From the human T2T-CHM13v2.0 reference genome, Homo sapiens: a stretch of 64,000 nt of DNA. Both the position numbers and the translations under genes were made by a program. The notes below the pieces were generated by a model. That model searched no databases. It was given only the letters and a program-made list of their open reading frames with translations, and was not told the origin of the DNA. Numbering within the stretch: position 1 is the stretch's first letter; every line of letters starts with the position of its first letter. The stretch is taken from the NCBI GenBank assembly GCA_009914755.4, contig CP086569.2:16448001-16512000 (forward strand), read 5' to 3'. Shown piece by piece: positions 1-64,000 of this stretch.

Positions 1-340
1 TTCTCACTGGTTTTTCTGTTGGCTGAAACAAACAAGCTCCAAGCTGCCTGTTGGGCTGTGTCTGCTACAAATGCATTTATTCTGGGGCTCAGGCAGAAAG
101 GGAGGTAGCACATACTAGAGAAAGTGCTTCTTGTAGTAATGACAAAAGTACAACGGGCCAGGCTAAACATGCAAGTATAATGTTTCTGCTTCTCTTACAT
201 CTGATAGCATCCCATTAGCTAAGCCAAATCACATGGTCAAGCCCCAAATCAACGCTGAACAAGTATACTGTGGTTTCTATAAAGCCAGTGCAAATTACAT
301 GGCCTCATTCAATACCAGTGGGTCAGAGAAAGGATTGCAT

Positions 341-644
341 TTTGTTGTTGTTGTTGTTGTTGTTGTTTTGAAACAGAGTCTTGCTCTGTCAGCTAGTCTG
401 GAGCACAGTGACATGATCTTGTCTCATTGCAACCTCTTCCTCCTGGGTTCAAGGGATTCTCCTGTCTCAGCCTCTGGAGTAGGTGGGATTACAGGCACAT
501 GCCACCACGCCCAGCTATTTTTTGTATTTTTAGTAGAGATGAGGTTTCACCATGTGAGCTAGGCTGGTCTCGAACTCCTGACATCTGGACTGCCTCAACC
601 TCCCAGAGTGCTGGGATTATAGACATGAGCCACCACTCCCAGCC
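341..644 (-). mobile_element. Alu (S/J-type). Its A-tail is visible as (TTG)n/(T)n on the + strand.
   Basis: Antisense Alu consensus: ...gagtcttgctctgtc...ctgggattatagacatgagccaccactcccagcc. Confidence 0.9.
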
Positions 645-1807
645 ATCTTTTTTTTAACTAAAATGTTCATTTTAATATTTCCATTTCAAATCTAACATTA
701 CAAGATTTTTTCTTATTTGTTTTTTAAGATTGGTTATTTATAATTGTGGCAAAATACACATAACATAACATTTACCATCTTAGCCTTTTTTTAAGTGGCA
801 TTAAGTATGTTCACACTGTTGTGCAGCCATCACCACTCTTTATCTCTAGAGTTATTTTCATCTTGCAAAACTGAAACTCAGTATCTATTAAACAATTATT
901 TCCAATTCCCCGGGATTGAGTACTTATTTTTTAAAAATAATAATCTACCACCCATTTTTAATCAGAACAAGGCTTATTTTTAAAGACATAATTGGCATAT
1001 AGCATGCATTTATACTTTCCAGCCCAACCTATGCCTAAGGTGTATTCTATCCAGGATAGAGACATATCTTCAGGACCCAAGGTAGAAGCACCACAGAAGT
1101 CTGTTTTACTCAGATAAAAAAGCCTATTGAGAAGCAATTCCTTCCAAGTTCAGGCTGAGAAGCAGTATGGGCCACAGCCAGGTAGCCTGATTAGAGAAAT
1201 CTATTGACATTCAGACACATGTCCATTGATCACTCAACAGGGAAGTCTACCTAATTCTCAGGTTCCAAGGGGGAAAAAAGTGAAGTGCGCTTTTACTGAA
1301 ATCCACAAGAAATATTAGGACTTAGGGCATCAACAGCATATAGCTGGAAGCTTCAGGAACAACCAGTGCAGGAGCCAGCCATCTGGCAGCAGTAGGGGCT
1401 TTAGCAGTATTAAACCCCAAAGTCCATGAGACAGAGCTCCGTATCCTCATCATCAGCCACCAGTGGTGGGACTCAGTCTGGGTGGGCAGTGGTTGTGAGG
1501 TTTTTAGACAGGACCTGTTTCTATCAGCAGGAACAGGAGGCATCAGTACAGAGCCCTGGGAAATGACAGGCATTATTCAGTAGCTAAGGGAACTGCTTGA
1601 GTAATTAGAAAAGCACTGAAGTCTCCACCATGTGGAATGCTGAAAAGCCCATTAGAAATACTGGGTTCCAGGGACAATCTGAGAGAGAAGAGCCATAAGG
1701 AGTCCTGGGTGCTAGTCTAGAAACCACAGCTTGCTGTGAGTATGACTACGGCAGTTCACTGAATCTCTCTGGGTCTTTGTTTTCCCTTCTGAAAGTAAGA
1801 GAATTGA

Positions 1808-2265
<458 letters not shown>

Positions 2266-3564
2266 TGAAAATAAAAGAATTGGGATGCGGGATTTGCAAG
2301 GCATTTTTTAACTGAAATTATACTATCTGCATATTGCGGTACACTCTGAAGCCAGTGTTTAAGTTCATTCCAGCTTCTCACTGTGCAAGTCCACAGTCTT
2401 AAACCATGCTTTTAAAAAAAGAGGTTATTTCTCATTTTTTTTCAAAGCGTAAATATTAGCCTAACCATTAAGATGGACAAAGTCTTTGACATGAAGACAT
2501 TGTGTGTCTGGATTATTTCATTCAGTCTTACATGAGGAATTCAGTAAGAAGTTACTTTGCACCAGCTTTGTCTGTATTTAGCATTTAAGCACATTAAACT
2601 AAATTGGGGGCCTTTAGACTCAATGGCAAAAATAGTTTCACATAATAATAGCAGAGTGCTTTTTACATTCATAATCTCTGTTTGAACATGTTAAATTCAA
2701 GATACCAGGTAGATGTCCGTATGGAGAACCTAATTCATTGTTTGGACATTCAGTCTCTCTGGATGAAAAACTGTGGTGTTTCTTAGCATTCATCTGGTAT
2801 TTAATCTCACCAAGACAGCATGTGTATTTCATAAAGGTAAGGAGGAGATCACAAAAGCAGAAAGTGTCTTGAGGATTACAATATTTAGGAAAAGCACAAA
2901 GTGTCTTGAGACTTATGAACTGGACAATGGACAATGGACACTAAGAAGTGGCACCAGGTCAGGAAATACGTATAGTCATTGTTTGATTGTTTCTTTGAGT
3001 ACTTGCACCAAGTTAGCCTACACATTTGTTTAAATTATCAAACTAATGGTCATATAACTGGAGGAAACTCTGTGTGTCTGTCTTCTCTTTAAAAATTGGA
3101 AGCTACTACAAGATAACATTTTTCAGGATGGGTGCAAGCTCTGGGTTGGCAAAGTCCCCTCCCCATATCAATTGCTAAACCCAGGCCATTTCCCATCTCC
3201 CATCCAGCCTTTGTAATTATGTGGGGTTGTGATCCTGATTCTGAGGTCCATGAATGAGGAAGAACCAGCAAATAGAGACTCTGCAGAAGGAGGGACACAA
3301 TAGGAACCTCAGGGAGCGTGTTCAAAGAGGAGTGCATACCTGAGCGAGGGAACAGCTCACTCTGACAGGTGTTGCTGGAAAGCCAGGGAAGAGATTCTGC
3401 CATACTGTGTGCACTGGCCTTGATGCCAAGTGTCCTCAGTGACTCTGGGGGTGCTGTCCACATGCACTAAGTCTGGTGTGAGTGCAAGAGCAGATGCAGA
3501 GTAAGGTCAAGCTCACATGCCACTTTACATGCTGAAGGGCGATCAGTGCTCCACATATGCAGCA

Positions 3565-3695
3565 ATGAGGGTCCAGTGTCAGGAGAGAACAAATAGGTAC
3601 ACTAAAAGCCCAGACTCCACCAGTACACATGCATGTAAGATATCTGTACTATGCCCCCTAAATCTGCACACATTTAAAAAATTAAAAGTAAGTAA
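3565..3695 (+). mobile_element. Old L1 (L1M-type) 3'-end fragment.
   Basis: ggtacactaaaagcccagactccaccagtacacatgcatgtaag...ccccctaaatctgcaca matches the L1M 3' terminus. Confidence 0.6.
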
Positions 3696-3699
3696 AATT

Positions 3700-4150
3700 A
3701 AGCTGAGCACAGTGGCTCATACCTATAATTCTTGTCCTTTGAGAGGCCAAGGCAGGAGGATCACTTGAGCCCAGGAGTTTGAGACCAGCTTGGGTGACAT
3801 AGCAAGACCCTATCTCCTCAATAATAATTGAAAATAAATTAGCCAAGCCCAGTGTTGCTCACCATCATACCGGATACTCAGGAGGATGATGTGGGAGGAG
3901 CACTTGAGCCCAAAAGCTCGAGACCAGCTTGGGCAACATAGTAAGGTCCTTCACTCTGAAACATAATAAAAAAAAAATTACCCAGGCATGGCAGTGTGCA
4001 ACTGTAATTCTAGCTTGCTCAGGAGGCTAAAGTGGGAGAATCACTTGAGCCCACGAGTTGGAGGCTGCAGTGAGTTATAATCACATGATTGCACTCCATC
4101 CTGGGCAACAGAGCCAGAACCCTGTCTCAATTATTTTTTAAAAGAAAATA
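3700..4150 (+). mobile_element. Alu cluster of about 1.5 units (FLAM-like monomer plus a rearranged full Alu).
   Basis: gctgagcacagtggctcatacctataat...; then attagccaagcc...cttgagcccaaaagctcgagaccagcttgggcaacatag; then right arm ...ctgcagtgagttat...cctgggcaacagagccagaaccctgtctcaa. Confidence 0.8.
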
Positions 4151-4389
4151 AATAAAAATAAAATTACTTAATAAAATGAAAAAAATGTTCAATTTCTTTC
4201 ACTTTACAGTTAAGAAAACTAAGATTCAGAGAGCTGATATGATTAACAGCTACCCACCCCACCACCACCTAAACTGAATGTCATGAAATTTTTTCCTGGG
4301 CTAGTGAGAAAAATAAAGAATATATGTATATTTTTTCCCCCTGGGAAGGTGAGAAACAGAAAGAGAAAGTAATGAGTTCTGTCTCCTGA

Positions 4390-4755
<366 letters not shown>

Positions 4756-5371
4756 TGAGAGCAAGAACCTGGCTCAGGACTCTGAACCAGGAGGTGGGAG
4801 AGATACTGCCTACCACAGCTTATGGGGAGAAGACTAGAAAGACATTGATATTGAGTAAGATCTAGGGCTACCACACCACACACCTACCTACCACCTTCAA
4901 AGAAACCAAGCCAGGCCTTTCTCTGGCTGGGAAACATGTTGAGTAACCTACTCATATTTGCTCAACATAAACTCTGGTTCTGAATAGAGAACCTGTTGCA
5001 GGTGGGTCAGCAAAACCGCAGGAATCAGAAGAGAGGCAAACCACAAAATGAAGTAGAAAGCCAGCAACCCCCTCAACAAGAGGGACTCTGACTCAAGGGG
5101 AGACAGGCTATGGAACACACACATAGACCTCCACACAAAAGAGGCATTGTGTGTGTGTTCAAGCTGCCATTCTCCCTGAAGCTTCCTCCACCTGTTATTC
5201 TTGGAAGGAATGAAATGCAGTGAGGTGAGAGAGTGTTGAGATGGCAGACATGGACAATGGATGAATTCTCTTCCCTCTGTATATTTTCCAGCACAAAGAG
5301 CTGCCCCAGGCTGGTGACCTTGTGCACTTTGAGTTTTGAAAGGTTTCCATGTTTCCCTTAAAAAGCTACTA

Positions 5372-5567
5372 AGCCAGGACAGGCATCACAACTTAGTCCT
5401 TTGAGAGGCTGAGACATAAGGATCTTTTGAGCCCAGGAGTTCAAGACCAGTTTGGGTAATATAGCAAGACCTCATCTCCACAAAAAATACAAAGAGTAGC
5501 TGGGCATGGTGGCACATGCCTATAGTCCCAGGTACTTGGGAGGCTGATGCAGGAGGATTGCTTGAGC
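5372..5567 (+). mobile_element. Alu, 3'-truncated, about 160 bp upstream of the first pseudo-exon.
   Basis: aagccaggacaggcatcacaac...gagcccaggagttcaagaccagtttgggtaatatagcaagacc...gctgggcatggtggcacatgcctatagtccc. Confidence 0.8.
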
Positions 5568-5721
5568 AAAGACAAGTGTCTTTCTTGCACATATTGTGTG
5601 ACAAAGGCAAGTTTTAAGAATGGCCGCTCCAGTCACTTTGTGCAAGGAGGGATAGGGGTCCAAGAGGTGGAGGGTCACAGCCAACCACAAGCCAGCATTG
5701 TTCATTTCCTTTTTGTGTCCT

Positions 5722-5941
<220 letters not shown>

Positions 5942-7781
5942 TAGCCAAATGTGTCTCACTTTCAACCTGAACCTTTGCATAACATTGCTTTTTACTTTTT
6001 TAAAATTAGATTGACCTATGATGTTGCTTAAATTTTAAAAAGCATATGCAAAGATAAGATCTCAGTTTTAAGAGAGCACTTTTAATTAATTATCTATGTG
6101 TGTTTTCTGCCTCACCTTTTGCCTGCATTTTTAAAACTTTTACAGATTACTTTTTACATCTGTGATATAGATCTTTTTAATTTAGTTTTTCTTACCAGTG
6201 TCACAATTTTATTCAGTTTTTTATTTTATCTTTTTTTAACTTTATGTATTCCTAAGGTGTATTGAGATAATAGATAACTGTTCCTACCAAGATGTCTTAA
6301 TTAAAAAGTTAGAGCCAAGTCTTTAAAGTTAACTCTTTACCAATTATCAAAAGAAAAAATGTCTAAAAGTCCCATGGAAGAATTGATAGCAATATCAACC
6401 CTAGATCTGTCTTGGGCTCTATGTTAGAGTCCCGTTTTTTCTGAGTTACATTTCTCATATTATAGTTTGTAATATCACACCCCAAAATAGTCATTTTTTT
6501 CCATGGGCCAGTATAGACACTAGGAGGTTTAATTCAAATGCAAAAACCCTCTCCATCTTCTAAGCAGCTCACTCTTTAAGAAAACAGCAAAGTAGAAATA
6601 CTGATAATTAAACACATTCACTAAATTAATAAATGGCCACTAGTTTGACATTACAGATCCAAAGGAAGTATTTCCCCCTTCAAGCTATGCATCACTGCAG
6701 CACTACTCTGGGAGAGTATTGCTCTAGGGAAGACATAGGACCAATGAACAAGATGTATACTCCCACCCCACAGGTGGCCATCTTGGAGGGGAGCCTAGTT
6801 AGCCATATCATTGCTTCACAGTGAGGAAGCTGGTGGGTTGGTGGAGTATGGACTACTCTCCTAAATACAGGTCATTTCCTTGCATAAACAAGGAAGAGCA
6901 CTGGAGGCCCCTGAGAATTTCATCTGTACCTGGAACTGAAGGATGGCAGATGACTAGCCAGGTAGGGAGAAAGGGATTCCAGGATTCCCAGTGGAGGACT
7001 TGGGATATATCTTGTGGGGTATAGCTTAGTATGGTCCAAAAACTAAAACATATTAATTCCTAAATGACTTCCAAACGATGATCAGCCTATCCATTCATGG
7101 AGAAAAGGCACCAGGGTGGCTTATCTTGCATAAGGTATCACTTTACAAGTGAGCTCATAACAAGTATTTATAAAGTGTATTAAAAAATAAGCCAACAAAG
7201 GGTATGTGGGGATCACAACATCTAATTTCTTCACTATAATGTTTGTGCGTTTTCCCTGGAGCATATTAACCCACTTATTGATGCTCACTGTTGAGGCAAA
7301 TGGAATCTGAGTATTTCCTGTCCCTGGGGGCATGAGGAAATTAGGCAGGGGCTTATTAAAGCTGGTTTTTGTTATTCCCTTTGGCTGTGTTGGGAAGAGG
7401 GGAGTCAGATTGACCCTGCAGATTTCTCTTTTTGGGAAACAGAGAAACTTGGAAGATGTGAGTGGGAGTACCTTCCCTCCTTGTAGTATACCATTTCTAA
7501 GACTTGGTTTCTCTCTTCAAACTCGGGGCTAGTGGGACCAGGAGCTCACAGCCCTCTATAGCATGAATGGACCTTCTGGGGATGTCCTACCTTCACCATT
7601 CACATATCTCCATGGTTTTGTTGTAGTTTGAGTCTTGGTTCTGTATCATTTCTTTCCTGCTTCCTCTGCATCTCATTTTTTCTCTCTCCCTCTCATAACC
7701 CCAGACTCACCCTTGCTCATTGAAAAGTTTCTTACTATAAAGAGCCACAGCACAGCTTCATTTTGAAAATTATCACAAGGC

Positions 7782-8248
<467 letters not shown>

Positions 8249-8347
8249 GTAACCTAACTGCATTGCAGGGGCTGTGGTCTCCTTTGGGACAGCTTCTCAC
8301 CTCCAGGTATCTCCTGGTTCCTAAGGGTTTATTTTTTCCTGGTTCAG

Positions 8348-8457
8348 GAATGGCATCTTGGTCCTGCACTGGAGGTTTCCTCCTCACAGCCTCTTCGGGA
8401 GGACTTCCCACCAATGAGATTACCTGAAGGTTGAAGGCTATTCAACAGTGCTAATAG
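8348..8457 (+). pseudogene. Pseudo-exon ([33 protein letters not shown]... homologue).
   Basis: Acceptor ttcag|G and donor ATAG|gtatgg. It translates [27 protein letters not shown]. About 10 bp corresponding to the STS F-A-K-L codons are deleted, giving a frameshift and a TGA. Confidence 0.8.
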
Positions 8458-8639
8458 GTATGGGCATCTGAGGAACAGCAGGGAGGACTTGGACAAAGTT
8501 CGTAGAAGAGTGGGAGAGAGCATCATGACAATTATCTTAGGGATAACATCAGTGGTATACTTTGAACAATTTTAATTGGGAACAAAATTATTTCAATTCT
8601 AGGTTAAAACCACAATGAGCCTACCTGGACTACTTGAAT

Positions 8640-8645
8640 GTATAG

Positions 8646-8692
<47 letters not shown>

Positions 8693-8803
8693 GTCTGGTG
8701 TGTGTGTGTAGAGATAAATAGATACTTAGATAATTCCTTATGATAGATGGATAAATGGATGAATGGATGGTTGGAAGAAAGCATTGATGAATGGATGGAT
8801 AGG

Positions 8804-8854
<51 letters not shown>

Positions 8855-9250
8855 AGATGATATAGATGTGATGGATGGATGGATGGATGGATGGATGGAT
8901 GGATGGATGGAATAGATGATAGCTAACTAGGTAGCTAATTACCTAGCTACCTAGATAGATAATAAAGAGACACATAGAGAAACAGATAGAAATATAGAGA
9001 GATACATATATACATCGATATATAGACAGATGCAGAAAGAGACAAAGATGAGATAGATGGATGGATAAATTGATAAAATAGATGATAGATAGATAGCTAG
9101 ATAGATAGATATTATCAATAAATAAATGCAACGAGAGAGGCAAAGATGACAGATGGGATGGATGGATGGATGGATGGATGGATGAAATAGAGATAGATAG
9201 ATAAATAGATAGATGAAATAGATGATAGATGTAACAGATGAAAGATAGAC
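8640..9250. repeat. Compound microsatellite cluster: (TG)~21 at 8647-8689, (GATA)~13 at 8804-8854, (GGAT)~11 at 8870-8911 and imperfect GATA/GGAT blocks out to 9250.
   Basis: Direct reading: gtgtgtgtgtg..., gatagatagatagata..., ggatggatggatggatgg..., a second (GGAT)7 run at 9157-9184. Confidence 0.95.
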
Positions 9251-9739
9251 ATATAGATGGAACACACAAAACTATATATACACATCATGCTATTGATAAA
9301 AATTTTCATTTTACTTTCCAGTACTAAAATTATGTCAGAATTTGTCATGGTTGACACACTCACTGATTTTATACTGTAGATAGGATTGACACCTTCCTGA
9401 CTGCATGAAGAACTTGAGTCTAAGCAAGTCGTAAGATGAATCCTAGCGAACCTCAGAGGAGCAAAATGACTCATCTCTTTCTTCCAACATCTTGTTAAAA
9501 AAAATCATTTTTTGAGGCACTCATTAATTTAGTGATCTAATTAACATTTTATAGGACATTTTCAGAGGTGCTTTAAATAATTGCTGAGTTACTGAGAGTG
9601 ATTTCTTCATGTCTCAGGGGTATGTTCTGAAGTAAGTATTCATTTCCACTTTTAACATTCATGGAACAAAATTAAGTTGCTTCTAAAACTTTAATTTTAA
9701 GGGCCTGTCTCAGAAAAGCATCTGGGCAAGAAAAAGACA

Positions 9740-9762
9740 AAAAAAAAAAAAAAAAAAAAAAA
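9740..9762. repeat. Poly(A) run (A23), possibly the tail of a degraded SINE.
   Basis: aaaaagacaaaaaaaaaaaaaaaaaaaaaaaaccc. Confidence 0.7.
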
Positions 9763-10094
9763 CCCTTGTAATTTTCTGTGGAGTGTTTCCTGCCCATTAA
9801 AAATGTTAGGTATTTTCTTTTGGGATTTTGATCCGGTTGGGCTTTTTTGTTTTTTTTTGTTTTGTTTTGTTTTGTTGGAATCACTAAATTACTTCCTATT
9901 TTCTGGTAGACTGAGTAGGTAATACCTTAGCATTTGTGGAAAAAGAAGTGAAAAACTCTAAGGTCCTATGAGCAGGAAGGTTAGCTTCATAAAGTAGTCA
10001 GAAAGAGCCTCCTTTTCAGTATGTGGGAAAAGAAGCTTGGATTGGAATCAGGGTATTTATTGGGACTGAAGTGATCCCCCATTTGTCTTCTCAG

Positions 10095-10512
10095 AGAAAT
10101 GGCACATTGGGATAAGCTGTCACAGCAAGACTGACTTCTTGCTTTTCATCATAGCTTTGATTATTTCTATGGGATGACCTCCTTAACCCATCTGAGAGAC
10201 AGCAAGGCAAGGGAGGGCAGTGTCTTCACCATGGGCTTCAAGAGACCGGTCTTCATCCCCCTGCAGATCATCAGAGTGGCCCTCCTTACCCTCACTGCAC
10301 TCAATTGTCTGGGGCTGCTCCACCTGCCGCTGGCCACTTTTTTTGGCCTTCTCTTCCTAGCAGCTCTGATCCTGATCTTTTCCTGGGCTTCTGTGATTAC
10401 TTCCAGTCCCTGAACTTCTTCATCATGAGGAACTACCAGATCATTCAGCAGCCCATGTCCTATGGCAATCTCACTCAGAGGCTAATGGTGGAGGCAGCCC
10501 AGTTCATATAGT
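10095..10512 (+). pseudogene. Large pseudo-exon (STS KWHLG...transmembrane-hairpin...AAQFIQ homologue).
   Basis: Acceptor tctcag|A at 10094. It translates [14 protein letters not shown], then frameshifts, then [68 protein letters not shown] second frameshift follows, then [43 protein letters not shown]. There is a TAG at 10509-10511. Confidence 0.85.
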
Positions 10513-11248
10513 GGTGGGTATTGCCTTGACTTCTGATACTGCCTGTAAAAAAAAATCATTCTGGGTTATTTTTTTGTGGAGCTGGAAGAACCAGCAGCGT
10601 TATTGTGCTAGCCACATTTTCCCTTCCATACCTAACATATTTCTTCATCCAGAGATCTCCATAGCACATGTTTAACAGCTTCAGAAAGGTATTGCAATGC
10701 AGTGTGCTCTCCTTAGGGTCTCTTTGCCAACATTCCCCACATCCTGGGCCAGAAAGTCCATGCCAAAATAATGTCTGCTGATGACAAAGGAGGTGTCAGA
10801 TAACCCGCTGGCCTTTACTCTTCAAATGTGGCCATCAAGAGAGGCAAGGTAATGGTTTATGTTTAGCTGAGAGATTGTCCTTGTGACATAAATAATGTGG
10901 AAAGATCCAAAATATTTTGGGCCAATCTCTGGGCAAACAAAACAAAACAAAGACCTCTGTAAGTAAATTGGGTGAAGTGAATGACATCTTTTGGGTCTCT
11001 TGAGTCCCACTGAGTTTATAGTTTTGGGGATTGCAATCTGTAAATGGAATAACTGTCAACAGAGGAGCAGAGAATATTCCTGAGTTATACAGGTATAAGT
11101 ATAATATATACGTATATTATAATACATAATATAGAGAGCATGAAAATACATAGTTAGATATGTAAAGGCTAATCAAGAATATTTGCTATTCAAAACACAC
11201 AAATTAAAGTATTTTTTCAACTTGTAACTGTAGAGGACAGGACATTGA

Positions 11249-11589
<341 letters not shown>

Positions 11590-13364
11590 AGAACTTTGGT
11601 CTTTATGGTGACTTAAATCCTAGGGAAGATTTAAAAGATAGTTTTGGGGGTGATTAAAAAATTATAAAGGAGGCAAAGGAAATGTAAGTAATATTGGTTT
11701 ATCATCCAAATAATTGCATGACACAAAATTCTAAAATCAATATCTGGATTGAACAATTATTGACAATAAAAGGGAAGTTACTGTGATGAAAGGAAAGTAT
11801 ATTAGAGATTTAATTTAAAAATAAGCAAATGTGCTTAGCCTAAGAAGAAATATGTAGTTAAGGTATGTGGAAGCTACATAAGGTAGGACTGGTGAGAACG
11901 GTAAAAGGTAACATACTCTGTGAAAATTATTTTGTCGTTTCCTCACATGGAAGATGTTGTGTTCCTCTGTCCAGATCTTGTGTGCATGGAGTTGATGCTT
12001 TACTGGAGGTTGGGAATGGCAGTGGTTCTCCTCACTCTCTTCTTCCAGTTATGAAACAGCATAGAAGCAACCCATTCACCTGGAGGTACAACAGTGTCCT
12101 GCTACCCACAACATCATGGATTATGCAATAGATAAATCATAGGGTATATTTTTGTATATCTGTTATCACAAAAGTGTTTCGTCAACTCTGACAGAAACCC
12201 ACATATGGTTTGGGTGTCTGAACAGACTATGAAGTGACCTACACAAAAGTTGCCATTGATAGTGTCATTTCCTCCCTCTAAAAATCAGACAGAAGTAGAA
12301 TGATTAGTTCTTATAGTTCACACCACCTCTCAGTTTTAACAAATTTTATTAAAATCTAAATTGTTGTTTAACTGTGAATTATAAAAACTGGTCATTGGTC
12401 ATTGTAACTATTCTCAGTTTCAGCCTCTGGGACTTGACTCCAGAGAGTATTCTATGTACTAGCTGTCCAACTGCTAAGAGAGCACCTCACAGTTTTTTTC
12501 ATTTTGGTTAGCATCCCACTTCCTCTGCCATTTCTGTTTTTGTCAGTGAAGACTGACAAAATCTTGGAGGATTAACACTTGAAAGTTTGTTTCTTGCCCA
12601 TTCAAAATCTATTGCTGCTTGGGTGACGCTGTAGGGAAGCTTTGCTCCATGAGGAGACTCAGGGATCCAGGTTGCTAATATCTTGTGCTTCTGTCATCTT
12701 AGTAGGTGGCCTTCCCAATGGCATCCACAGGAGAAAAGAGTTGAAGGATCACTTGGCAGCTTTTCCTTACTTCACTGACCTAGGGGTCAGCTTGTAGAAC
12801 AGGCCCCATGTCTCCACACTGACTTGACGTGGGGCTAAGAGGCAGTCTCCCCATATGTTCAGGAAGAAGAAAGTGAAACAGCCTTACTGAACACATAGAA
12901 GTGATTTTCCTACTGCAGGCAGTGATTTTCAAATTTGTTTTAAAGCTGAGGAATATTTCAGATGAAATTTTATGAGAAGCTAAGTATGTCAGAGGCATAA
13001 AAGTTGCAGTGCTTGGGTGAAACTGGAACAGAGGACTGCATTTGGAAACTACTGACATTTAGTAAAGCCCCATGAAACCTCATGAACAGCTGGAGAGAAA
13101 GGGCAGACTCTGAAACAAAAGAATAAAAGAACATCTGAGCAAACATCTAGTTAGTGCAGACTCTAGGCAAATTAATATTTAACAGACATTCATAAGTACA
13201 AAATGTAGGCACATGAAGAGAAAAATCAATATGAGCCTTGGAATTTTAAAAAATGGTTATTTGATATTACAGCTATATGAGTGGAGGTTGAAGGAATTTG
13301 CCCGAGTTTATAGATAAATGTAAACTAAAGGGGCTAATTTATTATAAAATTTGGATTGTAGACA

Positions 13365-13790
13365 TGACCACATAATGACATTTTGGTCAACAGTGGACCA
13401 CATATATGACAGAGGTCCTATGAGATTATAATGGAGCTGCCTTATAAAGCTGGATGTTTGTATCTTTTATACTGTAATTTTTCCTGTTCCTTTTCTTTGT
13501 GTACATATGACTAGATACACAAATACTTGCCATTGCTTTGCAGTTGCCTGAAGTACTCAGTACAGTCACATGCTGTGCAGGTTTGTAGCCTAGGAGTAAT
13601 AGGCTTTACCATATAGCCTCGGTAGATAGTAGGCTGCACCATCTAGGTTTGTGTAAGTGCACTCTATGATGATTGCACAATGATGAATTTGCTTAATGAT
13701 GCATTTGTCAGAACTATATGAGAACTATGTCTCTGCCACTATATGATGCATGTCTGTACTTGAAGTGTTGATGTAAAGTATACTCTTCAT
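13365..13790. mobile_element. Non-autonomous DNA-transposon-like interspersed repeat (resembles a TcMar-Tigger/MER-class MITE).
   Basis: ...cataatgacattttggtcaacagtggaccacatatatgac...gtttgtagcctaggagtaataggctttaccatatagcctcggtagatagtaggctgcaccatctaggtttgtgtaagtgcactctatgatg... matches a common human MITE-like consensus from memory. The family name is uncertain. Confidence 0.4.
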
Positions 13791-13837
13791 TGGTATTGTA
13801 ATATTTTCATCAGAGAAAGAGTAAAGAAAAAATATTT

Positions 13838-13962
13838 TTTGGTGTTGTGTGTGTGTATGTTTGTGTATACATGTATGTGTAAAGTAAATATATATGTGTA
13901 TATATGTAAACTAAATACGTGTTTATATATATGTGTATGTATGTGTACTTTACACACATATG
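13838..13962. repeat. TG/TA-rich low-complexity tract.
   Basis: gtgtgtgtgtatgtttgtgtatacatgtatgtgt...atatatgtgtatgtatgtgtac. Confidence 0.8.
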
Positions 13963-15129
13963 TATTTAATTTACAAAGAGATAAATTATTGATCCTGATT
14001 TCCAAGGGAAGCTGTAGGAGATATGCATGTATAGCAGCAGCAAGTATTAATGTAAAGAATAAAAAATTTTCTACCCAGGGATGGATAATAGCCACTGAAA
14101 GTCCTTTAAGCAACTATTTATTGGTCTGTCAGAATCCAGGTAAGATGTGGGCTATTTGTCATGATTTTCACAGATTTGGGCTGACGGGCACATGCTGGAG
14201 GGGTTGTGAGTCGTTCTTGGGCAATATGCCTATAGTCTGGGTGCCTGTCCTGGGTAAACATTGGGGTCTGTGGGTAACCATAGCTCCATCATGTCATGCC
14301 CATGCTGACAGCCTGTCTTACCCAGGCACCAGAGACTGCAGAAACCTATCGGATTCTGCTCACAGTAAAATGGTATGGTGAAGGATGTTGTGCAATTCCT
14401 GAGAGAGGAAGGAAGACTTTAAGCTGTCAGTCACACTCCTGAACATTTATTTCAAGTATTATTTTCACAGAGATACTGCAGAGTTATCAGTGCCAGTGTT
14501 CAGCCCACACAGCTAGATGCAGGCATTGCAGGGGTGGCCACCTGCCTCCTGGACATGGTGCTTGATTCAGAACTATGCATTGTAGGTGGCCCTTTGCTAG
14601 CCTAGTGTGTGGTGGGTTATAATATAGGATCATTATGACTTCCTAAAGGTAAACAAAGAGGGGAAAAGGGAGATAGTCTAGGACTACATGGGTAGACAAG
14701 TGATACCTCAGACTTTGCATAAGGAAAATCCCAGAGGTGCTTATTACAGCTGAAGATGGCCAGGATGAACTCTAGGGACTGTCACAGAGTAGTCCTGAAA
14801 TGAGACTTTGCATCAGCATTTTAATAAGCTTCCCAAAACATTCTAAACTGGGTGTTTCATAGGACACTCTAAGAAACACTGGGTTTCATATACATGTATG
14901 AGCTTTGGCCACTATGCTGAAATATTGCAATTATTTGTCACCTAGATTTTTCTAGAACTTGATGCCAACATGTAAAAGCTTTGGAACTTAATAAGATACA
15001 TCATTCAGTTATATCATCATCTAATAAGATACACACAGATATGTGATTGAAACAAAAGCTTACAGAAATGATCTTTCTCTTACTAGGGTAATTACCCTAA
15101 TATTTTCTACCCCGGTTTATTCTGTTTTT

Positions 15130-15163
15130 TGTTTGTTTGTTTGTTTGTTTGTTTGTTTGTTTT
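15130..15163. repeat. (GTTT)n microsatellite, about 9 units.
   Basis: tttgtttgtttgtttgtttgtttgtttgtttgtttt. Confidence 0.95.
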
Positions 15164-16315
15164 ATGATCTGGTTGTGGAACTAAATTAAATTCATGATGT
15201 ATCAATGGGTCACAGTCTACATGATTGACCATGTTCTTACCTGGTGTGCGAGCTTTACTGTGTTTGATAAACAGGAGCATAGCCATTCCAAGATGGAGCA
15301 ACACTCTGGGAAGAATGTCAGGCCAGTCTATTTAAGGCATAAAACAACAGTGTGCTGTTTGTCAAATTTGCTGGGAAAGCTGGACATCCTTATATTAGTC
15401 TTCATCTACCATGAATCTCTCAAAAGCATACAGAGTGGAGATTAATAAAATGTCCTTCATATAATGATGGTCAAAAATGACCCTGGGCTTCCAGGCTGAA
15501 TCACCTTGTATGACATGTATTTTGTGTGAAATTATTTAATCTGTTAGGTATGTGAATATTCATATGATTAAAAGGCATTTTAATGGCTTCCTTAGTATAT
15601 AATTTTGGGAGGGGACCAAAACAAATTTGATGATCATGAGGACATTGAAGCCTGACAAGCTAATATTTATTACCTCTAATTATTCGGGAGCTAAGATTTT
15701 CTTTTAGAACTAGAGATTTAAGATGTTCTAGCAACATCAAAGTTGGAGGGATGGTTATTGAATTACAACAAAAGAGTTTTTTCTTTAAAATAGGTGATTC
15801 TAGTGTAGATGGCTATTATCCACATTGGAGCACGCACTGCATGGTTAATATTAGTGAAAATGCTAGCATTTTGAACACTGTGATGCCATTCACAAACAGC
15901 TTCTTACGTACATTATCTGAAGATACAAAGATTTAAAGCACATTGTTACAATCATCCTTGGGTAGAGCTGTCTATCTGTGTTAGATTAGTTATCTAATTC
16001 TCTGAATATGATATCCAAGAGTCCTGAGAGAATGGCCTTGATATGCTACCAAAGACCTAATATTTGTGACACCACTATGTTCAGAAAACATTCCTTCAAT
16101 ATCTGAAGACACATTTATGTGTGTTATTTCATTATCAAGAATATCCTGAGCAATTTAGCCAGGTCTTACAACTTTTGTAAGAAATGGAGGTAGAGTTATT
16201 CAGCAGCTGAAAATGGAATGCCTGATTAAAGCAATGGTAGTATTAGTGGAATTTATTCAAACGCTTTTGAATTTAAGAATTTCCAGTTGCAACTGGTGCC
16301 TTGTTTAGATATTTT

Positions 16316-16320
<5 letters not shown>

Positions 16321-16363
<43 letters not shown>
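16321..16363. repeat. (AT)n microsatellite, about 21 units.
   Basis: atatatatatatatat... run. Confidence 0.95.
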
Positions 16364-16366
<3 letters not shown>

Positions 16367-18525
16367 TTATGTATTTGTACACAGCTTTTTCTCAGTTCAT
16401 CTGTCAAAGGTGGGAGGAAAATGATTTAAAATTCTTACTTCTAAAATTTACAGTCTTTCTCTATGCTGTGTTGCTGATATGATTTATACTCAGGGGTTTG
16501 CTCCTGAGATGCTGGCTTGTGATATTAGTGTATGAATGACAAGGGGGCATAAGGCAAAGATGCTTCATTGGTTTGTGATTCTTGAAAATGAGGTCCACAT
16601 AGTCAAACCCAGTTTGTGGCCTGGGATTCCATGCACATATTTTCAAGTTGAGGAGAGTGATGATTTAGAATATATAAACATGCACTCCACAATCTTTCAC
16701 CCTAATTGTCTCATTGAAGGATAATAAATTTATCCTTCTATTACTAGAGAGTTGGATAATTAGCTCACCATATGTTATATGCTGCATAGTCACACAGGAG
16801 ATGGGTCATCTTGCATACACTTTAACCAGAAATCCTTGTTATTCTTGCAGAGAGGAATGAACTATAAATTTCGTGAAGATACCCAATGCTCTGTATGTGC
16901 TCTGCAGATTCATCCCATTATGACAGTTTTGGGTTTTGCCATTCCTCTCTTCATTTCAATGCAAAACAGATACAACTTAGGTGCACAGCAGAAATGGTAA
17001 CACAGAATGGGACATGTTCAAGTATAATGTACACCATGAAGTGGTTGCCAATTATGTATCAGGTGCTGTGGATACACACATTGCTTTGTGTACCTTCCAT
17101 ACCCATTGCTTCCTTCATACCACATAACAACCTCATAAGGTCGGTAAATAGATGTCTCATCACGAAGAAACTTTCAGGCTGAAGTCCTTTGATTTCAGCC
17201 CCACAGGTAATAAAGAGTAGAGGCTGAATTTAAACAGAGTAAACTCAATCATCTGAATGTTGGAATGGTCCACAAACAGTTGGGGGATTCTCTTCTCCTC
17301 CATCCACTCTGGTGCGGTAGACTTACTGAGTGAGGATTAGCTGGAAGAAGATTAGGGCACTATATGGGTGTCTGAACACCTTTCTCTAGATAGAAGAGTC
17401 TAGGTCCAATGCTTAAGGAAGGAGAATGCATCTCTTTAATCCTCGTAGATAAGTTTCAATGTCAGTATTGTTGTCATTACCATGGTAATGGAGAAGTACC
17501 TGAATGTTCTGATAAGAAAATAAGGGGTACATGATGATGGGTGAAGTTAGCAATGAATAGGTTATGTTATCCAATTATGGGATTTATAGATTTATCTGAA
17601 ATTTGCCATAATTAAAGTTTCAATTAAAAACTAATAATCTGTAGTCACTCTCAATGTAGGCTAACTCTTGTTCTTTATCAATGATTTTTTTAGCAAAGGG
17701 TTTATGGGTACCAAATTGAAAATTTGAAAATGATGTAGAGTTCTGTTTTTAATCTCTGACTTCCTGCATAGTAACATCTCCTATTCTGACTATAATAAAC
17801 CCTGCTCCCTGACAACTCTCCACAGAAAAACAAAACAAAACAAAACACCATGACATCAGCATGATAGAAAGTATCAGTAACCAAGGAGTTGGGGGTTGGA
17901 GGGAAATAATCTTCATGAAAAGATTATACCCCTAGTGGAGAACTGTGGAAAGACTGTCTCCTCTACCATTTCCTATCATCTGTAGTTTAATGGTAAATAA
18001 ATACTCATTTCTATAAGCATTGCTTGTATAATCATAATCCCCTAAAATCTATGATAGATAGTAAATGTATTATTGGAAAATATATGACTTTTTGTCCTGG
18101 TCTATGTACTGCCATCACCATTTGGCAAGGTCACAATCCTGAAATGCATTTATCAGATACCTCCAGCCTATCCTCTCCCATTTCCAGCTGGACTCCAGTG
18201 TAAGTGGCTGTGATGAATAGCTGTGATTTGGCTAAAAGTGTCTTTTGAATAAAGTGATCTTTAGGAGATTTCATTACTTTAGATAAGAGTGTAAGCCAGA
18301 AAGGAATGGGGTGATATTGATTTTAATTCATGGTAAGAAAAGTAAATCAGATTAAACTTTAAGGGCAATACACGGGATACAAACAGATGCTCATTCAAAA
18401 ATGGAAAAGTTAAATAATTAAAGAGTTGTCATCAAGAGTCACATTATTATATAACTGTAGATGACGCATGATTTGTTTTTAACTTTTGTGGGCCTATGAG
18501 ATAATGTATTTGAAAATGAAGGTAA

Positions 18526-18966
18526 CAGGCACAATTACTCATGCCTGTAATCCTAGCATTTTGGGAGGCCTAGGTGGGAGGATAATTTGAGCCCAGGAGT
18601 TTAAGACCACCTTGGGTTATATAGCAAGACTCTGCGCCTACAAAAACTAAAGAGACATTAGCTGGGCATGGTGGTGTGTGCCTGTAGTCCCAACTACTCA
18701 GCCGGCTGAGGTGGGCTAAGGTGGGAAGATTGCTTGATTCCAGGAGTTTGAGACCAGCCTGGGCAATATAGTGAGACCTTGTCTCTAAAAAAATAAATCT
18801 TAACTCGACATGGTGATGCACATCTATAGTCTTAGCTACTCAAGAAGCAAAGGTGGGAGACTCTCTTGAGCCTCAGAGTTGGAGGCTGCAGTGAGCTAAG
18901 ACTGCAGAACTACACTCCAGCCTGCCCAACAGAGCGAGACCCTGTCTCTGAAAAAAAAAAAAAAAA
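18526..18966 (+). mobile_element. Alu with an internal duplication of about 130 bp (1.5 units), or two fused Alu copies, with A-tail.
   Basis: caggcacaattactcatgcctgtaatcctagc...; then a second gctgggcatggtggtgtgtgcctgtagtccc...; then the right arm ...ctgcagtgagctaagactgcagaactacactccagcctgcccaacagagcgagacc, then (A)n. Confidence 0.8.
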
Positions 18967-21880
18967 GCTGGGTGAGGTGCTTCTTTTTTTTGTTTGTTTG
19001 AACCCCTGGTTTCTGCCTGAGCATATCATAACAATATAGGTTCTGAGGGATATTTATCTTTTGCCATACTAGATCCAGTGGGTCCATGCCATTCCCAACT
19101 CACTGGGGCATAAGGAATACTTAAACCTGACCCTGGAAATGCCCCTCCAACCATAAATTTCTGTATCTCTGAATATCATACCTGTGAATAGCTCGAAAAC
19201 CTGCATGTTTATGGAAAACATTCACAAATGCTGTCATGCTATGTGAACCTTTGGAAGCTACCTCTTTCTAGGAGCAAATTCTGACCCCTGCCAGGTTGAG
19301 ATAAGTTCTCCTTCTCTGAATTCATTCTCTGCAGTGCTGAGTAGGGGCACTTAAGACAGCTTAGATTAGCTGTCAATGCTCTTGTCTGAACTGTGGATTG
19401 CTGATGGCAGGGTCCGATCCAGCCTCCTTTTGTATTTCTAGTGCCTGGTATCATGTGTCAGCAGAACATTTGCTTAGTAACTGCAAAACTCAGATGGAAG
19501 ACATGAACAGCTGGATGTATAAATCCACCTGCTGCACATAGAGGTGGTCACATGAACTTCAGGGAGGGTGGGGAGGCAGCGACTGTTGATACCGCTATCT
19601 GATTTATGCCATACTCTAATTACCAGCAGCAAAAGGTAACCAGAAGGAATTCACAGACATCCCTACTTGCATTCCCATTATTCCCTATGTCCACTGCAGT
19701 TGGAACAATACTACAATAATAAAGGTCAGACACTCAGATGAAGATTATTATTCTGAATATCTTCAGAATTATATTTAATGGCAGACAGAAAAAAATGCCT
19801 TAGGCATCTTCTTGCCTGCATTTTTATTCGTGCCTCTATAGGACATAAATCTTTTTTGTTCTGAGATTGGAATGATTACATGTTCCTGGAAAGGCTCAGG
19901 GCTGCCTTCAGTGTTTTTAACAAACGGAGCACAGGCATGTAGCAGCTGAAAGTTCTATCTTTTTGCACAGTGTGAAAAACAGTGGCAATAAATTTTCAAA
20001 ACAGTTCTTTACTGAAGTACTCCAGCTAATAAAAAAGGAGTTAAGCTGTTATTGAGAAATCTTTCTCCTACCAACTTGCTGATATGTCATTCAGTTTTCT
20101 AGGTCATAGAGAAGAGAGCCCAGATCTCCTCCCTGAGCCTGGGTGTGAAGCAAATGACCTTTCCTGATCTCTCAAAGGATACTACAAAGCAAGAATTCCT
20201 TCACCCGGGCACAGGCTGTCAATTACACCCTAGGTGTGTGTGGGAAATCTGGTGATTTATGTCTGTCTAGCCAACATTCCCATGCACCATTGATTTCATT
20301 TCTGTTTCCAGATGGTAAATCTTGGAACAGTATTTTTGCAAGCCAAGTATGCTTTTCTGTGTTTTCTGGGTTTGTTTTTGTATCGTCAAACCTAATCAAC
20401 TCTACTCGATGCACAGAGTATACACAAAGATGCTCGTATCTCTGATGTCACCTATAGGATGAAAAACCACTGCTTTATAGAGAGATGTTAGAAAATGAGT
20501 TATATAAATATGTGAATTGTGAGAACAAACACATTAATTTCCTTCTCCCTTTCTAAGGGGGATTCCCCTGCATTCCAAGACAAAGATCATGTTCATAGCC
20601 TTGATTGAACCCGGAGTTAGATCTCTGACTCATCTGCTATTGAAGTCCTCATGAACTGGCTTGTATTTCATGCTCTCTTATTTATTGGTTGTACCATCTT
20701 TATCATTTATTTCTTTATTTCCACCTCACATTTTAATATGCTTCAATTTTACAATCCTGTCAATCATGTTGGCTGGTGTCTGTTTCTTGTTTATCATTCT
20801 TTGTTGTTGTTTTTTTTTTTTTGAACTTTTGAACAAGAGGACAACCATCCAAAATTGGAGAATCCAAGTTGAAACATGCAGTAGCTCTTCCTGCTCAGCA
20901 AATTCTGCCAGTCACATGCTATATGACCATGCTTGGGAGATTGAAATTTTAAGCTTTCTCATCTATTTTCTTTAACTTTAAATCTAAAAATAAATGGGAG
21001 AGCAGATGAGAGAGAAATTGCAGTGAGACTATTCTCATACATAATGTAACTATCTAATTAGGAACACAAAGATTGTAATTTCATATTTGTTTTGAGGAAT
21101 CTAAGCGAGTTTAGGAGAACACAATCTGCTTCTGGGGAAGGAGGTGCAATTTGCCCAGGTGTGAATAAACTTTCCCCATAATAAGTAGGATGGAGGCCTC
21201 ACAGTCTGCCCTGGGTGGCCAAATTCTCTAACATACTGTGGCTCCATTTCAGCTCCTCCAGGTTCCTCAAGGGCATCTTCTCTTAGAAGGAGCCAAACAC
21301 ATGGCTCAGTAGAGAGGCTCATATGTAAGTCATCAGCTAGGATGACAATTACAGTGCTTCCATCTAAGCAGTAGTATGTCCTCTTTTCTTTCTGAGACAT
21401 AATGGTGAATGTTACAGACCAGGTCCAGTGGGCTCTCATTGCATGCCTTCTTATTCCAGTTACTGTGAGAGGAGAGACAAACCCCTGAGGAATTTGTTCT
21501 TTTTTTTACTTTCTGGGCTGTGAGATATTAATTTCCTTGCTTTATATTCTTGTAAAAGATGGGGAGTGGGACATAAATTGCCACAATGTACTGGAATAAT
21601 AAAACATGGTACTAGTTATTACCAACAACTTGTTAGATTTAATCTGCCTATTTTCAGAGAACTGGAGATACCTGGCTTAGCTCTCACCCAAAGTGTGCTG
21701 TTCTGTGTTAATTTTCTGTTTAACAGGAGTAGGGGTTAATAAATATAAGGATTGACCTTAAATGGGAAGTGTTACAGCCATAGGTGTGAGCAGTTCACCT
21801 AGAAGGAAACACATGGTCTGGAGGATCCCAAGGTATATTGACATTAGCAAAATACAAATGCATTTAGAAAAGCATACATC

Positions 21881-22333
<453 letters not shown>

Positions 22334-22660
22334 TCAGTCTCATCCTCTCCTGAGGCTAGCCGTACAAACTAGAATCCCTTTTCCCCAAGGCAGGTTATAG
22401 AGACCAGAACACCTTCTCCCCAAAGCTAGTCATAAGACTGAAAAATAGGACAAATTTTTCCTCATCATTTCTATGTAAAAACCGGCCATAAAGAAATCCC
22501 CCATCCTACCTTGTTTGACTGTGGGTCTTAGTAGTACCATTCCAGAGAAGGTCTTACACCACACCTAGGAGGAAGGCTCAGAGAGGCCAAGAAGAAACTA
22601 GATAGAAAGGCCTTGTCGGCTTTCCCCATTCAGTCCATTACCTTTTGCCCAATCCCATTT

Positions 22661-22961
<301 letters not shown>

Positions 22962-24254
22962 TGTCCAATCCTATTTGCACATGCTTTGTTGAACCTAAGC
23001 AGAAAAATAGACAATTTACCCTTTATCTTTGGATCTTCAATCTGAAGGCTCCTGTGTGTACACATTAAATGAATTTGTATGCCCTTTCTCCTATTAAAAA
23101 AAAAAAGAAATCAAATTCCTGCCCTCATCCATTCATTGATTCTCTCATTTGTTTGGCAATATTATTAAGCATCATCTACAGGCCATGCATGGTGCTAGGG
23201 CTTGGAGATTCAGTGGAAGGCAAATGCCCCATGGTGCTTTGCTCTGATGGGACTGCCTGGAAAAGGGGAACAGGCTCTCAGAGAATGTGGCATTGGAGAT
23301 GGCTTCTGAGTAATGACTGCTTACCAGGGAGAGGAGGAAGTAAGTTTTAGGTTGAGAGATGATGATGTGCAGAGTATTGAGCTGTGAATATGCAAGCTGT
23401 GTTTGGGACTGGTTATCACATTGGGGTAGAAGCTGGGCTGTGTGAGAGTGTTGGCATCAACATAAGGCTTCATCAGGACTCTTCATGTTTTGTTAATAAA
23501 TCTGAAGTGTAGTTATTTAAGGAACCCACCCAAGTTCACAGAAATAGTTAAAGCTTGAATCAGGGTAAGAAGAAGACATTGGGTAGTGGGCAGTGAGGCA
23601 GGGGCTGTCATTAAGGTGTTTCCCCTCTAAGCATTGCAGCTTCTTGCATGAATCTCTTAGAGCTTCCTCCACCCCTAGGGAAGTGGACACTTGTCCTGTG
23701 CCCTGATAGCCTTCAAAAAGGCCTCTCACCCAGTATTGTCTTTTAGCAGAAAGAAATTGCTAATTATTTCCCAGATGAGGGGTAAAGATTGAGCCTACAA
23801 TGTGAAACTGAGACACAGCACTAAATGCATCTCTCAGAGGGCAACCTGAGGTGATGAAGCAGCCTTGGGACTTACTGATCTCTATCAGCAGACTCAGTTG
23901 TGAAAACTCAGACCTCCCTATAGCAACATTGCTCACAGCCCATTGTAGCAAGGGCCATGCATTGACAGTGACTTATAACTCTTGAACATCTGTGCATTGT
24001 AATCAATTCAAATGAAGGAGGTTTAGGTGCCCTCTGAATTTAGGAATACATTGGCAGTATCATTCCTCTCTCGATAGGTTTGGGCCAATTGAATGAGTGT
24101 TCTATTAAAATTTTGAATACTCTATTCAAAATTTCAGTATTGACCATTGAGTGTTCACTTTATACTTGTTGTATTATAGAAGCAGGTAGAACACAAAGTT
24201 GAGTTGGACTTAAAATGGCATTGATGAAAGTAGTTGACAAATGAAGGTACACAA

Positions 24255-24650
24255 TGGAATACGATTTACCTTTAAAAAGAAGGTAATGCTGTCATTTGTG
24301 ACAACATGGATGAACCTGGAGGACATTCTGCTAAGGGAAATAAGCCAAACACAGAAAGACAAATACTACAATATCTCACTGCTTTTTGGAATCTAAGAAG
24401 AAAGTTGAACTCCTAGAAGCAGACAGTAGAATGGCAGTTACCAGGGAATCGGGCTAAGAGAGTGGATGAGGAATGGGGAGATGTTGGTCAAAGGATAAAA
24501 AGTTATAGTTAGACAGGAGGAATAGTTAGGGTATGTATTGCCTTGCCTGGTGAGTATAGTGAATTACAATGTATTATATGTTTGAAAATTGTGGTGAGAG
24601 TAGATTTTAAATATTTTCACCTCAAAGAAATGACAACTATACAATAAATG
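24255..24650 (+). mobile_element. Old L1 (L1M/L1PB-type) 3'-end fragment.
   Basis: ggaatacgatttacc...gtcatttgtgacaacatggatgaacctggaggacattctgctaagggaaataagccaaacacagaaagacaaatactaca... matches the L1 3' UTR region. Confidence 0.6.
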
Positions 24651-25253
24651 AATATTTTAATTACCTTTATTTAATCATCCCACAAGTGGACATATATTAC
24701 TGCATTGTCCACAACAAGTATATATGAGAACTATTGTGTATATCAATTTATTTATTTCAAATTGGTATTTGAATTTTTGTATATATATATTTCATATATA
24801 TATGTATAATTATTTGCATATATCAATCACAATTTTTAAAAGATGGTATTTTTTAATAATGTGCATATATTTGTGTATAATTTTTTTCCGAAAGAAAATA
24901 CTATTTTCAGGGTGCTTGAATTCATTTTAATCACCGCATACAGAAGGAAAAAGAGAATTTAAAACAAAACAAAAAAACAAATACAGACAATTTTCTATTA
25001 AATCTCTTTCTGAGTTGGGTCTTTGGGAGATGTGTCAGTAACATAATTCTTCACTTACTGATCCATAGAAGGTAACAATAAGTCACTTCATAGAGACAAA
25101 ATAGAGACTTACCTTTCTCTGACAGAAGATACCATCAGGAAATTAACTTGTAGTATTTTGTGAATTTTCAAATAGCCTGCTATGATAATAGGTGGATCCT
25201 AATCAGAAGGGTGGCAGACATACTCACATTGTCTGTGGTCTTTTTTTCCTCCC

Positions 25254-25278
25254 TTTTTTTTTTTTTTTTTTTTTTTTT
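25254..25278 (+). repeat. Poly(T)25, forming the polypyrimidine tract immediately 5' of the pseudo-exon acceptor at 25283.
   Basis: ccctttttttttttttttttttttttttgcag|gaacactgag. Confidence 0.9.
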
Positions 25279-25282
25279 GCAG

Positions 25283-25419
25283 GAACACTGAGACTCCTTT
25301 CCTGCTTGTCTTGTCCTACCTCCACGTGCACATGGCCTTGTTCTCCAGCAAGGACTTTGCCGGCAAAAGTAAACACGGAGTCTGTGGGGATGCTGTTGAG
25401 GAAATGGACTGTAGTGTGG
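25283..25419 (+). pseudogene. Pseudo-exon ([50 protein letters not shown] homologue). The ORF is intact within this exon.
   Basis: It is preceded by a 25-nt poly-T and the acceptor ttgcag|G, with donor GTGG|gtatgt. It translates [46 protein letters not shown] with no stop or frameshift. Confidence 0.85.
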
Positions 25420-25602
25420 GTATGTCTCTCCTCGGTGAATACTTAGAAAGCTGCTAAGTCTTTGCTTCCTTGTGTTTTCTTTCTTGTCTATTTCCACCTA
25501 TGTTTCTGATGCCTTTAGAGACAGCAAGTGTATGGTGTTTTTTGAAGGTAACCAAAAATGCATTGATCCTGAAAGGTAAAGAGAATACAAAAAGCACCTT
25601 CA

Positions 25603-25809
25603 CCAGCCAGGGCAACATAGGGAGACCCCATCTCAACAAAAAATAAAAAAAATTACCCAGGTGTGGTTGTGCATGCTTGTGGTTCCAGCTACTTGGGAGG
25701 CTGAGGTGGGAAGATGGCTTGAGCCAAGGAGGTTGAGGTTGAGCTATGATTCTACCACTGCACTCCAGTCTAGGTGTCAGAGTGAGACCTGTCTCTTTAA
25801 AAAAAAAAA
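25603..25809 (+). mobile_element. Alu, 5'-truncated.
   Basis: ccagccagggcaacatagggagaccc...gtggttgtgcatgcttgtggttccagctacttgggaggctgaggtgggaag..., then (A)n. Confidence 0.85.
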
Positions 25810-28800
25810 TCTTTGCCCCCATGTGCATGTCTGCAGTTGCCAGTGGATACATTGCAGGGGAAGTCTAGTCTGTGGTCTGAAGATGGAAGAGATTCATGAA
25901 GGAGAGAAGACAAAACATTAGTCCTTATTATCCCTTATTCTATCAGCAATGAAATATGAACAATGTCTTGTCATTATCAGTTAGATGTCTGGATCTTAGG
26001 CAGATAAAAGATGAAGGGGGTGAAGGGGAGGTTAGAGACTTGAGGCTTCTTCAGTTTAGCATGTCAAAATGCCATCTTTGGGGATATCAGTTGCTGAGTC
26101 CCAGCATGTAACCTCATTTTGTGCTGCCAGTGGTCTTTGTGCAGCAGGTGATGTTCTCATCATTCCCATTCCACAGGAAAAAGGCAAGCGAGGCTTGCAA
26201 GTTAAGTACACCCACCTCAGGTTACAGAATTCATAATGGATGAGCATGTGTTCAAATGCAGGTGTCCCACCTAGAACCTGAAATCTACATGACTTTATTC
26301 TTTTTCTTCCCATATAACAAGAAAGTGTGTATTATGTCAGTGCAGTCAACAACGTATCTCCAGGAAAGAGCCAGTTCATTTATTAGTCATGTTGACTGGA
26401 TGTCTTCACACCTCCCTGTCTGTCTCTGATCTTTGCTTCCATAATCTTGTCTCCTTCACTTACTCTGACACACCCGCCTCCCTCTTATAAGGACACTTGG
26501 GATTATGTTCGGCCTGACTGGATAATCCCACATCATCTTCTCATCTCAAGATCATGAACTTAATCTGCAAATTCTTTTGCCCTGGGGTGTAACATGTTTG
26601 CCATGGGGTGTAACATCCCAGGGATTAGGATGAGGGTATTTTAGGGAGGTCATTATTCAGCCTACATGAACCCACAATACACTATTTCAAGCTGATGCTT
26701 CTTTTAACTTTTTTTTTTTTTTTTTCAGCATTAGCTGAGCCACTTTCATGGTGGATCAGGCATCATGCTAGTTATTGGAGATATTCAATAAGATCCAGAC
26801 TCTGGCTTGTACAGCGTATGCTTTGGTACATAAAACACACATATCTAACATCTAATATTTATACTTAGACATATCTAAATGTATGTAGACACACCTATCC
26901 TTTAATCTCTATATACATTAGGCCTAACTAAAGTCTAATATATACATACCTAATGTCTATGTTATGTGACAGACATTACATGACACACAGTATTGCTGAT
27001 TTCACAAAGTGATATGATACCCAAAATGATGTATTAGTTCTAAGGGTTGGAACTCTGCAGCCAAACCTGCAGTGGATGTGGGTTGAAGGTACAAGAAGAG
27101 ATGATGCCTTAGCCAAGAAGGTAGGGTGTATCAGAGCTTACATGCAAAGATATGAAAGAATAATATAGGGAATGCTTTTATCTAACAATTTGTTTAGAAA
27201 TGTTGATTATCTTCTGTGTTTCCGGCATTGGGCCAGACACAACACTAAACATCAAACATGGTGTCTGCCTTGAAGGAAGTCATGTTGCAGTAGGTGGGTG
27301 GGTAGGTGATGGCGTGAAGCCTAGAAGACTGGTGAAATTTGATAAAGGTGCTGACACTTGTATGCACAAGATACTAATGACACAAAGGGAAAGAGAGCCT
27401 CACTTGGCGGTGGTTCCCAGGAATGTTTGCAAAGGAGATGTGGCTAGAAATGAGGTCACCAGTGGGTCTGTGCATCTGCTCTTATTCTCCTTCTATCTGT
27501 TTCTGCCTTTCCAACCCCTTGCTCTCTTTCAACATGCTGGAAGTGAGAAGAAGCAAATAGCTTGTCATGCAAACTGCAATTTGCTCAGGAAGGCCAGACT
27601 ACACGACGCCTGAAGCAAAGAGAAAGAGTGCTCTGTAGCATATCCTTTGGGCCGCAGGTACCTTATGAAACGATATACTTCTATTTACATATGCATGTGC
27701 ACATCTGGAGTCCTGTGACAGGCTGAACAAATGGGGGAAGGAACTAACTCCTACATCTTTTTTGACCTGGCACCTAGCACAAAAAGATGCCTGTTGCATC
27801 TGGATGACCTTTATAGGCTTCTCAGACATCCTCCCAGCCTCTTCCTTTAGGTCTCATTGTTACATTGCTCAATGCATTATGCATTATCAATATGTAATGT
27901 GGGTTCTATTAATGAACAAATGTGTTTAATCTGAACAGGAATAACCCCAGTAAGCTATCACTCTTTCAGCCCTTCTCTGTGTACTACGTTATTTTAGAGT
28001 AACAAAAAGTGGAAACATGTACTTCTCATATATGAAGACTTGGTGTCACTGGGCTGAACTAGGATCCACTCAGCCAGTACAGTAGGGCCAAACATCCACA
28101 CCAAACTTTTGCAGTGGGGGAAAGGAAGGTATCTATTTGCAGAGTTGCAATCAAGTAGAATGAGGCAGCTCTCACTTAAGATTCTACTTCCCTGATGGTT
28201 TGCAAACAAAGGCTTTTAAAGGCTAGGAGGCAGAGGCTACAGGCAGTCATAAGTCAGTACATGGAGGTTATATGTTCGTTTGACCTCAAAAGGCAGGACA
28301 TCCCAAAGAAGGGCACCTGCAGGTCACAGGTGGCTTCAAAGCTTCCCTGATTTGCAGTTGGTTGAGGAAGTGAAGCTTTGTCTGAACGATTGCTTTGGTC
28401 AGCAAAAAACAAACAGGATATCTGGCCTGTGGTCATGGCTTCTTCCAGGACCCTTGAGAAGAAATTTGGAACAAAGAATGTCAATGAGAGTTCAGTCCTC
28501 AGTTCCTCCTCACCTCTGGTTTAAGTCCAAGCAGACTGCATTTTCCATTTGGTAGCATTCCAGGTTTCTGAAAAACAACCCCTGGACATATGTTAACATG
28601 TTATCTTTAATTATTATAGGGAGCCAAACATTCTGTGGCTCTAACTTCCTTGTCTGTGGCTTTACACTACCATTACCTTCTTGCTCATTTATCTTTTAAA
28701 GATAGCTAGGTGCCTGGAATTTTTCTTGAAGGAACTCAAGATTTTTCTCTACTTCCATTCTGGGGGGAGCCCAGAAGACCCCTAAGAGGGGTCCTTGCTC

Positions 28801-29068
28801 CATCTCATCATTGTTTCAGTGTTATTTCCATGAGGCTATGGCCTATGAGGAGAGAGTTGTTTTTATTTCATGTTGTGGATGCCAGTGTCTCTAAAGACTG
28901 GAGTTCCAGGCTGCATTCCACACTCTCATTCATCTATTTATTCATTCTCTCTCTTACTGTCTGTTCAGTTCCAAAACAGCTTAGCAGCTGCCAAGGAGGA
29001 GATGTGTATATAAATCACAATGCTAGAAGTGGTTAGAGAGTAATAGTTTCTTAAGAAGGGTACATATA

Positions 29069-30405
29069 TTGCAAAAAATTTCTCCCATTCTGTAGGTTGC
29101 CCATTAACTCTGATGGTAGTTTCTTTTGCTATGCAGAAGCTGTTTAGTTAAATTGGATGCCATTTGTCAATCTTGGCTTTTGTTGCTATTGCTTTTGGTG
29201 TTTTAACATGAAGTCCTTGCCCATGCCTATGTCCTGAATGGTATTGCCTAGGCTTTCTTCTAGGGTTTTTATGGTTTTAGGTCTAACATTTAAGTCTTTA
29301 ATCCATCTTGAATTAATTTTTGTATAAGGTGTAAGGAAGAGATCCAGTTTCAGCTTTCTACATATGGCTAGCCAGTTTTCCCAGCACCTTTTATTAAATA
29401 GGGAATCCTTTTCCCATTGCTTGTTTTTCTCAGGTTTGTCAAAGATCAGATAGTTGCAGATATGCGGCATTGTTTCTGAGGGCTCTGTTCTGTTCCATTG
29501 ATCTATATCTCTGTTTTGGTATCAGTGCCATGCTGTTTTGGTTACTGTAGCCTTGTAGTACAGTTTGAAGTCAGGTAGCATGATGCCTCCAGCTTTGTTA
29601 TTTTGGCTTAGGATTGACTTGGCAATGCAGGCTCTTTTTTGGTTCCATATGAACTTTAAAGTAGTGTTTTTCCAATTTTATGAAGTTTTGTGAAGAAAGT
29701 CATTGGTAGCTTGATGGGGATGGAATTGAATCTATAAATTACCTTGGGCAGCCTGACCATTTTCATGATATTGATTCTTCCTACTCATGAGCATGGAATG
29801 TTCTTCCATTTGTTCATATCCTCTGTTATTTCGTTGAGCAGTGGTTTGTAGTTCTCCTTGAAGAGGTCCTTCCCATCCCTTGTAAGTTGGATTCCTAGGT
29901 ATTTTATTATCTTTGAAGCAATTGTGAATGGGAATTCACTTATGATTTTTCTCTCTGTTTGTCTGTTATTGGTGTATGAGAATGCTTGTGATTGTTGCAC
30001 ATTGATTTTGTATCCTGAGACTTTGCTGAAGTTGCCTATCAGCTTAAGGAGATTTTGCGCTGAGATGATGAGGTTTTCTAGATATACAATCATGTCATCT
30101 GCAAACAGGGACAATTTGAATTCCTCTTTTCCTAATTGAATACCTTTTATTTTCTTCTCCTGCCTGATTGCCCTGGCCAGAACTTCCAACACTATGTTGA
30201 ATATGAGTGGTGAGAGACGGCATCCCTCTCTTGTGCCAGTTTTCAAAGGGAATGCTTCCAGTTTTTGTCCATTCACTATGATACTGGCTGTGGGTTTATC
30301 ATATATAGCTCCTATTATTTTGAGATACTTCCCATCAATACCTAATTTACTGAGAGTTTTTTGCATGAAGAGTTTTTGAATTTTGTCAAAGGCCTTTTCT
30401 GCATT
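29069..30405 (-). mobile_element. L1 (L1PA-type) ORF2 segment. It is the inverted 5' part of a twin-primed L1 insertion.
   Basis: Minus-strand ORFs 29785-30420 (211 aa, reverse-transcriptase motifs ...[11 protein letters not shown]...) and 29186-29470 (...[15 protein letters not shown]...). The left end at about 29069 corresponds to L1 ORF2 ...WEKIFAIY. Confidence 0.9.
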
Positions 30406-30420
30406 TTGCAATCCACTCAT

Positions 30421-31325
30421 CTGACAAAGGGCTAATATCCAGAATCTACAGTGAACTCAAAGAAATTTACAAGAAAGAAACAAACAACCCCATCAAAAAG
30501 TGGCCGAAGGATATGAACAGACGCTTCTCAAAAAAAAAGACATTTATGCAGCCAAAAAACACATGAAAAAATGCTCATCACCACTGGCCATCAGAAATGC
30601 AAATCAAAACCACAATGAGATACCATCTCACACCAGTTTGAATGGCAATCATTAAAAAAATCAGGAAACAACAGGTGCTGGAGAGGATGTGGAGAAATAG
30701 GAACACTTTTACACTATTGGTGGGGCTGTAAACTAGTTCAACCATTGTGGAAGTCAGTGTGGCAATTCTTCAGGGATCTAGAACTAGAAATACCATTTGA
30801 CCCAGCCATCCCATTACTGGGTATATACCCAAAGGATTATAAATCATTCTGCTATAAAGACACATGCACATGTATGTTTATTGTGGCACTATTCACAATA
30901 GCAAAGACTTGGAACCAACCCAAATGTTCAACAATGATAGACTGGATTAATAAAATGTGTCACATACCCACCATGGAATACTATGCAGCTATAAAAAATG
31001 ATGAGTTCATGTCCTTTTTAGGGATATGGATGAAACTGGAAACCATCATTCTCAGCAAACTATCCCAAGGACAAAAAACCAAACACTGCATGTTCTCACT
31101 CATAGGTGGGAACTGAACAATGAGAACACATGGACACAGGAAGGGGAACATCACTCACCGGGGCCTGTTTTGGGGTGGGGGAGGAGGGAGGGATAGCATT
31201 AGGAGTTATAGCTAATGTTAAATGACTAGTGCAGCACACCAACATGCCACATGTATACGTATGTAACAAACCTGCACATTGTGCACATGTACCCTAAATC
31301 TTAAAGTATAATAACAACAAAAAAG
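30421..31325 (+). mobile_element. L1 3' segment (ORF2 C-terminus, 3' UTR and A-rich tail) of the same twin-primed insertion.
   Basis: ctgacaaagggctaatatccagaatctac...ccatggaatactatgcagctataaaaaatgatgagttcatgtcc...gggatagcattaggag...cacatgtaccctaaatcttaaagtataataacaacaaaaaag. The flanking 16-bp TSD is aagaag[g/t]gtacatata at 29053-29068 and 31326-31341. Confidence 0.9.
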
Positions 31326-31970
31326 AAGAAGTGTACATATAAAAGGCTGTGGAGACTCAGGGCAGGGAGAAGTGACCCCTGACTGACAATCCCAGAGAGG
31401 CTTCATGGGGCAGAGAAGGAAAGACATCACATTTTGCAAAGATAGTTTGGTAGGGCTCAGACACACAAGAGGTATGGGTCAGAAAGTGAGCCTTGAGGGT
31501 CTTTAATGATGGCTGGGAACCCATGTTTTATCATACAACCCCACAAGTATGTCAGGAATTATTTTTTTTAAAGAAATGTATTGGATATATTAGAAAAAAT
31601 GTTTTGCTTGAATGTTGGAGATACCATCAATATGTGACACTATTAATGTCTCAGTCACTGTTCCACCACTGCTCTATTGCAAAATATTATCCTTTTATCA
31701 AACATAGTTCAAATTAAATTTACAGTTAAACATTGTTAAAATACAATGCCCTAAAAATAAGGTGGGGTTTCCTTCTAGTTATGGGAAGTAGGCTTCTGAG
31801 TGTCAAGACATCTTGTTCTCTAAAGCTGCAAACTCAAACACACACCTATGGTTTATGCAGACACAGAGAAATCACGGGATTTAACACCTGTTCAAAATAG
31901 CTTCCTTTTCTGAGTAATCACAACTTCTACTCTCCATCAAAACCCCTCAAAGATTCTTTTCTATTGGAAC

Positions 31971-32030
31971 TTTTTTTTTTCCTTTTGAGAAACTCTTGCT
32001 CTGTTTCCCAGGCTGGAGTGCAGTGCAGTG
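31971..32030 (-). mobile_element. Short Alu fragment.
   Basis: ttttgagaaactcttgctctgtttcccaggctggagtgcagtgcagtgacctc. Confidence 0.6.
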
Positions 32031-32136
32031 ACCTCTACATTTGAACCTACTGATTCCACTGCATTCCTAACTCAAATCTGTTTCCCTACTGAAATCTACA
32101 GGATTCATCAAATGACAGATTGGATAAAGAAAACGT

Positions 32137-32467
32137 GGTGCATGCATGCAGTGGCTCATGCCTGTAATCCCAACACTTTGGGAGGCCAAGGCAGGTGGAT
32201 AGCGAGGTCAGGAGATGGAGACCATCCTGGCCAACACTGTGAAACCCCATCTCTACTAAAAAAAAATAGAAAAAAAATTAGCCTGGCATGGTGGTTGGTG
32301 CCTGTAGTCCCAGCTACTCGAGAGGTTGAAGCAGGAGAATGGCATGAACCCGGGAGGCAGAGCTTGTAATAGCCGAGGTCGGGCCACTGCACTCCAACCT
32401 GGGCGACAGAGGGAGACCCTGTCTCAAAGAAAAAAGAAAAAGAAAGAAAGAAAAAGAAAAAAAGAAA
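32137..32467 (+). mobile_element. Alu inserted into an older L1 3' end. It is flanked by TSD aaaa[c/t]gtggt, and its tail has expanded into a (GAAA)-like run.
   Basis: gcagtggctcatgcctgtaatcccaacactttgggaggccaaggcaggtggatagcgaggtcaggag...cctgggcgacagagggagaccctgtctcaaagaaaaaagaaaaagaaag. Confidence 0.9.
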
Positions 32468-32470
32468 ATG

Positions 32471-32870
32471 TGGTATATATACAACATGGAATACTATGCA
32501 GCCATAAAAAGAATGAGATAATGTCTTTTGTAACTTGGATGGAGCTGGAGGATATTATTCTTAGCAAACTAATGCAGGGAAAAAAAACCAAATACCACAT
32601 GTTCTCACTTATAATGGGAACTAAATGATGAGAACTTATGAACTTGTAAAAGGAAACAACAGAGACTGGGATCTGTTTGAGCGGGGAGGGTGCGAGGAGG
32701 TTAAGGAGCATAAAAGATCACTGTTGAGGACTAGGCTTAATACCTGGGTGATTAAATAATTTGTACACCAAACCCCCATGACATGAGTTTACCTATGTAA
32801 CAAACTAACCTTCGCATGAATCCCCAAATCTAAAATAAAAGTTAAACATAAATAAAATTAAATATACCAG
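32471..32870 (+). mobile_element. L1 3'-end fragment (L1PA/L1PB-like). It continues from 32095-32136 on the far side of the Alu.
   Basis: tggtatatatacaacatggaatactatgcagccataaaaagaatgagataatgtcttttgtaacttggatggagctggagg...aaccaaataccacatgttctcacttataatgggaactaaatgatgagaac...tacctgggtgattaaataatttgtacaccaaacccccatgacatgagtttacctatgtaacaaact. Confidence 0.85.
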
Positions 32871-34849
32871 ACTTCCTGTTAAAAAAAAACAAATCTATGG
32901 GCTAATTTGATAGAATAGCTAGGATTAAATCATCCTTCTATTAAATTCAACATGTTATTCCTTTTAATAAGAGGGGCATTACATGTCTGCTGCAGTCTAT
33001 GTTTAAAAACAATTATTTAATATTACAGGGGTAACTGAGTAATAACAGGACAGTTTCATTTTTTATTAAGGAAATGAGTTTGCAGTATGATTATTCTGTT
33101 TAGATTTGGTTATTGGTAAATTTTGTCTTTGCCAAAATGTTCTAGCATAAAGTGAAATTGGGAAATAGAAGTAGGGTCAAATGTGTATTTTGGATATAAT
33201 TCTAGTCAAAGTTTAGAAATCTTGGCAGTAAGTCCTTTATAGAGTACTTCCTAAAATATTTCCCTCTGAGACCTTTCTAAAATAAATTTTCTTCTATTGT
33301 CCACATGCTTTGAATGATTGTGTCAACCTAATAAAACCAATTTTCTAAGGAATAATTTATCTTCCCATTTAATAATTAAGAAATCATTGTCTCCATTAGG
33401 GCTTCCAGTTAATTTGACAGTGTTCCATACCATGTGATTATGATTTTCATAGACAGCAAGATAAATAAGTAAACCACAGAACAACTCATACCCTGTGACC
33501 CTTTGTAGCTGTTAAATGTAAAATTTTCCATCAGAGCTGTAGACATTTGAAAATGTTCACGTTGCTTCTTTGGGATCTCAGGAGTAGAAACCATTGCTTT
33601 AAACTCACAGAGGATTTAAGATTTTGACGCAATCCTGAACTCTTTCTGGAAAACTTGCATTATGGCTCAAGCATGTTCCCGCACCCTGGATAGGTATTGG
33701 ATATACTTGGATCAGCCTGGTGGGTGAGTCTTGAGAGGATACTTCATTTTGCACTTGTATCTGTGTCAAGGCAGTGGAACAGAAAGGAGTTCAAGTCAAA
33801 AGTCCTGTGAATTGCAGTGTCTTATTGAAGGAACAAGTTGTACCATACCCAGCTTCACTTGTTTAAATCAGAGTTATAAGCCTTTGAGACTCTCTTTGCA
33901 TAGAGAAGTGGAAACATATTCATGGAATTTCCTTCTCAACCTTCACAGCAGCTCCTTCTCACCTGATCCACCTCTTGATATCAATGTTGGACATCTCTGG
34001 GACTCTGTCCTGTGGCCCCTGTCCTCCATCCTCCTTTATCTTCACACTTGCCCTATCTGATGTCATCTAAATCCAGGACCTCATATGACATCCAACTGCA
34101 GGGCATCCCACATACTGAGCTGGGAACCTACTGTGAAGGTCCATGTTGCCATGTCCAGCTGCCCACTTGCCACACAGCATGGAAGCTCAGGAAACATGTC
34201 ATATCAAACAGATACAAGCTAGACCTCAGATGCAAACTAGCCCAAGCCCACACATCCCCAGATTTGCATGATCTTACTGAATGTTTTATGCAGTGACTGA
34301 ACCTCAGTGCTGTGATGTTTGCTGGTTGATTGTCTTGTTTTATTTTGCCTTTCTTTAAATCCTATGTATCCCATCCTTTGGAATCACATTTATTTTCTAA
34401 GTTTATCTGACATTGGTCCTCTTTTTTCAGCTGTATCAATTTTCCATCTTGTCCAGACCACTGTGCTCTGCCCTATGGACTTCTCCAATGTGCTTCCTGG
34501 TGGTCTCCCTAATTCTTTGTTCTCACACTCCATTCTCTACCCAGACACTGGAGTGAGCTTTCATAAACATAATGTACTCTGTTGAATTTCTGAGGACTGA
34601 CATAACTGTTAGTACCACAAACTGGGTGGCTTAAAAGCAGTAGAAATTTTTTCTCTCTCAGTTCTGGGGGCCAGGAGTCTGAAAGTAAGGTGCTGGAAGT
34701 GCTGGGCTCCCTATGAAATCTCTAGGGGAGAATCCTTTGTTGTTTCACCATTAATTCTTAACTTTCCTTGACTTGCAGATATATCACTCCAACTTCTGCC
34801 TCTATTTTCACATGGCTATCTTCCTTTCTTCGAACACTCAAATATCTAC

Positions 34850-35150
34850 CAGGCATGGTGGCTTAGACCTGTAATCCCAGCACTTTGAGAGGCTGAGGTG
34901 GGTGGGTCACTTGAGCTCAGGAGTTGGAGATCAACCTGGGCAACATCGTAAGTCCTTGTCTCTACAGAAAATATGTAAAAATTAGCTGGCTGTTGTGTTG
35001 AACACCTATAGTCCCAGCTACTGGAGAGGCTGAGGTAGGAAGATCACCTAATCCCAGGAGTTGCAATCTGCAGTGAGCTATGATTACTCCACTGCACTCC
35101 AGGCTCATCAAAACAGTGAGAACCCTCTTTCTACAGAAAAAAAATAATAA
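34850..35150 (+). mobile_element. Alu.
   Basis: caggcatggtggcttagacctgtaatcccagcactttgagaggctgaggtgggtgggtcacttgagctcagg...ctgcagtgagctatgattactccactgcactccaggc. Confidence 0.9.
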
Positions 35151-35159
35151 TAATACATT

Positions 35160-35330
35160 AACCAGATGTGGTGATATACATCTGTAGTTCTAGCTAGTTG
35201 AGAGGCTTAGGTAGGAGAATTGCAATTCTGCGGTGAGCTATGATTGCATCACTGCACTGAACAATAGAGCGAGATCCTGTCCCCAACAAACAACAAACAG
35301 AGAAAAAACAAACAACAACAAAAAAAACCT
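35160..35330 (+). mobile_element. Alu right-arm monomer (FRAM-like) directly following the preceding Alu.
   Basis: accagatgtggtgatatacatctgtagttctagctagttgagaggcttaggtaggagaattgcaattctgcggtgagctatgattgcatcactgcactg..., A-rich tail. Confidence 0.75.
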
Positions 35331-35768
35331 CACTCCAATTTCTTCCCATACACTCAAAATACAATGTGAAGTCTGCTACCCCAACTGTACAGTTTTCTCC
35401 TCCTCTCTTCATGTTTTTGTCTGGGGCCCCCAACCCATTAATCTTGTTCTCACTTTAGGGTCTTTGTGTTGACAGTTTCTTCTGTTAGAAACTCATACTC
35501 ACATCTCATCTCTGGATGGATTTTCTCTTTCACTCATATGTTGCCTTTGTAAGGTCTCCCTGGACCACCAAATCAAAAGTCCTTGGCCTCTCCCACCACT
35601 CTATTCTAATTGCTTGCCTATCTGATATCTTACCTGTTTATTATTTTATTTGCTCATAGTTCTTCTCCTGTGGAAGCTGAGATCTGGGCTGCCTCATTCA
35701 CCACTGTGTCCTAGTGCCTTGAATACCCATGGAGTAAGCATTCAATAAGAATCTACTGAATGAATAGG

Positions 35769-36132
35769 GTTATAGTTTGGCTGCGTCCCCACCAAAATCT
35801 CACCTTGAATTATGGATCCCATAATCCCCACATGTTCTGGGAGGGACCCAGTGGGACGTAATTGAATCATGGGGGTGGGTCTTTCCAGCATTGTTCTCGT
35901 GATAGAAAATAAGTCTCATGAGATCTATTGGTTTTATAAGGGGCAGTTCCCCTGCATGTGCTCTCTTTCTTGCTGCCGTATAACACTTGTCTTTGTTCCC
36001 CCTTCAACTTCCACCATGATCATTAGCCCCTCTGCCATGTGGAACTGTGAATCCATTAGAACTCTTTTTCTTTATAAATTACCCACTCTTGGGTATTTAT
36101 TCATAACAGTATGAAAATGGACTGATATAAAC
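35769..36132 (+). mobile_element. Solo LTR of the ERVL-MaLR THE1/MST family.
   Basis: ggttatagtttggctgcgtccccaccaaaatctcaccttgaattatggatcccataatccccacatgttctgggagggacccagtgggacgtaattgaatcatggggg...ccatgtggaactgtgaatccattag...ctttataaattacccactcttgggtat... closely follows the THE1 LTR consensus. Confidence 0.8.
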
Positions 36133-38459
36133 AGTGAACCCTTCTCAGATTTCTCTTTCTCTGTCTCCTTCTCTCCTTGAGTATTTCCTCTCTTTTTCCT
36201 AAAATACTATCCTTTAGATGGGATCAGAATAACTTCCTTAAGATTTCCTTTTTGCTGAGTTTAGAGTTGTTTGCCTTTGCCTTATTGTAAAATATTTCCT
36301 GTATTCTCAGAAAAGAACAGTTAAAATTCTATCTCTGGCTTCATTTCCATCCCTCTCCCAAATCAAGGTCACTCTGAAGAAGGCTCTTCCTCCCTCTCTT
36401 TTTCTCTGCCTACAGACAAGTAATAAATGTCAGTGGAATGGATAGATGAACTCTATAGATGTCTTCTGCAGAAGTGTGGGGTGGGGGATCACATTTTTCA
36501 GAATGTTCAAGAATGCAGACTTTTTTTCCATGTGCAGAGAAATGCTTTTAAAATTCCCTGATGGCTGCGTGGAAGGAACTGCTCTTTGTGCATGTTTTTA
36601 CTTTAAACAAAAATTCCAAACACATGGCTTGGGTCCATATTGCTTATGGGTTGCTTCTTACAGTCACTGCTTTTGGCATCTCTTTCCCTCATGCAATAAC
36701 ACATCTTTCAGAGAGCAATTGATACTTTCATTATGAAAAAAAAATAGTAGTGACTGGCTCTAGTAGATTATTACAAGGTAGTTATGTTCAAATGATGTTG
36801 GCAAACATTGTCATTGGCTTCCCAAGAGTAGGCAAAGCTGCCGCTTCATGATAGTATCAGTATTTAGTCCTCCAGCAGGTATTCACAGCTTTTCACCTTT
36901 GAAAGAAGATCACATCAGTCTCATTTATCTGTGCATGCATTCAGTTGAATTTGACAGACATGCAATTATATATTGATTCTATAGAACATACCATGCATAT
37001 GCCTAGTTGCTGGGCTATATAGGATAATTTTGAAGGATTCTTTGAACTGATATCAACAGGTCATTTTTCCTTATTTTTGCCCTCATAATAATTGAGTAAT
37101 ATGTGGTAGAACCTAAAAAATCTCATTACATTACTCATCTGCAATTCATACGTTTTAGTCTCTGGCATGAATAAATCAAGGAACGTGAAAATGTAGCATC
37201 TTGGGTGAGAAAACATTTCGCATGAATTATCACATGCTTCAATGTGGTTTGCCTCAATTCAGAGAATCAGTGTTATTTCCAGGTAAGGAGATTCAAGGAG
37301 AAAAAATGAAAAACAGAATATTACATGAACCTCTGCCTAGATCAAGCATAAGAATGACTAGCATATGCTCTTGCCATTAACAGTTATTTGACCTGCTGTG
37401 TGGTAACATTCAGAAGGACAAAAATAGAAGCCTTGTTTGCAAGCAGCTGTTTCTGTCAAGTCTTGGAGTACATTGTAAGAGAATCCTCTCTATGCTTGCC
37501 TGGAGAGATTGAGTAACTCAGCCATCATCCTTCTATTATGGGAACACAACCACAACATGCCATCAAGATATTTAAAGTGTGAATTGGACAATTACTGTAA
37601 CAAATTTTAAACTTAAACCAGACCAAGACTTTTTCTCTGCTCATAAATTTTCAGGAAAAATAATTCATACTCCTTCACCTGTTTTTCTTTTTCTTTCCCC
37701 CATATTCCATTCTCCAACTTTCCTAAGTTTATTTCTACTTTGAAACCCAAATCAAAATCTATTTTGATTTTGGGCAGATTTTTACCTGGGCAGATTTTCC
37801 CAGGTAAAAGACATTTTCTGTTGGCACTCAATCAATTACCTGTGGATGTATCTTTTTGGGTTTTCTTTTTTGTGTGTGTGTGACAAGGTCTCACTTTTTC
37901 ACTATATATAGATATAGATATACAGATATAGGGGGAACTTCTTCCCTTATATATTGCCCCCAAGTGGGCAATTTGTGTATATCAAACCATTAATGAAACT
38001 ACTCCTTTTTCTTATATAGGAATCACTTGTTTTGTTGTTAAATTTAAAGTGAAAATGGTGTGAGTTTGATCAAGTAGAAGGATAAGCAGGTGAAAATTCT
38101 ATGAGTTTGATGGGTCAGAGGAAAAGAAGACTATAATTCACACATTATGATTTCTCACAAAGCTCTGCTTTCAACTGCCTGAATGAACGATGGCAAAGTA
38201 ATTAAACTTCTCATTTGTTGGTTGTGATCTCTGTGAAGCAGGAATCACAATGTCTCTCAGAGAATTACCTTCAGGTGATATTGAAAAGATAAAATAGGGG
38301 AAGAGTTTTAGCTTTCATAGGAGGCCATTACAGTATCTAGAACACATGATGTGAACTTCCATGATAATCTTCCCTAAGTGTCTGTACATATGGAACATAT
38401 GAATGTCTGCAAAAGGCAGAGCCTGCCAGCAAGAGAAATTCCATCTACAGTCTTCAGTT

Positions 38460-38950
38460 GTAAGAAATAATGTTTTAACTATTCACAATAGCAAGGACAT
38501 GGAGTTAACCAAAATACCCATTGACAGTGGACTGGATTAAAAGAAATGTGATACATACACACCAAGCAGTCATATAAAAGAAAGAGATCCTGTCCTTTGC
38601 AGCAAGATGGATGGAGCTGGAGGCCATTATATTAAAATAATTAATGCAAGATCCTAAAACCAAATACTGCATGCTGTCACTTATAAGGGGAAGCTAAATT
38701 TTAAGTACGCATGGACACAAGGAAGGAAACAACAGACCTTGGGGCCTACTTGAGAGTGGAGGGTGGGAGGAGGGAGAGGATTGAAAAACTACATATCAGG
38801 TACTATGCTGATTACCTGTGTGATGAAATAATCTGCACACCAAACTCCCAAGACAAGCAGATTACCTATATAAAAACCCTGCACTTGTACCCCTGAACCT
38901 AAAATAAATAAAAACAAATACATAAACAAATACATACATAGATAAATAAT
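38460..38950 (+). mobile_element. L1 3'-end fragment (ORF2 C-terminus plus 3' UTR, L1PA/PB-like).
   Basis: ttcacaatagcaaggacatggagttaaccaaaatacccattgacagtggactggattaaaagaaatgtgatacatacacacc...ccaaatactgcatgctgtcacttataaggggaagctaaattt...cacaaggaaggaaacaacagaccttggggcctacttgagagtggagggtgggagg... Confidence 0.85.
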
Positions 38951-40157
38951 GTAACATCTGAAAAACACACTGGAGCAGAATACAATAACAGGAGGCATTC
39001 CTGTAAAGATTAAAAAGAGAGAGAGAGAGATGAGCTTTTAACAATGGAGATTTGCTTCAGGATCCCTGAAACCTCTGTCTCTAGTAATTTACCTCCTAAA
39101 TTGACTTATTTCCACTGTGGCACTTATTTCCACTGTGACTCACACATGATACCCCTGTGAGGAATGAGTGTTTTTCCATTGGCTCCATTCTCACTTATCT
39201 CACACCAATTGTTTAAAACAGTCTCTTTCTTAGAGTAGCTGAACTTCAACTCCATTCCCTTTGGCCCCAGGCTAACTTCCTGATGGCTACTTCTATGCCA
39301 CTTAGCTCTATGCTCTGTTTGTTATAAAAGGTGAGGAAGCAGTGTTTATTCCCCAGCCATGGGTCACCTGCCCAGCTTGAGTGACTTCAGCCCTGGCCTG
39401 TCTGAGCCCTATACTGGAGCACTTGGTCTCTATCCCTCAACGGGAGGTGTTGGTCATATAAGGGCCACAGGAAAACTGCCTATCTTGCAGGTGGTAGGCT
39501 CAGTGCTTGTGATAATCGTTCCACATAATACTCACATGGAAACACTGTGGGAATGTGAGACACAGAAAGCTGAAGCTATTTTCTCAAGGGAACAGGGCTG
39601 ATGTGCCTGTTTCCTATGTCTGTTGTAATAGTTGACCATGAATTTAGTGGCTCAAAAAATGATTAAAAAAAAAAAAATTAGATTCAGAGAGTACGTGTGC
39701 GGGTGTGTTACATGAGTATATTAAGTGATGCTGAGGTCTAGAGTTCTAATGATACTGTCATCCAAGTAGTGAACATAGCACCTGATAGTTTTTCACTCCT
39801 TGACCACCTCCCACTTTCCCCCGAGTAGTTCCCAGTGTCTGTTGTTGCCATCTTTATGTTTATGAGTACCAAATGTTTAGCTCCCACTTATGAGAAAGAA
39901 CATGCAGCGTTTGATTTTCTGCTCCTCTTTGGGGGCTATTTTGAAATATGTCAGCGAAATGTATTTTGGGGTAAAGAACTTCAATTTCTGTCAGGACTTG
40001 CTATCTGTCACATTGGTATCTTACTGCTACAAAGAGTCTGTTTGGTCCCAGAGATCCCTAAGAATCTCTGGATCACACTTTGAGACTAGCCAGTGCTATG
40101 CTAAGAGTAGAGATTCTAGACCCCCAAAGCTTGAATTAATATACATATATATTTTCT

Positions 40158-40612
40158 TTTAGATGGGGATCTCATTCTGTCACCTAGGCTGGAGTGCAAT
40201 GGTGCGATCTCGGCTCACTGAAACCTCCAACTCCCAAGCTCAGATGATCCTCCCACCCCAACATCTTGATTAGTTGGGACCATATGTATGCATCACCATG
40301 CCCAGCTAATTTTTTTAGGAGGTTTTCTGGTGGTTTTTTTTTTTTTTTAAATTACACTTTAAGTTCTGGGACACATGCAGAACATGCAGGTTTGTTACAT
40401 AGGTATGTACATGCCATGGTTGCTTGTTGCTCCCATCAACAAATCATCAGGACATAGGCATGGCCAAAGACTTCATGACTAAAACACCAAAGCAATGGCA
40501 ACAAACACTAATTTTTTGTTTTGGGTAGAGACTGGGTTTCTGAGATCAAGCATTTCTCCTGACTCAGCCTCCCAAAGTCCTGGGATTACAGGCATGAACC
40601 ACCACACCCAGT
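40158..40612 (-). mobile_element. Alu split by a ~190-bp L1-derived insert at 40313-40502. The insert has a poly(T), an antisense L1 3'-end piece, then a sense ORF2 piece.
   Basis: Alu right arm in antisense at 40158-40312 ends ...catgcccagctaattttt. The Alu resumes at 40503 with ctaattttttgttttgggtagagactgggtttc...cctgggattacaggcatgaaccaccacacccag. The insert contains ttacactttaagttctgggacacatgcagaacatgcaggtttgttacatagg... and ...ggcatggccaaagacttcatgactaaaacaccaaagcaatggc. Confidence 0.75.
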
Positions 40613-43503
40613 GAGTTCATATTCTTGTATTCACTGCAGGATAAGTGTTGAACTTCCTGGGCCTTCACTCCTTCTCTGGAAAATGAATTCAGTAATAGCA
40701 CTGACTTTACAGGATTGATAGGATGATTAAAAACCTACTTGCCTGTAACGTGCAGTAAAAGAAGTCATGAATATTTGCCATTTTTCATTTTGCCTGCCAT
40801 ATTGAGATAGTAGTTACTTATATATTAGTATAATTCTTTCCTCTTCTACATTTAATACTCATCCAAGATAATAAAATCATAAAATTTGAGGGCTAAAGTG
40901 GAATTTTAAGATCTTCTACTCTAGTCAAATTATTATTTTTTTTCCACTCTAATGATGGAAAACATGGCAGCAATAACACACATAATGTTTTTTCTTATAT
41001 AAAGACAAAAATCCCATTCTCTCTTTCACCTTTTCATTGGCTGTGGTTGTTACCTTTGAAATGAAGCTTAATACTTCCTCAAGTAGCTAGAACAAAGTGT
41101 TCAGGCAATCTCATTCATTTCATTTCTTTCTCATGACCCATAAAATTGAAACCATAGACACTCTTCACTTTCATAATATCCTGGAATGGTTTTCCACCCA
41201 GTCGGGGGAAAGCAAGGTAAGGAAAAATTTCAGAGGCAAGAAAAAAAAAAAAAAGAAAATGTTGTTATAATGGAAAATCCCATCAAAGCTTTTCAGCAAA
41301 AGCATCTAGACAGTACCCTCACATCCGTATCCATCTTTAAATGTGATACACAGATCTCTGCCCTTTAGAAAATAGGCTTAACTCTTTCTTGTTCAGAGAG
41401 GTGCTAATAAGCTTTGTAATCTTCCTGATAGAACAATATTAAATTTGCATTTCTCAGGAGAAGAAACTCATGCAGAGGGTTGGATCCAAGCTGTTTGATG
41501 AGCACTTAACAAAGTGCCTTCACTCTTTATTCATTTTGTTTGAAGAAGAGAATTTATGTTCAGCAGACCCCCATTCTTCAAGAACTGTCCTCTAATTTTC
41601 AAAAAGGATTTTGGAACAAATGGGAGCCCTTCCTGGCCAATCAAAGTATGGTGGGAGATCAGAAGCCCTTGGATCTAGGGTTTCTACTTAAGTGAAAAGA
41701 AAGGTAGTCTGGAGGAACAAAGGAAAGATTTATTTTATTTTAGTTGCAGCATCTTAACCCTGCAGTGAGAATAGTTCTCTAATTCAACCCCATGGTATGC
41801 TTATGTAAGACTTGTCTCTGGTAGTGAACTGTTTCTTCATATGCATGTTAGTGATTCATTTTCGTTCACTGGCATGACTTATCAGAACTTTCAGTGCCCA
41901 TCATCCTGGGCATATTCAGAAAAATTATTTTCCCCAGGTCTCCAAATAAGCTGATATTGGAAATAAAGGGCAGCCTTTTGGGTTATAAAAGGCAGGCAAC
42001 ACGGGCTTATGAAAAAGAATAATCAAATACCTAAATGCATTAATTCATTAACATGAAAATTCTTTCTGTGGGTCTCATCTTTGCAAGCAGATACAATATT
42101 GTCATAGTATGAGTATGACCATGCCCCTTCCTAACATGTTATTAACATCATTAATAAAGAATGGTAACAAGCCATAGTTGGTTACATCTTTTGTAAAATA
42201 TCAAAATTTTAACAATAGACCCTTCAGATGGGACAGAGTGCTGGCAACCTCAATAATCAAATTTTAGAGGTGAAATATTTAGATCTTACAGTCCATAATT
42301 AAAATAAAAATTGACTTTTTTTTTAAGTTACAAAAATAATGTTTTTAATTCTCAACATACTTTTGTCTAATAGAGACAAGGAATGGGCTTAGCTGACTTC
42401 TCCCAGTAACTTTTGCTGGTTTATAGCTGAGCCACTAGAGAAGACCTTTTCGATAGAGTAATACAGACAAAAAAGTCAGTGAGCTATATCTGGTTCACAT
42501 CAGTTTTGCAGAATCAAAGGTGACTCTCTTCATGGGAACAACCTCAAGTTTGTGTGTGCAACCACTTATAACTGATCTTGCTTTCTGTTCAACAAAGGGC
42601 AGAAGGTTTAATGTTTACAAATGGAAACATATTTTTCTAAATTGTGAAAATAACTTTCTTATACTTAAGAGTCCCTATAGTTTATTACATATATATGTAC
42701 TTTCTCCTAAAAACCTTTCCTTAACTATGACTGTCTACATTGAAATCACTGTCATTTTTATATCGAACAAGTTGCTCACAAACATTGTGCCCCAAATAAG
42801 CTTTTCTATTAGTCTCCAAGACCTCCCTTTCTGTATTACCCCCAAAACATTTTCCTTTTCTTATGATCCTTCAGTCCTTCTAGAGTTGGCCAGGCAAAGG
42901 GCGTGTGGGAAGGACATTTCATGTGGAGGGATGAGGATGCTGAAAGCCTCAGAACTGAGAGAGAGCACAGCACATTCTTGGAGGATTGATGTGAATAGGG
43001 TTCAGGAAACGTTTCCAGAACATGTCCTTTTTAATTATGTAAAAATTATCTCTATGGTATTTAACTTGACCTGAAATTTTGACACAAGGGTCCCTTGCAA
43101 ATAACCTGTTAATTTAATAGTACTACCATTATTGTCAGTCAGGAACCAAAGGAAAATAATTTTACCTTCCAAATTAACAACATTCCCAAACACCCACTTT
43201 TCCACCAAGAGCCATGTGGACAGTAGGACAGACAACACATCCTGTTTTTTAATATTGGCTGTTATTTCAAACATGCCACAAAAACTTCAATTAATTTGCA
43301 AGAAAAAGCCCTTTAGACTGTTTACAGAGAAAACAGCAATGTTTGGGGTCACTTTGAAAGTGGATTGGCCCATCTCCCCCAGAACCCAACATTCTAAAAG
43401 CATTTTTGTACTAGCAGCATTAATGGAAATGTGCTGTCCTCTGGGTTGTTACCATGGTTAACTGCAAATCCCACAAATGGTTTAAAAGAATCCCAAATAT
43501 TTC

Positions 43504-49480
<5,977 letters not shown>

Positions 49481-49794
49481 CCCAAATATTTCAATAGCTT
49501 AGACACCACCTAAAAGTTTAGCTCAATAGAGTAACTTTGTATTTTTTACGGCAGAAATGAGGCTTCCTTTGACACACCATATTTCTGCAACATTGTTAAA
49601 GGGTGGCTTTCTATAGCAGCATAATTTATGGCCTGCCTCTAGGAAGGACCACGTTTGGTGTAGGATATTAAAAACAAGAGTATCTTATTTTTAAGTAAGA
49701 AAAAACAATTATGATACTTGGAGTCTTATTTTGTTTTAATTAAATCCCCCTTTCCTGTAACCATGATCAATTTCAGTTATCCAGTACTGATCTT

Positions 49795-50110
49795 GGCCAA
49801 GACTGGAAGAGAGCTTGAGGCCAGAAGTTCAAGACTAGTCTGGGCAACATAGCAAGACCTCACCTCTAAAAAAAAAAAAAAAAAAAAAAGAAAGAAAGAA
49901 AGAAAGAAAGAAAGAAGGAAAGAAAGAAAGAAAGAAAGAAAGATGGCTGGGCATGGTGGCATGTACCTCTAGTCCCATGTACTTGGGAGGATGAGGCAGG
50001 AGGATCACTTGAGCCCAGAAGGTCGAGGCTTCAGTGACCTACGGTTGCATCACTGCACTCTAGCTTTGATGTCAGAGCAGGACCTTGTCTCTAAAAAAAT
50101 TTTTTTTTAA
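49795..50110 (+). mobile_element. Alu, 5'-truncated. Its middle A-rich linker has expanded to (A)21(GAAA)~13.
   Basis: ...gcttgaggccagaagttcaagactagtctgggcaacatagcaagacctcacctctaaaaaaaaa..., then (GAAA)n at 49890-49942, then gctgggcatggtggcatgtacctctagtcccatgtacttgggagg...gcactctagctttgatgtcagagcaggacc. Confidence 0.85.
49890..49942. repeat. (GAAA)n microsatellite within the Alu linker.
   Basis: gaaagaaagaaagaaagaaagaaggaaagaaagaaagaaagaaagaaag. Confidence 0.95.
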
Positions 50111-51745
50111 ATACTGATCTTAAGACAGCAATTTCATTTCCCATGTTCTTATATCATATAGCGAATTTTGTTGACAAATGAAAATAAAAAAAGCCAGATT
50201 CAAAAAGTGAAAGTCTAGTTTGTGTCCCAGAAAATGGGTATTCCATCTTGATTCTGGGGAGTCATTGAAAGACATTCTCCCCACTTGGGGAAGGAAGGAA
50301 ATCCTCTGTCCCTTGTCTCTCCCCTTCAGATCACTTTTCACCATTGGGGGCTTTTCCTGGTCTAATTCTCTTGCCTGCCCACTTCCCCTCTTACTTCTTC
50401 CTTCCTTTCAACTTTATTTGGGATCTCATAAAGGACTGAGTCTTTCTTGAGAGGAATTTGAAAAGAACCAAGCACTATGACTGCCATTTCAGGATTGAAA
50501 AAGTATTTCAGGGCACACCCTGCATCTCCATAGAACTCTGCCTACCATGTTGCTTTCTCTTCCCCTCGTGGTTCATGTGAACGCTGGTTTGGGAAGGGAG
50601 CCAAGCCAGTCTTTTGTTCTTATTTTTAACTTATAATAACAACATATTTTCAGTCCACAGACTTCTGCAGATTGTGTGATTAATAATAAGGGTTGAGGCC
50701 AAAGAAGTGCTAACAACAAGGCTATAATTACATTATGAGTTTTTAGTGACAACAAAATAAACCATGGGAGAAAGCTCAAGGGACATAGGACATCTTAAGC
50801 ACACTTACCCAAATTATATAGCCACGTCAAACTTCCAGTTTTTAAATGCCTTGTAACAAGAGATGATAGGGATGTAGTGTTTTTAATCAAAGAAAGAAAA
50901 TCCTCAAGTTAAACCCTCACCCTTAAAAAATAATTGTATGCCCCTCATTTTGATGGCAACAACCTAATGGTATCCATGGCTTCAATTTCTCATGTAGCTG
51001 TTAACTGATGTTTAATGCAAAACACAATTTTACACTTTATTCATTTCTTTAAAATTCAAGCAATCTTATTTTGCTCATCACCAATTCCATGTGTTTTATT
51101 GTTTGCAATCTTGAAAGCTCCCCTTCTTAGCCTAGTTAGATACCTAGAACTAAAGCAAGTATATTTTCATTTGGGAATTATCTATTTCCTGGTTATTTAA
51201 TGGTATTATTATTATTATATATGAATTAATTCATTCTGATGAAAAATTTTCTTTCATTGAAGTCTGTGAGATACCAGTTGCCTCATGCAATACAGTATTT
51301 TTTTTTAATCCAAATTGCTAAATGCCCTTCTTTTCAGCAGACCTGTATTTCATGAATAAATCATTCTCTTTGGTAAGGCAAAGGAAAATAAAATTGTGTT
51401 TTGGAGAAGCAATAGGAAGAATAAGAGTGTGAATGCCAGATCAGCCAGATTTCAATCCCATCAGTTCTTTCTTGTCCCATGACCTTGAGCAAATTACTTA
51501 ACCTTTGTGTGCCTATATTTTCTCATCTGGTCAATGGGGACAACAGTAGTTCCAGCTCATGGTGCTCTTTGCACATGTAGTAAGATAATGCATGGACACA
51601 GGCATTATTGCACAAGGCACCCAGTTGGAGTTAGTCTTCTTTGTATTAATTACAGCTGGAGCCCTCTCATGCTCTTGTTGTTCAGAAGGACATTTGAGAA
51701 CACAGGACTGATTCACCACTTGATGCCTGGCTGTTTATCCCTCAG

Positions 51746-52319
51746 GATCATTGATGGACATGATCTGATGCCCCTACTTGAAGGAAAATACCAGTACTCT
51801 GATCATGAGTTTCTCTTCCGTTACTGAAATGCCCACTTAAACGCTGGTGCCCTTGGAACAGTGAGTAAACTGACCTTTCCATGCTTCTCATGCTTCATGC
51901 AACCTATGCCATGGGAATACATAAAACTAAAATGCAGCTCTGCTTGATAGAGGCCAACAGGTTCCTCAGTGTGTGACCATACTTTGCTTTGTCCTGTTCT
52001 CCCTCTTCCTCCTCTCTTCTCCTTCTTGTTCAGGTATGATGATGTCAGGGGTGCTGTGTTATTCACCCACCTGAACGACACCCACAGCTCCTCTTTACCA
52101 GCAGAGGAAGTCCCAAGTTCTCAACAGGGTACTGTGGCTGGTCATTTATTGCATGCACAACTGCCCAGCCTCACTACCTGGCACTCCTCTCACGCTGAGG
52201 CCAGCAGCCCCTGTACTCTGTGCATTGCTGTGCTTATACTTGCAGGTTCTTCTCCTAGAAGGTCTCCTCACCTTGTCCTTCTTGGAGGGTCCTACTCAAT
52301 GCCCCCCAGTCCCTGCTGA
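51746..52319 (+). pseudogene. Terminal pseudo-exon ([18 protein letters not shown]...C-terminus homologue). The 3' boundary is approximate.
   Basis: Acceptor cctcag|G. It translates [34 protein letters not shown]... in one frame. It continues with diverged homology to the STS C-terminus (…DTHSSSLPAEEVPSSQQGTVAGHLLHAQLPSLTTWHS, against …[37 protein letters not shown]). There is a TGA at 51825-51827 and a TGA/TAG pair further on. Confidence 0.65.
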
Positions 52320-53694
52320 AATGCCTCCTCTGCCTGCCCTCAAAGCATTTCCCTCACTCTTTTAGCACAGCACTAAAAGCTTGAGAATGAATGAGTATAT
52401 GGCATTTAAATGTTTACCTGACTGACTTTCGCAGCCTAAAGATGATGGATCATGACTCACTGCATCTGTATTTTGTGCATCATGCATATTTGCTATATTT
52501 AGATATTTAAAGCAAAGTTAAAATGTTCTTCAGTGCTATCACATTTCTTGAACTGGGAGTTTCTTTAATTGTGCAATCAAACAGGATCTCATGTTGCTTT
52601 TCTAATACTCGTTTTATAGTGGCTTTTCCAATTAGCAAACAGGAACAAATGGTTTATAATCTTAAGTGTGGTTATTCATTTCAGACCTTTCTTTCATATT
52701 TTTAAAACTTAGAATTACAGTAATATTCCTATCACTAAGATACCTGACAGTCGATGGAAAGTGGTGAGCAATTTACACAACTATCATATGTTCCAGAGGT
52801 ACCTGTTGAGGTTGGAATTTCAGTTCCTTCTTTGGAGGTAAAATAAAATTCCCCTTTTCTCTAAGGGGCTTTGGAGCTCTGTTTCTCGAACCTAGGACTG
52901 ACCCCCGATGGGGAGGGAATGTAATAACATCCTAGCTGCTAACTTCTTCTTAAACTCAGGATGATTCCATTCCATTTTCCAACAAATCTTTGTCTCTTCC
53001 TCAATCAGATAGCCAATTTAACCAAGACTAATTTAAGGAACAACCTCTTTTTTATTTATACAACCTTTTTATGAAGTTACACCCCTAATAAGGCGGTGAA
53101 ATCACACCAGTTTTATGCTTCATAGTTTCTCCTTTAAGTCTGGGCAGTTTCCTCATGATATGTTCTAGAAGACAAAAAACAACAGAAACATGGGCTTGCG
53201 ATTTTACTTCTGGAAGCATTTTATTCACATATCTCATCCATGTGGCCAGAATTCCTAGTTTCCATAAGCACACTGCTTCTTTTTTTAGATCAGTTTATAG
53301 CATCGACTTCTGAGCTTTGTAATAAATGAGAGCTCAAGGACTCTTAATTTCTTTTTATATGGCGCCAGCAAGGAATGTGAAGAACAAAGTCTCTGTGACT
53401 ACTGCATGTCCGAATAAGACTGTATCATGTCCTGAACCTTGCAAAATTGTATTTTAATAGAGCCAAATCCCCAGTTAGAGAAGTTGGAAGGAACATATTG
53501 GATCAGAGGCTGGAGGAACACATTATGTGGAGGAGTAAAGAGAAAGGGGACAGGAAGAGATAGAAAATAGGAGTAAGAAAAACAAGACCCAGTTTCTCAT
53601 ATGCAACTGGTCCCAGGATAAAATTTGCTTCTTACGCACAAGTAACATTTCCTGTGAATGCTATTCGTTCAACTCTCCTGCCTTGAACAGGTAA

Positions 53695-54034
<340 letters not shown>

Positions 54035-57000
54035 GAAAAGTATCTCAAGGCTAGACTCAGTCATCAAGATAAAGAACGTCAAGAAAACCTGATGTTTATG
54101 AATCATTTATTATGTATTTTTCAGATGCTATTTGAAACTTGTAAACATGTTTGCTGTCTTTGGTTTCATGTATGGCTTCATGTTTACTCATTTCGTATTT
54201 TATCTATTCATTTTTCTCTAGAAATATGTATTGAGCCCGTACTGTGTGGAATGTACTGTGTTTGTGCTGACATCTGTCAGGAAGCAAAACAAAGTTCTCT
54301 ACTGACGAGTACCTTACATTTTAGGGAATGAGGCACTGCTAGTTGTGCAATGTGCTGGAAATACAGGGATGCGTAAGGAAAATGTGACTATCATTCACTG
54401 GAGCTTTCTGTCACCTGGGGAAGACAGATGTTAAACTAGTACTAGTTGAGTGAGTCTCCATAGCTCATCTCAGGTGGACTTTGGTAACAGCTTGTCAATA
54501 ATCACTAGCTTATGGAACACATTTCATAAATCTTAGGGATAAGAGGGGTTGTCACCTGACCTCAGAATACTTTATTAGAGAAGAAAAAGAAATGTAGGAT
54601 TAGGGTTCAGTAGCAGGCAGTGGTATGTAGGAGTCAGCTTTTGATTTTTCAGGAATCTTGCCAGCTGCTTGTGAAATTATTGCTCATTTTCATTTGGCTC
54701 TGTTGGGGGTGTTTACAATATGGCAATTGGAAAACACAACAAATCCAGGCTGGCTTCCTCTCTCAGAGCCCTAGATTAACAACAGTTTGTTTGTATCAGT
54801 AGAACTGATTGCAAATATTTTTAAGATGCTCTTACTATTTATCTTGATTGCTTGGAAGACTAAATGTTATTCCAAACTCATGAAATACTGATTTTTAAAA
54901 ATTCTAGAGCTAGGATGTAATTTCCACCCTTTAAAAACATGAATCACTTTTAAGTTTTGTATATAATATCTTCTCTATAATTTAGTTTTCTCAGCAAATT
55001 AAATGACAATTTAATTATGATCTGATATCATTATTCCTATTACATGTTAAAAGAACTCATGGAAAGCATGATTATAACATGGATAACTTTTCTCACGCCA
55101 AGTGGGAATTTTGAGTTAAAATTTACAATTCAATGGGTATGAAAAATCTTGACTTTAATGTTTGATATTATGAATTAATATTATTAAAATTAAACACAAT
55201 GTCAACTTGATTTTATAGATGGAATTTATCTTAGAGGGTAGATGGATATTTGGCTCCAGAATTTTCAAGCTGATGACTGTAGTCTGTGAGATAAATACTC
55301 ACATTAATGGAGAGTCCCCAAACCAGGTGGTCACACTAAAATCCATGGGATAGCTGTAGGTATATTCTATAATGCAATGCAACATAGTACACAATTAATA
55401 GCTTAAAGCATTTTGTACAGACATATATGGAACCTTAGTATCATGTGGAAAAAAAAGGTGACATTTATTTGAAATGTCACCCTTTAGTCAGGAAATGGGA
55501 TCTCTATGAAGCTATCAAAATTAATGCAAAGGAACAAGGCACTCATACCATCCTTTCTCTGGGAGAAGGATGTAGACATCCTCACACTGAACTAGCAGAG
55601 TCTCATAAATCTTGCTCCATTTTCAATTCAAGTTTGTTGGAACCTTTTGTTTTCCTTTGATTAAAAAAATACCTTTATTTTAAAAATGACAACATGAGGA
55701 ACATTTGAATGACTCTTTTTTAGCTATTGTGAGATATATAGTCAATTAATGTTAACTGGTGATAGATATCCCAGTTTCCCTGATTTGAGTATAAGAGTGT
55801 TTCAAATGGTCACAGGTACCTTGAAAATATATACATCAAATATGAATCAATAAAAAATAAGTAAATAAAATTATTACAGCAATATGATAATGAAATTTAT
55901 TCTTAAGGAATGTGTTCTTATCCAACTTTCTGAAGGACACCTTTCTTTCAAAATAGGAGCTCAGTAATGGTTTAAAATGAAAACCAATGTTTCTATGGTA
56001 ATGCAAAAAAATGCTTTCATTACTCACTGTCCAACATTTTCATTTAACTAAAAATTAATTTTGCCTCTAAAATATACCTAATAAAATAGAAGAGATTTTC
56101 ATAACAGCCACATATGAGTTAACAGCTTCAGAATGCCAGCACTTGGCTTTTGCTTTCTTTAGTAATTTTGGTGAGTATTTGCCAGATGCCCTTCCTTGTC
56201 TGATCCTCAGAATTAGGATCTAAAGTGTCAGAAATAACACATTGAGAGCTGAAACTGACCTAATGTGAAATGGAGCATTGCCAAATTTAAGCTCACCAAA
56301 TACAGTCCAGTGTTTCAGCTTACCTTATAAAAGGACATATTCTCATCCTAATCTGTAACTGTAGCAATTAAGAAAAAGCACATATATGTAAATCATTTCA
56401 AGGTTATCTTTTATGTCTCAAGTTTTTTTTTTTCTTTTCCTGTGAACACCTCAAATGCTGCATTGCCACAAGGTTTTAATAGTTCAGACATGTAGCCATT
56501 ATTTCACTCATGTGCCTGTGAAGCTTAGTAACAAGGTGCAACATTTGTACTCATAATTGTAGCAGCACAGGATTATGGTGTCCTGGGATGAACAGAATTT
56601 GCTTCAGAGACCTAGAAGAAGTAGTAACTTAAGAAGTTAGAAGAGTTTCCTTAGACTTCTAATATTTTTATTGAATTTATTGCATATTGTTATGATCCAG
56701 ACACATCAGTAACAGGCTTAACTTCCCCAAACATTCATTTCTTTTAGTGGTAAAAGAACACACATGAATAGATTTTGTGTTTTTCAACACAGTCTATTAA
56801 ACTTATATTCTCTTATGGAACTTCATATTACCTTATAGACAGTATGAGACAGTATATGACATAAACTCACTTTTCCTCCAAAGTTGTAATCTGTTTAATC
56901 GAACAATACACTAATACTGTGGAAGAAACAGTCCTGGTCATTGCTTTTGATAATTTGCTACACTACAAACTTACCTCCTTATAGAGACAAAGTAAATCAA

Positions 57001-58002
57001 AATTGAATTTCTTTCTTGAATTCCAATAAATATATAAATAAATCCTACAAAAAAACTTGGTGTGTCTGAAAGTTCAAACGCCTTTTACCATCTAAGCTCG
57101 GCACCCAGCTAATTCTGATTTTTTTTGCAAGAGGTCACTTTGATCTCTTCTCCTTGCATTCTCTGTTCTACCATTTCATTGATTTTCTGCAGTATTTTGC
57201 ATATCTCTTTTCTCTGACTTCAACATGGGGCATCTCTCAGTTATCCCGGAATGTCTGTTTATGTTTCTAACCCACTGCCAGATTTGCTTTTATATGCTGT
57301 CAGACCTGGTGTTTTCTACATAGACATTTTAGTTCTAACCAGGACATGGAATATTTAGCAGCTTTTTGCATCTTCCTTACTTTTGTATGTTCTATACAAA
57401 AAATGTTTTGTAGGTGGTTATAGACATTTGCCTTGTTAATCTCATAATCTTGAAATTTCTCATCTCTTTTATTGATTATTGTGCATCTTTTGGAGACATG
57501 CTTGACAACAGTAAACATTGATGTTTGTTGCATATTTACTGTCTGCTAGGCACTTTGTCGATGACTTTGCATTTGATATCTCATTTAATCCCCTGAATTA
57601 AAAGAGATAATGATAATGTTAGTTTCATGTTTGGTTTTAGTAGAAAACAAACAAAAAATAATAGTTTACATTAGAGAGAAGTTCATATCTCCATCTCACA
57701 GGTGAAGTCTAGGGCTGAATGGTCCACAAAGTCTCTTAGAATCACCTAAGTGGCTTCTCCACCTACTGTAGAATGCGGCAGTTTCATCTTCTTGGTGAAT
57801 GATTGTCTCTACCCTAAGTGCATACAGTGGTGGAGTGGATGGGAAAGATGGGAAGAAAAAAGGCCACGGGTACTACTTCCCAAGGAAGATAGTCAGACTC
57901 TTCTCAGAGGCCGGAAGTTGGTCACCTGTTCACATCTAGCTTCACAGGATGCTGTGAAGGAGACTTTTGTTATGGGTGTCTATGTACCCAGAGGAACATT
58001 CA

Positions 58003-58259
58003 ATGACTGTGGGAGGCTGCGGGAACAGCTAGCTGTCTGTCCTCCCAGTGTAAAACCCCATCTCTCATAAAAATACCAAAACTAGCCAGGTGCCTGTATT
58101 AAAGCTATTAATACAGGCAGGTGCCTGTAATCCCAGCTTCTCAGGAGGCTGTAACAGGACAATTGCTTGACCCTGGGTGGCAGAAGTTGTAGTAAGCCAA
58201 GATCGTGCCACTGTACTCCAGTCTGAGTGACAGAGCAAGATTCCATCTCAGAAAAAAAA
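58003..58259 (+). mobile_element. Alu, 5'-truncated, with a small internal duplication (caggtgcctgta x2).
   Basis: ...ctgtgggaggctgcggg...gtaaaaccccatctctcataaaaataccaaaactagccaggtgcctgta...caggtgcctgtaatcccagcttctcaggaggctg...gccaagatcgtgccactgtactccagtctgagtgacagagcaagattccatctcag. Confidence 0.8.
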
Positions 58260-59603
58260 TCATTATTATATTTCTAGCATTACATACATGTTAAAAGTTA
58301 AGCAAATTGATTACTGAGGTATACGTAGGCATCACTTTACAAGGTCAGCAACCCTGCAGGAAAAGCAAAGTTGCAATCTACATATCATTGTTACTAAGGA
58401 GGTCTTTTTTTTTTTCCAATAAAGAAGCTCAGTTCTTAGAATTTTCTGAAGGCACACAATGAAGAATGGAGGGGAAAAAGCACACACCAAACAAATATTT
58501 CACTTATTGCAGGAATCTGATTGCATCCAGGGAAATGTTTACTTAGAATATGTTAATGCAAAGTTAAAATAAAATGTTCCTTGGCAATTAAAAATGCTGT
58601 GCACTAATACATGCTTTCTAATGTGATTCAATTCAACAATGTAGTGAATGCTTACTACATTTTCAGCTTGATGTCAAGCAATGGGGAATACAAGTTCCAG
58701 TTCTGCAAAGATTCATCAACTTTCTTAGCTCAAGAGAGAGGCTGAGAAATGCAGGGAGGAATAAGACATAAAATACCTCCAACCTCCATGATCCGAGAGT
58801 GGGGAAAGGCCTGATTATAACCCATCAGGCACACTTCCTAATGCCTTTTTAGGGCCTACAAAAATGTTTTAATTTCTTTTATAATCAGAAGAAGAGAAAA
58901 TGAACATTGGGGATTGGAGATCATATTGTCATTTGGAGCAACATTGTCATAAAATGTAATGTTAATATGTTTTTATATAATATATTTTGATATTAAAATA
59001 TATTAATATATTTTGCCTTTGTGACCCACGGAAGTCTTACTGGGCCCTGGGGACAGGACCCTATCCTGGTGAAGCAGCTGCTTTGCTCTACAAACACCTG
59101 GGGCAGAAATTTGGTTTGAGAAATATTGTTCTGTCTTTACTTTTCTTTCAATCAGATTCCTTAGGAAGACCAAGCCAGTGTCAGAACAAACCTCTGAAGC
59201 AGTAAGAAGCTGGAGTGACAAGAGCATACTATGCATACTAGGATCAGCTCTGGATTGACTGAGCAAATTTAATAAAATGTCAAAACATGTCCATAAAGGT
59301 GCTGCTGGTGCGTGCATGCCCATAGGGAGCTAATATGCTCAGGAAGAAAGGTGTTGATCCCATGGAGACTTTTAAAAGCTAAAGCCTTGTTGCCTTCTCT
59401 TTAGCGCCCAGAGAATGTGGTATGTGATGCGAATGCTCAAAACCTCTTAAATCATAGCTGTCTAACCTCTGTGTAACTCACCTCTATCCCAGGCTTCATG
59501 AACAAAGATTCACCACTTGACCAAATGTTAGCCAAGCTCCTCAACCTTTTCCCAGGCCCATCTGTGCACTTCCTTGTAAAATCCAATTTTAGCAAGAAGC
59601 TTG

Positions 59604-59734
59604 TTAGAAAAACATGATCGTCTCCATGTATAAATAATTTAATTTGAAACCTTGGATTCTCAAATCCTCAGTGAAGCAAATTTTATATCCCAAACCTCGA
59701 TATAAAAGTGACTGTGTTTGCTTACATAGTAAGC
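59604..59734. repeat. Left arm of a ~128-bp inverted-repeat pair (about 90% identical to the right arm).
   Basis: ttagaaaaacatgatcgtctccatgtataaataatttaatttgaaaccttggattctcaaatcctcagtgaagcaaattttatatcccaaacctcgatataaaagtgactgtgtttgcttac(atagtaagc). Confidence 0.85.
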
Positions 59735-60485
59735 TCCTCAGCCTCCTCTGCCCTCCAGGGGATGTGTGGTCACCTGGTCAGCCTTCTAGAATCCTGTTAG
59801 GTCAGTTCAGCTGTAATCCTGCTGGACTTTGGTGTTTCCTCTTGGTAGTTTCCATCCACTGATGGGCACCCTGCTCCCTGGCTATGAATCCCCACTTTCC
59901 CATGATGTATTAAGAGCTGAGCCCAATCTCTTCCCCCACTGTAAGCCCCCACTGCTGCAGTTGTCATGATGGTCCTGAATGAAGTCTTCCTTACTGTGTT
60001 TTAATAACTAGCACTGAATATTTTTTTCTTTAACATCATCCATGAGAACTTAAAACCTGCTGGGACGGCATAACTCTGTGGTGTCTTTAGAGCTCAGCTT
60101 TGTTTGTCCCTGAGCATTCTTGGTTTTCTGACACCGTGAACCTGTTTAATGTTGTGAGAGATCACTTGAGCCAATGTTACTTAATACCATCTCTTTGTGA
60201 CTTTGAATAAGGTAATTGTAATGTACCAATATTTTACTTTGTCAAGTATTATCTTAATGGAAGCCTTCCCAATGAAGGAAACAACAGCTTTCCCAGTTAG
60301 AACGTAAGCAGTTTAAAAACTACCCAAGTCTTTCTGAAAAGGAAACATTCCCATGTAACTATCAGTTTTCTAAGAACTTCAAGGGCCTTTCATATAGAAG
60401 ACATTCAAGTTCGGGGGTTCATTAGACAATGGTTCTACTTATTAAGTTCAAATCCTCTAAATGATTTTTCAGTAAGTTTATCTTC

Positions 60486-60787
60486 TTTTTTTTTTTTTTT
60501 TTTTTTTTGACAGAATCTCACTCTGTCACCCAGGCTGCAGTGCAATGGTGTGATCTCGGTTCACTGCAACTTCCACCTCTCTGATTCAAGAGATTCTCCC
60601 ATCTCCGCCTCCTGAGTAGCTGGGACTACAGGTGTGCACCATGACTCCATGCACACTTTTGTATTTTCAGTAGAGATAGGGTTTCATCATGTTGGCCAGG
60701 CTGGTCTCAAACTCCTGACCTCAGGTGATCTGCTCGACTCAGCCACCCAAAGTGCTGGGATTACAGACATGAGCCACAGAACCTGAC
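60486..60787 (-). mobile_element. Alu, located inside the spacer of the inverted-repeat pair.
   Basis: (T)23 then gacagaatctcactctgtcacccaggctgcagtgcaatggtgtgatctcggttcactgcaac...ctgggattacagacatgagccacagaacctgacc. Confidence 0.9.
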
Positions 60788-60862
60788 CATGATAAGTTTG
60801 TCTTACCTGGCAAATACATCACATCTTCAAAGTAGCAAATTGTACAATTTCTTATATATATT

Positions 60863-60990
60863 TTACATAGTAAGCAAACGCAATCACTTTTATATAGTGG
60901 TTTGGGATATAAAATTTGCTTTACTGAGCATATGAGAATCCAAGGTTTCAAATTAAATTATTTATACATAGAGATGATCATGTTTTTCTA
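60863..60990. repeat. Right arm of the inverted-repeat pair. It is the reverse complement of 59604-59734.
   Basis: The reverse complement reads ttagaaaaacatgatcatctctatgtataaataatttaatttgaaaccttggattctcatatgctcagtaaagcaaattttatatcccaaaccactatataaaagtgattgcgtttgcttac. Confidence 0.85.
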
Positions 60991-61891
60991 AAGAAAATAT
61001 TGTAAATGAGCATGTTTTTATAAATATGTGCTTTGAATTGCTAAAATTTATACAAATTTTACAATGTATACAAAAATAAATACATCAAAGTACTGTATTT
61101 ACAAAGATACACATATTTTCCAGTGGCAACGCCCCAGTGGTGATTACATTTGGAATAGAAGCTATCTCATGAATCAAATATACAGATTTATCCCAGTGAG
61201 TTCTGAGCAAGATGATATTTTCCTATTTCTCTTATAGTAATGTTGGCACCATATGAACCACTTGGGCCTGACCATAACTTTCCGTGATAATCCACTATGA
61301 TGGGGCTCCCCAGTCCCTACACCATAGACTCCTGCCAGTCTGTGGCCTGTTAGGAACTGGACCACTAAGTGGGAAATGAGCAGAGGGCAAGTGAGCAAAG
61401 CTTCACCTGTATTTACAGCTGTTCCCAATCACTCACATTACCACCTGCACTCAGCCTCCTGTCAGATGAACGACTGCATTAGATTCTCATAGGAACATGA
61501 AGCCTATTGTTACCTGCAAATATGAGGGAGCTAGGTTGTGCACTACTTATGAGAATCCAATGCCTAATAATCTGTCACTGTCTCCTATCACCCCCAGATG
61601 GGACTGACTAGATGCAGGAAAACTAGCTCAGGGCTGCCACTGATTCTACATTATGGTAAGTTGTATATTTATTTTATTATATATTACAATGTAATTACAA
61701 ATGTAATGTGCTTGAATTAACCTGAAACCATCCCTCACCCCTACCACCCCTCGTTCATGGAAAAATTGTTTTCCATGAAATCAGTCCCTGTTGCCAAAAA
61801 ATGTGGGGGCTGCTACTCTTTGGGTACTCTCTGCTTGTTGCCACTGAAAATCCAGATAAGAGATCAGAGGAAGAGGCCCTAATGAATGAAT

Positions 61892-64000
61892 TGTGATATA
61901 TTACTCCATTCTCATTCTGCTAATAAAGACATACTTGAGAAATTTATAAAGGAAAGAGGTTTAATTGATCAGTTTAGCATGGCTGCAGAGGCCTCAGGAA
62001 ACTTACGATTATGGCAGAAGGAGAAGCAAACACATCCATCTTCACATGGCAGCAGGAAGGAGAAGTGCAGTGCAAAGGTGGGGAAAAGCCCACTGTAAAA
62101 CCATCACATCTCATGAAAACTCACTCACTATCATGAGAACAGCAGGGGCATATCTGCCCCCATGATTCAATTACCTCCCACCAGGCCCCTCCCACAACAT
62201 GGGGATTATGGGAACTACAATTCAAGATGAGATTTGGGTGGGAACACATCATTCTGCCCCTGGCACCTGACAAGTGTCATGTCCTTTCATTTCAAAACAC
62301 AATCATGTCTTCCCAAAAGTCCTCCAAAGTCTTAACTAATTCCGGCATTAATTCAGAACTCCAAGTCCAAAGCCTCATATCAGACAAGACAAAGTCCTTC
62401 TGCCTATAAGCCCGTAATATTACTTTCTACATAAAATGGGGATACAGGGATTGGATAAATATACCCATTTCAAATGGGAGAAATTAGCCAAAATAAAGAG
62501 GCTACAGGCCCCATGCAAGTCCAAAATTCAGTAGGGCAGTAATTAAATCTTAAAATTCCAAAATAATCTCCTTTGACTCCATTGTCTCACATCTGGGTCA
62601 CACCAATGCAAGATATCGGCTTCCATGATATTGAGCAGCTCCACCCTTGTGACTTTGCAGGGTACAGCCCCTGTCTTGGCTGCTTTCATACACTGGTGTG
62701 GAATGTCTATGGCTTTTCCAGGTGCATGGTGCAAGCTGCTAGTGGATGTACCATTCTGAGGTCTGGAGGATGGTTGCCTCTTTTCACAGCTCTACTAGGC
62801 AGTGTTCCAATGGGGACTCTGTTTGGGGGCTCCCACCCCACATTTCCCTTATGCACGACCCTAGCAGAGGTTCTCCATGAGGGCTCTGCTACTGCATCAC
62901 ACCTCTGCCTGGATATCCAGGGCTTTTCATACATCTTCTGAAATCTAGGTGGAGGTTCTGAAACCTCAATTCTTGCATTCTATTCACCTGCAGGACTGAC
63001 ACCACATGGAGGCTTGAGACTTACACCCTCTGAAGCCATGGCCCAAGCTGTACTTTTGCTCCTTTTTACCACAGTTGAAACAGCACAAGTTGGAACAAAG
63101 CACCAAGTCCAGAGGCAGCACAAAGCAGTGGGAAAAGCATTTTTTTCCTCCTATACCTCCAGACCTGTGATGGGAAGACTACCATCAAGGTTGCTGAGAT
63201 GGCCTGGAGACATTTTCACCATTGGCTCCTCATTAATTTTGCAAATTTCATCAATGAGTTTGAATTTCTTCCCAGAAAATGGTTTTCTTTCTTTTCTACT
63301 GCATCATCAGGCTTCAAATTTTCTAAACTTTTATGCTCTGTTACTTCTCGAATACTTTGCTGCTTAGAAATTTCTTCTGCCAGATACCCTTAAATTTTCT
63401 CTCTTAATTTCAAAGTTCCAAAGATCTCTAGGGCAGGGGCAGAAAGCTGCCAGTCTCCTTGCTAAAGTACAGCAAGAGTCACCTTTACTCAAGTTCCCAA
63501 CAAATTCTTCATCTCCATCTGAGACCACCTCAGCCTGAATATTATTGTCCATATTACTATCAGCATTTTGGTCAAAGCCATTCAGCAAGTCGCTAGGAGG
63601 CTCTAAACTTTCTCACATCTTCCTGTCTTCCAAACCCTCCAATTCTCTAGGCAGTTCCAAAGTTTCCCACATCTTCTTGTTTCCTTAGCCCTCCAAGTCT
63701 CTAGGAAGTTCCAAGGCTATCCCACATTTTTCTGTCTTCTTCTGAGCCCTGAAAACTGTTCCAACCTCTGCTTCTTACCCACTTCCAAAGTCACTTCCAT
63801 ATTTTTGGGTACCTTTACAGCAGCACCCCACTACCAGCTACTAATTTATTGTATTATTCAGTTCTCATGCTGATAATAAAGACATACCCAAGACAGGGTA
63901 ATTTATAAAGGAAAGAAGTTTAATAGACTCACAGTTCCTTAAGGATGGGGAGGCTTCAGGAATCTTATGATCATGGCAGAATGGGAAGCAAACATGTCCT
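61892..64000 (-). mobile_element. ERVL-MaLR (THE1/MST-type) proviral element: 3' LTR 61892-62250, internal region 62250-63858, 5' LTR from 63859 and cut off by the window end.
   Basis: Both LTRs in antisense begin ...tcattctgctaataaagacatac[tc]...aatttataaaggaaaga[ga]gtttaat.gact... The first ends ...caattcaagatgagatttgggtgggaacac. The LTRs are separated by about 1.6 kb, the typical length of a MaLR internal region. Confidence 0.75.

What the first reader, a model, noticed from the sequence alone, without database searches (positions are those of the whole stretch)
37470..43047. Homologues of the STS middle exons (QILNLLDELR...[23 protein letters not shown]...TVAKLAGAPLPED) were not confidently found; two weak candidates.
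Between the exon at 25283-25419 and the terminal exon at 51746, the coding equivalent of about 100 STS residues is not evident by eye. Candidate A is about 37470-37578 and ends ...caagatatttaaag|tgtga. In two frames it gives L-L-E / LERLSNSAIILL, weakly resembling LLDELRLANDTLIYF. Candidate B is 42883-43047, behind a polypyrimidine/cag acceptor. It reads ...ARQRACGKDISCGGMRMLKASELRESTAHSWRIDVNRVQETFPEH, against STS ...[43 protein letters not shown]. The shared GK, GGxR, IDxxxxxxxFP spacing and the DNA strings tgggaagga and agattgatg support it. Both are inference. They could be chance matches, and the segment may instead be deleted or too diverged to recognise.
Basis: inference. Interest (0 to 1): 0.5.

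Follow-up and report, generated by a model that had tools for sequence, protein, structure and literature searches.

The report
STSP1 lacks exons 7 and 8
The window is the known human Y-linked steroid sulfatase pseudogene STSP1; its missing middle exons were removed by two clean deletions, and the two proposed exon remnants are ordinary intron sequence that matches the protein only by chance.

Summary
The window is human STSP1, the unprocessed Y-linked pseudogene of steroid sulfatase (STS). It carries the published 13-bp deletion c.353_365del. Published Y-specific primers match it exactly and give the expected 158-bp and 116-bp products.

tblastn, blastn and nhmmer with a real human STS cDNA, and a 120-orthologue profile search with filters off, all find nothing. 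The same methods find exons 6 and 9 at E 1e-17 to 1e-35.

Alignment to two intact New World monkey STS genes (Cebus, Saimiri) shows collinear intron homology of about 83%, broken by clean deletions:
- window 26401/26402: 25-28 kb missing, including exon 7
- window 40043-40046: 2.6 kb missing, including exon 8
- window 58052-58261: about 12 kb missing, including the exon 10 coding sequence

Candidates A and B are orthologous to intron 7 and intron 8 of the functional gene (88% and 86% identity). They score no better than shuffles or than the rest of the interval. The "terminal exon" at 51746 is exon 9.

Loss of similarity to exons 7, 8 and 10 in STSP1 is already published, so this is ordinary.

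The parts
5725..5875 (+). STS exon 2 homologue (start codon and signal peptide), disabled by a W17 stop
   Evidence: blastn of human STS cDNA, 90.7%; tblastn residues 4-51 with an in-frame stop
8125..8458 (+). STS exon 3, the 102-bp intron 3 and exon 4 as one block. Stops at Y87 and R90. The 13-bp deletion (CTTTGCTAAGCTT, c.353_365del) lies at 8423/8424
   Evidence: Base-level alignment to cDNA L001. The deletion equals the STSP1 signature in PMC9317125. The STS154/116 primers give the Y-sized 116-bp product at 8384-8499
10093..10514 (+). STS exon 5 homologue, with frameshifts and stops
   Evidence: blastn 84.4%; tblastn needs three frames
25283..25419 (+). STS exon 6 homologue; reading frame intact
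   Evidence: blastn 92.8%; nhmmer E 1.4e-35 and profile E 1.5e-27
26401..26402 (+). Deletion junction 1. Intron 6 is joined to intron 7 and exon 7 is lost. 27,610 bp are missing relative to Cebus and 25,125 bp relative to Saimiri. 2-bp TG microhomology
   Evidence: Collinear chains; junction alignment
37470..37578 (+). Candidate A: single-copy intron 7 sequence, not an exon remnant
   Evidence: 87.9% identical (E 2e-34) to Cebus L006 62276-62382, which is 8.4 kb downstream of exon 7 and 9.5 kb upstream of exon 8. Scores equal chance
40043..40046 (+). Deletion junction 2. Intron 7 is joined to intron 8 and exon 8 is lost. 2,651 bp are missing relative to Cebus and 2,643 bp relative to Saimiri. 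CCAG microhomology. This is where exon 8 would have been
   Evidence: Collinear chains; junction alignment
42883..43047 (+). Candidate B: single-copy intron 8 sequence, not an exon remnant
Evidence: 85.5% identical (E 1e-40) to Cebus L006 77663-77799, which is 5.6 kb downstream of exon 8. Scores equal chance
51746..51860 (+). STS exon 9 homologue (not the terminal exon). C446 stop, a small internal deletion, gtgagt donor retained
   Evidence: blastn 87.5%; nhmmer E 4.8e-22; exon boundaries mapped in Saimiri; sequence
58052..58261 (+). Deletion junction 3. About 12.06 kb are missing relative to Saimiri (the rest of intron 9, the exon 10 coding sequence and about 2.5 kb after the stop codon). 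It is replaced by 210 bp that include an Alu fragment (58116-58259)
   Evidence: blastn against Saimiri L008: homology ends at 58051 = L008 98385 and resumes at 58262 = L008 110447; the exon 10 CDS is at L008 107562-107927
58262..62739 (+). Homology to the region about 2.5-5.7 kb downstream of the STS stop codon
   Evidence: Collinear HSPs at 75-83% with L008 110447-113596

Best explanation
The window is human STSP1, the unprocessed (intron-containing) Y-linked pseudogene of the X-linked steroid sulfatase gene. [quoted passage not shown]

STS exons 7 and 8 (residues 321-418) are neither hidden nor diverged. Each was removed by its own clean interstitial deletion. One deletion of about 25-28 kb has its junction at 26401/26402. 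The other, of about 2.6 kb, has its junction at 40043-40046. A third deletion of about 12 kb, at 58052-58261, removed the exon 10 coding sequence.

The junctions have only 2-4 bp of microhomology and lie in unique sequence. That suggests end-joining or replication slippage rather than recombination between repeats; this step is inferred.

Candidates A and B are ordinary intron 7 and intron 8 sequence inherited from the ancestral gene. Their resemblance to the STS peptide is chance.
For: Identity of the window:
- The 13-bp deletion equals c.353_365del, reported for STSP1.
- The Y-specific primer pair STS158Y matches with 0 mismatches and gives 158 bp. STS154/116 gives the Y-sized 116 bp. The X-only primers do not match.
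- Retained exons are 84-93% identical to human STS cDNA and carry stops and frameshifts.

Absence of the exons:
- tblastn at E<=1000 with word size 2, blastn with word size 7, nhmmer --max, and an orthologue-profile hmmsearch --max find nothing for exons 7, 8 or 10.
- The same searches find exons 6 and 9 at E 1e-17 to 1e-35.

Deletions:
- Collinear chains against two independent functional genes give the same window junctions.
- The junctions are resolved to the base.
- No unique piece of the deleted intervals lies elsewhere in the window.

Candidates:
- Both are orthologous to introns and score at chance level.

Literature:
- PMC9317125 Fig. 7 reports no similarity of STS exons 1, 7, 8 and 10 with STSP1, and these exons did not amplify in males whose X-linked STS is deleted.
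Against: The reference introns come from New World monkeys, not from the human X-linked gene. Deletion sizes are therefore in monkey coordinates, and some size differences could reflect monkey-lineage insertions. The Cebus interval contains a 1.3-kb assembly gap.

Chromosomal location cannot be read from the window itself.

The deletion mechanism is inferred from junction anatomy only.
Confidence: 0.97

Rival explanations
1. Candidate A and/or candidate B are highly diverged remnants of STS exons 7 and 8.
For: The quoted peptide motifs and the 9-mer tgggaagga do exist at those coordinates. B is preceded by a pyrimidine-rich stretch and an ag.
Against: Scores are at or below the shuffle means and below the median of the surrounding interval.

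Both segments align at 86-88% to intron positions of Cebus STS, which has intact exons 7 and 8 kilobases away.

The DNA and peptide matches in B use different frames, and the second DNA string is absent.

The shared 9-mer is not conserved in Cebus.
Confidence: 0.01
2. Exons 7 and 8 are still present somewhere in the window but have diverged beyond recognition.
For: None beyond the absence of hits, which by itself is ambiguous.
Against: Neutral intron sequence on both sides of each junction still aligns at about 83% to monkeys that are more distant than the human X copy. Exons would therefore be at least as recognisable.

The window has only 2 bp or fewer between the flanks at each junction, leaving no room for an exon.

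The profile search with filters off returns nothing.
Confidence: 0.01
3. The missing exons are an assembly artefact of the window (collapsed or mis-joined sequence) rather than a real feature of the Y chromosome.
For: Not directly testable from one sequence. Y-chromosome assemblies are error-prone in repeats.
Against: The junctions lie in unique, non-repetitive sequence.

An independent publication reports the same pattern: no similarity to exons 7, 8 and 10, and no PCR product from these exons in males whose X-linked STS is deleted.

Published primer products have the expected sizes.
Confidence: 0.01

Closest known systems
Human STSP1 (steroid sulfatase pseudogene 1, Yq11.21; ENSG00000227166)
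   Same: Intron-containing collinear homology to STS. The 13-bp exon 4 deletion c.353_365del. No similarity to STS exons 7, 8 and 10. Exact matches to Y-specific primers with the right product sizes. STS exons 3 and 4 form one continuous block.
   Different: No difference detected. The base-resolution positions of the three deletion junctions, expressed relative to functional primate genes, were not stated in the papers I could read. The original description (Yen et al., Cell 1988, recalled from memory) was not available to check.
Functional X-linked STS (human cDNA L001; Cebus L006; Saimiri L007/L008)
   Same: Same exon order and intron positions, including the 102-bp intron 3. About 83% nucleotide identity through the introns and 84-93% in the exons.
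   Different: The window lacks exons 7, 8 and the exon 10 coding sequence through three deletions. It has stops or frameshifts in exons 2, 3, 4, 5 and 9, so it cannot encode a sulfatase.

Membership tests
Human STSP1 (Y-linked unprocessed STS pseudogene) | Unprocessed: homology to STS extends through the introns, in gene order | tested here: met
   Collinear chains covering about 44 kb at 83% identity with Cebus and Saimiri STS genes, from intron 1 to past the 3' end
Human STSP1 (Y-linked unprocessed STS pseudogene) | 13-bp deletion in exon 4, c.353_365del (p.F118X) | tested here: met
   The window lacks CTTTGCTAAGCTT at codons 117/118. Right-shifted under HGVS rules this is c.353_365del, as reported in PMC9317125
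Human STSP1 (Y-linked unprocessed STS pseudogene) | No similarity to STS exons 7, 8 and 10 | tested here: met
   No hits by tblastn, blastn, nhmmer or profile search. Deletions mapped. Published statement in PMC9317125 Fig. 7
Human STSP1 (Y-linked unprocessed STS pseudogene) | No similarity to STS exon 1 | not testable with these tools
   Homology to intron 1 runs to window base 1. I expect exon 1 to lie upstream of the window (in the human gene intron 1 is about 35 kb, from memory). No reference sequence containing exon 1 was obtained
Human STSP1 (Y-linked unprocessed STS pseudogene) | Amplified by Y-specific primers with the published product sizes, and not by X-specific primers | tested here: met
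   In-silico PCR: STS158Y gives 158 bp with 0 mismatches. STS154/116 gives 116 bp. The STS89, STS95 and STS120 pairs give no product
Human STSP1 (Y-linked unprocessed STS pseudogene) | Located at Yq11.21 | not testable with these tools
   No human genome assembly is searchable here. Location is inferred from the sequence signatures above
Exon 7/8 coding sequence of STS (sulfatase domain, residues 321-418), for candidates A and B | Similarity to residues 321-418, or to cDNA 1080-1373, above chance | tested here: not met
   Protein and DNA Smith-Waterman scores are at or below shuffle means. The candidates rank at or below the median of the interval. No profile hit
Exon 7/8 coding sequence of STS (sulfatase domain, residues 321-418), for candidates A and B | Positional orthology to exon 7 or exon 8 of a functional STS gene | tested here: not met
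   A aligns to Cebus intron 7 (62276-62382) and B to Cebus intron 8 (77663-77799). The exons are at 53723-53881 and 71897-72073

The most novel reading that the evidence does not exclude
The three exon-removing deletions have base-resolved junctions with 2-4 bp of microhomology. They might be datable, lineage-specific events that record the stepwise decay of an X-degenerate Y gene. Separately, the intronic blocks at A and B (86-88% against an 83% background) might be weakly constrained non-coding elements of the STS locus. Neither idea is excluded, and neither is supported beyond the anatomy.
Probability: 0.05. Interest if true: 0.2.

Novelty: already known. Interest (0 to 1): 0.06.

Why it matters
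It matters mainly as housekeeping. It closes the open question in the first-stage reading of this window: the middle exons are deleted, not hidden. It removes two false exon candidates and corrects the exon numbering, since 51746 is exon 9.

It has some practical relevance. STSP1 is a documented trap in molecular diagnosis of X-linked ichthyosis and is used as a sex-typing marker. Knowing exactly which STS exons have no Y counterpart (7, 8 and 10), and where the junctions lie, helps with primer and probe design. The biology itself, the decay of an X-degenerate Y gene by deletions and point mutations, is well established.

Tried and rejected
Reference loci that could not be obtained:
- The macaque and Aotus STS gene models span 243 and 426 kb, so no DNA was served.
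- The Nomascus isoform and the truncated Aotus isoform were not on record.
- No catarrhine X-linked genomic reference could therefore be used, and New World monkey genes were used instead.

Readings I dropped:
- I first read the 6-kb L1 at 43.5-49.5 kb as a Y-lineage insertion because Cebus lacks it. Saimiri has a collinear L1 at 82% identity and Cebus has an N-gap at that spot, so I withdrew that reading.
- I considered arguing that candidate B is impossible because its peptide match straddles the exon 7/8 boundary. Mapping put the boundary at codon 365, so B's match lies almost wholly within exon 8 residues. I dropped the argument.
- I looked for transposed or inverted copies of the deleted intervals elsewhere in the window and found only L1 and other repeat matches.
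- I considered Alu-Alu recombination as the cause of deletions 1 and 2. It is not supported, because both junctions lie in unique sequence. Deletion 3 has an Alu fragment in its filler, but no matching Alu sits next to the right-hand breakpoint in Saimiri, so that case is unresolved.
Full report
**What was checked first.** My recalled human STS protein (583 aa) was verified as identical to PDB 8eg3_A, apart from the catalytic Cys75 position, which is deposited as Ala. It was then used as the query.

**Where the STS exons are.** tblastn of STS against the whole window, at E<=1000 and word size 2, finds the following:

| STS residues | Window position |
|---|---|
| 4-51 | 5732-5875 |
| 51-117 | 8125-8424 (includes a short intron) |
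| 134-273 | 10097-10571 (frameshifts and stops) |
| 274-320 | 25281-25419 |
| 419-452 | 51744-51845 |

Nothing for residues 321-418 or 458-583 exceeds noise.

A real human STS cDNA was recovered from a Logan transcript contig. This is L001, which retains the 102-bp intron 3. blastn with word size 7 gives the same picture:

| Exon | Identity to human cDNA |
|---|---|
| 2 | 90.7% |
| 3 + intron 3 + 4 | 88% |
| 5 | 84.4% |
| 6 | 92.8% |
| 9 | 87.5% |

There is no match for cDNA 1080-1373 (exons 7+8) or 1478-2219 (exon 10).

nhmmer --max, and a profile built from about 120 STS orthologues and searched with all filters off against the six-frame translation, return no hit for exons 7+8. Exon 6 scores E 1.4e-35 (nhmmer) and 1.5e-27 (profile). 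Exon 9 scores 4.8e-22 and 1.9e-17.

**The candidates against chance.**
- Protein Smith-Waterman against residues 321-418: A = 22 (300 shuffles: 22.7 +/- 3.9) and B = 23 (25.7 +/- 4.1).
- DNA Smith-Waterman against the real exon 7+8 cDNA: A = 16 (15.6 +/- 2.1) and B = 18 (17.1 +/- 2.2).
- Among all equal-length slices of 25420-51742, 62% score at least as well as A and 70% at least as well as B. Exons 6 and 9 score 206 and 137.
- The 9-mer tgggaagga is at 42906 and is in the cDNA. It is one of 90 shared 9-mers between exons 7+8 and the interval; shuffled exons give about 57.
- agattgatg is absent. Only gattgatg occurs, at 42984, and the spacing is 78 nt instead of 65 nt.
- tgggaagga would encode W-E-G only in frame 2, whereas the peptide resemblance was read in frame 0.

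**What the window is.** PMC9317125 describes STSP1, an unprocessed STS pseudogene at Yq11.2. [quoted passage not shown]
- The window lacks CTTTGCTAAGCTT at codons 117/118, which is c.353_365del after HGVS right-shifting.
- Primers published in PMC9187067 were tested in silico. The Y-specific pair STS158Y matches with no mismatch and gives 158 bp at 7108-7265. STS154/116 gives the Y-allele size of 116 bp at 8384-8499. The X-only pairs do not amplify.

The window is therefore human STSP1. Chromosomal position itself could not be tested.

Two functional STS genes with their introns were retrieved: Cebus imitator (L006, 96.9 kb) and Saimiri boliviensis (L007/L008, no assembly gaps). Their exons were located with tblastn. 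The best collinear blastn chains cover about 44 kb at about 83% identity, from intron 1 to downstream of the gene. There are three discontinuities, at the same window positions in both references where both could be compared:

| Window junction | Cebus L006 | Saimiri | Exon lost |
|---|---|---|---|
| 26401/26402 | 26771 -> 54382 (27,610 bp) | L007 27694 -> 52820 (25,125 bp) | exon 7 |
| 40043-40046 | 71186 -> 73838 (2,651 bp) | L007 69480 -> 72124 (2,643 bp) | exon 8 |
| 58051 -> 58262 | locus ends too early | L008 98385 -> 110447 (about 12.06 kb) | exon 10 coding sequence, plus about 2.5 kb after the stop |

- At the third junction the window holds a 210-bp filler that includes an Alu fragment.
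- Base-level alignments show junction 1 as ...GACTGGA[TG]TCTTCACACC... and junction 2 as ...GTCTGTTTGGTC[CCAG]AGATCCC..., that is, 2 and 4 bp of microhomology in unique sequence.
- No unique piece of the deleted intervals is found elsewhere in the window.

**What A and B really are.**
- Candidate A (37472-37578) aligns at 87.9% (E 2e-34) to Cebus 62276-62382, deep in intron 7.
- Candidate B (42883-43020) aligns at 85.5% (E 1e-40) to Cebus 77663-77799, in intron 8.
- In that gene the real exons 7 and 8 lie at 53723-53881 and 71897-72073.
- Each candidate has a single hit, so both are single-copy intron sequence inherited from the ancestral gene.
- The true former site of exon 8, at about 40044, lies between the two candidates. 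That of exon 7 is at about 26402, outside the finding's range.

**Exon numbering.** Mapping the human cDNA onto Saimiri puts the exon 7/8 boundary in codon 365 and the exon 9/10 boundary in codon 460. The exon starting at 51746 ends at 51860, before a retained gtgagt donor. It is exon 9, not the terminal exon.

**Mechanism.**
- Shown: the gene is disabled by three exon-removing deletions, the 13-bp frameshift, further frameshifts in exon 5, and stop codons at W17, Y87, R90 and C446.
- Inferred: because the junctions are short-microhomology joins in unique sequence, the first two deletions probably arose by end-joining or replication slippage rather than by repeat-mediated recombination. They would have been fixed on the non-recombining Y after the gene was already under no constraint.

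**Verdict.** The observation that the middle exons cannot be found is correct and is explained by deletion. The two candidates are chance matches in introns. The overall structure is already published, so the finding is ordinary.

Noticed in passing
window 51746-51860 and 58052-58261: The exon the finding calls 'terminal' is exon 9. The real terminal exon's coding part was removed by a third deletion of about 12 kb. Its junction is filled with 210 bp that include an Alu fragment (58116-58259). Homology to the region downstream of the stop codon resumes at 58262.
   Followed up: yes
window 43666-48627 (minus strand; insertion gap 43503-49479 relative to Cebus): A nearly full-length L1, with a 541-aa ORF2 fragment (44638-46263) plus endonuclease and C-terminal pieces. 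It is also present at the collinear position in Saimiri at 82% identity, so it predates the X/Y split. Its apparent absence from Cebus coincides with an N-gap in that assembly.
   Followed up: partly
window 29064-31192: An L1 ORF2 fragment with a 5' inversion: the minus strand runs 29064-30404 and the plus strand from 30405. It is absent from both New World monkey genes at this position, so it was inserted in the catarrhine or Y lineage.
   Followed up: partly
window 31912-35774: A 3.9-kb stretch absent from both monkey references. It contains Alu-like repeats at about 32143-32470 and 34840-35300. The rest is uncharacterised.
   Followed up: no
L001 (human Logan transcript) 277-378; window 8241-8340: The human STS transcript contig retains the 102-bp intron 3, which truncates its ORF to residues 93-583. 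In STSP1, exon 3, this intron and exon 4 are annotated as a single exon, according to PMC9317125.
   Followed up: partly
window 25283-25419: Exon 6 is the best preserved part of the pseudogene: 92.8% identity to the human cDNA, with an open frame and both its ag acceptor and gt donor. It is preceded by an unusually long T run (about 25250-25278).
   Followed up: no
window 22328-23097 (minus strand) against Saimiri L008 77496-77981: Two low-copy matches (71-80%) between sequence just downstream of Saimiri exon 8 and window intron 5, flanking an Alu. This is probably an old interspersed repeat. It does not include exon 8.
   Followed up: no
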